DNA of 62,275 nucleotides, counting the filler, from Sphacelaria rigidula (lineage: Eukaryota): assembly GCA_964200075.2 (NCBI GenBank). It is 10 parts of 10 records of this genome, joined end to end, with 100 filler letters (N's around TTAATTAATTAA, not from the genome) between each part and the next. Parts side by side here need not be neighbours in the genome. Positions count along the whole stretch, not along the records: positions 24,953 to 31,090 come from CAXNAA020021992.1; 9 more parts are not named here. One strand, written 5' to 3'. Shown piece after piece: positions 1-62,275 of this stretch; the stretch's first letter is position 1; the number at the start of each line of letters is the position of its first letter. Made by a program: the position numbers and the translations under genes. Below the pieces are notes generated by a model. That model searched no databases, was not told where the DNA came from, and saw nothing but the letters and a program-made list of their open reading frames with translations.

Positions 1-394
1 CTTTCGGGCAATCAGGCAGAAGAAATCGTGAATATGGTGATTTTGAGTCGTGATGATTTGTCCTAACCGTGGAAATTTCGAAATGAGTTTCTGGAGTGGA
101 CAGCATGTAACTGAAAAAAAATGAAGAGGGGGAAAGTTGGGGTGTTTGCCAATACCTCATGTATTTTGTGTCAGATTTTGATAAATCACGACTCAAAATC
201 GAGAAGCAAAATCTCTGTTCAGTATGAATTCCCGTTTGCATTTTTGGTGGCCCAGGTTGTATTAGTACCAACCTGATTGAAGAAGAAAACAGTGTACTCA
301 CTCCGAAGGAAAGACATGGTGTCTTCTAATTTTCCGATGGCGCTCAGCGATACGTGCGTGTGGTTGGTGTGAAATGACGTTTTGTTTGATACAG

Positions 395-528
395 GAAACT
401 AAAGAAGAACAAGCCCTTACCTGATGTGCCACTCAACAAGTACCTGAAGCTCCTGAGGAGATTGCCGGTCGAAGGTGTGCCTGGTCGACAGGGGGACAAG
501 ACAGTGGCGATCATCATTGCTAACGGAG
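395..528 (+). CDS. sppA: Signal peptide peptidase A (protease IV, S49 family), internal exon
   Basis: Bounded by acag| and |gtacac. Encodes KLKKNKPLPDVPLNKYLKLLRR...DKTVAIIIANG, resembling the SppA inter-domain linker and the IAII.A.G.I strand. The phase-1 end matches the exon at 1891. Confidence 0.65.
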
Positions 529-933
529 GTACACGTGTGCAACACGAACCGGATAGTGTTTTTTCTTTCTCTTTCGTGTGCTTCATGTCGTCGTGATTGT
601 TGGACGTGAGTTTTTTCTTTGCGGAAAACGTATCCCACCAGAAAGAGACCTAGAAACAGTCTCTTGCGTAAAAGTCGAAGGGTCATTTCGACGTTGGCCG
701 GGAGGAGAGCGAAATGTACACAGCGGGGGCTTTCCAATCGTGTACACGTCTACGCACATCTATCTTCAGGCGAAAAGGAAAGTGGTGCGATCGTGCTTAT
801 GTGTGTATGAATTTATTTACGTTCATGAGAAAATGAAGGGTAGGTTGATACTAAACTTGTGCACATGGATTGTTGGATGCTTGTGGGTGGCGGGCATCGT
901 TACCGATAAAGGGTACAGTACTGCTTCCAACTG

Positions 934-1305
934 GTCATCCCGGTGGCTCAGTTGGTCAACTCGAAAGCTTCTGACGGTTGGGTCATGGGTTTGAACGTCG
1001 ATGAAGTCGCATGATCTGGAATATTTTCTCACACAACACCCCAACAGCGGAGAGCGACGATGCCGGGGGTACACAATATTCGACTTCACGGTCGAGGAGG
1101 TAAAGTTTCCACTGAACCCCTCTCGCGATAAAATAAGGCAAGCACCGCAGGAAGCAAGGTGGAATACTGCAAACAAAATAAACGTTAACAACTCCTGTGC
1201 TAGACCGGCCTTCCTCCTGTGTGACTCCGGCTGATGCGCCCACATACACCGAAAGCTTTAGACTGGCGTCCAGAATAGATGGCATGACGGAACACACACA
1301 AGCAC
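934..1305 (+). mobile_element. tRNA-derived SINE family A, near full length, intronic
   Basis: A-box TGGCTCAGTTGG (944-955), B-box-like GGTTTGAAC (988-996), AC-rich tail; three more copies in the window. Confidence 0.8.
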
Positions 1306-1890
1306 ACGCTGCTGGTGTACCCGGAGTTGTCTACTTTCCTCCCCCCAGCTTTGCCTGAACCCGTTAGGAGCACCTGAACTTGGCAAGCGATAAGTGCCTC
1401 AGAATGTCTCGACGAATGCGGCGACGAAGTCCGTGGATACGAAATACCTGTTTCTTCAGCCTCTTTGTCGTGCGAGAACTAAAATATTTCCCTTCACCGC
1501 TCAGAGATGCACAGAGAGGTAGCAGACGCAGCCTCTAGGCGCACATCTTTTGTTATCCGCGAAAACACAGAGCTGGTTCTGGTGTCTGTGTGGGCGGTTC
1601 CCCATGTCTGGTCTACCTGGGCATGGACGGTGTAGTAGTCACCGCAGCACTCTCGAGCTGGTGACTATCTGTACAGTGACAACAACAAGTGATCCACATC
1701 CGATCTGTCCAGGGTTGACAACAGAGACACGCTCCCGAAATGGTGGCTGCCTGTACATTGATTCTCAACACCAAGTGGCCCACCCAAACTTGTGTGAACC
1801 GACCTACTTCTTGTCTTGTTTCGGGTTTTCGTCGTTGCTTGCTCTTCTCCGCCTCTTCTCTCTGTCTCCCTGTCTTTCTCTCGTCCATAG

Positions 1891-1982
1891 CGATCGTGTC
1901 GACCCCGGCGTCCCCATCAGGAGATTCCCTTCGGGTGGAGTCATTCAGGAAGCAAGTTCAGCGCGTGATCGACAATTCCAAT
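1891..1982 (+). CDS. sppA: SppA internal exon
   Basis: Polypyrimidine tract plus tag| acceptor and |gtgagc donor. Splices in frame to give VAIIIANGAIVSTPASPSGDSLRVESFRKQVQRVIDNSN, the segment preceding the KAVVLRVDSPGG motif. The next exon was not found. Confidence 0.65.
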
Positions 1983-2715
1983 GTGAGCTCTGCGGCTGTA
2001 TATTTCGCGCCCCCCCCTTCGTATAGCGCCTCCACAAAAATTTCATCTGCGATCACTGCGTTGAACCCGTGTGACTGCGTTGTAGCGTTGTAGTGGTGGT
2101 CACCATCCATGTACATATAGGTGACCACGGCTGAATCCATGGGTGATCAGTAAATGGGCAACAATCAATAAGTCAATGAATCAATGTACATGCCAATGTG
2201 AACGTTTTTTTCTCGATTTGTGTATACGAATAGCTACCTCCTCATCTTCCCAGTCGAAAGGCTAAAGGGAATCGTTTGCGGCTAAGAGCACCTGTGTGAT
2301 GGGCCTGGACTCAGCGGGACAGTTCGAAAGTCGCTCTTGCTGTTGTTGTATTCGCATTCGAAACCGTCCAAATCTCTATGCCGTGCCTTTGATCTGCCGT
2401 GCTGGGTATCTAGTGCGGACGCCTCCCGTGGCGTCACAGGCTAACTGCCCAAAAGCAAGGTGTCACCTCCCGGAAAAATCGACGCAGGCGCGGTACAATC
2501 AAAGACGAAATTATAGCAACACCAGAAGGTCAAACGCCGAAGGCGATAATTCGGACGAAAGGCGATGGAGCTCATCGCTCCTAGTTGACACGCGTAGCGA
2601 GGGAAAACAAGAAGCAAAATCTAGGACCAAAGATGACCAGTCGAGACAAGAAAGAAGATACGCATGATTCTGCATTTGTACCCTTACTAGGCCGGGGTGT
2701 ATTTCCAGCCGGTCG

Positions 2716-3290
2716 CTGCGACCCGGTGGTGTAATGGTCCGACTTTCGCCAGTGGGGTGGAGAGAACGAGGGTTTGCTTCCCGATGCGCTGGGTTTTTTC
2801 TTCGTAATGTATGATTTCCACACGTCGGACAGCTCATGAGCTACCGAAAATAACAAATCGAAGGGGGCTCTCAGATTGCTCATCCAAAAACACAAATTAC
2901 GTGACAGCAGGGCCCGAGAAGCCAAAGCGCTACCTTTGCGCTTCTCCGCGTGCTCGGTGTCCAGCGCTATAGGGAGAAAATATGGAAAAAGCGATCACAT
3001 GAGCTAGCTCGTGATCCGGACCAGTACACTAATAAGAAGTAATATTTAGGTAGCTCATGAGCTGTCCGACGTGTGATGATTTCCACCGTGGAAAGCGTTA
3101 GAATCTGAGTAAACAAAGTAGTCGACTGGATTTGTGTGAGACGTGAGTTGACGCGGTGCGGGAGTGCTGACCCAATCCGCGAGACCAAAATGTAAGGCGT
3201 GTACCGGAGCAGAGATGGGTTGATCCCTTGAGACAACGAACTCATCCTGAGGAAGGGAAGGGGTTCAAAGTGCGAGGAAAACAAAAAAGC
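2716..3290 (+). mobile_element. tRNA-derived SINE family B, interrupted by a MITE
   Basis: A-box TGGTGTAATGG, degenerate B-box, A-rich tail; colinear with the uninterrupted copy at 36258-36575. Confidence 0.8.
2819..3075. mobile_element. MITE, hAT/P-type by target site duplication length
   Basis: Perfect 27-bp TIR CACACGTCGGACAGCTCATGAGCTACC; perfect 8-bp TSD ATGATTTC at 2811-2818 and 3076-3083. Confidence 0.92.
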
Positions 3291-4560
3291 CGTTTCCCCG
3301 TGCATGCCGTAATTGGATCAGCTGATTTCTCTGTCAACCGTTCTACTCTAGACTGGGGAAAAAGACCGCCCTCGGGTTAATTCGTCTCTGCGAAGCGCGC
3401 AGTGTCCGAGCAAGATGCCCTACACGGTACAGTAGGAGACGGCACGGTTTGGAACGAGGCGTCAGCAGAAACGGTCTAGCAACCCGAGCCAGTACGGTTC
3501 AGTACGGGGAGTCAAGAGGAACGGTTCGGAAACCAGTCCTGTGGCCAGTGTGATCCAGCCGAGCCAATGACTATGTAGACCCGTATTGAAAATCTTACAG
3601 AGGGGAGGCTCCAGAAGCGAGTTCGATGGCTAGGGCGTTCGTGCAAGACCGCGATCCCCACCTGAATCATCCGCCCGTCCAGTACCCTACCCGACTAGGT
3701 CAATGCTCATCCCAAGCGCCCAGCCGTAGTATTGAGAAAACCGTTGTAGAGCAAGTGTAGTGGCCGACAAGAGGCGGCCGAAAGGGGAATTCATAAGAGA
3801 GTGATTGTGGAGGTCGTGAGACTCCCGGTGGCGGTAGAAACCGTCGAAGGTGGCCGGTTATTTTCCTCGTGTTTTGCAGTCGAGGATTGACCGTCGGTCG
3901 TGGGGTGCAGGCAAGGGGATCACTCGGGAAAGCTCGACGAGCGCGAGCGAGTTAGCCCGAAGAAGAAGTGATTCCTAGGGATGGCCAGCAGTTCGCTGAA
4001 AAGATCCCTGTTACCTTCGGGTCCCAGATCTGGCTGTACAGATATGGGAGTATCGGGGCCCCCGGGAACGAACCCTGTAACAGCCGTTCACTAGGTTACA
4101 CGTCATAAAAGGAAATCTCTCCGCACATGCCAAAATGGCGATCTCCGCAAAATAGGGGGGAATCATGATACGCTCTTCAGGTATGCCGACGACACACCAT
4201 CGTGAAGAGACCGCGCCACTGGCTACCTGCTGGCGTCAGATAGTACATAACACGCAATAGCCCCCCTCGTCGAAAGTACAACACAACAAAATTGGTATGT
4301 ATCACGTCTAAAAACTGGTCAAATGAAGTGAAGGCCCAGCAAGTGAGCCAATCGTTTCCTTCGCGGCTGCGGATACGGCGAAGTCTGCGAAAGTATCCGC
4401 GAGGAACATGTAAACACCCTGTTGCATTCATTTTTGAACCTATCGCTGGATCGATGTTTGACGGTCTGGCGGCGTTCAGTTCTACCGCACGAAATACTGC
4501 GGCGGGAACTCAAGAAGTGTTGACCGTTTTCACCGCCCAAAATAATCATAGCCATGTGCT

Positions 4561-4629
4561 TGTATGTATGTATGTATGTATGTATGTATGTATGTATGTA
4601 TGTATGTATGTATGTATGTATGTATGTAT
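4561..4629. repeat. (TATG)n microsatellite
   Basis: Direct inspection. Confidence 0.95.
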
Positions 4630-6085
4630 ATGTCTTTTCTGCTCCTTTTATTTTCCTGCTTGCGTGTTTGTTTCTTTTTGTGTGTTGTTTTCTATGTTTG
4701 TTTTGTCTTCGGCTTTGCTTTCGCTTGATTTTCTCCTTCTTCTAGTTTTTTTTTCTCAGTTTACTCCTTTTTTTTCACCCTTTTTTTCTATTTTTCCCCT
4801 TCACTGTGTTTTTCCTGTAACGAGCGTTTTCCGTTTTTTTTACGTTGAGTATATATTTATCTCGTGATTATTGCTGTCCGTCGGGGGCCAGTTAATGTAC
4901 GACAATAAATCCATCGATCAACCAACCAATCAAACATCCAATGAATACATTAGTACATCAATACATCGCCCAATGTTTTTGTCCGTCGAATTGTCACCAC
5001 GGATTGGGGGAGGTTCTATTGATGTATGTATGATATCGTCCGTATTTTTCAGTGGTGGTGGCCATTTTTACTGTAGTCATTTCTCCTTCATCTTCAGCTT
5101 CGTGCGGAAGGAGTTCTAGAGGACTCAGTATGAGGAGCCTGTCTACACTTCGTGAACGAAACATGTACGGGTAATGGCTCAGAAACAGCACGCAGCAAGA
5201 CGCCGCCAACATATTCGCTGTGAGAGTTCGGTCCGAAACTTTCGGCGCTTCGCTCGATTCAGCGACAGCGGAACGAATGGCGTCAACTTTTCTCTGTCGC
5301 TTCTCGTTATTTTCTTCTGTTGATGCGTGATTCTTCTTGTTGTTCCGTTTCCGGTGTTTCTGTTGTTTAGTCATCCCACCAGGGGTGCGCAGAGTCTTTT
5401 TTTGTCTTTTTTCTTTGTTTGTAGTTGCACTTCCTCACTCTTCGTGTAGATGTTGTTTGTTGCTCGCCTTCCTCTGCGGGCTGTTTGAGTTATATGGATA
5501 TGGGTGGTGTGCTCCTCGCATTCTGTGACCACAGGTTCGAGAGATCGAGCTAGTGTGACGAACATGACAATGATGATATAATAACTCCCTCACTTTACTC
5601 ACTCCATTTCTCGTCGATTGTTTTCGCCAGCTTCAATCACGGACGCTTGCTTTATTAGGCTGTGAATCGACACGCTGAAACATGTGCCGTGAGAAAGGAA
5701 TGCTATGCGTGTGTGCCGTGTGTAGGAAGATTTGTCGTGGTCCGTGTGAAAGCAAGATCGCCATTTGCCGGGTGTCGGTTTTGTCGTCGCTTATCTTCGT
5801 GGAACTCAAAGACACATATATATATATATATATATATTCTCTGTACAGTATCTGATTTCCACCGGCGAAAGCAGGTGTATATGAGAGTCATGCTACTATT
5901 GGGGGGGGGGGGTTCGAGGTTATTCCTTCCTCAAAAGAAGCAATAGTTGTTCGAAAGCGCTTGCTACCGAAAAATGACCCTCATTCAGAACTGCTTGACA
6001 CCGTTTTCACACAAACACAAAGGCAACGCGAGTGCGTTTGACCATTTGACACACCTATGAGCCTTTTTTCCTGGAATCACACCCA

Positions 6086-6116
<31 letters not shown>

Positions 6117-6138
6117 CCCCCCCCAACACCCCCAACGC

Positions 6139-6238
6139 NNNNNNNNNNNNNNNNNNNNNNNNNNNNNNNNNNNNNNNNNNNNTTAATTAATTAANNNNNN
6201 NNNNNNNNNNNNNNNNNNNNNNNNNNNNNNNNNNNNNN
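6139..6238. other. Artificial contig linker (N44-TTAATTAATTAA-N44)
   Basis: Identical 100-bp spacer with six-frame stops; the same spacer also lies at 12377-12476, 18615-18714, 24853-24952, 31091-31190, 37328-37427, 43565-43664, 49802-49901 and 56039-56138. Confidence 0.98.
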
Positions 6239-6390
6239 CTAGCTCTCAATTTACAAACCACCCAACCTCACACCCCATCCCCCCCCACCCTCCCCCCCCT
6301 CCCGCTTCACCTTCCGCCCCCCCCCCCCCCCCCCCCCCCAACCTCCTATTCACGCTCAATTTCCCGTCCATCTGGTTGTCTTCTCATCAG

Positions 6391-6638
6391 GTGCCAAGGG
6401 AGCCGGGGTGGCAGCACAGCCAGGAGGATCTGTGGCCATCGTCGGCTGCGAGTTGAGGCGCTGTGGCGGCGCTGGGCTTGTGATCGAAGGCGGCGGACGC
6501 GCGGTGCTGAATGACTCGTACGTGTACTGGAATCGGGGTCCTGGGGTGCGCGTTGATGCGTATGGCGTGGTGTCCTTGGAGCACAACGATTGCTCCCTGA
6601 ATGGAGGCGGGGCGATGGTGGTGCAGGGCAGCGTGAGG
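6391..6638 (+). CDS. Right-handed parallel beta-helix (PbH1-like) exon, penultimate exon
   Basis: Bounded by tcatcag| and |gtaaga. Roughly 23-aa periodic motifs (GAGVAA...IVGCELRRCGGAGLVI...LNDSYVYWNRGPGVRV...LEHNDCSLNGGGAMVV). The phase-0 end fits the exon at 7162. Confidence 0.8.
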
Positions 6639-7161
6639 GTAAGATTTTGCTTGTACTTGGATCGTTGCGGAGTTGTGGGGGCCGGGGCCGGGTGCAGGCG
6701 GTTAATTCCAACTGTCGGTTAACTAAAAGTTAGAAGGTATTTTTTTTCCCAGACGTGACTACTCCAGCTGCTCCGAAAACTATTGTCTGGACACAAATTA
6801 AATAGCAGCTTGACCCTGAATATTGAAGAGGGAGGAATTTCCAACACTGCTGATTAATTCATCGATTGATTGGTTGTCGTGCATTAGCTCATTGGCTCCG
6901 ACTTCAAACGTGGTTCTAAGATGTATCCAAGGCGCCACGGCTAATGTAATTGGAAAATGGTGTCGAAATGATGCGGGTGGAAAGGGAGGACGATATCGCC
7001 GCTGCCCTCGAAGTAGTTAGATTGGTGTGTTAACGTCAAACAAAATCTCGACAAATTCGGTCCAGCTCGTGCCTGAGGACACGCACTGAGTCCCTACTAC
7101 GCCCGTTCCTCACTGCCCCACTACCCTTTATTATCTTGTGCCCCAATCCAAACCGAATCAG

Positions 7162-7297
7162 GTATCTCGCAGGAACTGCTGCCTTGTCCGAAAGAGGGAC
7201 GCGGCTACGGCCGAACTCCCCGAGGGTTTCAGGGGACACGACCGAGCACCGCCTCACGCCCCGTACTCCGACGCTGAGAGCAAGAACGGGGCTGCGG

Positions 7298-7366
<69 letters not shown>

Positions 7367-9326
7367 GAAGTGCAGACGCCAACGCCGAAATCTCCTCCGA
7401 CGATGGCAGTCAGGGCCTTGACAGGGGGGGGAGCGGCAGCAGCAGCAGCGGCAGCAGCGGCAGCGGCAGCGGCGACAACGGACGGGCAACCGGCGAAGGA
7501 AAGCGATGTAACCTGAGCGCAGCCACTAAACCTATCGCAAAGAAGAAACGAACCGACCCGGGTCCTCAGAACATTCCGAGGGTTGGCGGAGGGGCAGCGA
7601 TGCAGCAAGGCGGAGAGGCTGCAGTTCCAGATCGTCGGCATGGGAGCGTTGGGAGTGTTCAGCAAGCACAAACTGAGCAAGTTGTCGCACCGCGGGTAGC
7701 GGTACCCTCCGATCATCCCCAGGTCGAAGCCCGTGCCGCGTCGAGCGTCGTTGCCGTTGGAAACGGGCAGTATAGTGACCCCACCACTCATTCACGAGCG
7801 GTGCCGACGCCAACAACGCACGCCACCAACACCCCTCCTACCTATCACCAACCCCACCGCCAAACACAACCGCGTCGAGCTGCGGGCGGCGCGTCGCAGT
7901 CGGTCGCACCTGGCGGTGCTGCTGGTGCTGTTCCTACCGTGGCTCGGCCATGGATGGGGGTGCAATCGTCGCAGAGTCCTGCTGGATCTGGCCGACAAGG
8001 CTCGGCGTCCCTGCGGGAAGTGCCTTGGGCTGGTACTGGGGGAAGAGGGCCGGGTCAGGGTAGAAGTCAGAGCTCGTCGATGCCTAATGGTGCCGGGAAC
8101 GGCAGGGGGCATGAGCGTGGGAAGAGTGGAATTGGACGTGATGGTCAGGACAAGGCCGCCGCTAGTGGCAGCGGTAGCGGTGTTCAGGGCAAAGGGAGAG
8201 ATGCCCGAGCCTCTATCGGGGCGCCAGTGCGTGGACGTGCATCAGCGGGGCCTGAAGGATCAGGGGCACCAAGGGACCCGCGTTTGAGACAGGAAGCGCG
8301 TGCACCGGGAGGGTACACTTCGACAGCGGAGTACCTTGGATTGCGCGCGCTACTCGCACCCGCTCCGGCTTCGCCGGCCCGACCAACTCCTACTCTTGCG
8401 TCTCCGCCCGTCTCACCAACGATTATTTCCCCCAGGGACGGTGGCGGGGGAAGGAGTGGAGGACAAGACCGGGGTAGCTTTACGCCGTCTATCGACGTCG
8501 GCGGAGAGTCGGCGGTGGCGAGATCCCCGTCGGGGTTTGCGTCGCCGCAGTCGCATGCAGGGCGCGATCGAGCAAGTTCGCCTACGCGAAGATCCAGCTC
8601 CGGAACGTCTAGCCCGTCAAGTCCGAGATCTGATCGGCTCACGTCCCCGTCGCAACGAAACCGAGACCAGCAACAATACTCTTCGCCACCGCTCCGCCGA
8701 GAGCATTACCGTGAAAGTCGAGGAGCGCATCACGGTGGTGACGGGGACCTTACATCGCGTCATCATCACGGGTTCCCTGATGATGGCCGTCATCGTCGTG
8801 GGCATTCTGACGACGGCCGTCATCGCCGACACTCGGAAGATGGCCGTCACCGCGGACTCTCTGACGATGGTCGTCATCGTGTGCAATCTGAAGATGGCCG
8901 TCATCGCGGTCACTCTGATGATAGCCGTCATCGCGGTCGCCCAGACGACCGTAGGGAGAGCTATGCCGGCTACGCAGCGCGTAGCCGACAACAGGAGGAC
9001 CATTCACGTCACGGTAGCAGCGCTGTAGGCAGGAGTCACGGCGATCGTGGGACCAGTAGCCACCACGAAAGCGCCAACCGCCCGCGCGACCATGGTGAGT
9101 CGCGCCCCGTGAGCATTCATGACGCTCTCAGCAGGGAGCGGCCAGCAGGCGGTTCGCCTGGCGGGTCCTCTCACCCACCGACGTACGATGGTGCCCGGCA
9201 TTCTCAGGTGGGACCCGGTACGACCGATGAAAGACAAAGCTCGGGCGCCGAGAGCTACCGGCCGGTGTCAAGTGACGGAGTCGGCGTCACCGCTTCCGGC
9301 CGATCTGAGTGGCAAAACTCACCGAT

Positions 9327-9374
<48 letters not shown>

Positions 9375-10686
9375 GCAGCAACAACAGCATCAGCATCAAC
9401 AAGAGCATCAGCTGCAAGATCATCATCACCAGCATCTGCATCCGCACCCGTATCCGCATCATCATCAGCAACAACAACATCAGCCAGCAGCGCACCTAGT
9501 GTCCGCCCACCACGATAAATCTCAGGAGGAAGAGGAGCCACCACCGCCGCCACCCCGTCCTGAAAGACTCGAACCTGCTCCATTGCAGCAGCAGCAGCAG
9601 CAGCAGCAACAGCAACATCAACAACCATCGCAGCCAACGTGGGTACAGCAGCACCAGCAGACCCTGCAACGCCAACTGCAACAGCATGTCGCGCGGCAGC
9701 ACCAGCAACAACAGCACCTCCAACAACAGCAGGTTCAGGCTCCGGCACCGCAACAGCAGCAACACTTCCAACAGCAGCAGGTTCAGCCCCCGGCGTCGCA
9801 GCAGCAGCCACAGCACCTCCAACAACAGCAGGTGCAGACACCGGTGCCGCATCAGCAACACCTTCAGCAGCAGCAGGCTCAGACACCGGCGCCGCCATCT
9901 CCAGCTCCCGCCGCACAGCCCGCGGAAGAGGAGGTGCCCCCGCCTCCTCCCCCACGGCCACGGGATTGGTACACGGGACAGCCCGCGGCCCAGGTCCAGC
10001 AGGTCGTCGGTACCACTGCGGTTCCGCAGACTTCCCCTAATGCTGTCAGTGCTGTTGCAGCACCCCCGGGAGCATACAGTTATCCTGCCTACTCGGGATA
10101 TAATCCTCAGCCCTTGGGTGGCCCCGCGGCCAGTCAAACGGTGGTAGCGACGGGAAATCCACTCACGCAAGGCCCCGCTGCTGTGCCTGGTGCTACCGGT
10201 GCTACACCGGGCACAGGAGTTCAGCCTGCAGCAGTAGCACCGACCCCCGAACCGGCTCCTTCACCTGGTGTTGTTGCTTCTGCCGCGTTCCCTTATTCCC
10301 CCTACCCGGCATATAACCCCGCACCTACTACACCAGGAGTCGCTCCGGTAACTGCGATCGCTTCACAGATCGTTCAAGCCGCGGGCGTTGGTAATGCTGA
10401 TGCTACGGTGGGTTCTGCGGGCCTGGTGACGCAGGGTAACCCGACTCAGGTGCCCCCCCCCGTCGCCGGGTCATTGCACGGTGATGTTACTGCAGGTGCT
10501 GCCGCTGTTGCTGCCTCGATTGCTGGCGGTGCGGGTGGGGCACCACCCGTGTATGCGTTTAATCCCGTGGCGTACGCTGCGGCGGCGGCCGCCGCCGCCA
10601 CCGCCGCCTATCAGAGACAGTATTACTTGCAACAGCAGCAGTTGACCCAACAAATACAGGAACAAGCACAGGTTAACCAGTACCTG

Positions 10687-10720
<34 letters not shown>

Positions 10721-10872
10721 CACCGCAGCCGCACATGCAGCAACATTCTCAGATAAACGTTGCCTCTCCAGCGGTGGCTCCACAACAACAGAATCCGTAT
10801 GCCCCGTACCATGCGAACAACCCATATCAAGGACAACCGCCACCAGGCGGCGGGGGTGGGGATGGTCGCTGA
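7162..10872 (+). CDS. Very long terminal exon encoding a low-complexity region (polyN, G/S/R-rich, HSDDGRHRG repeats, polyQ/H, P/A/Y-rich)
   Basis: 3.7-kb stop-free frame, gaatcag| acceptor in phase 0, TGA at 10870-10872; synonymous variation between the repeats. Confidence 0.85.
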
Positions 10873-13800
10873 GGCATGGGGCGTACGTGTCGTCGCGGTT
10901 GCGGTGGTTGTTTTTGTGCTCTGCCTTCGACTTTCGTTCTGTTGATGTTGATTTACTTGTAGGTTTAGGGATCCTCCCCTGCTGTTTTTATTTTCGTTTC
11001 TCGCTCGGTGTATGGAGAGCAGAAGCGATTTCGTGTTGTCTCGTGGTGTGTTGCAGTAACGGTCATACGTCAATAGTCGACGTCAACGTGGTGCTCGTCG
11101 TGGCATGTGTTCTCGCTGGTTGGTCGTTGATTCATCGCGCGATTCATACATGACGCACAGTGTGCCGTAGTGCTCGTGTCTTCAACTGTGCGGAATGCTT
11201 CGAGGCATGTCGTAGCCTGCCTGCCTCTCCGTCTGGCTGATTGTCCGTGGGTGGTCTGTGTTAATCATAGAGCTTGTGTGTAAATCGGTTCTAAGTTGTG
11301 CTGCCGGTCAATATCTGGTTGGAACAACAGGACGTAAATTCTTGGGGGGGAATTTCACGCAGCGCTGCAGGGTCAACATTGACCTTCATATAATGCGCAA
11401 AATATTGGGATACATGTTGGGACAATGACACAAACACTACGTAGCAGGTTGGTTCTGAGGCATTGCGCTTTTGTGTTTCCCCTCCCCGTCTGAAAATCGG
11501 GCAATCGGGCAAGTCACATGCATTGTGGGTTTGTGTTTTTCATCCTTTGCTGTTAAATGTTGTCAGCGGCCCGTGAGCAATAAGAATGGGGCCAGGACTA
11601 GTTTCTGTGTTTGTTGGAGTCATTTGATACACGCAACTGTACTTATCACCGTGCGTGTGGGGAAGGGGCGGGGGGGGGGAGGGGGCAAGAGGCCCGTGGG
11701 CATGGGTGGGTCTCAGGTCAGTTCCCCACGTTCCTGATATCGTTTCGCGACATGAATCGGTTGTGTTTGTGGGTATTGCTTTCACTAGGGGGAGGGCAGA
11801 GGATGGCCTGTGCTTGGCGCACCGGCGGTTTTTTTAGACTCGTGAATAGTACGAAGTCGATTCAAATACTGAAATACACTGAAATTGGTTATTTTTACGC
11901 CACGTCTACGCAATTGGTGCAATGTGGGTTTATCATGAGTATGAACTCGGTGCAAGGAAAGGGGCGATCATCCGGGTATGCACTACGGTGCAAACGCGTT
12001 CCTGGAGGTGAGAGGGGGGATTCGTCGTCGTCGTGCGATGACATGCGATCCACCACCAGAGAGTTGAGAATTTAGAATTATTGTCGTCCTCAGGACGGCA
12101 TTATCTTTTCACCACAATAAAAAGACCTGTGTATAATTCCTGCCCCGTCACCATCTCGGAACCTTTACAAAAGCCGGAATCAACAACGATGATGAACATC
12201 AGTGCCCTGCTGCACTCCATGATGGAACATCAGTGCCCTGCTGCAGTAGCTCAGTCGCACACTACCCATTTCCGATCCGATCAATCAAACATGACATACG
12301 GAACAGTGTTTTCGTGAGATTGAGAGTAGATGATACGATTGAGAGTGAAAAGCGGTCAATCAGTGATTGAAGCGTTNNNNNNNNNNNNNNNNNNNNNNNN
12401 NNNNNNNNNNNNNNNNNNNNTTAATTAATTAANNNNNNNNNNNNNNNNNNNNNNNNNNNNNNNNNNNNNNNNNNNNATTATCTTGCATTCGGATGACAGC
12501 CTACAATGAGTTGCTTTATTTTGTGGTATCGCCACTTCCTGAGACAGCCGGGAAGGAAGGGGCGAAAGAGAAGCACACTCCACCTGTAGTAAGCCGTGAT
12601 CGTCCTCAACATCATTAATCACAATCTTCTCGATTAGTGGCTTGGGCACATCACCATAAAGGCGCGATCTTTCGTTGGCGTCCCCTCGCGCTCGCCGCGT
12701 CGGCGAACGTCCTCCGCACAATACATACTACAATCTGCTGCCCATATGTCGTTGTCTCTGCTGGGCTCAGTCCCCCCCGCGTGACCCAGGTCAGTAGACG
12801 TATTGGACGCCTCCCAGGCTCGCCCACACTCAATGTCACGATCCCTCCTGCAATGCTTTCTATGGCTGCTTTCCGGCACGATACATGCCGTGGTCGCCGC
12901 CCAACCAACCTCTCTCGGGCTTGCAGTCCACACATACCTTGTGAATTCCTCCACTAACATACCACCCGGCAAACGGCAGGCGTTGTTACCACATCTCATC
13001 GGATTGTGAATGCATAAACATACACTAACGAGAAATGCTACGGTAGAGGTCACATGTTTCAAGCGAAGACGTTTCTCGGGGCTGCTCGTGGTGTTGGACG
13101 AGTCATTTCGAGAATCAACATCATTTTTACTTGAAGACTGAAAACGATGCCGATGCAAGCAAAGGCTCCTACGTGCAAACACCATGTTTCGGGGAGTCCG
13201 GCCCCCGGAGATTCAGGGTGCACAGAAAGCCCCACATGTTGGGCTCCTACAGAAAAGAGGCCCAGAAACAAAATGTGCAACCCGTCCCGTAGCATTGCTC
13301 TAACCAGGATTGCTTATCGGACCGAGAATAAAGTTCGATAGATATTCTTAGAATATCGAACCACAACCGTCGATACCAATATTTTTGTCGATATTTCGAA
13401 AATGACACGATACGTATCTAGTATCGATATTCGATACGATACGGCTGTCTTGGTATGGCCGCAGTGTATAAGACCGAGCAGTGCAGTGGCACACTGACAC
13501 CCTCACTCACTATTGTAGGTCGCTCAAGATACCACATACCCTCGACAGATTTTCAAAGCTCACTTATTCCTCACCAGAAGCGATGCCAGGGCTTAACTAG
13601 GCGGCGTTGCAACCATCTCGTCGAGAGAAGGTAATCGAGCTTTGGAAATCGCTCCTGAGGGTGTGGTATCTCAAGCAACCTGCAGTAGTTTCCAGTAGAC
13701 AGCACGGGACACATGATGTACAGCAGCGGGTAGTGTGCAAATTGACATCCTAGCAGCCGCGGCATATGCGGTGATACAGCTGTCTTGCGAATATCTTTCG

Positions 13801-14414
13801 TCGTGCAAGAGGTAGTTGATCACAGCGGGCCAGGTGTGGTATTATTGATGATACTGTTTTCATTTTCACGGTCACTTTGCCGTGTGTTCGATCGAATGAG
13901 CGCATTCCTCGACTCTGCGCATTCATTAGAAAAGGAAGAGGTGTCCACCCTCGAACATGCACAAACTCAGATGCGAGCTATTTTTGTTTTTGAACGTTTT
14001 CCACGACCAATAGCAGGAAACGTCGGCAGCATGCATCAAGTTTTAATTTTTGGATTCCAATATATAAATATATATATATATAGATATATGCCACCAACCA
14101 AGTAGAAAAAACATTTGAGCTTGAAACAATTAGGATGTCCAGACTAATGGATGGAAGGGAAAATAAATCCAGCACTCGTCAAACATGAAGAAAAGGCGAA
14201 GCGACAGTGACATCTCCTCATACTCCGAAGGACAGCTGCTTCTACTGTTATCTGCAGCTCTGCATTGAACATGACCTCATATCTACTCCGCCACGCCACC
14301 CGTATGTTGCCGTTGGTAAACACCCCCGCTGAATCATATCCCCAAACCCTAAACCCACGATATAAGCGGTGTGTGGTGTGTGAAGGGAACCTTGTGGAGT
14401 GAGGGATGGGGGGG

Positions 14415-14682
14415 CAGGGTTGCACATCAACTGGGGATCTGCCGTTCGAAAATACCACCCCCCTGCGTTTACTGTGACGACGGTTTCGAGAAATTGAGCG
14501 AATGTGACGAAAAATAAAACAAAAATATCGAGCGTATCGATATTCGACATTGATATTCGACATTGATATTCGATATTGGTACATATCACATATATCGATT
14601 TTCTACGCTCCGATACCGATATGGCATATCGCCGATATTTATCGAAATCGTATCGATTATCGATATCCGATGTGCAACCCTG
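14415..14682. mobile_element. hAT-like MITE with TCGATA-rich internal repeats
   Basis: Perfect 14-bp TIR CAGGGTTGCACATC; no TSD visible; a similar TCGATA-rich patch at about 13335-13445. Confidence 0.65.
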
Positions 14683-16877
14683 ACAGCTTTACGTAGCGCA
14701 TATGCCGCGCTAGCTCCGCAGTATATGGCACCGCACGTATGAGCACGGTATGGCACTGTCCTTCATGGTATTGTTCAGCCCAGTTCAGTTTATTGTTGTG
14801 ATTAAATGTCCTCATCAAAGTAGAGGATCAACCGCGATGACGTTTTTTTGCATTTTTAATCTAAAAATTACCACGTATGTTGTCTTGGTCGACATTGGAC
14901 TACATGTTTTTCATCAGATATGTAAATAGTTTTGCGAGGTACGTACCGACCTACCGTTCGTCAGCGCAACTACAGCCAAAGCTTGATACGTCGGAGCACA
15001 GCCGTGTGGACATGCACTCGCAATCAGTTTATGAGATTCGTGTACAGCCGAGGCTGTGGGAAGTTTTCTATCCCAGTGCCCAATTTATATATGAATTGCG
15101 GGGCAAGAGGATCAGTTTTCAACAACTTCTACTGCCTCTCGACTCTCATCCACTGATACGGTGCAGTATGTGGGACTTGAACAGCAGAAGCTGCTCGCAA
15201 ATAAGTCTTTTTGCCCAATTCCAGGTATTGGCGGGCAAAATGGGGATTTATTTCGAACAGCTTCTAGTGTACAAATTCCATCTGCAAGTGTATATGGGAT
15301 TTGTACAGCCTCTGCTGTTCGAAATAAATCAGTTTTGCCCGATTCAAAAATTTGGAGATAGGATACATTTCGAACAGCAGAGGCTGTCCATATTCCAGAT
15401 TTCTATGGCACTTGTGCTTTCAAAAACAATCCAGGGGATTCGAATATTGACACAGACCTTCGAGGGCCCCAACATTGAAAATCCTCTCGAGGATTGCGAA
15501 TACCCAAGATCCTCTAGTGGGGATTCCACAACGGACGGAACCGAGGATGACGTCTGGAAAATCCTCGACAAGGGTAACCGAATGGCTGCGTATGTTCCTG
15601 TCTGGTGCTTGGATTCGAGGCAGAGGAGAAAAACTCAGAGTGGAATGACGCCGAACCATAGGCCGTGATGTTGTCGATAATGTGTGTCTCGTTCACATTT
15701 CACGACCGGGATCATGGTAACTTGGCGGGACCAGGTGGACACATGGTGCGGGAAGAATTTCAAGTTGCCGATGTTGAAGCCGGAAGTTGCACTTTGAAGG
15801 GTTAGAGCCATTCACACAGGAAGACGCGAGACTAAACAACCAGTCCAAATCATTTGAACGCTTTCACTCCTTCCGTCTGGGCCTGCCGCTCGACTTTGTT
15901 CGACCTAGAAATTTACCCGAAAGCATGCATGGCTGATCTGAGAAGTTTCCTGTTCACCGCCTGAAATCCAGCACCCTCCTCCCTCAGAAAGGATCCGCCC
16001 AATGGAAATCCTAGAACTATCAGCAGGCAAACCTGCTCCGACGTGGAACTCGCGGTCAAATTTTCAAGCGGGTATAGTTTCGATCACAAGGGTGCGCATG
16101 GTTGCGTGTTGTGCGTTGACCGCCAGCTGTGAGAGGCGAAGGTACCACGGTTATCCAGAAGCGACACCACCCAGAAACGACTACTTTCTGTGTATCGTGG
16201 GCTTTTCTGCTCTCGGTACGATACACCGAGGGATAACAATGAATTCGTGAGATAGAAGAGGAAATCGTATTGTAGGAACGGAAGGTGGGGCTCACGTCTA
16301 CGTACCAATGAGATATTCTTGACATTCAGCACCCAAGGTATTTTCTGGGATTGAGTGGTCCGCGGACAAGGAATGGAAATTTCTTTCCGAGTCGTACGCT
16401 CGAGCTTTTCGGGCTTTAGTCCACAAACGAAGCACACGTCCCATCTCGTTGCCTTTCTAGCCGAAGGATAGAGGAATCATCCTGTGCTGTGCTGTGCTGT
16501 GCTGTGCTCGATCGTAAGCCCCGAGCTCCAAAGGGGACAAGCTCACCACATTGTCAAGACCCCAACTAGGTCGAAACACATGGAGCCACAGATAACATGG
16601 CACAAGGTAGATAGTGGGGACATTTAACCCTTGACACTGTGATTATCTACAGTGTTACATTCAGACCCCACCGCTCAACGTGTCCAGTGCTCCTTCGCCG
16701 ATGCTCGGTTGGGGATAGCTTCCGGGCCTGTGTTGTATTCTAGCAGTTTCATAGCACGCAGGAATAAACCGGTGGCACTACGGATCACTCCTGCTACCAT
16801 GCTTCATCATGGCTCCAGTTGCACGAAATATTGAATGTTCTGACTCCACAGTTCGTTATTTGTTCCTCACGCGCCAG

Positions 16878-17050
16878 GTGGCTGTGAAAATGAATGCCGT
16901 GGTGACTGATCCGAGCAACGAGCTGCAGCGGGAGGCAGAAGTGCACAACCAGGCGTGGCACCAGCTACCGTACGTTATTCCACTCTTGGGATTCTTGCCC
17001 GCGCACGCTCCCACAGGATTTCCGGCCGTTCTTGTCATGGACGTGGTCAC
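16878..17050 (+). CDS. Divergent protein kinase exon (subdomains II-V)
   Basis: Bounded by ccag| and |gtgagt; VAVKMN...NELQREAEVH...YVIPLLGF...AVLVMDVV. Confidence 0.7.
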
Positions 17051-17233
17051 GTGAGTAGCTCTGTATGACGCTGTCATCACGTACTTGGTTGTGGTAGAAC
17101 TTCCCCGTCCCGTGCAGATGGCCACCGGATAGTTTTCATGTCGAGCGTGTGATACGGTACTTGCACGTCGCTTTGATCGAGTGGTGACGTTCTTACTTTC
17201 TCGTGAACTGACGAGCCCTTCATGTTCCCGCAG

Positions 17234-17321
17234 GCCTCTGTCGGAGTTTCTCGAGACATCCGGCCCGCTGTCGCATCGTGGCCTGACCAAGACCAAGGCG
17301 ATCGCACGCATCATTTACCAG
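17234..17321 (+). CDS. Next exon of the same kinase (alphaD-alphaE region)
   Basis: cccgcag| acceptor in matching phase 2; PLSEFLETSGPLSHRGLTKTKAIARIIYQ followed by |gtgaca. Confidence 0.6.
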
Positions 17322-17959
17322 GTGACACGCCGCAGGTGTACCATGTTGGCCACGAGGGACCGTGAGATGTGGACGTGAAGATTATCCTTCCTCGTGCCAT
17401 CTCATCGCTGTGTCTCTTGCTGCAAGAGATGTGAAGACAACACAAAATGCGGCCAGTCACTCCTTGTCAGATACAGGTTTCATAAAAGGAAGAAATAGAG
17501 TATACCGACGTGAGGGTGACGAAATGAGCGCTCTGTCGATGCCCGGGTTTCATGGCCGAGAGTACGGTGCGGTCGACCCCAATGAGTCAAAAATGATCGC
17601 CGTTTCCGGAGTGGAAGCACACTGTATCCTCATTTTTCTAGCAATAAATGTTTAAAACCGGAAAGGGTTACCGTTAACGGAACTTGATTTCCCGACGATA
17701 TTACGTTCTTTTTAGGGGCAAAACTTCACCTCAGAAAAATGTGAGAGCGGATTTCTTCAACAGGCCAGGCAATAGATCACTTAAGTAAAGACTGACTACA
17801 AATTCCTAAAACAAATCTAGCGTCGGAGTTGTTTTTCATACCTGTTTTTTTTCAACTCCAAGGTACACGAAATATTTAATTCCTAGACCTATGTACTCTC
17901 TTTCATGTTTTTGATCTCTCCGGGGCGGGGGCACAATACCAGACCACCCCCCCCCCCTC

Positions 17960-18614
17960 CCAAATAGTTGAGAGATAGGGATAGGGATGAAAACATATCT
18001 GCATGGTCCAATGGGCTCCGCGAAAAAAGTGAAAAGCTGTGATTTCGGGTGGGGGACCTGGACCTGCCAGAAAGAAGAGATATTCCAGTAGTCGAGCGGA
18101 GGAGGAAGAATATGCACGGAATTGCCGCTGTGGCAAAGCAATAAAGAGTAGAACTCTAAAGCGGCGAAATATGAGCTATACGAGGAGGAACGGGACGTGC
18201 TAGAGGGGGAAATGCGGGAAGTCAACGAAGGTGGCATGAATCGTTTGGTACATCAGACAGTAGGGAGAAAACGACGGCTATACTGTAATAGGTGATAGAT
18301 GGTGGCCACAGACGGCGAAACAGACCGGATAAAAGATGTATAAAAGGTTTTGTGTAATGTATGGAAGAAACATGATGAGCACCGAAATGTTGGGAGTGTC
18401 CCTATTAGGAGTAGGAACGGTGCTCCGTCTCGAAAGGGACGCGTGGTCAATGGTCAAACGACTAAGGCAAGCAACACATGAATACTCATGACCATGCATG
18501 CCATAGTCACATGACCATATGAAACATGATGAGCACCGAAATGTTGGGAGTGTCCCTATTAGGAGTAGGAACGGTGCTCCGTCTCGAAAGAGACGCGTGG
18601 TCAATGGTCAAACG
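17960..18614 (+). mobile_element. 5'-truncated LINE, decayed ORF2 C-terminus
   Basis: Homologous to 32373-32900; the last ~90-100 bp are tandemly duplicated (18368-18460 and 18523-18614). Confidence 0.8.
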
Positions 18615-19803
18615 NNNNNNNNNNNNNNNNNNNNNNNNNNNNNNNNNNNNNNNNNNNNTTAATTAATTAANNNNNNNNNNNNNNNNNNNNNNNNNNNNNN
18701 NNNNNNNNNNNNNNGGAAAGCACTGTTTTAGGCTTGAACCTCAACTCGGAGTTAAACCTCAATTCGCACAATTTGTTAAATGAAAAGCCATGCCCACGGA
18801 ACAACAAATACATTTGCACAAGGCGCGTCATTCTTCCGTTAAAATTGTGGAACGATGGGATCCGATAAATCAAGTTCCTTAAATCATGACGAGGAGGTCG
18901 ACCAACAGCCGCCGAGCCCACATCACACACCTGGCGACTGTACTTCACTCGTCTATGTAAGGGCCGTCCTCGTTGAAGTTCATCAGTACATATATATGGC
19001 TCTGTCGCAAGTTTAGCACACGGTGTTGGCCCAATGTCGATTGGCGTCCCCAAAAATGAATGGTTGAGCGTTCTGGTTTCAGACACCGGGGTTGGGCTAC
19101 AAGTGTCCATGACTGGTATTACTTGATTTGATTGTGTACAACGAGAATCGCGGAATTTAAGTAGGGTCTTGATATTAGAATGCAGTCCACTTTTTCTCGA
19201 TATGAACTTTGGATCCATCTCGTTCTCTTCCGATGACGTGAGGCACATTTTACCCGCCGAGCCTGAATAAGCCCCAAAGTCGATATGTCGGTGTCTAGTC
19301 GTAATTTTGGTCGGTGACACTTTTTTTGCCCATTTTGGGGGGCCAGGCGTACCCATAACTATGGCTGCCGACACATCTGTCTTACCCTGATGACGGTGTC
19401 TCAAGTGCCATCGCCATGATCCTCAAGGGTGCAAAGTCAGTGAGAGAAAACAAGAGACCCTATGATACCGACCGCAGGTCAGGGGCCACAGCCCTTGAAT
19501 GACTGAAAACTCGTCATGGACGAGGCTGATGGAGCGAGGCAAGGGGTGTTACCCCAGTTCTCAGGGGTGGGTGCGCCCTGAGAGTGCCATGGATCGTAGC
19601 GATAATACAATACGTGAAGTGCGATGCCAGACGTGACACGGGGTACAGTGAGGTAATCCAACCGAGGCAGGGACCGAGGCAGGTGGATAGTTATGCCATT
19701 GAAAGCAAGACATTATTGACTAGGGTGGGAGCAAGTAGTTGCTGACCAGACCCGAACTAACCAGTTGTTTTTGACATTGGAACCGAGGAGTTTTTGACCA
19801 CTC

Positions 19804-20250
19804 TCTAAAACCATGTTCAACACGGGATTTTACAAATTGGGGATGGACTTTTGTTATCGGGGATGAGAATCCGGAGAACTAAAATATTTGTATCCACACC
19901 AAATCTTCGAAACTTGGTTCCATTTCTTCACTCGCTAGTAGATATTGACAACCGTTACACGCCATACAAATTTGGATTTCGATCACCGACATGTCTGGGT
20001 CCTAGTTAATTTGATTTTGAGGGGGCATTGACTGAAAACCCTGTTTTTTTACCTAGGACCCCGAGATTTTGGTTGTCGAAATACAAATTTGTATGGCGTG
20101 TAGCGGTTGTCAATAGCTACCAGCAATTGAAGAAATGGAACCATGTTTCGAAGATGTGGTGTGAACACGGAGATTTTAATTCTTCGTGTTTTCATCCTCA
20201 ATAAAAATCCATTCCCAATTTGTTTAATCCTTTGTTGTTTGGTTTTTAGA
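19804..20250. repeat. Long imperfect inverted repeat (foldback element)
   Basis: Arms 19804-20005 and 20051-20250 are reverse complements over about 200 bp. Confidence 0.9.
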
Positions 20251-23200
20251 ATATGTCTTCGAGACACTTTCGGTGTGGTCGCAAAGGCTGGCGCTGGCTA
20301 GTCGTGGTTAAGCTAATCGAACAGACTCACTGCCATAGGAGCATAGACACAAGATGGTGTCAAAGGTGTCGCGCAAAAACGTCAGAAGCGATCCTGTGCA
20401 GTACAGTTTGTAAAAGAGTAACCGACGGAGGTCACGCTCACTGCACAACAAAACATCGGTGACAGTCCCGCGGCAATCCGCGATACTACTGCGCCACATT
20501 GTCTCCCACTTCACATGTACGCTATCAAAATGTGCTAGAGACCTGTCCCGTGATCTCACACAGCACACCACGTTACGAAGTGTTGACGCCATGAACTCCA
20601 AAGCCTCATCCCCTAATATTCCCCCTCAAGGCAAGTAATACCCGCCGGCTTTTTGTTCCGAAGCGGCGTCCACAACCCAGCACAACCATCCCAGCATGGT
20701 GTTCTCTCCACGGTACTCAGATAAAACGAATGAAAAACAAATTTTATGGCGAAACTAGCTTTGAACGCATTGATCAGTTTGACGAGGTGACGGTGCCTGT
20801 GGTTACTGAGGTAATTGGTTCCCATATCGCCGAGTTAGCCCTCGGTCTTAACGTACATGAAGAATAACAGGCGATCGTTTAAGATGGGGTTGAGCACAAA
20901 ACATGAGGTTCAAATGGCATACCTAAATTGCAGGTTAAATGCGAAACAGTTACGCCCAGGAAAAGCATCTCCCCCCCCCCCCCCCCCCCACAAAAAAAAA
21001 CAACACAACCCGGGGCGGGGTGGGGGGGGGGGGAGGGCAAGGGAAAAGAAAAACACGCGCGCCGNNNNNNNNNNAACAAAGGGTTGAAAAGGCATACCTA
21101 AATTGCAGGTTAAAAGCGAAACAGTTACGCCCAGGAAAAGCATCTCCCCCCCCCCCCCCCCAAAGGAAAATCTGCAGCAGTTCAGCAGGTGTGGCTAGGT
21201 GCACGGTAATGGCAAAGGAGACAACAGCCTGCCTTGCAGCGCGATGCCGCGTATAAAACCTCTGCTTGGGCCGGTCAGAGGCCAAGAGTAGATATACAAG
21301 AGACAATGTCGCAAACCATAAAACGTTTATCATATTATACTCTCGAAGCTGGAGATCCGAATACCAAAGACCAAAAACTATGGGAAGCCAGGAGAAGTGA
21401 TTTCAGGGTGCACTCAAGCACGCACAGCAAATTCTTATATGACCCGTTCCCGAAAATACATGCGAATGAAGCGCCTCCCAGCTTCCCAATACACAACATC
21501 GCAGCTCCATGATTAACCGCAATCCCGCTTCTCGATGAACCATAATCCCAGCTCCATGATATCCACTTTCTCAGCTCCGTGGCTTTGTTGCACACGATTG
21601 TGCCAGCAAGCGAATTCCACCACATTTAATACTCCGATTAACCACCGAGATTATCCGCCCCAATAATACCTGATTTCCACCGTCTTTACCTGATCCTTGA
21701 TCGAGGTACCATTCGACTCCAGGATGAACTATTTGGAACACTTGATGCGGGCGAAATCGATCACACGAAACGAATGCGGTGTACACGCGTGTCGATGACG
21801 ATATCACCAGAGGAGTAACGGCGGAGAGGAGGCCCCTCGCCGGTGTCCTTTGCGTGACCTCGTTCGGCGATTCCCAATCGCTGGAGAGACTGGCATCATG
21901 TATTAAAATATTGCCAACCTGAGTCCTGGTGCACATGAACTTGGACTAATTCGGGTACATAACAGTTGAGAAACCACTCTGATGTGGGGGTAATCGTCTA
22001 CACAATTCAGGTGTGCGTAAACGAAAGTCAGCAGCCTGGTTCAGGCACAGAACAGTGGCGTGAAGGGCTTTCTATAATTATTTGATCATACCCTGCGTAT
22101 TCTTTCAGTTTCCTTCAATCAATCTCACTCTATCCCACAATATCTCGCACTCAATCTCTCTCACTCAATACCTCTCACACGCACTCACCACACACACTTC
22201 TGCAAACCTCCAGAGCAAGGCACGTTGACATCGGGCAACCCAATCAGACCGAACGATGGTGGGCGGTGCGCAGCTCGGTTGTCTGTGCGTGACATGTATT
22301 GTACTCGCATAACCTACGCCATTGACAACACTCCGCAACCTCAACATAGTTGATGTCAACTTTTTCCGCACTATAGCTTGCATCAATCTCGTTCATGACT
22401 GAGCGTGAGCACATTCGAGTAGCCCCCCTGCTTACGGCTCAGTCGTGAGCTGAAAGCCCATACTGTTGAAAACTGGAAAAAAAAGTACCAATTTGACACA
22501 AAATAAAAATACCTTGAGCCATGCTCGAAACCCACAAATATATATTAAAAAGCAAAATTTGCCCAGAAAATAGTACCTCCAGTATTTTACGCCCCCCCCA
22601 AACCTAATTTAATCTCCCCTTAGCGGGAATGTTTTCCACATACATCTCAATTCAAAATGGGCTTACATAATCAAATCCTTCGATCCCCGGACTTTCATGG
22701 CTATCGCGCTTGTTTGGAAACATTTTCATCCACTCCAAAAACAAAACGCAGACATAGAAATAAACCAAGCTACATTGGCATCTCGGTGATACTATAATCT
22801 GAGGTTTATACGATCAAACTCGAACTGAACTACGATCGAACATATATGATACAGTTCAAAAGGGTCTGGCCGAGATTTTCATGTAAAATAAAAGTCTTGA
22901 GCCTGAATGTTCAAACGTTCTAGACCCACGCCGGTATTTCTACGCAGAATGATCCTCAACAAATCCTAGAATGCCCAGTGAAGCTCACCAATCATCAACT
23001 TCTGCAAGTCTGTTGTCTTATCAAATAAATCACCAATACCAGGCAGTAGTCGTATAGATGCACGCTCATTTATGACCGATAGGTGTAAAATCTTCAAATG
23101 AAATAATGCAAAGTATAAACCTATTCTCGATATAGGGCCCCTCGGCCCAGCGTACAGCTGCTTCACGCTTGACACTGTCTCCTGTCTGCCCGAGAAACAG

Positions 23201-24952
23201 CAGTTTGCAACTTATCGTCTTTGGCATACCGCGAATCAAGTCCTGTACGTCTACGTGTAAACAGGGATGGTAGTGGCTGGGACTAGTGCGGGACGACCTA
23301 GCGGGAATTTGCTGGGAAACGGCTCGCGTCTCAGCGCCGGCTTGCTTCGGGCCCTTGCGAATGTAGGGCGATGACCATAACACGAACACGATTTATGCTT
23401 CAAAACAACTTTACGCTTCCGTGCAACGACACATCACCATACCACGGGTGCGTGCGGCAGACCTTCATTTGCCACTTCTAACAAGGGCCCAGCCCATAGA
23501 CTACTCCGGTTTCACCCCAAACCGGCGCAATCTAAGACCGCAACGTCACAAACACCAAAATGCATTGAAATTGGAAGAGTCCTGGGCGCAGGGCAACCCA
23601 TGAAAGAAAGTTCATACAAGAAGAGTTATTACTACACATTCCCCACTATCCAGAGCACCTCCTTTGAAACGCTTCCATTATCATGTTACCAGCACATACC
23701 TGATTTGCCATGTGCCGGCAGGCGAGATATTGCTGCACAGCCCCCCAGAGAACGTCGAGGTACCGAGGGGTGCCATCTCTTCTTGTCTGTGACGCTGACC
23801 AATGCAAATATCGATTCCTCTTTGCCTCTCTTTTTGGCCAAGACGCGCCTCTGTGCGCTACAGAATACGTCGTCGAATAGCAGAGCGACGTTCGCGTCAT
23901 CGCTACTGTTCTCTCTCACACACATGCCAGCAAGGATGGTGTTTCGGCAGTAACAAGATCCAATTGCAACTTGGGGGGGTATTGCCGTCATCATTGATTG
24001 TACTCGATATCTGCACCTGTACTTGCCCGACAAGGAGAAGAGCGTACCACACCCTGTGGGAATGCATGAGAGATCAAACACTTGTGGAGACCTTGTGATG
24101 CGGAGTGACAAACGATACCTCTGGTGGTGACGAAACTATTGCTGGCGTGACCCAACATAGGGTTGCCGCCATGCTGGAATCTGGAGCACTCGCTGCGGGG
24201 GTGTGGATGTCTTTCCCAACTTTGCATGTGAGGAGGCTACTCATGACAAGCTGGGGCGAGATATATGGTTTCATGAGGAATAAGGGTGCCCGATGATAGA
24301 CCACTTGCCATTGCATTTGTAATCCACACCATCAACCGGTGACCGCAAACATCTTGCCTGAAAATAGCTTTCAAGCAGCGCTGGCAGCAGTACGTCAGAC
24401 AAGCCACGACATGGCTAGCTTCTGCTGCTGACGGTCTGTACAATAACGTAGCATCGAGATTGACAATGGTTGCACAAATAAACAGGTCCGGTTTTCAAAA
24501 TTCATTCCACAGGAGACACTGCCTACGATAGCCCTTTTCCAAGAAGTGGCTGGTTTGGGGAGGCAAAATCTACACGTAAATCGAAAATAAAATCCGAGCA
24601 CAACGAGAAGATGGGAATCCGTACGCTTAGGTTCCGTTTCGCCAATATCGCTCATATGAGGCGCGTCATGCAGCCTGAAACCAAACATCAGGCGCTGTAG
24701 GAGTATTTTCTTCGTGAAAATTCTCAGCTGTTTTGTTATTTTTTTTGGGGGGGGGTATCGTAGAAAGTGTCAGGATCAAAACGCCTCTCAAAACAGCGAA
24801 TCATCTATATTGAGGATGGTGCTTTTTGTTGAGGATGAAACACAGTCGGAAANNNNNNNNNNNNNNNNNNNNNNNNNNNNNNNNNNNNNNNNNNNNTTAA
24901 TTAATTAANNNNNNNNNNNNNNNNNNNNNNNNNNNNNNNNNNNNNNNNNNNN

Positions 24953-25100
24953 AGAAGGAAGGTGGGGTATTAAAAACAAATAAAAAAAAAAGCTCCTGTG
25001 TTGACTTTCCTTCTGTGACCCCGGCTGATGCGCCCACATATACCGAAAGGTGTAGACTGGCGCCCAGAATAAATGGGACGACAACACACAACACACACCA
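24953..25100 (+). mobile_element. SINE family A, 3' part
   Basis: Matches 1150-1300 (CTGTGACCCCGGCTGATGCGCCCACATA...ACAC tail). Confidence 0.85.
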
Positions 25101-25310
25101 CAAGTGGTAGTGGCATGATCACCTCTCAGGGTGACCTCCACCCACCCTATACAACTGTAAGGGGCCGTACTGTACTCTGTGGTGTCTTGTACTGATATGT
25201 GCGTGGCAACAACCCGGCGGGCCCAGATCATCCCGTTTCTATGTAGGCGTTGTATCTTCCATGAGAAAATTATTCCGTCTGCCCCTCGCCCGCCCCTCTA
25301 GGCCTCTTTA

Positions 25311-25602
25311 CCAACTGGTCGGAAAAAATGGTTGACGCGAATAATGAGGTGCCTCCTACACACCTCGAACCCTAACCCTGACCACGACGAAGACTCGGGC
25401 GAGGGGGGTGCAAAGTGCTCCTTAGGCACAGTGTGGGTTTCCAGAGCTCAAATAGATGCCTTTTAGCCGATTTTGGAACAAAACACGTTCTGGACAAGCT
25501 GGGTCTACTGCTCACCTGTATCTGTTGGTGGTTTCATCCATCGCCCCGACTAACACTAAAACGGGTATGTTATAATTTCAACCATTTTTTCCGACCAGTT
25601 GG
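25311..25602. mobile_element. Tc1/mariner-type MITE
   Basis: Perfect TIR CCAACTGGTCGGAAAAAATGGTTGA, flanked by TA on both sides. Confidence 0.8.
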
Positions 25603-26701
25603 TAACGTCTGTTGCCCCACTCTCCGACAAGCCAAGTCAACAAAAGGTCACGTGCACGACTCGGCGCTATGAGCGTTGACTACTTCAGACCCCGAGGAGT
25701 TTGTGTTCCGAGAATCCGGCATGACGATTCCGCGGATATTTGGAGGATGACAAATCTATGCCTTGATGGCCATTTCAGAAAGCCCGTGGGCGCTAGATCA
25801 GAGAGAGCTACAAACTCTTTGTTTTGACAGTATGGTATGGTAAGCGTAGCTGTCTATGTCCCGATTGAGCGAGCGGGTTGGAGTCGCGTCTACACCACAC
25901 AGCATAGCACACGGAGAGGTATCGGCAGAAGGCTGCTCCGACACAACGGCCGCACCCGCAATACCTTCATACCCCGACATTGCTATCCTGTGTTCTGGAC
26001 TGTATAATGTACCGGCTACAATAATATACGTAGGACACGGATATGTGTGAATTAACCCTGTGACAGCAAGCGTAGGTCATCTGCTGAACTGGCTTCAATT
26101 CCAGTTGGAAAAAGTATGCATGGTGCAGATAAACTACCCTCCCGGCCAACGACCCGGCGGGCCCAGAGCCCCCGTTTCGATTCGATCGATGCATTTGTCA
26201 CCGGAACGACTATTCCGAACCTTCCCCCCCAATTCTTATGCAAAAATAAATTCATCTGCACTACTGGACGCTATGAGGGTCAAAGGACCTGGGATAAAAG
26301 GAAAACTGGTACTGTACTGTGCCGTTCAGGGTTCCATCTTGGTGCAGTTTGGTCGACCCGGCGATCGACCGCACTATCGCGGGACCACGACTGTACTGCG
26401 CACGTCGCTGGCACAATGGCATCTCTAGTACATCTTATACTTGGCACTCATGTACCCTTCCTCACACAAAAGGATGCGGCCGAGCTCGAGTCGAGATGCC
26501 TACGTAGACTACAGGGGATGAAATGAATTGATCTCTTCAGATCACGTACTCGTCGCAAGGAAGGGGAGGGATTGCATGTGTGAGAGAACCTTGAGAGAAC
26601 GCAAACATAAAAACTGATGTCACAAAATCTAGAATAGAAATGTTTGCATCACATCCCATACATCACAACCGACGCTTCGTGGCCCTTCGTTCCATACACA
26701 C

Positions 26702-27188
26702 CTTGGCCGACGGGATTGTCCACCAGCCGATACATATCCTGTATCCTCCTCCGATAGGCACATCCCACGCTATTCTCCGAGGTCGGCGTGGTCAAACACA
26801 ACACCTTCGCCAGCTCACGAACCGCAGCTGACGCCACACTCCCATTACCACCCCCCTCATGGCCGCAGCCTTCAAACAGTAGCACCGCAGTTACTGCACC
26901 CGCCGCCGCCGCCGCCACCGCCGCTGCCGCTGTCGCCACTACAGAAAACTCCGCCTTCGATTTCCACGAATCCCCTAGGCCCGAACCCCATACCTTAAGT
27001 TGCTTTTTTACAGGGGCACTACTGTCTATGCGGATCCCTGTAGAGGCAGTGCGGGAACGCTGGAGAATCAATGATTCGCTAATGCGCATCTGCTTATTGC
27101 AAATACTTACGGCGGCGAGAGTTTTAGAAGAAGTAAGTCCTGTGTGTAGCACATGGCGGGGACCGCGCCGGCTTGCGATTGTGAGCAT
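26702..27188 (-). CDS. First exon of a probable Ser/Thr kinase with an organellar leader
   Basis: ATG at 27188; R/S/T-rich acid-poor N-terminus; Ala-rich hydrophobic stretch; ends IQDMYRLVDNPVGQG|gtgtgt, which looks like the start of kinase subdomain I. Later exons not found. Confidence 0.5.
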
Positions 27189-27583
27189 GACACTCGCAGC
27201 TCTCGGGGCACCCCGTTCGTGTGTACGAACGCTGTATTGGATAATTGTTTTTTGTCATTTATTTCGTTTTCGTAGTTGCTTTTACTTTTATATCAGACCC
27301 GGAGTCACACGATGGATGTGAAGATATATACGCGCCAAAACTTGGCCACTCGGTGTCCGACACTGTGCGCATCACTCCACTTTGGCATGGAGATAGTCTT
27401 GGGTACTGTGTTTTAGCTAGAGATGAGCGACGGATGCTAAAAAGTAAACAAGAATCTCGATACATAATGATAGATTATGACCGTATTCAGAATACTTTGA
27501 TCTTCCTGGTATCCACATCACCTGTCCAGCCGGGCTGTGTACTGTCCGGCACTATCCTCTCTTCACACGTTGAGGCACAGATT

Positions 27584-27881
27584 ATGCCACAATGCCGCCC
27601 CACTGTTGTCGACAATCAAAATGCAACATATATACACGCATTTTCTCTACACCATCTATCCTGTCCAGCTTTATTGACACTGTTACTGTTGTCGATGTTG
27701 ATGCGGTCACCATGCAACACCTGTCACGCGACAACTCTCGTTGCCGCGCGGTTCGACGGGGGTGTTGTGATCGGCGCAGACTCGAGAACAAGTCAGGGCA
27801 GCTTCGTGGCAAACCGACTAACGGACAAAATCAGCTTGGTATATCCAGGGATATTTCTCGCTAGATCAGGCAGCTCGGCCG
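27584..27881 (+). CDS. 20S proteasome beta1 (PSMB6/PRE3)-like Ntn hydrolase, first exon, with hydrophobic leader
   Basis: [34 protein letters not shown]...ARSGSSA|gtgagt carries Thr1 (27731), Asp17, Lys33, Arg45 and Gly47. The start codon is inferred. Confidence 0.88.
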
Positions 27882-28187
27882 GTGAGTGAGAGAGAAGTTC
27901 TCGTGAGGTGTTGGTGTGCTGCCGATGCTACAATAGACAGACCTCTCCGGTGGGGATTCAGCCTACTATTATGCCGACTACTATACCATCATGGTGTTGT
28001 ACATGATCCCATGGCGGTTTTCGCTCGTGTTGTGTTGAAGAAAATGGGGACCGTGGATAAAGTACGGTAGCTGGTACAAGGAAGCCGGTCCGCACTGTAA
28101 TTATGTATTAGTATGACTGCACATCTCTACGTTGCATTACCCCGACAAATCTGTTTCAAATATTCAAGGGCAAAGAAGGAGATGCAT

Positions 28188-30323
28188 CAAGGGGCCCGAT
28201 GTAAGGCGGTGTGAATAAGGCGCTAGACCCGATATAAGGCGGCTGAAATCTGCGCGCACAACTCAGACTCGGAACAACGTGGCCACCGCCTTATTCCGGG
28301 CCGGGCCCTGTACAAGGCGGTAATTCTCTGTCTCAAAACCGATATAAGGCGGTAAACATCTTCGCATCAATACAATACGCCCTCGATGAAGCACCTGTAG
28401 TACCTCTCTGACACAAGGGACCCAAGCGAGCGAACAAGCAACGTGTCTATTACGTGATGATATATGATGTCTCTGAAGAGTGAGGTAGGATGCTATCACT
28501 CGACGCTTGATCGAAGAAAAGCCTAAGCTCGAGTAAGAGGGTAATGAAATGTGACTGTCATTTGAGGGTCCAAAGTAATGCTCGAGACGAGTTCAGTCTA
28601 CACTGTGAAATTCAAAAAGGGTTGAACTGTACCAGAAGAATCCAAGCTTTAGTGGAAAGCTGTAGTGAAGTAATCGGGTGATGCTATCACTTGTGGATTG
28701 GCATGTTCGAGAAAATTGCTCGTTAAAGTATAGACTACGCTGTGCGGAAGTTGAAATATGAGAAAATTTTGTCAAAACAGGGCTCACGTTTGAGACAGGG
28801 CGTAGCGGAGTGCAATACTGTACTGTCGTTTTTGAGAGTTGGTGACATACGAGGGGGCGTGCTTGCAATACGCGCAACCTGATGGTAAATTGGTCGTTTT
28901 TAGTCACGAAGTATACACATGGAGCTGCATGTCGTGTAAACTGACCGTGGGTGCGGGTTGTTCGGAGGCAGATGTTCTTACTTTTGCATGTAATAACTCA
29001 AGGGTAGGTCGAGTAGAGTATACTCAATACTCAGTATTTTTGAAGAGTCATAATTTTAGTACTCAAATTTTGAGTAGAGTACTGAAGGTCGTACTCAACC
29101 TACTCGATTATTCGAGTAGAGTATTTGAGATCATACTCAATCTACTCGAAATTTGAGTAGAGTATTGAGGTCATACTCAAGTGATACTCTATACTCAAGT
29201 ATTACTGACAGTGCTTACTCAAAATTTGAATAGAGTATCTCAGGTCGTACTCGATCTACTCAAAATTCGAGTGGAGTATCGGAGATTGTACTCAACGTAC
29301 TCAAAATTTTAGTAGAGTCTTGAGGTCATACTCAAGTGATACTCTATACTCAAGTATTACTGAGAGTGCTTACTCAATATTTGAGTAGAGTTTTGGAGGT
29401 CGTACTCGACCTACTCAAAAGTACATACTCTACTCGACCTACCCTTGTAATAATTCTCCCCATGTGAGCTAAAATACGGGCAGGTACTGTCCCTCCGCCT
29501 TACTCCCAACTCTCCCAACTCTTCGGCCCTCTCGAGAGGGCAGCGGGGGAGTCTGCCAATCTCGAAGCCGCGTTCCTCCCTCAGAAGAAGGCCAAAATGG
29601 CTACGATCAAAGCTCACGCATCTAAACCCGTGCGGCAGTCGGATATGACGGAGTTCATGTAGGCAAATGGATGGATTCTTGGAGCCGTTGTCTTGCATAG
29701 AGGAAGGGTTACTGCAACGAGTATGAAATACTTTTGATCTACAAGCGCCGCGGGAAGCAGAGCTTAACCCGTATCCAAGGGCCAAGCTCAATGGACGCAG
29801 CTCGAATGATTTTTTCTTCGGTGCTACAGTTTACTTTATAGCCATGACGTGGATCCATGTCGGCTGTTTTTTTCAGTTCTGTTCTTCACGAAGGTATCAT
29901 TATCGTTGTTCCTCTCATCAGCACCCAAGAGTAAGTGTTGGTTCGGACAAGTTAGTCTTGTACGGTATCGCATGTAATGTACCGTACAAACACTGCCAGC
30001 AGGATCGTTTGCATCAGGTTTCAAGTATATACCGCCGCAGAAATTATCAGGTTCAAACAGTTGGTATTCAGCCTCCTTCTACCCGCGTGAATACACGATG
30101 AGTGGCCATAGTCTATTCTGTACCCAACGACGTGCCGTGGGGATATATCCCCTGCACTGGCAACCTCTCCTGGCTTTTGCTGACCTTGAATAAGGCGGTC
30201 ACTGCCTTAATGATATCAGACCCTGAATAAGGCGGCGAATAATTTCAGGAATAAGGCGGCAGCCCGATATAAGGCAGTAACCCTCCCCACGCACACCACC
30301 GCCCTATATCGGGCCCCCTACTG
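28188..30323. mobile_element. Probable non-autonomous TIR transposon with ATAAGGCGG subterminal repeats
   Basis: Left end GGGGCCCGATGTAAGGCGGTG is inverted against right end CACCGCCCTATATCGGGCCCC; clusters of TAAGGCGG at 28200-28355 and 30190-30280. Confidence 0.6.
28999..29447. mobile_element. hAT-type MITE with an internal ~40-bp tandem array
   Basis: Perfect 23-bp TIR CAAGGGTAGGTCGAGTAGAGTAT; 8-bp TSD TAATAACT/TAATAATT. Confidence 0.9.
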
Positions 30324-30390
30324 TGTGCCTTTTTGGTTTTGTCCATTTCAAGGTACAGTGCCCGGCGAGTTTTTACTCCTATACGTGTGA

Positions 30391-30748
30391 ATGTGTTGCC
30401 ATCCTATCTATTCTGGACGACAGGCCTCACGTTTTGGTACAGTATACGTGGGCACATCAGTTGGGGTCACACAGGAGAAAGGTCAACACAGTTTTTGTTG
30501 TTGTTGTTGTTGGCATTGTGTTTTAGTACTCCACCTTGCTCCTGAGGTGCTTGCCTTCCTCTTTATCTCGAGAATGGCTCAGCGGTCCCTTTTCCTCGTC
30601 GACCGTGAAGTAATGTGTTCCCACGACATGGTCGCTCTCCGCTGTTGGGTATCATGTGAGGAAAAATCCCGGATCGTGTGACTTTACCGATATTCGAATC
30701 AGCGTCCCAACCGTCAGAAGGTTGCAAATGAGCCACCGGAGCGACCGT
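30391..30748 (-). mobile_element. SINE family A, diverged full-length copy
   Basis: Reverse complement aligns with 934-1305, including the head (CCGGTGGCTCA, GATTCGAAT). Confidence 0.8.
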
Positions 30749-31519
30749 AGGAGTGGAGAGAAGAAAATGCCGTGTTGATTCGAGTCCAGGAATTCCGAAA
30801 TTCACAGCATTCTTGAACCAGCAGGGTTCACCACTTGTTCGATTAGAACCTTCCCGGAATTTTATGACGTGATTTTGAGTCGAAACACCGATATTCAGAT
30901 CTCAGTGGCACTGACAGCCCTAACTGCACCTATCGTGCTCAGAACGCGTTTTCATCAAAATCGGCGCCTGTCTGCCAACGCTACACTTTGCCTAGGGAAC
31001 GCTTCGCCCACCCCCCTAACGGTAAAATGGTCAGTAGTTCGAAGGGAAAGAGTGAAGTGCTAGTCGAGCACTACCGTAAACTAGGAACACNNNNNNNNNN
31101 NNNNNNNNNNNNNNNNNNNNNNNNNNNNNNNNNNTTAATTAATTAANNNNNNNNNNNNNNNNNNNNNNNNNNNNNNNNNNNNNNNNNNNNAATGTTTTTT
31201 TCATGAGTTTAAAATACCCTAACTCATGAAAAAAAAACATTTTGGTACCGCAGTCATTTTTTTTATGCCCTATGCATTGTCCATACCAAATTTCAGGGTC
31301 CACCTCTAAATGTATAAAAGAGGATGGGCCTTCGAACTTCAAATCCGCCTCTAGGCTGGCCCAGCTCGTAAACCTCTTCGTCATATCCTGCCCCCGGGAC
31401 TCGTGTCACCATCCGCACACAGCGGAAAATATTGCACTTAAAACTGTGATCTGTGCCGTTACCTAATGCGAGCAACGATGACCGGTCCTCATGTACCTTG
31501 GCTATCGATCTCATTGAGC

Positions 31520-33265
31520 GTGGCGGCGGAAGCCGCCGAACCCCTTGTATACATACAGCTGCGACGGAGCACGCCGTGTTTTCGCCGGACCAGGTTTGCT
31601 TTCTACAATTATTGGGTATGAGTGTAGTTTCTGCGCAAGACCTTTTCCACCGAAGCCATGTGGCGGAGGCCGTCCATTTCTAGTTTTCATTTTTTTTTTC
31701 TTTCGTCTTTGTTGTTTTATGTTTTGTTTTGTTTCGTTTTGTCTTGTTTTTCCCATGTCGACTTTATTTTCTCAGCCTACTTCGTCTGTTGTACCTGCTT
31801 TCTGCTTTCTTCACTTTTCTTCAGCGAGTGTTTCAATTTTGTTTGGTGTCGGGTACGTCCATAATGTGGGTAATGACCATGGCTGGATCATGACTCGTGG
31901 GGGATCAGTGAAAGTGCGACAATGAAGCAATCAATCAAAGGCTCGCAGTCACCGAACGCGAAGCGCCGTGATGTCTTTGCGAATCGCATGAGGGGTGAGC
32001 TGCACCCTACTAAGACTGTTCGGCCCGAAGCATACTAATTATCTTGCACATGGATGGCAACCTCGAATGAATTGCTTCATTTTCTGGTATCACCACTTCC
32101 AGAAACAGCCACGGGTTAGACGCTGCCTATTGGGTTCCTCACTATTCGGACACTACGTAGTACGATGATTCTCGTCGCGCGGAATTGAGGTTCTCCACCC
32201 AGCACAATATGATCTCACTCGACCACCATCATGGTTCCCGCAAAAAACTGCAAGAGAAAAACCCCCGGTAACCTGGTTGCCTAGCGTATGCAGTGTGTGG
32301 CGTGTTTCATAACATCGTTGCCAGCCGACGCCAACCCTCAGAAGGAAAACACGGGCCGCGCCGGGGGGGTCCTCAGTTTTTGCTTGCCTTAGTCGTTTGA
32401 CTGTTGACAATGCATCCCTTTCGAGACGGAGCACCGTTCCTACTCCTAATAAAGACACCTCCAATATTTAGGCGTTCATTACGTTTCTTCCATACATTAC
32501 ACAAAAACCTTCCACTTATCTTCTCCTCGTCCTGTTTCGCCTTCTGTGGCCACCATCCATCTTCTAATGTAGCCATCGTTTTCTCGCTACTGTCTAATGC
32601 ATCAAACGAATTAATGCCATCTTCGTTCACGTCTCGCATTTCCCCCTCTAGCACGTCCCGTTGTTCCTTATATAGTTCACATTCTGCCACGATGTGACTT
32701 CTGCTCTCTACTGCTTTGCCACAGTGGCAATTCTGTGCATCTGTTTCCTCCCCCTCTCGACGACTGGTAAATTTTCTTCTTTCTGGCAGGTCTAGGTCCC
32801 CCACCCGGTATCGCAGTTTCATATTTTTCGCAGCGTCCATGGGGCCATGCAAATGTGCTTTCATCCCTATCCCCTCTCTCAACCACCCGTATATCTCCAG
32901 GTGTTCTTCCTCGTCTACTTCGCGTCTGAGTGCTCCTTTCCCCCTTATTATATCGTGTCTTTTACTTTTGTCTTGTACCCCGCGCCTTCACCTATGAGCA
33001 GTATTTCGTCTTGGTTTTCTCTCATCTCCTTCCATACTTTCTTCACTTCTCTGTCCCATCTTGTTCCAGCCCGCCCTTTCGTGATTTTCTTCCATACAGC
33101 CTTATCAAATATAGCTGAAAACCTCTTTCTCTGCATGTTCTTTACGCTATGACTGTTTCCGACTTCTTCACCAACTTCGCGTTCCCCTCCCATACCTCTC
33201 CTGCACATTCCAGCTTTGGTACAATCACGTTAATCAGGATACATATCTTAATCCTAGTATCTAGG
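31520..33265 (-). mobile_element. 5'-truncated LINE: ORF2 C-terminus with CCHC knuckle plus long 3' UTR, interrupted by family C
   Basis: ORF 32373-32882 with CHCGKAVESRSHIVAEC; frameshifted upstream part; 3' UTR colinear with 37940-38430; four related copies in the window. Confidence 0.8.
31601..31938 (+). mobile_element. Retroposon family C with (AATC)n-like tail
   Basis: Homologous to 38704-39000 (-); tail fragments at about 2120-2190 and 4878-4950; degenerate flanking duplication AGGTTTGC/AGGCTCGC. Confidence 0.65.
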
Positions 33266-33275
33266 TCGTTATTTT

Positions 33276-33317
33276 GTTGTTATTGTTGTTGTTGTTGTTG
33301 TTGTTTGTTGTTGTTGT

Positions 33318-33353
<36 letters not shown>

Positions 33354-33362
33354 GTTGTTGTT
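33276..33362. repeat. (GTT)n microsatellite
   Basis: Direct inspection. Confidence 0.95.
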
Positions 33363-33859
33363 ATCGGAGGAGGGATGTTCATGGATACACGGTTTCGCGG
33401 GCAAGTGCAATGCTAAGGGTATTGTTGTTATAGGAGAGGGAGGGATCTGTTTTGCGGATATGGGAAAATATCCCTCTTGCGTGCGAAGATCTGTTGGGAC
33501 CCTTCCTCGTTGTCCACAACAGTACATATACAGCCGAGTATAGCAACAAATCTTTCCTTCAACTCTCAAGTTTTATCGTTGTCAATGGTCCCCTCTATTT
33601 CGCAACCACCATTCATGAGCTGCCTGCATGCTCGCACTTTTTGTGCTCCAAGAGGGTTTGTCCCCACATTCCTTGAACTATTATCTCGAGACCAAAACGT
33701 TAAACCGCGCCGCCGGTGGAATATGCCCCACTCCGATGGTGGAGTTGATACAAATGACGCCAGTCAAATGGGGGAGTTGCTGTTCGACCCCCGGTACATG
33801 CATCTTTTTCTTCCCTGAGAGGTATCGTAACTCTTTGGTTGAAGGCGTGACGCCGTAGC

Positions 33860-34030
33860 TAGCGAGGTAAGTTTTATTTGACAAGAGTCGACGCCGTGCG
33901 AGAGTGTTTGGTCATGATCCAATCCGCGATAACAAAATGTGAGGCGTGTCTCGGGGGAGACAGGAGTTGATACCTCGAGGTCACAGATTCTTCCTGAGGA
34001 AGGCAGGGGGGTTGAGAGTGTGATAAACAC
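33860..34030 (+). mobile_element. SINE family B, old 3' fragment
   Basis: Similar to 3125-3280 (CCAATCCGCGA..ACAAAATGT.AGGCGTGT...TCCTGAGGAAGG). Confidence 0.6.
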
Positions 34031-34471
34031 GCACATACATATACTGATGTTGGTGGTTTCGCTTTGTTTTGTGCACGTTGGTCATCACCCCCGATCACTC
34101 TGTCGGAGGGCGATGGCGATCCTCACCCCATTGGATGCCAGAGTTCAAAGATCGATCAATCTTGGATGAACCCCTCACTGGAAGTATATTTGATAAAATA
34201 TCTATTTTACATACTCCTATATACAATCAAAGGAGTAATGGGTTGGGTTTCACGGAATACACGTTTCCTATGTCATTGGGGATAGTTGGTGCTCCACAGC
34301 AGAGTGAGGCTGTTCAGCAATATCGTTAGGATTACCGGTGTTGGAGGTCAGGTGGCGATATTGTTCCGAAAGGAGGTCTGGCGCTCAAGGCATCAATACA
34401 CGAAACTCTCCCACGATGCGTTCGGTTTCTTGTCCCTGCCCTCCAAAGAAGCAGATCGAGCGCAACTGCTG

Positions 34472-34711
34472 ATGGCACGAGATCATGACGGGTTCGCACG
34501 GCTGAGTCCTGCGTCGAGCCTGTCTACCCGATTGTTGCTGTCGGCAGCTGTCGTCTTTACGGCATCGTCCGCCAACACAACATCTGACGCATTTGGCACC
34601 AGTATAGGAGGCGTCGGCTCGTTGGGTGTTCTTGAATCTCGGAGCAACATGAAGGATGGTCGCGGTAGCAGTAGCATGCGGTGGCTCGCGGGCGCGGCTT
34701 CTCGGCAAAAG
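34472..34711 (+). CDS. First exon, bipartite plastid-type leader
   Basis: MARD...RLLLSAAVVFTASSANTTSDAF, a signal peptide followed by an ASAF-like motif; aag|gtgcga donor in phase 0. Confidence 0.6.
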
Positions 34712-35253
34712 GTGCGATTTTTACCACCACTTGTGACCAAACTCGGTGGAGACCTTCAAGGCCGGCTATCACTGTGTTACTGTACCCAAACGGTCGGGAA
34801 CTCGGGCCTCGTGTCAATGGCTCCTGGTGACTACAGCTGGTGGGCTCAATTAACCCTCATCACGTCAAACAATATGGCATGTTGGCTATAATAATAGGGA
34901 GAGTACCCACTTGTGTTGCACTTTCAGAGTAAGAGAGGTACGTTTGCACGGTTTATTTGAACCGCAAATGGACACTGTACCATGTGCCGAACTGAGGGTT
35001 CAGGCATCCCGAAGTTTGCGCAGCTGGTTATTTTTTCCACGGCAAAAACGTCTACTTTTGTGACCCGCGGTCGGATGCGTGGCGGACAGGTCAACACACA
35101 ATGTGAGGTGTGAGACAACAGTCAGTCAGGAATCAACCCAGTCAAGCGTGCTACTTGACAGCACCGACCCTTGTCAGATTCACCTGCCAGCTTCAATCCT
35201 CTTCGTGATGCCAATCGGCACTTCCATGCACCACGATTCCCCGTACCAAACAG

Positions 35254-35568
35254 CCACCATGGGAAGTGCTTAGCTCCCGACAACAACCACTGCCGGTTAG
35301 TAGCGACCAGAGCTGTTTCAGGCCGGTCCCGCAACGACCATTGGCTGTGGGTGGCCGTGTGGCACCGTCGTCTGCGGCGACGGTAGCGCGCAGGCAACGC
35401 GGAGGAGCCACAGTGATGTCCGCATCGCCGCTGACTTCGCTCGTGCGACCTGATGTTCTTGGGGCGTCTGCGCGGGCGGTCGCCGAGCTCTTCAGTTGTT
35501 GCCTTTTAGGCGTGATGGCGTCAAAGCTGGGAATCCTGGGACCTGTGAACGTCAACGCTCTCTCCAAG
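35254..35568 (+). CDS. Auxin efflux carrier family (AEC/PILS-like) transporter, exon 2
   Basis: aaacag| acceptor in phase 0; transit-peptide-like R/S/A-rich stretch, then ASARAVAELFSCCLLGVMASKLGILGPVNVNALSK|gtgggt, resembling TM1 and its loop in AEC/PILS proteins. Confidence 0.62.
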
Positions 35569-36257
35569 GTGGGTAAGAGGGATAACGATCTCGGGTCGCA
35601 GCGAGACAGGGAGGAGAAGGGGGGGAGGAGATACTCGCAGAGACAAACACAGTGACCCAGGACATGGCATTTAGAACACGTTTCGAGCAGAAGTTGCCTT
35701 CATGCTTGCTCGGTTATAAACCTAACTTTCACTCTCGACTTCTGGATCATAACAACTAGTGGTTTTGAGCCGACAAAAAATCTACTTGCAGCAGGGGAGC
35801 GTACTGCTGTGAAGCCCACACCTGCGAAAGAACCGAGCAGAAAAAAAAAGGGCATTTAAGATACTTGCGTCAAGCGAGTCGTTCCTTGATTGCGTTATGT
35901 GGAAGAAAATATGATGGGTTGTGATGCTGTTGGGTGTGCTTACTGGGCACGAAGCCTAGCTTTTGGATTGCTTCGTCTGATGTTTCTCCCGACAACGCTC
36001 GTATACGCGTGTGTTCTGTACAGAATTTTCACCGCGGATTGGTGCTGCGGTAGGGGTACACAAATATATTCTGAGGTTCGAATTGTTGGGAGCCCTCTAT
36101 CTCATCCAGAAAACAACGTACGAAATACGTGCGAGCACGCCACGATAATTTTTATTTATTTTTCTATTTATTTTCAAAAGTGTCGCCGCCGATTTTTCGC
36201 TCGAAGCTTTATACTTGGGGCCTGAAAATTTGAGAAGAGGTGCGAATCGACCACTTC

Positions 36258-36575
36258 TTTCATTTTTTTATTTGTCGCACTTCGAACCCCCCCCCCCCGC
36301 CTCCCTCGGGACGAGTCCGTGGTCTCAAGGGACCAGCCCATCTATCTCTACCCGGTACACGCCTTGCATTTCGGTTTCTCGGATTTGATCAGCACTCCCT
36401 CACCGCGTCAACTCACGTCAAACAAACACAGTCAACTACTTTGTTTACTCACGTTGTCACGCTTTCCACGGTGGAAATCAGGTACTACGAAGAAAGAACC
36501 CAACGCATCGGGAATCGAACGCCGGTTCTCTTCACCCTAATGGCGACAGTCGGACCATTACACCACCGAGGCGAG
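36258..36575 (-). mobile_element. SINE family B, intact copy
   Basis: Minus strand has A-box TGGTGTAATGG, B-box GTTCGATTCC and an A-rich tail. Confidence 0.85.
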
Positions 36576-37877
36576 ACAACGGTTAGCATTTCAAAGGGTT
36601 AGGGATATCTCGAATGGATTTGAAAAAAAGCAACATCCTAACCCATATTCTTGCGTAGTTGCTAATTGTAGGAGCCCATGAATGTGAAACCCCTACCGTA
36701 GCATCACTCCACGGTGAGATCAGATGGTGTTGTGTGTATCGTGCTAGAGGGCGAAGAGTTCATATAAGCAGAACTCGATATGTCATGACTGTGGTTTACA
36801 TGCAGCCATGGGTATCGAAACCTGCTCAACTTGTTAGGAGACATGGACTACGTTTTGTGCTTGAGAAATATATATATTTTGTTTCGAGGGGGGCACTCAT
36901 GGTGCAGCGCCGTGTCTTTCAGCTGTCAGATCATCACTCGCGCGTTCCCAACGGTACGGAGCACCGCTGGTGGAGATATTCAGTCTTGTCTTCGTAACGG
37001 GTGTATATGTATAGGGCACACCATGCTTCGTTTGTATGTTGCGTGCGGTGCTTTGCAAAAATGTCGCCTGTTTTGCCGTGCAACATGAGGCTAATTTTGC
37101 ATTGTCGCTTGAGTCTCCTCGCTATAGTAATGGCGAGCTGCAGCTGTAGTGCGTTACACGCGACAAGAGAGGCGAATAATTTGATAAATTCGCAGCGGTC
37201 TGTGTGTTCCGTCAGTTTACGTTGTGGATAATTAACGGAAGTTAGGGCGAGGGTGGAAGGGGGGGGGGGTGTATCCATGATCATGCATACCATAGTCATA
37301 AGACCATTGATCTCGCATCCCGACAAANNNNNNNNNNNNNNNNNNNNNNNNNNNNNNNNNNNNNNNNNNNNTTAATTAATTAANNNNNNNNNNNNNNNNN
37401 NNNNNNNNNNNNNNNNNNNNNNNNNNNACTCATTTTTAATTTTCCACTGAGGCCCTCGATACCCCTGAGTAGGATATCAACGTGTAGCTGTAAGCACATA
37501 GCAGTGATGAGACGACGGAAAGCACATACGGAATGAAAAATTCACCAAGGTAAAACGAGTGATCAAAGCCACTCTCAATCCGCACCCAACTCTCAATCTC
37601 ACGAAAACCTTGCTAGAAGTCCTTGACCGGGACGTGGTCATTTTCCATTGAGCTAAATCATGTGTGTGTCGATGCTTGCGTATGTATGTGTCCCAAAATA
37701 CATGTAGCATTATGTCCTCCTGGCGATTTATTCTAGTGCCTCCTTGGGTATGACGCTGCTCGAGTTTTTCCCCATCTGATTTTTCTTCTATGATGCTGAA
37801 GCTAATTCTTTTAATAGCGTGGGAATGTGCTATCTGTAGCTCGTCACTTCAATGAAGTTTCCCCCGTCCCCCCTACC

Positions 37878-38440
37878 GGTGCTCCGTCTCGAAGAGATGC
37901 GTGGTCAACGGTCGAACGACTAAGGCAAGCAATAAATGAGTACGCCCCCCCCCCCCTACCGTAGGAACCTCCGATGGGGTTGGCATCGGTTGGCGATGAC
38001 GCTGTAAAACATGCCACTCACTGCGTAGGCTAGGCAACCAGGTTACCGAATTTTCTTTACACGCTTGCGTTTTTTTTTGCGGTAACCATGATGGTAGTCG
38101 CGCTAGATCATATTGTGCACGGTGGGAGAAACTGAACTCCACGGAAAGATGATTATTCTACGCAGTGTTTAAATAGTGAGACACCCATGAGGCAGTGTAA
38201 AAGCTGTGGCTGTCTCTGGAAGTGGCGATACCGGAAAATGAAGGAACTCATTATAGGCTGTCATCCAAATGCAAGACAATAAGTAGGCTTTGGGCGGAAC
38301 AATCTCAGCAGGATGCTGCTCACCCTCCATGCGACTCGCGGAACACACCACCGCGCTTCGCGCTTGGTGATTGATCGTGAGCCTGGTCCGGCGAAGACCC
38401 GGCGTGCTCCGTTCTGGCGTTGTAGGGATGCGCGGTCAAT
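37878..38440 (+). mobile_element. LINE 3' end (last codons plus 3' UTR)
   Basis: GGTGCTCCGTCTCGAAG...CTAAGGCAAGCAATAAATGA is shared with the copies at 18420 and 32373. Confidence 0.8.
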
Positions 38441-38703
38441 GGTCATATGACTATGGGATGCGAGAGTACACCCCCCAAAATAGGAGAGATGTTTTTGCGT
38501 ACGGTTCCCCCGGCAATCTTTTCTCCTCCGACCGCGGGTCTGAACCAGACGGCTGATGTGATGACGAAAACATAAAATGCGGAAGTTTGTGGCGTTGCTT
38601 GTTTGGTCTTATAGTGCACACGAGTACTCCTGCAGTACCAGCAGTACGATACACACCCGTAAGGTTTGTGTTCACAATGGTCAACTAGTCTGTCGAGGGC
38701 GTC

Positions 38704-39000
38704 ACTGATTGATGCACGGATGGGTACGGATGGGTGGGTTAATTGATTTGGTTTGATTGTCGCACTCTAACTGACCCCCCCCCCCCCCCGGGATCCAGCC
38801 GTGGTCAGACGATGGAGGTACCCGAGACAAAACAAAACTGTGACACTCGCTAAATAAAAAAAGAGAAACAGTAAAGGTAGAATAGAACACCATATTAGAC
38901 CGCGACATAAAAAATAAGATGAAGGAGATGAAAAGACAAGGAAGAAATTGTCGGCCTCTGCCACATGGTTTCGGCGGAAATTATTGTGCATGGACTGATT
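38704..39000 (-). mobile_element. Retroposon family C copy
   Basis: Reverse complement aligns with 31601-31938. Confidence 0.65.
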
Positions 39001-39132
39001 TGCTGTGAGTTCAGGCGTGGTGACGAAACATAGACGTATTTCATCGATCGCTTTGACGGAAACAGTCGCCGTAGGAAATTCGAAAAGAACAAAGAAGAGG
39101 AAAAAAAGGAATTAATGGAATGAACAAGAGTC

Positions 39133-39377
39133 ATGCTACGGTAGGGGATGCACGCTCGGGCCCAAATCTTTCTCATTCAGGGGCTCCCGAAGATGGCGGG
39201 TACCCAAGAATATCGGTAAAGACATTCGCGTTTTTATTTTTTGGGGGGAAATGACGATCCCATTGGAATGCTTATCGTGGTGTGCTCCCACATGTTTCGT
39301 AAGTCTTTCGGGGGGTGAGATGGAGGGCTCATAACGATTCGAAGCTCGGATAATTTTGTGCACCCCTACCGTAGCAT
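39133..39377. mobile_element. MITE-like element
   Basis: 15-bp perfect inverted repeat ATGCTACGGTAGGGG; the same terminus also occurs at about 13035 and 36690; no TSD identified. Confidence 0.6.
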
Positions 39378-40076
39378 CCATCACCCACAAAATGAAGTGA
39401 TACCAATGCCAGCTTGAGAACAGCTACCGGTCGCGGGCATAACCCCTTACAGGCCCCTCCCGGGTTGGAGGCCGTATGTAAAATCACAAGGTCGCGGGAG
39501 TAAGTTGCGATTCAGCTATCTCGAGACTTGATGATGATCATGGTTACACGGGACCTTCATTTCAGACGCAAAATCATGCAGAAAGGAGACAGATACTCGT
39601 ACCAAACACTTGTCAACACGGCAGGCCGAAAGGAATGAACGGAAAGAAAAAGAAAAACGTTTTGATTCATTATTTTCTCATGTGTGACTCTCACTCACTC
39701 ACTCAACTAATCAGTTCAGAGTTGGGCTCTGATATTCATCTGCTGCCGTGGAAAGGAAATTGAGCGTGTCAACCGCAGGAAGACCCCTCTTGCTTTCCGT
39801 AAACCAAACAAATATGTGCCGAAGATCGAAGCCCCCGAAGTCCTCCTCGGTTAGCCTGCTCCGGTACACCTGTGACGCGTCACTTCACAGTCCCGCGACC
39901 AACACGTGAAATCTGTCTTGGTTACCAAAAAATGGAACTCCGTGTAAGGGGTGCTGCTGACCACCTCATGTCCAAGTGGCGGCCATTGACGTCAACAACC
40001 AAACCATCGCCCGAAATCTTGCCGATCTGTCGGGGAACACACCCGATACACACAACGTCGACGGAAAGCGGGTTGA

Positions 40077-40334
<258 letters not shown>

Positions 40335-42288
40335 ACTTTTTTTTTTTCAGATAGTGCATTGGAGGTCTCCCTCAGTGTTGAACGAAGCTGTTTTCGATGA
40401 TTTGTTGAAGGCGGAAACGCAGCGATTAGTAATCATGCTGTTCGATCATTGGCGGGCAAAGAAACGCTGAGGGCGGGGACGGGGGCGGGGGGGGTAAGGG
40501 GAGAACCAAGGTGATGATGGATATGTCGTTGCGGCTTTGTGAAACGTACTTTGAGTGCTTCTTTGTTTCCGTTTGGTGATGGGGGTGAGGGTTAGGAAAA
40601 TGTTTTACTTCCAGACGCGATACGATTCCACCCAAAGTCGAGTTTTGTGCTGCCATTGTAGAATGAGACGCGACAAGGCTGGCTGGCTGCCGAAACGATG
40701 AGTGTGCTCGAGATATGGTCTGCCATCCTCATTTTTCAACTTTTCACGAGCAAGTGCGAGTTCGGTTCCACTGCGTGCTGGTACGAGGCAGACGCCAAGG
40801 CATTTCTACCCTTATCGGCCCTCATACCTGTGTTATGGGTCTTGAGATGAACAGGATGAAGACTAGAATAAAATGGGATACAGGAGATTACACGCTACGA
40901 TATGTTTGTTGGAGTCAAAAGCAACAGCAACAGTGCATGGTTTTAGACGTGTTGATAGTGCAGTGCAGTGCACTGTCATCATGCCATGGACATTGATGTA
41001 TTGTATGCTCCAGCCGGGGTCCATGGTTTTCGTTGCCAGTACCGGCTGCGGTGATCCGTAGCTAATGAGTGAGCGGCTGCGTCCCATAATAGACAGAGCG
41101 ACGAACCTGCTGTCTCGTCCATGTCTCCCTACTCTTTCTCGAAAGTGAAATCTCCGTTGCGTCGGCTGGGGGATCGGGTGCCACAAGACGATTCATCCTT
41201 ATTTTTTTGTTGAGATTTGTTTTTGTACCGCGCGACGTTATTCATGTTGTCTTTCCCGTTGTTTTTCGTTGCCCTTCCTCCGTTGTGGTCTCTTCTCCGT
41301 CTTAGAATATATACGAGTGTTGGCCGGGGAACCCGCTGATTACACTGTTGTAAGCCTTTTATTGTTAAAAGGGGGTGTCGAGGTTGTTTTCTCAGGAAAA
41401 CACATACATGAATACTCCCCCCCTCACCGCCCCCCCCGCGCTCGCCGCCGTGTAATATTTTCTCAGAAGACATGTAACTGTCAGCTCCAACATTGCGCCT
41501 GAGAAGCAGACAGATGACCGTGTGCGATAAGCTCCCGCTCACTGTCCTACACTTTTGCGTCTCCTCTTGTCTCTGTCCCTGTAACGTTCATGCGTTAACT
41601 GTCTGTGCGTGATTTTTTACACATGAATTGTTGCGAAGTGTTTCCTAAGCTATTAGTAGCCAGTCCGGTTGAGGTTCGTCCGATATAACATTCTTTCTAC
41701 ACAGCAGCATCTTCGGCTGCGTCAGCCCTCGTTAGAGCAGTACGGCACAAAGATCATCTGCATCGTGGGATTACCAGATCATCAGCAGCACATGAAGTAG
41801 AAAGTCCGTTGGTGGTCCTTATCCTTGTGCTGACCGCGGGTCGGGTGACAGGGGAACGTGTGATGTGGAACAACGCGACAAAAGACGCTAAAGAATCAAA
41901 TTTCAAAATTATTTTTGACAGGATCGGACCCGTTACCCTGACCCGTGCTACGACCGTTTTACATGTACAAACTGTGGCCCACCTATCCACCCACGACTAC
42001 GGTGGCCTAGCGCGGGGAGCGTACTCGACTCGGTGTCCGCCTGTCGGCGGACACTCGAGGATCAAGAAAAACGATCGTTGCCCTCAAGCATACTTACCGC
42101 GTGTCTTTTTGCTAGCCAAGTTTGGCGGGAAATCACCGTGTCAACCAAGGAAGCCTTATTTACAGTCAGTTGCTGCCACCTCGGAAGGGCAGCAGGTGTA
42201 TTGCTCTCTCCCTCGAGGACAGCAGCAGCACTCAAGTAAGAGTGGCGTCAACTTCAGCGAGTGTTGGTCCTTGTTGGGGTGGGGGTTT

Positions 42289-42878
42289 ATGTCGAGGACA
42301 AACCAAGGCACTATTGCGAACGGTGCGGCAGCGGGATCGGCGGCGTTGCCTGCACCCTGTATAGACGACTTCGACGTGGGACAGGAGCTCGGCAGGGGCG
42401 GCTTCGCAGTAGTCTATCGCGCCCGCGTACGAGTGTCAGGGCTGGAGGTCGCCCTGAAGGTGGTGGACAAACATCGAGCATGTGAGCTAGCAGCCGGCGG
42501 TGGAGGCGGGGGGGGTTCAAGCGGGACAGCTGATAGTGGAGTCGGAGCAGCGTGTGCGCGTATCGCCAGCGAAGTGCGGTTGCATTGGGGCCTGAAACAC
42601 CCGTCTATAGTGGAACTCTTCGACTTTTTCGAAGATGACCGCTTTGTGTACATGGTGCTGGAGCTGTGCGGGGGCGGCGACCTCTATAGGATGTTGCGCA
42701 TGCGGGGACGGTTGCGAGAGGGAGAGGCCGCAGGTTACATGGGGCAGCTACTCGCAGGATTGGCTTATCTGCATGAGCGGGGCATCATGCATCGGGACCT
42801 GAAGTTATCGAACTTGCTGTTGTCGCAGGATGGACACAGGCTGAGGATTGCTGATTTTGGACTTGCGGTGGCCTTAAA
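42289..42878 (+). CDS. PLK4: Polo-like kinase, PLK4/SAK-like, first exon (subdomains I-VII)
   Basis: IDDFDVGQELGRGGFAVVYRA, GLEVALKVVDK, EVRLHWGLKHPSIVELFDFFED, HRDLKLSNLLL, IADFGLA, then |gtgagt. Kinase identity is near certain; the subfamily is less so. Confidence 0.75.
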
Positions 42879-43304
42879 GTGAGTAGTGCGGGAGGCAAGT
42901 CAAAGGTTGCTCTTGCTTTCTTGCTTATCTTGTTGGATCATTGTCTGCACGTCATTGAGAGAGCACCATCTGATCAGTGTCACCGGAGGGATCGATCTCC
43001 GATGACCAATCGCTTACTTCAAAGGTGGCTGTGTAGAAAGTTTCCTCTGACCTGCCTATATGGGGGTGTTATCGGGCGTGTACACAGCAATTGTGTTTCA
43101 TGTGGTCCAGTCCAGTCCAGTACAACAGTGAACGACGAAGCAGCACATTGTGGTGGCGAAGTTTCAGGAGTTATGGTGCACTTTTTGGTGCTGGATTCAT
43201 TTGTGTCACATCATGAGAACCTAGTCTTCGTGGTGGGGTTTTGGAGAGCTCGAGCCACGTTGTCCGTCGTCCTCGGTCAACGTTCCGATTTCCCAATGCG
43301 GAAG

Positions 43305-43564
43305 TTTGTGTGTCTTGTCGTCCCATTTATTCTGGGCGCCAGTCTAGACCTTTCGGTAAATGTGGGCGCATCAGCCGGGGTCACACAGGAGGAAAATCAA
43401 GACAGGAGTTTTTTTTTCTTTGTTTTTAATACTCCACCTTCCTTCCTTCTGCGGTGCTTGCCTTTTATTTTTATCGCGAGAGGGGTGCAGCAGTCCCTTT
43501 CCCTCGTCGACCGTTAAGTCGAATTTTGTGTACCCACGACGTGGTCGCTCTCCACTGTTGAGCA
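43305..43564 (-). mobile_element. SINE family A copy cut by the contig end
   Basis: Reverse complement aligns with 1040-1300. Confidence 0.85.
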
Positions 43565-45688
43565 NNNNNNNNNNNNNNNNNNNNNNNNNNNNNNNNNNNN
43601 NNNNNNNNTTAATTAATTAANNNNNNNNNNNNNNNNNNNNNNNNNNNNNNNNNNNNNNNNNNNNAGCCCCATATTTTGTATGAACCCCAAAATATAAAAT
43701 CGGCTGTTATATGTTTTATATCGATTACCCCAGCGGGTATGTACGTAAATGCACTGTATGCAAACTAGGAACAATTATCATTTTCCGTAACAGGTGTTTG
43801 TCGGTGGATCGAATACTTGCGTATGCTACGTGAACCCTAGCTTATGAAGTAGGTATCCATAGAACTCCGTGTCTCTGCGATTTCCAAGTGGCAACTCTGA
43901 GTTCACCATTGGAAAGAAAGCGCTTGCAGGTTACCTGGCATTTTTTATTCCGTATTTTCTGCCGGTAACTGAGTGGTGTTACGAAACAAAGACGCGACGA
44001 CAACGACGACGACGATGACAACGTAAATATAATTATGTAAATACCAATGAAGTGCACCAATGATGCAATCACTGCTTTACGTGTAACATGCAGTAAAATG
44101 TACACCATGTAAGCAAGCGTACTGTGCTGTTGCAGTACGAGGGCCACAGGGCTCGGGTTCGCGAGCAATAGCGATATGCGGCGAGGCCGCCGTGCTCACT
44201 ACGTTATTTTTAGTGGTTGTTTCAACCGCTTCGTGTGCATGCTCAAACTCTTGAGACGACGATGACGATATTTCTATCCACACAGCACTTATTGCTGAGA
44301 TGACACCACTTGCTTTGGATATAGTTTACACAAACCACATACCTACCGCAGTGCACCGAGAAAAAAGACAGCGAAACACTGAGTACTATAACCTGTAGCG
44401 ATACATTTAAAATGATGAGACCGACGTAAATAAAAGACAAGCCCACAAGCAGCGATACACTGCTACTAACTACTGTGTGCGCTCAAAAGCATAACTTCAG
44501 CCTCAAACCATAGCTACTTGCATGCCATACCTGCACTTGTACTGGAAGTTCATGTTGGGCAGTACACCGTGAGTTCTGTGCGCGCTGTGCAACCACGTTC
44601 GAGACCTCATGATGGAGAAATACCATCTGTATTAGGGAGGGGTATGCGTTTGGAACACGTCATGCAATCGTCATTTGGTGTGCTACGGCATGTAAAAGTT
44701 TAGCCGGAGTTGTTGAAGGAAGTGGCTATGGATACGTTCCATAGGCTAATGCCGATAGGATTGTGATACGCTTCTCCTGGCGCTCCACCATTTATTGTTC
44801 TGTGAGGGACGGTAAGAAGCGCGACACTTGGTCGTACAAGCATACATAAACAACAACTTAGCCGAAAAAACTGCTTCAAGGTGATGTGTTCTGCAGTCGC
44901 GACGCGTAGGGCAGAAATATTGAGTGAGTCATAGGTCAACTGTTGTCGAGCCTGATACGCGTCATTCCGTACGCGAAATATGATGTATTGTTCACTGATC
45001 GCATATTATCCGTTACGAACGCAGCCAAGCAAGTTAGTCGCACGGAATACGTACCCAACGAATATGAACGGCGACCACGACACTACGACACCGTTTCAAA
45101 TATTTTCAAGACGGGATTCTGAAAAATGAGGTTGAACACAAAAATGGGGTTCAAGTTGCCTTCTAAAAAGTCACATGCAACGTGAAACAGTTTTGCAAAA
45201 ACAGTGAACTGAAAATTTTATTGTCTGTACTGAAACTTTCCCTACCTTGCCTTGTCGCGCATATGTATATCCTTCACACATTCGAAACGGCTCTCACCAG
45301 GTGAGCGGGGGATGCTTTCGTCGACTTCCTTCGGGTTTCACCAAAACTTGCTCCGCGGAGTTCAGTCGAACTCTCTTTGAACGATAAAAAAAAAAAGACT
45401 AGTCTCATGAGAAGAAAAGTGCTGCCGTCGGTGTTTCATGAGGAAATTGCCGTTGCTGGAAACATTTCATAGATGTAAAAATAGGATGTTTTAGGGGTGG
45501 GGAACTCCCTGCCCCTTGGGAATTTCCCTTGAACGCGACCAAAACCCCGGCACCATTTTCTCCCAAGATGAGGCAATCGAATGCACAGAGCCTTCCCTCA
45601 CCGGGTGACGGCCGTTTCGAATGCACTAAAAAGGGAGTTATAGGACGCCGGAGCAACAATACGCGACAAGGCAAGCCAGAAAAGTTTC

Positions 45689-45880
45689 CAAGGGCAGGTC
45701 GGGTAGGATATATCCAATACTCAACTCGGTATTTTTTAAAAGTCATACTGTCAGTACCTGAACATCGGGGTAGAGTATTGAAATCGTACCCAACCTACCC
45801 AAAATTTGAGTGGAGTATTTACATCATACCCGGCATATACCCAAATTTTGTGTAGAGTATTGAGATCATACTACCCACAC
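45689..45880 (+). mobile_element. Diverged left part of the 28999-29447 MITE family
   Basis: CAAGGGCAGGTCGGGTAG terminus plus GTAGAGTATTGAGATCATAC repeats. Confidence 0.65.
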
Positions 45881-46373
45881 GCAGCCATTTGACTACCCGC
45901 CAAAATCCCTCCACACCAACATCTGCCGCTCGAGAGGGGGGGGAAACTCTGGAGGCTGTAGCCAAAATACACCAAGGCGTACTAGATGTAGCATGTAGGA
46001 TCCTGGATGATGACCAGGGGACAAGGGCATCCTGTGGATGATGACCCTTACAGGCCGCGGCTGCTTACTTCGTGAATGGAAGCTCTAAGACAAGTTCTTA
46101 TCGATCGTGAGGCCAGTGGATTCTAGAAAAGCCCCTCACTGAATAGCCCTCTTGTCCAGATCGTCTGGCAGAGGCCATAATATCTAGATATTATTCTTCT
46201 GGCACGCTGTTAGAGGAGTTTTGGCTGAGGAGAGATTGGACTGCAGCATAGAGCCAGTCCAACCCACAAAGGGAAGACAGCTTACAGCGCACAGCGTTTG
46301 GAGGAACACACTCCGCTGGAGGGACGCTCAAGTAAAGCAAGAGTATATCCGTGATTTTTGAGTCATAGAGATC

Positions 46374-49300
46374 ATGGCTCAAGCGACAACGATGCCGCTG
46401 GTTTGGGATAAACCGTTAAAAACGTCAAAGTATGACGAGCGTAAGCAACAGAAACAGCTGCCGACTTCGCGAGCGTTGTTCACTCGCGTATGTTACAATT
46501 ATAGCGACCATGGGCATATTATAAGATTTTGCCCCGAGCCTCGCGCTAAAGGCGCTGCGCAAGGAAATGCGCGAGATGGGTCAAGATCTCGAGGCGATCG
46601 TTATGGCGGACAAGGTATGAGCAACCAGAGATACGGGTGCAGAGACAGGGGCCAAAAACGAAACCAAGCGACGGAGAAGTGTAATTCCGCCGCTACTGTA
46701 TCCCTAAATGCGTTTTCAAGTGATGACGCTAGATCTCTAGGTTCGTCTGTGTCGGGGCGGCTAACATATGTGGGAGGAGATAATACTTTGGTGGGGAGTG
46801 CTGGAGCGGAAGGCTCGCAACCCATAGGCCCGGCAGGATTTGTGTCGGGTGTATCTTCCACTGTTGCGACGAATACAAAAGCATCGATGTCAAGTGCTGG
46901 AGCGCTGCCTTGGCGTCAAGTGACTCTAGGTACTAACCAGAGTTTTTCTTCGGCAGGGTTGTGCCTGTCGACCGCAGCGCAGAATGTTTGCGCGCTGATC
47001 TATCTATATCCGGCTCTATTGGTTCTTTTATGGCTCGAGTTTTTCTCGACTCTGGATCAGCAATCACATCAATAAGTGTGGGGTTGCTGCAACAGCTGTC
47101 TTTACAGTTTGGGGACGCCCAGCTAAAGCAACCATTTGATAATGGGCCGCAAATGGCACAGAGCGCCACGGGTGCGCCCGTGACTATTTCTCATAAAACG
47201 GTGCCTATTGCTGTAAGCGTGCGAACGCCGTGGGGTGCTGTGGAGATGTCACCAATCACTTTCGCGGTCATACCTGGCAACGACAACGTGGTGTTGTTTG
47301 GCATGGCGACTATGAAGGAACTCGGGGTAGATTTGTATCCGCTGGCTTTGGAAAAGTTACGCCCGCGTGCTGTGCCGGTGCAGATCGGCATTAACAACCC
47401 TGGTTATCTTCCGGCTAGGCGGGTGATCGTCCCTGAGTGGTCATTTCAAAGTGAGAGTCAGAAGGATACAGGTGGAGAGGAAGAGGAAGCCCCTGAGAGT
47501 GGAGCCGTACCGCCTATGAGGGTGCAGCCACAGTCACAGGCGCGGCTGCGAAGGCCCAGCCCAATTGCAACGATCCGGTGAAGGCCGGGTGGCTAGCTTC
47601 GTGCATTGCAGTTTTGATGGCGTTTGGGTTACTGTACTGCAGTTTGCAGTCAAGCTTGAAAAGAGCGGCGATGGAAATGCCGGAAAATTTCTGCTCGCGA
47701 GGGGTGAGCAAATCCAAGGTGGGGGCGCACATTCCCCCTCCCCACGAGGATATGGTGCATGGTGGGGATAAGGTGCATGGTACTCGCCCGGAGGAGGTGA
47801 TAGAATTCAATTTCCTCAGCGATGGAGCGAGTGGTCAGCTGGAAAATGTTGGGTTGGACGACGGAGATCCGACCCAAGATCATTTGGCGATCAAAGACGA
47901 TGTGAGCAACTTCGTGTGGTTGGAGCCCGCAAAGTCTAGTATGGAGGCGAAGAAGGTGGAGCATTTTCTGACATGGTTCAAAGCCAAAGCGATGGGATCG
48001 CCGGAGGTATGGGTCGGCGATACGGGATGGCATGTGAAGAATTGTGCGGTGAGAGCGTTTAATAAGGCGTTGATGGATCGTAGTTTTCGGATGTTCAACT
48101 TGCCGTTGTCCCGTCGTAAATGTAAGCGAATGATGCGTGATATTGCTCATATGATGTCAGGTCAGGTGCTTAATGAGGATGGTGTGGTGCCCTCGAGAGC
48201 TGTTGCTATGCGGGACTGTATGGTTGCTCCCGTTCCACCTCTCGTTTCGCCAAAAAAGCGTCTGAAACAGGAGAAATCGTCGATGCGCAAGCTTCTGTGA
48301 AGGCAGAGTGTTTGTTGCATTGGTTCGGCGGTAAGGATATGCTGTTTGGTGGCATGTTGAGATTCACCATGGGGGTGCTAGAGGTGGCTGCTAGGAGCTA
48401 CCGTACGACAGGAATTGTTGCTCTACGGTGTGCAGAAGGTGGTGGTTTCAGTGCTACTACTTCGCAGGAGCGGACTGAAAGCCTACAAAGCTGGGATCAC
48501 CTGAGATGAGTGATATAGTGGTGAGCTCCGGATTGGATATTGTTGAGGAGCAAGTACTTGTAAGGGTACTTGTTGAGCATGAGACAACACAAGATGACTG
48601 GTATTTCCGAATCGTTTTCTGACGATTAGAGGGTGTTATAGTGTGCTTTTTGGGTTATATTTGTGTTGCTGTTCGCGCATGAAGCACGACAGTAGAGCGG
48701 GTGTGCTCGTGTTGTGTTCGCTGGAAAATGCCAGTGTACGCGTGGAATTTAGTATGCGTGTGTGTGCTGCTCTGAATAGCATGCATGATGCATGGTTTGT
48801 GCAAGACGGGTTGCATTGCGGGTCCTGAGTCAAATATTGGCATGGATGTACGAATTTTTGTATGCTGAGTGGGATCTTGGCATACATGCGTGGAATTTTC
48901 GCTCGAATGCTACTGATGAGCATGGTGTCTGATGACCGTCAGGGTGGGGCAGTTAACAAAATGCTGCTGAATAATGAGCGAAATGTGTCGGCTCGTACTG
49001 ACTGTAGGAGATGGTGACTGCTGCTGATGACGTGAAAATGAGCTGAAATTACGAAATGCGTAGGCTCGTTGTCTGTGAGCAGAGATCACACGAGTTTTCG
49101 TGTGTTTGAGGATCAAAACGAGTATGCACGTATGAAAACTGATCCTTGCCCGTGGCACGTTTTTGGCGATACTGTTTAAGGTATCGCGCCAGGTGAGGTT
49201 GTTCAACTTGATTCTTGTACGTCGGAAGTAGCGAACTTGCCGGGACTAACTTCCTGATGGTTTGCTGTATGTTTGTTATCCCGGATGATTTGTCAAATTT

Positions 49301-49801
49301 CGTTTGGTGATAACCAACCGAGGATTGCACTGCCGATGTTACGGCTGAGTATTTGTTGCAATGGTGCAAGACTTTGGGGGTGCGGCGTGTGTGGGTTAGT
49401 GATACTACCACGCACTTCGAGAACCAAGTACAAGAATCGCGCAGTAGAGTGACGCGCTGGAGGTGCAACACCCATTTGATGTTGCGTATACCCATTGGTC
49501 GAATGGTTCTGAAACAATGGTCATGTTATTGTTTTGGTCGATTGAGATGGGTTCTGTACTGAAGAAAGTACGTAGAAGTCTCTTTAGAAGATAAATATTT
49601 CTGCGCCTGAATTTGTTGCGATAAAATTGCGTAAACTGAGGTTGACTCGGGCGCTAACGAGTGAATCAGCGTCGGAGTATGGCATTTCTTTGTGATTTGG
49701 AGCATGCGAATTCGCCTTGGTTTTTTGTTGGTTGTCAAGCTCGTTCGTTTGTCTTGAAGTCGCTTTGGGGGTGCTGTAGAGTCATCCTACGATAAGGGGG
49801 G
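46374..49801 (+). mobile_element. Decayed, rearranged Ty3/Gypsy LTR retrotransposon
   Basis: Gag zinc-knuckle remnant CYNYSDHGHIIRFC (~46490); aspartic protease FLDSGS (~47045); two integrase-core remnants (47700-48150 DDVSNFVWLEP...VWVGD, and 49150-49500 DDLSNFVW...VWVSD); G-rich tract near the contig end; no RT recognised. Confidence 0.8.
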
Positions 49802-50135
49802 NNNNNNNNNNNNNNNNNNNNNNNNNNNNNNNNNNNNNNNNNNNNTTAATTAATTAANNNNNNNNNNNNNNNNNNNNNNNNNNNNNNNNNNNNNNNNNNN
49901 NTACAATTACGTCGGGGCGTTTCGGGACATCAGGCTCCAGACAGCTGCGGAAGCTGTGCAGCCGCGTCGTTGTTGTCTGTTGTTGTGGTTTTCGCTGTTG
50001 TTGTGTGCTGCTGTTCGTCGCTGCCGTGTCGCCGCTGTGTGTTGCTGCTGCTCGCCGCACGGCTGTGCTGTTTTTCTGTGCTGTTGTTCGTCGTTGCCGC
50101 GCAGCTGCTGTGTGTCGTTGGTTGTTGCTGCTCTG

Positions 50136-50177
<42 letters not shown>

Positions 50178-50200
50178 ATGTTCTTGCTGCTGCTGCTGCT
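50136..50200. repeat. (GTT)n/(GCT)n microsatellites within a low-complexity tract
   Basis: Direct inspection. Confidence 0.9.
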
Positions 50201-51840
50201 GTTTCCACCATGCTTTCTGCTACCCTGGTTCGCTATTATTGTCCCTCTTGTTGTGTTTTTGCCTCTACCGCCTACTGTCGACTGTACTTTTCTCGCTCGC
50301 TATCACATCGCATGTTGTCATGTGCACGTGCATTTTCCGCCCTCATGTTCTTTATGAACCTTGCTTCGATCTGATCGCACAGTTTTTGTTTTGTCATTGT
50401 CGCGTGCATTATATCACCTTCGCCTGATCTACACCTGGTCAGCCATAATATCATCCCTGTACCTAACCAGCAATGATCGTGTTCTAGACATCCCGGTAGT
50501 TTTGTTGCAAAACAACGCCCCATGCTCAGTATATATTTTGTTTCCGGGGTTGCATTTTTATTGTGGCCATGCGGATTTGTGGAATGCACATGCAGTAAAG
50601 CTTTCATTTCATGTCGATCTTGTTTGTTTTTCTTTCATCTTACATACTCATAGTGTTTGCATCTCCGGGTGTCGCGTCTACCATAACTGTCTTTTGAGCC
50701 ACTCGATTGTATTTTGAGTGCTTTGTAATTTTGCGCCACCATCGTCTTGCTCTTTCGAGCTGCACTATTTTTCATTTCATGTTCTGGAAATTTTGCATTT
50801 TATTTTGATTGTCTTATCAGTTGCGCCGCCGTCGTCTCGCTCTTTCGAGCTGCACTATTTTTCATTTTCGCAAGGCCGAAACGCCGAATTTATCGCCCGG
50901 CACACGACATTTCGATCTGCGTCACGTGGTATTAAACCGAGCCATATTTTCATGTACCCCAAGACTTCCAACGTATACTAACCACGCCCTCTATTACTTC
51001 CGCCCTTGTTTCACCCACACTCTTGTCCTGGGTGTGTCGCATCCCGATGAGGGAACCGGCGCTAAACGTCATTGCGTTGGGGAGGACACGCAGGAAACAC
51101 TGAACGGTTTGCCAATGACGGTATGTTCCCGCGTGGAGTGTCTGCAATTTGGTTTGGTTTAGCTAATACCGGGTACCTTTTTATGGAGTGCCCACAATTT
51201 GGTTTGGTTTAGCTAGTCCCGGGTACCTTTTCATAGCATTCTGGTAGCAGGGTCATTACCTTGGTGCCACAAAATAGGATCCCCATTTTATCCCACACTG
51301 GTAATCGATTGTATGGCTTGCTATTCACCAGGTTGACTTCTTGACGCACCCTGTGCCGTAGTTGGATACTACTTTGTTCCTTCGCGGTACCGTAGTTGGA
51401 TAATACATCGTTCAGTTGCTTCAAACTTGGTTTTCGATATCATGCTGTCACTCATCTTCCCGTGGATTGCCTTGTCATTACTTATTCAGTACGCAGACGT
51501 ACGTAGTTTCCCTACTTTGCCTTTTTGCCCTTCATGCCCAGCCTACCATGCAAGTTGACTGCGCGACTATATATCTTGTTTGTGACGGTTCTTACAGGCC
51601 CTATATATAGGTTTTAGACGCTTATTTCGCTGATATGGTCGCTGGACCCCCTTGGGGAGGGCGAAGTACGAGTTCCTACTGTCTTGATGGTCGCTGTACA
51701 CCGTGCACACCCTTTGCCACAAAACAACGCGGCTTCCCACCATGAGAACGCCGCATGATCAGGAAAGAAACGCACAAGCTTCTTGACCGAGGTGTTGCTC
51801 ACCCAACTTTCCTCGGCAAAAATTTGTCGACTACACGATT

Positions 51841-52089
51841 TTGTTTCCAGTAAAATTCGCCAAGTTCGCCAAATATATCTTTACTGCAGGGTCTCACAGG
51901 TTCCTTAGCCTGTTAATCGACAATACCGGCATACAACCAGCCCCCTCTAAATGCAACGCAATTGCTCAGACGTCACGTCCATACAGTCGAAAAACTACGT
52001 TCGTTTCTACAGCCACCAGGTACCTTGGACAGTTTGTCCAGGAGCGTAGCATTCTAGTCGCCCTGCTGACCAATATTCTAAATAAGTAG
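51841..52089 (+). mobile_element. Ty3/Gypsy reverse transcriptase C-terminal remnant
   Basis: RFLSLLIDNTGIQPAPSKCNAIAQTSRP...YLGQFV...LVALLTNIL resembles FLG....GI.P.P.K..AI...P....FLG...Y.R.F......APLT.LL. Confidence 0.65.
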
Positions 52090-53334
52090 GAAAGCCAACA
52101 GTATTGCTGTACGATGTAGGTAAACGCGCGCTCTCCTTCTGCTGTCAAACTCTTGTGCCGTACAACTACAGCAAGACTTCACCACCACAATCCGGTCGTC
52201 TCATGGTGGCTCAGCTAGGATATGGCATACGAACTAGACTCTCGCCCAATGAGCATCAATGTACAACTCATGCGTATGAAGGCATGTTTCTTGTCATTTC
52301 TGTGCTTTGTCTCGGTATATTTAGTACAACGTACCTCATTACTATATTTTTACTCAGCATGCCTTGTCTATTTTATTTTCGCCATGATTATGTCTACAGT
52401 TTCACAGGGTTCGAGAACCTAGGGGGACGGCTGCTGAAAAGGTTACAGAGTTGTACAAATCTTGGCCCCAGAGAGAGTACGTTTCACGCATACTCTTGCG
52501 CAATCGTACCCTACCCGACGACCCGACGCCATGCTACCGTCTGACACGTTTTCATTCGAGCTCTGGACTGGCCGTAAACATTACATACGTACCACCGCTG
52601 TCTCAAAAGCAAGAAGTTCCTTCCATATCCGCCCACCCCATCCGAAACACCTCATACTCGAAGTGTTTGCGTCCCGCCTCGAGGGGGACCAAACTGGAAC
52701 GCCACACCCACATTCCGCCTGACCTGTATCTGTCACCATGTTGGCCTGCATTGGAAATATTGGTGTACAGACTGGTCTACCCTAGCTCGGGAAGATTAGT
52801 GAACAGACTGGCGTACTCTACCTGGGGAAGAGTAGTGTACATATTGGTGTGCCCTAGTGCCGGGGAGGCGAAACGCCTTCCCGGGCCGAGTTCAAAAATA
52901 GGTTGCTCTATCGTGCCTCATGCACCCCTCGTTCACTCTTGAGCTACCCTTCGAGCCGGACCATCTGCTCCTACTGTTTACCATTGGTGAGAACAGTGTG
53001 CTGGGCGATCAAGGGAATAATCAGTGAGAGTAAAAAAGATATCAAGCCTTTGAGCTCCCTTTGTTTGTTGCTACTGTGACCAACAGTCACGTGAATCTGC
53101 ACGTGTGCATTTGCAGCTTGTTTTACTCGCACACCTAGTGCGTTTGCGCACCTACTCAAGCTTGCAGCACATTGATCATAGCTAGGAAGGTGTGGAACCT
53201 GTCTATACCCCTCTCTATATCACATTGCCTGTATCTGTCACCATGTTGGATTGTTGAAAAGTCTACGTTGTTTCAGGCTCTGACGGGTGGGGAAAGGGGA
53301 AAGACTTCAAAGGGGGCGGGGGCGTACCTATTTG

Positions 53335-53835
53335 TTTCGAGCATCCAAGTAATTCCCCTGGCTACTGTAATCTGCGCTGTTTCCCAACTCCTTCACCAAC
53401 TTCACTTCATTCAAGTAGGTTCTGAGCTGTTGTACTCTATACTGTTTTCATCTTCTTCACTATTATTATTCGCATCCAAATATTCTTTTCTTCGCTGCCA
53501 TTTGCACCGTTTCCGCATCAAAGTATTCTCTTAGCTGTGGCCAGCTGCACTGTTTCCAGTTGTTTCATCAACTTCACCCCTTGCTTTGCCATGTCTCATG
53601 CGTGTACCAGGTCATCAAATAATACCTCGGTTAGAGAGGGTGATAACGTACATCCTGGTGCGACTCTTTCCAAAATATCAAAATATTTCGATATTTCCCT
53701 GTATAGCACCGTCGCACTTTTGGCACATTTCTTTCGTCTTAATCGTCCACACCTTTCCTTTGATCACAGTTCCTCATGTATTTTCCCACAACCCATTGCT
53801 CCATACTGTGTTATGAGCCTTTTGCATTTGTATCA
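53335..53835 (-). mobile_element. Decayed LINE reverse transcriptase fragment
   Basis: QKAHNTVW (KAYDTV-like) and VAPGCTLSP (QG..LSP-like), with stops and frameshifts. Confidence 0.7.
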
Positions 53836-56574
53836 CCCCACAGTTTCTTCGACCCCGCCATCGCACTCGAAGCACCCCGCCTCCCCACGTAGTGATGCCG
53901 TGCAGCTTTTGCCATAGGTGCTACCTCCTGGAAAGGCTACAGCAGTGCCGAGCTGAAGCACCACGTGTATGATTATGGGAATTTCTTTCGGCGAGTACGA
54001 TACGAAAATGGAGACGGGAAACAGCCATCTCGCTTGAGAGTTGAGCGCCCCAAGCTGGAACGGAGGAGCCAAAGATAGACTGCAGCCATGGACGTGTACG
54101 AACGTCTGTTGTCTGATGTGGTATACGATATCATTGCGAGAGGAATACGGTAGTGAAATAAGGGAATATGTGACTATATATTGCTCCTACTGCACACTTC
54201 AGTCATGAATTTCGAGTGTTCCTTGTCTTTTTCTCGTGCCGCTTTGTTATCGATTGCTTCCCATTTGGTAATATACGGGCACATGTGTGAGCCAAGGCGC
54301 GTGGGCTTTATTTCCAGTAGAATAGGTGTCGGTAGTTACAGAAGAGCACCCCTCAAAAGCTGCACTCCTGTAACTATTGATAAGTTCGTGGAAAGGTTGT
54401 TTTTAGCGAATCCAACCGAAGTTGGATGTGGTTAAAGCCCCGCACTACCCCGGAATTCAGTGTAACTGATTTAGGGTGTCGACGCGCGATGAAGCTAATT
54501 AGCAAATCGTTCTGCAGTCTAACTGAGATCCCGGGAAAACGACAGCGATCGCACTTGTCTGCGGTTTCTGTCGATTGGAAAGGGCGCTAGAGACTTTTTT
54601 CGTTTCCTAACGGATAGGATGTCCCCCGTCTAACGGGGTTTATCGATCTATTAGATACCAAGGTTTCCCCTGCAACATTAGTGGCAGGGTTTCCTCGTTT
54701 CCTTATTTCAGGTGTTGATGCACAGGCTTCGTTTCCCACATTTCTTTCGCTTAGCCTTATTAAAAGGCTGGGGGGATGTTCCGGATTTATCGGTTATGGT
54801 CCAGTCGAGTAGATTCCATGTGTCATACATACTCTTGCGTTGTCTAGCCCGACAGGTCATGGGCCATTCTGAGTCTGATTGATTTCGACAGTGCCCCCTA
54901 CTGGGGCACAGTCTTTTGGGAACTTATCTCAACGCGCGAATAGCAGCTATCAGCCGGTTGCCAATAATACAAGAAGCATCAACACTATCACGGACTGCTA
55001 TCTCAGAGGAGTATTTTGTCTTCACAAATGTAAGCCGGCATTGCACGCATCATATGGGTCTTGTCTCTGGCGTGAACCATGGGCATGCGCCGGGTCATTG
55101 GTGTGTGGGTTGACTCCCCACCTAGCAAATCGAGCTCACTGGCTTCGATACTAATGATTGTGTTTGAGCCGCTAGCCTGGTGCCCACTGAACTGGCACCA
55201 TTCCCAGCTAGAGTATCGAACCATGACATGTGCGCAGACTCCACTGGCCCTTTATTCCCCGACCGATGCACCGCTAAGCCCACTTGACGCCACGGCTGCG
55301 CAGCAGGCGAAGACGCCCCGGCAGGTTCAAACGGCACCGCCGGCGGGTTTGACCCCCCAGCCAGCAGACCTAGAATTTGGGGAGGTCTCAACTCTTTCCG
55401 CATAACCACAGATGTCACGCTGGTCGTAGTACACGAACCGCTCGCCATACGCGTAGCTGTAACCGGCTACCTGCGAACCTCTGCAGGCCAGCGGACCTTC
55501 GCGAATTGCACTTTCCTTGCTTCGTCGCCGCGCCACTCAATCGTAAGAGCCTCCAGACTCCCGCTGCACGCAGCTTCAGCAAGTCTCCAGTCCAGATCAA
55601 TCACAGGCCAGCCGCCTTTCTGCAGCTGCCTCAGCTGGAACCCTCTCCACGCGTCCGTGGTGTATCAGGTTTCCACAGCAACCAGACTCCTACCGAAATC
55701 TTTTCCAGTAGGTTTCTAGCACCACCATCAGCACTAGCACACAATATCGATATTGTGACGCCAGCCAGCGGAAGAACTGCTGGATCACTGCTGTTGAGGG
55801 GCTCCCCAGTTTTACTGGCCTCAGTTTCAGTTGTCAGCCTTTACAATATTCTCATTATTCAGGAGTGCCCTCGTAGGCACACCCTCCTAGATACGCCAGG
55901 GTATCAACCTAGTATCTTTGGTCATTATCCAGATCATCACTACCAACTCCTAGGGCCGAAGCTTTCAGAAGCAGGGCCGCGCGTGTACTGCGCCAAGTTG
56001 ATAGGGGGTTTTAGTGTGAGCATCCCCCACACTGCCTTNNNNNNNNNNNNNNNNNNNNNNNNNNNNNNNNNNNNNNNNNNNNTTAATTAATTAANNNNNN
56101 NNNNNNNNNNNNNNNNNNNNNNNNNNNNNNNNNNNNNNCACCGCTCGCTAGACCGGGGACCCAGACAAGGCACCGACGAGATAGAAGCTTTGTTTTTTTC
56201 CCCCCCCCCCCCCCATCCGTTTGCTTTTCTCCTGGAGTATCCATGTTTTGCAAGTTTTGACGTTCATTGCACCTGAGGTACGTGTAACTTGCGACCACCG
56301 CTGGGCTCGTAGCGGGTCATTTAACGGGTGACAACCCAGTCTATGTATCGATCAATCGATTCATTAACTGACCACCGCAGCAAGAGGGGTGGACTCGCCG
56401 TGACGAACATGCGGCGATCGACGTATCCAGATCTGCTCGCTGTTTTATGGTATATCCAAGTACCTGTTGCTGCTGCGAATAAAAAAACGCAACTCATAGT
56501 CAACACAACGGCTTACTCGTAAAAGCAGAGAGCACGAACATTTTATATACAACCTCGGAGAAAACAATTCTGAC

Positions 56575-59500
56575 CTGAGGGCAGGCTCGACCGGTAGCGA
56601 TGCTGCCGCCGCAAACCCAGGAGTCACAACTCTGGGGCGTTTTCTTCCGCTCAGTCCGAGCTTTCGAGGGATCTGCCCGCACTCAGCAGTGGTGGTAGTA
56701 GCAGCATCACGGGCAGGGGAAGCCTCGCCGTCCCTTTGCCCTTGCTCACCTGCTCCGGGTGGAAGTCCATTGTGCGACTTTTTGGTCGACTGCTGCTGTT
56801 GCAGCGGGTTGATTCGCTTGCGGCGCGCAGACTTGGAGGTGGATAATATAGCCCCTGCGGCCGCCGCGGCAGCTCTGCGCCTTGGTAGTGGTTGCGATAC
56901 TGCATCCCTGCCGCGGGGTGCATAGGTTTCCTGGTTGTTGTTATTGTTGATATTGTTCGTCGTCGCTTTTTGCCACTTGTCACCGTCGGACGATCTCTTG
57001 AGCTTTTGTGACTTTTCTGATTGCAATCCGGCCCGAGAAGGCCCGCCACTCGCTGCATGCTGTTGCTCCTCTCCTGAAGATCGCTTAGTGGGTGCCGAGA
57101 TACCGGGCACATCAGCTTTCTTTTCACCGTGGTGTCGAATCCTCTCCTGCTGACGACTGCGTGGACGCCCACCGGGGGCAGGACTCTCATTCTCCCGCAC
57201 CATCCCGTCTCTGGTTGCTGCCAATAAGGGTTTGCTGCTGTTACCGCCAATGCTGGCATCAGCAGCAGGAGCAGCAGCAGCAGGCGCACGAGCAGCAGCA
57301 GCAGGGGCGGCGGTGGCAGCGGCTGCAGTGGAAGCAGCGGGGCCAGCGAGGGCACATGTATTTCCAGCGCACGCAGTGAGTTCTGTCGCAGTCTTCCACG
57401 CCTCCTTTTTGCGTCTGCCCTTGAAGCTGACCTTGAACAACGGCGGAGACACGGTGTCGTCCACACCCACGACGACAGCGTCCACGGGATGCCCATACTT
57501 GTCCATGGCGATCACCGTGTCGGCGACATTGAAATAAGCTCTCCGAGTGGTTGCTGCAAACGAAGTCGTCCGCACTGTCGTCGGTGTCGTTGCAGGATTA
57601 CCGGTGCCCCCGCCGCCTGCGGATTTGACAGTCATGTCGGCAGGGCAGACGGTGATGACCGAAGGCGCTCGTTGTTCTGCGTTTCGTTCGTCAGTCGAAC
57701 GTGGAGCAGCAACCCGGCGAATGTTCCGTGGTGGCACTGGCTTTTCTCCACGCGCTGCCTGGCTGTTGGATGTCAAGGCGGAAGCAAAAAACGAAGAAGT
57801 CGGGCGACCGTCCTCTTCATCTTTGTTGCCGTGTGTCACAGAGGGTGGTACGGATAGTGCTGCTCCTGTAGACGCCAAGGAGACAGTCTTCGAAGGTCCT
57901 GAAGCAGAAGGAGTGTATACGGCAGAAGATGTGCTACCGGCATTAGCAACAGAGGCGGCGCCGCCGACGCCGGGGACAGGCACCCCTCCGATAGACGCAA
58001 TGAGTTCTACTGCCGGCTTCCATATTTCTTTCTTTCGTCTATCCTTGAAGCGGAGTTTGTATAACGTTGGAGACGTAGCGCCATCTATGCTCATGACGGT
58101 AGCGTTCGCAGGGTGCCCATACTTGTCCGTGACGATCACCATGTCGGCGACATTGAACGAGTCCGTCGGTGTGGCTTCAGACGGCACAACCGTCGTCACT
58201 TCTTTTGCTGCTACCATCGCAGGGTCACCGATACCCCCGTCGTGGGTGAGCACATTCGTATCGTTAATGGGATGCCTAGCGGTGGGATAGACGCGCTTTC
58301 TGCGGGGTAGTTGGTCAGTCGGATGTAGTACAGCGGCGGCGTCACGACAATTGCTCCCTGGTGTTGCCAGCTCTTCTCCGCATGTCGCTTGATTGCTAGG
58401 CTTGGATGCAGGAGCGGAATGGAACAGGCGATCGTTCTCTGAAGCAGTGACGACAGTGGCGGCGGCGGCGGAAGGCGTAGCCATGCATCTGGCGGGTGTG
58501 ATGAGCTCCGTCGCCGGCTTCCAAGCCTCCTTCTTGCGTCTGTCCTTGAAACAGATTTTGAACAGGGCCGGTGAAATAGAGTGATTCACGCTCGCGATTT
58601 TCGCTTCCGAGGGGCGTCCATGCTTATCCATGACGATCACCGTGTCATCGATATTGAAATGATCATCCCGAGCTGTACCGCCAGACCCTGTGGTCGGAAC
58701 TACCGCTGGCGCTGCTGCTGACGCCAACGACAGGTCTCCGATGCCTCCACCGCCCGCGGGCTCAACAATCATGTCTTCCGCGGCATGGATGATGCCGTCT
58801 CCCGCATGTTTTTCGTCCGTTGAAGGTAACATGGATATCGAGGACTGAGAATCGTTCCGCGCTGGTACCGGACCGTGTCTGTCTGTCGCCTGGTTGCTGA
58901 GTACACATGCCAACGCCGAAGGCGTGGAAGTTGGGTGGTTGTTTTTTACCCCGTTGCTGTCACCGTATGTCAAGGAGGCGGTCTGCTCCAATACTTCTGC
59001 TGCTGCTTGCATCGACAGAAACGCTGTCGCTAAAGAAGCATCAATCGCAGATCTAGAAGCAGAAGGATCCTCTGAGAGAGAAAAGCTTCCGTTGCTTTTG
59101 CTTTGACCGCCGCTGCATCTGCCACCGGTGCTGCTAACGCTGCTGCTGCATGAAGCGTTGGCGACAGTCGGTACTTTTGCGCCCGACGATCCGTCACAGA
59201 TGCTGGTATGTGACTGTATCCCGCCGGCACAAAAGATCTCACCAGATTGTCGTCTCGTTGGGCTCCCCGTGGGCGCGGGATTGGTGCTGCCAGCACCAGC
59301 AGAGCTATCACCATCCGTTGCAGTGGAAGGGGTGGGGATAGTGGGGGCAGGTGAGCCGCTCACGGCCGCAGTGAGCTCCGTCGCCGTCTTCCACACCTCC
59401 TCTTTTCGTCTGTCGTTGAAGCGAATCTTGAACATCGCCGGAAATGCAGCATGGTCTATGTCCACGACGGTAGCATCCGTGGAGTTGCCGCGCTTGTTCA

Positions 59501-59654
59501 TGATTGTCACCATGTCACCGGTGTCGAACTTTTCCCCCCAAGCACCAGGGGTGGCGACAACAGCGAAAGCATCGGCGGGGGTATCACTGAGATTCGGGTT
59601 TGCGGCAATTTCGGGATCATGATCTGCTGTCAAGTGTTCACGCCTAGCAGACAT
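56575..59654 (-). CDS. Large exon encoding four Tudor/chromo-barrel (SH3-fold)-like repeats and a basic tail
   Basis: Over 3 kb open frame; four ~54-aa repeats at 59366-59528, 58498-58658, 57997-58157 and 57372-57533; ctcag|gtcaga donor; ATG at 59654 inferred. Confidence 0.8.
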
Positions 59655-59962
59655 TGATTGACATACGTGATAAAATTTCAGGGGATACCACAAAGCGATG
59701 GTTCCAGGGTGGAGATTGCTGATCGAGATATGAGTACCAGCCGGAGTTAAGTTGTGACTGTGACGCAAGGCCCGCTTCGACGATTTCGAAAGTTCAAATT
59801 CAAATTGTACGATCATGTTGCTGTGTTGTCGTAAATTTCAGACCCACGGTCGATGGAAAATAACTGCAAGAAGGTATGTTTACTTTTTCTGTACTGCCTT
59901 GGTGTTTGGTGTTGTTCGTGTTGTTGACACGTGCGGCGCGTATCATCAAGTGAAACTCGACC

Positions 59963-60024
59963 ATGAGCAAGAGGGTGCTGCTTACTGTCTTCAAGTGTTT
60001 GCTCAAGGAAGCGAGGGAGATCAG
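59963..60024 (+). CDS. Possible first exon with an LYR-motif-like helix
   Basis: accATG...cag|gtatga; MSKRVLLTVFKCLLKEAREI; a phase-compatible candidate exon starts near 60223. Confidence 0.35.
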
Positions 60025-61247
60025 GTATGATCTTTGTAGCATTGGTGGCTCACGGAGGACCGGGTGTGATCCTTTTTACATGATCATCTGCCGAGGTAGC
60101 AATGTTGTAATGTAACGCTGCAGGGTGTCGCCCAGGTAAACACGGCACGGTACGTACAGTTCCGGTTGAGCAGGATGCTTGTCCAACTGCTTCGTGCGTT
60201 AGCTCTTTCACGATGTGGATAGAAGTGGTACGTATGTACGGCGGCGGCTGCCCTTGCTCGAGGATCAACTAACCGACGAGCACACGCGTTTCAAAATGTC
60301 GCGTTGTGGCGATGCTCGGCTGCAATCGGACTCAAACTTCGAACTTCGCTATAGAGAAGACCCTGCACTATCTTGGGCCACCGTACACTTGAATATCTTG
60401 ATGACATTGTGTTGATCTTATGACTTTTGGCGGTGTGACGGCTGTGGTTCTCGAGAAAATCGAGATTGAATTTCTTACCACCCAGGGTGATATACCCCGT
60501 GACCTGCCGTTGCTGGTCAGTGGCGGCAGATACCACCCCCTTCGGACGAACTGAAGAGGAAGTTATCGTAGAACAGTGCACATACATGAAAGGAACACAC
60601 GTATATTCTTTCAAATGAACAACAAAAAACCCCGGCGACGCCAGCACACTACCTGGACACCGGCAGAAGCGTCAGTACCAGGCGGCTCTCTATTTCAACC
60701 TTCACCTGTTTTGTCCCGTGCTCTGTCTTTGGCAATATGCATCGCGCTGGTGTTGCGCTAGGTACACAAAGCGACAGCAAGCACGCGCTGTGCAGCGTAG
60801 TATAGTTAAACTGAACAATGCAGATCAAATGCACATAAGAGTACGGACAGTAGACCAGCGCGGTGGTGTCCGTACTCTCAACAGAAGGGCACATATTGTA
60901 TGTCGGGGTCTGCAAGATGTGCAAGCATGGCGGGGTGGCAGTGTGAAAATTATGAAGTTCGGTCCACCATGCTACACGTGTCCGTGTCTTCGTTGTGTTG
61001 CCTCTGCTTTGGGACGTGAAGTGGGAAGTTATGTGCGTTTTTTCTGCTTCACTGGACGTACCGCAGATCCGTATGCAGGACATGTGCGTACTTTTTCAAC
61101 TTCACATATCCTGGCGCATACAATCACCCACAATTGAATTGGGTGTTGTAACTCGATCTGTAAATCGGGCACAGGGCCCACAGATAGGGGCGAGAATTTC
61201 GACTGGCACGATTTTTCGACCAATCAGAGCCTTTCAGGCCAACTCTC

Positions 61248-61698
61248 ATGGGAGCCCTTTAAAAATTCTGTCGAAAACTGCCTTTCGGGCCCTTCTCCGT
61301 CGATTCACGCCCGAAAAGAGGGCTAGGCGGATGTTGACGCCTTGGAATGCCTTGCTCTACTCGCTGAGACCGTTCTAGGGCCACTTTGCATTTCCTGCTG
61401 GCCGCACTTTTGGTTTTGGCCAAATGAGGCCAAACACGGATTTTCAGTAAGAAAACGGTCAGGTGATCAAAATGTCCCCCTGTTTTTTTATCGCTTGACC
61501 GTTTTTTGTTGAAAATCCGTGTGTGGCCAAAAATGGAAGTGCTGCCAGAGGGAAATGCGAAGTTGCGCTGGAAAGGCCTCAATGAGTAAAGCAAGTCATT
61601 CCAAGGCGTCAACATCCGCCTAGCCCTTTTTTCAGGCGTAAAACGACGGAGAAGGGGCAAAAAGTCAGTTTTTAATAGAATTTTTGAGCGGCTCCCAT
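61248..61698. repeat. Long imperfect inverted repeat (foldback element)
   Basis: Arms of about 220 bp around a loop of about 10 bp near 61472-61481. Confidence 0.92.
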
Positions 61699-61831
61699 TA
61701 GACCCACTTTTATGGCAAACGAATCCCGATTTTTTGGATCCCGATTTTGAAAAAATCGGGAGGACTCACATTCGTGTACTCAAAATCGGGGTGACCATTT
61801 CAAGGCACAGACGGTACAGCATCACAGATTT

Positions 61832-62147
61832 GTGAAACGGTCCTGTACACAGACGATCATTTTTTGCATGAGTGTGGTACTGCGTTCTCGTGCATGAAGC
61901 CGAAGAGCAGGCAGGCGGTAAACAATCCTTCGAGTACAGTGTAGGACACTTCATCAGTACAGTACATGATAAGTGAAACGGTTCTGTACACAGACGGTCA
62001 TTTTTTGCATGAGTGTGGTACTGCGTTCTCGTGCATGAAGCCGAAGAGCAGGCAGGCGGTAAACAATCAAACAATCCTTCGAGTACAGTGTCGTACCTTG
62101 ATACCCTAGGGTTATACAGTGTAGGACACTTCATCAGTACAGTACAT
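61832..62147. repeat. Two-copy ~141-bp tandem repeat
   Basis: Near-identical units starting at 61832 and 61973; the second carries small insertions. Confidence 0.9.
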
Positions 62148-62275
62148 AATAATGCCTTTGCCTTGTGGTAGTACATGATGGGACAGTCGGTATTGCGAGA
62201 ACAGAGAACAAACAGTGCGCAAGCAGAGTTCAAAAGTGCAGTGTCGCACATCATCCCTCAACCACAGCGACAACA

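Follow-up and report, generated by a model that had tools for sequence, protein, structure and literature searches.

An expressed brown-algal proteasome beta1 paralog with a hydrophobic leader directly abutting the catalytic threonine

To our knowledge, in every characterised active beta subunit of the eukaryotic proteasome the catalytic threonine (Thr1) is freed late in assembly, when the subunit cleaves itself at Gly(−1). This late self-cleavage is the safety catch of the proteasome. A beta1 gene of Sphacelaria rigidula has Ala in place of Gly(−1), and Thr1 is preceded by a hydrophobic leader that resembles a signal peptide. How would Thr1 of such a subunit be exposed, and in which compartment would the enzyme work? 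We have examined the layout of the gene, its transcription, the conservation of the leader among relatives, and the position of the protein among beta1 subunits.

Exon 1 and its transcript

The window, by which we mean the whole stretch of DNA analysed (62,275 nucleotides, ten parts of ten records joined by filler), contains exon 1 of a proteasome beta1 (PSMB6-type) gene at 27584-27881 on the plus strand, as identified by translation and Pfam. From the ATG at 27584 the frame is open to 27880, giving 99 residues, and 27881 is the first base of codon 100; GTGAGT follows from 27882. The features of the locus are summarized in Table 1. The exon has neither frameshift nor stop, and in a tblastn comparison it shares 86-92% identity with full-length brown-algal proteins. 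Residues 48-99 match PF00227 (E = 2e-9; 37.8 bits, cut-off 22.4).

Table 1. Features of the beta1 locus, with positions counted along the window.
Feature	Positions	Strand	Evidence or remark
5' untranslated part of the transcript, no ATG inside	27529-27583	+	RNA-like contig starts at 27538 (X6), 27529 (X7), 27563 (X8)
Start codon and 28-residue leader n-part	27584-27667	+	Translation; first ATG in the RNA-like contigs
Leader hydrophobic core, 12 residues	27668-27703	+	Uncharged, mean Kyte-Doolittle 2.56
Leader c-part RSPCNTCHA, Cys(−3), Ala(−1)	27704-27730	+	Proposed signal-peptidase site after 27730
Start of mature beta1 domain, Thr1-Ala50 and first base of codon 51	27731-27881	+	PF00227; 86-92% identity to brown-algal proteins
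Splice donor GTGAGT, intron 1, phase 1	27882-27887	+	3/3 RNA-like runs: contig match stops at 27881
Beginning of intron 1, repeat-rich (tandem array 29060-29420)	27888-31090	+	Tandem-repeat analysis, read depth

In the mature part, Thr1, Asp17, Arg19, Lys33, the beta1-type Arg45 and Gly47 are all in place. Thr1 together with Asp17 and Lys33 is the nucleophile arrangement of the proteasome beta family (PF00227, MEROPS T1), and Arg45, a residue of the S1 pocket, marks the beta1/PSMB6/Pre3 type. The best PDB matches of the Ectocarpus ortholog are PSMB6 and Pre3, and the trees described below place it among beta1-type proteins.

The leader has 49 residues, with an n-part of 28, a core of 12 and a c-part of 9, and Thr50 of the translation is Thr1. 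Set against the hand rule for signal peptides, the window leader has a core within the usual range of about 7-15 residues, a short polar c-part, and small uncharged residues at −3 and −1. The n-part is not of the short, positively charged kind, having 28 residues with one Arg, one Asp and three His. It is unusually long, since the distance from Met to Thr1 is 15-38 residues in the relatives, and their n-parts are short and often contain Arg. An Arg also stands directly after the hydrophobic core of the window leader. This Arg and the barely basic n-part both point against the signal-peptide reading. Residue −1 is Ala, where a self-cleaving beta subunit has Gly.

The locus had been picked out in a first-pass annotation made from the sequence alone, and its description was accurate. 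It listed Thr1, Asp17, Lys33, Arg45 and Gly47, all of which we find where they should be when counting in the translation from Thr50, and a hydrophobic leader with small residues at −3 and −1 (C-H-A) ahead of Thr1. Its caveat that the core starts about 28 residues past the first ATG also holds, and that ATG is the first one in the transcript contigs. It further made its proposal depend on the leader being transcribed.

Four sequencing runs were mapped on the N-free stretch 24953-31090. We term three of them (X6, X7 and X8) RNA-like solely from their exon-limited contigs that stop at the donor; no record states that they are RNA. X6 gave a contig of 1126 nt lying on 27538-27881, X7 one of 1351 nt on 27529-27881 and X8 one of 1116 nt on 27563-27881, each with 0 differing letters. 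These contigs start 21-55 nt 5' of the ATG. In each case the match ends at 27881, and is followed by some 780-1000 nt that do not match 24953-31090. The RNA-like runs cover the exon at a depth of 120-153, falling to 0-3 on either side. For the DNA-like run X1, a contig of 2666 nt is colinear over 25588-28253, at a flat depth of 28.4. Because the RNA-like contigs cover the leader and stop at 27881 as spliced mRNA would, the leader is present in the transcript and the donor is used; this was so in 3/3 RNA-like runs. The lengths of the contigs would be consistent with a complete mRNA of some 270 codons. Genomic reading frames of relatives read through at the codon of the donor (SGSSAG...). A separate transcript lies upstream of the gene, with its end at 27160-27221, and depth is very high at 28848-29462, 30283-30692 and 30898-31090 in all runs.

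The remaining exons were sought in the window, which extends for 34 kb downstream of exon 1. A tblastn search with five full-length relatives found no exon beyond exon 1. When an HMM of four full-length brown-algal proteins was run against the 2699 stop-to-stop frames, exon 1 gave E = 1.5e-27 and the next best frame 0.54. The beginning of exon 2 was sought with a degenerate pattern (...D-T-Q-F-V with an acceptor), which had 0 matches in the window, with 2.4 expected by chance. The N runs comprise nine masked blocks of about 100 nt at regular intervals and a single run of 10 nt, leaving room for small exon pieces at most. With no exon 2 found in the window, either intron 1 is of great length or the assembly breaks at this point. 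Tandem and dispersed repeats, weak traces of retroelements and an unrelated kinase frame are found in the 34 kb downstream.

Conservation of the leader and of the mature enzyme

The best protein matches are brown-algal, from Ectocarpus sp. CCAP 1310/34, Discosporangium, two EukProt models and several genomic contigs, and the family was found in Ectocarpus spp., Discosporangium, Choristocarpus and Hapterophycus. In every one of the 14 brown-alga-like relatives whose N-terminus can be read (14 rows that include two isoforms of one gene), a hydrophobic leader ends in Ala immediately before Thr1, with a small residue at −3. The layout in the window is thus not a chance arrangement. The first-pass annotation had named orthologs lacking the leader as an outcome that would count against it, and among these readable relatives there are none. 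With a slash marking the bond before Thr1, the leaders end ...AAAGQVDA/TT in Ectocarpus and ...WSYPGCASA/TS in Discosporangium, and further brown-alga-like leaders end ...AVRWTATGA/TT, ...FIWTGVGA/TT, ...LLSGGSYA/TT and ...LLLGISGA/TT. The relatives therefore have Thr-Thr or Thr-Ser after Ala(−1). Across the family the hydrophobic run ends 0-9 residues before Thr1, the window being at the upper end with 9.

The nature of the three residues before the bond was compared more widely. Of 113 beta1-type proteins whose Thr1 could be located by pattern, 87 have Gly at −1 and 15 have Ala; the others have Gln (5), Ser (3) or Lys (1), or no residue there (2). The cases of Gln(−1) look like read-through of an intron acceptor. 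All 15 proteins with Ala(−1) are leader-bearing, and comprise the 14 brown-alga-like rows together with the metagenomic protein P0054. Position −3 is occupied by A, V, S or T in the 14 relatives and in P0054, and by Cys in the window; position −2 is unconstrained (D, G, Y, S, E, R, H). Arg-rich leaders such as MLFASRRRPAAS raised the possibility of a mitochondrial presequence, which was rejected as the main reading; the hydrophobic cores of the leaders run to 10-16 residues, and P0042 and P0054 are clearly signal-peptide-like.

Downstream of the leader the enzyme is well conserved. No gap is needed to align the Ectocarpus ortholog with mature PSMB6 of human and cattle, its residue 23 falling on Thr1 (E = 1e-56 to 7e-58), and its predicted fold has a mean pLDDT of 90.8. 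In a 36-row alignment the full-length members of the leader-bearing clade keep Thr1, Asp17, Arg19, Lys33, Arg45 and Gly47, and also the serine of Gly-Ser-Gly, Asp166 and Ser169. The C-terminal half of the Sphacelaria protein is encoded by exons outside the window; Ser129, Asp166 and Ser169 are present in the full-length orthologs P0009, P0004, P0006 and P0010. Taking the residues beyond exon 1 from these orthologs, the gene would encode a catalytically intact beta1 paralog, as part of an overall explanation that we rate as an even chance. Catalysis is not kept everywhere in the family, since the partial protein of Choristocarpus has Asn for Thr1 and Leu for Arg19. A pair of Cys residues (161 and 174 of P0009) was examined as a sign of an oxidising compartment, and was dropped on finding the same pair in the canonical animal beta1 P0021.

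A clade of leader-bearing beta1 proteins

Trees were constructed on the mature domains with the leaders left out. A protein search of 1.84 billion representatives had given 3019 matches at E ≤ 0.001; Thr1 was located by pattern, and sequences with a mature part of 175-290 residues gave 95 rows, or 89 after removal of cluster-mates. A quick tree of the 89 rows splits 26 from 63 with SH-aLRT 97. A more careful tree of 68 rows, without long-branch rows (P0174 among them) and near-duplicates, splits 25 from 43 with 100 UFBoot and 99 SH-aLRT. The groups were defined after the first tree had been seen. Of the 26 rows, 21 are leader-bearing by a crude hydrophobicity threshold, three more have a hydrophobic N-terminus by eye, one is truncated at the N-terminus, and the remaining row is P0174. 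Leader-bearing beta1 proteins are an old clade, separate from cytosolic beta1 (100/99). The two sets also differ at position 7, where Arg, Lys or His predominates in the leader-bearing clade and Glu in the canonical beta1 rows. When P0011, supposedly a canonical beta1 of stramenopiles, was used as the query, the best 120 matches were mostly PSMB6 of crustaceans and fish, and this search has no bearing on brown algae.

When the tree is rooted on canonical beta1, the pair of P0054 and P0062 (the latter from a Bolivina argentea transcriptome) branches first, then the pair of P0187 and P0033, and then Phaeothamnion with the brown algae beside a group of 16 rows. Phaeothamnion is sister to the brown algae (93/70). 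The 16-row group (100/100) holds proteins of Nitzschia inconspicua and Entomoneis paludosa. These diatom members have a signal peptide followed by a spacer of 29 residues, rich in Ser, Pro and Thr, that ends IDMG/TT or VDLG/TT. In Phaeothamnion the spacer has 16 residues and ends VSMG/TT, and further members of the clade have spacers of 6-11 residues. Across the clade the spacer lengths are 29, 16, 11, 9, 6 and 0 residues. Three lines have no spacer at all, namely the brown algae, P0054/P0062 and P0187/P0033, and in P0187 and P0033 the leader abuts Thr1 yet Gly(−1) is kept. On the rooted tree the Gly-ended propeptide must have been lost three times independently, or else gained twice.

Extra 20S subunits with signal peptides are known from another heterokont. 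In Phaeodactylum tricornutum, Moog et al. 2011 (PMC3101018) predicted a periplastid set of 20S subunits consisting of alpha2, two alpha7, beta2, beta3, beta6 and beta7, with no 19S subunit in the set that they describe, and GFP placed alpha7-1/2, beta2, beta6 and beta7 in the periplastid compartment. For normally cytosolic proteins they accepted a signal peptide as enough to make a candidate, whatever the length of the transit-peptide-like part. Cavalier-Smith 2017 (PMC5756292) refers to a degenerate heterokont periplastid proteasome. The leader-bearing clade is probably the counterpart of these Phaeodactylum subunits; both are nucleus-encoded extra copies of 20S subunits with a signal peptide in a heterokont alga. 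The beta6 of Phaeodactylum may be of the PSMB6 type and a member of the clade. The link to diatom periplastid subunits that had been suggested earlier is real at the level of phylogeny, with Nitzschia and Entomoneis proteins in the same clade. The brown-algal members differ from those of the diatom group in having no spacer and Ala(−1), where the latter have 6-29 residues ending in (I/V)D(M/L)G/TT, a canonical site for self-cleavage.

Maturation and destination

From the sequences we infer a route of entry into the endoplasmic reticulum (ER), a cleavage site, a destination and possible partners for the brown-algal subunit. The leader would take the nascent chain into the lumen of the ER or chloroplast ER. 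There signal peptidase would cut between Ala and Thr, giving a free amino group on Thr1 with no need for self-cleavage and out of reach of cytosolic N-acetylation. The Gly-ended propeptide would thereby become dispensable, and may have been lost in brown algae along with the spacer. The subunit would then most likely join other leader-bearing 20S subunits in a periplastid particle that lacks a cap, the main alternative destination being the lumen of the ER or secretory pathway.

Exposure of Thr1 by signal peptidase is the best reading of the leader because the −3/−1 pattern sits at Thr1, and Ala replaces Gly(−1) in 15/15 family members including the window. In addition, positions −3 and −1 are constrained and −2 is free, which follows the rule for signal peptidase and not that for a self-cleavage site. 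We consider that maturation by signal peptidase has somewhat better than an even chance of being correct. The first-pass annotation had raised it as something that signal peptidase could do; it now stands as the preferred reading, with the leader transcribed and the pattern located at Thr1, and with the cleavage site placed by the hand rule.

If signal peptidase does mature the protein, a periplastid destination is slightly favored over a lumenal or secreted one. The periplastid particle is favored by the homology with the diatom proteins and by the gradual shrinkage of the spacer, from 29 to 6 to 0 residues. The ER or secretory lumen is favored by the absence of any transit-peptide-like part and of Lys before Lys33. 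There is no spacer in the window protein to serve as the transit-peptide-like stretch of a periplastid leader, though the +1 residue is Thr, and such leaders have neither an aromatic residue nor Leu at that position. The earlier remark that there is little room for such a segment was well founded, as the conserved domain starts at +1. The first 33 residues of the mature protein include two Asp and no Lys before Lys33, unlike diatom periplastid leaders.

The strongest competing explanation is a threonine protease of the ER lumen, the vacuole or the cell exterior, acting outside any periplastid particle either alone or as a homo-oligomer, and delivered by the default secretory route. None of the 15 family members has a single residue between the leader and Thr1, and in the diatom experiments 10 of 40 tested candidate leaders went to the secretory pathway, the transit-peptide-like part being decisive (PMC3101018). 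The brown-algal C-termini are Gly-rich (...DGGG, ...GGGG) and have no KDEL-type end. Yet the diatom members of the clade carry bipartite leaders, and as the spacer shrinks gradually to 6 residues within the clade, the mature N-terminus may by then contribute to targeting itself. The active-site residues, Arg45 included, are all retained too, as they would be in a ring-forming subunit. Moreover, we know of no single eukaryotic beta subunit that is active alone. On balance we consider this explanation unlikely. The related suggestion in the first-pass annotation, of an assembly-independent ER or secreted protease, remains a suggestion, the homology with a clade of bipartite diatom leaders speaking at least as much for a periplastid particle. 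A broader version of the idea is that a beta1 lineage has passed activation of Thr1 from self-cleavage to signal peptidase, being matured in the endomembrane system and perhaps acting there or extracellularly outside a classical 20S particle; this we entertain tentatively, and do not expect to be right.

It could alternatively be that signal peptidase cuts further upstream, or that the leader is a membrane anchor, with Thr1 then freed by self-cleavage between Ala and Thr. Several relatives do have other small-residue sites 5-8 residues upstream (TAAA/VRW, TAAA/FIW and VAAA/G), the sister lineage Phaeothamnion and the diatoms still have a Gly-ended propeptide, and P0187 and P0033 combine an abutting leader with Gly(−1). 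Self-cleavage attacks the carbonyl of Gly(−1), the positioning of that Gly (in a sharp turn in beta1) is decisive, and the S1 pocket of canonical beta1 takes up the −2 residue (Huber et al. 2016, PMC4792962). Against this reading, every brown-alga-like member has Ala in place of the Gly present in 87 of the 113 beta1-type proteins, and while −3 and −1 obey the signal-peptidase rule in 15/15, −2 is free where canonical beta1 needs a residue that fits the pocket (PMC4792962). We regard self-cleavage after an upstream cut as quite unlikely.

A cytosolic beta1 isoform with an unusually hydrophobic propeptide, or a truncated and non-functional gene fragment in the window, is improbable: the single exon followed by 34 kb of repeats, retroelement traces and kinase frame, and the atypical n-part of the window leader, are outweighed by RNA-like contigs of 1116-1351 nt extending well past the donor, by the intact exon and its close identity to full-length brown-algal proteins, by leader cores such as CLLFLLVHCFLLVLLL and LFPLLLLLASIA that are not propeptide-like, and by the separation of the clade from cytosolic beta1.

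We are thus left with a preferred explanation in which an expressed brown-algal beta1 paralog would be matured by signal peptidase, and most likely be a subunit of a periplastid 20S particle. Taken as a whole, we would put this at evens.

How does such a protein compare with known threonine proteases? It shares with cytosolic PSMB6/Pre3 the fold and all the active-site residues including Arg45, at 40-50% identity. The propeptide of the cytosolic protein is non-hydrophobic, has Gly(−1) and is self-cleaved during assembly (PMC4792962), in contrast to the hydrophobic brown-algal leader with Ala(−1). We found no description in the literature of a leader that abuts Thr1 in an algal proteasome beta subunit. 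The protein is probably best regarded as a variant of the known leader-bearing 20S subunits of heterokonts, its novelty being the likely activation by signal peptidase.

In HslV (ClpQ) Thr1 is exposed by removal of methionine, that is by general processing rather than self-cleavage. This is the closest analogy to the proposed way of working, although HslV belongs to a different, prokaryote-type family that acts with HslU, and the Sphacelaria protein is by sequence and tree a true eukaryotic beta1.

If our explanation is correct, a beta subunit would here be activated in another way, with signal peptidase exposing Thr1. This would fit the role of the beta1 propeptide as a shield against cytosolic N-acetylation, since propeptides prevent the irreversible N-acetylation of Thr1 and deletion of that of beta1 is well tolerated (Huber et al. 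2016, PMC4792962). The gene offers a way into the study of the periplastid proteasome of heterokont algae, a particle that has no cap and is little understood. For the brown algae the question becomes whether the particle is still periplastid, or whether a proteasome-type protease has moved to the lumen of the ER or secretory pathway.

Transcripts and open frames around the beta1 exon

A separate transcript lies upstream of exon 1 of the leader-bearing beta1 gene (window 27584-27881, + strand). It is represented by RNA-like contigs of about 3.0 kb, with ends at 27160-27221, in which 25093 is joined to 26699. The joint has the ends CA..CA, and is not a standard intron. The exon itself carries an overlapping potential frame, opened by a second ATG 8 nt past the beta1 start and spanning both the leader and the exon. 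The positions of these and the other features are collected in the table.

Features located in the window
Feature	Window position	Strand	Details
Long open frame	7090-10869	+	1260 residues
Upstream transcript	25093-27221
Overlapping potential frame	27592-27861	+	90 codons
Tandem array	29060-29420		units of ~41 and 155 nt (TACTCAAAATTTGAGTAGAGTA...)
Protein kinase frame	41689-42879	+	397 residues, uninterrupted; PF00069, E 4.5e-38
Weak retroelement traces	46937-48297	+	gag-type aspartyl protease and integrase core matches
Long open frame	56448-59837	-	1130 residues

The protein kinase frame is downstream of the beta1 exon and on the same strand, and falls within the would-be first intron of the beta1 gene. 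A Pfam search of the two long open frames returned zero matches, even at E 1.

Repeats and N blocks

Read depth over the tandem array is very high in all four runs, which makes the array a genome-wide repeat. Of the retroelement traces, the gag-type aspartyl protease match has E = 1.5e-4, which is under the curated cut-off, and the integrase core match has E = 0.011. Between 6139 and 56138 the window contains N blocks built as 44 N, 12 bases and 44 N, spaced by about 6238 bases (e.g. 24853-24952 and 31091-31190), together with a single extra run of 10 N at 21065-21074. The N runs look like masks rather than assembly gaps.

Sequence variation among the leader-bearing proteins

The partial ortholog from Choristocarpus tenellus (P0020) has Thr1 replaced by Asn, Arg19 by Leu and DTQ by DAQ, with a Val within the R-D-G motif. 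Its relative Discosporangium retains the usual residues at these places. P0020 may be an inactive member, or else the result of a model error. A leader-bearing beta1 (P0062, EukProt; ...KCADS|TT) also comes from the transcriptome of the foraminifer Bolivina argentea; its source may be either the foraminifer itself or algae that were sampled with it.

C-termini were compared for the clade members P0189, P0153, P0044, P0176, P0168, P0070 and P0083, and for P0009, P0004, P0006 and P0010. Diatom-group proteins of the clade share an L-x-G-F-(A/V/Q) motif near the C-terminus, and the brown-algal members finish with a Gly-rich tail (...GGG). Canonical beta1 shows neither feature. The clade also differs at mature position 7: in alignment A2, 14 of the 19 readable leader-bearing rows carry Arg, Lys or His there, while 9 of the 16 canonical rows have Glu. 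This difference could possibly reflect adaptation of the charge at the new N-terminus.
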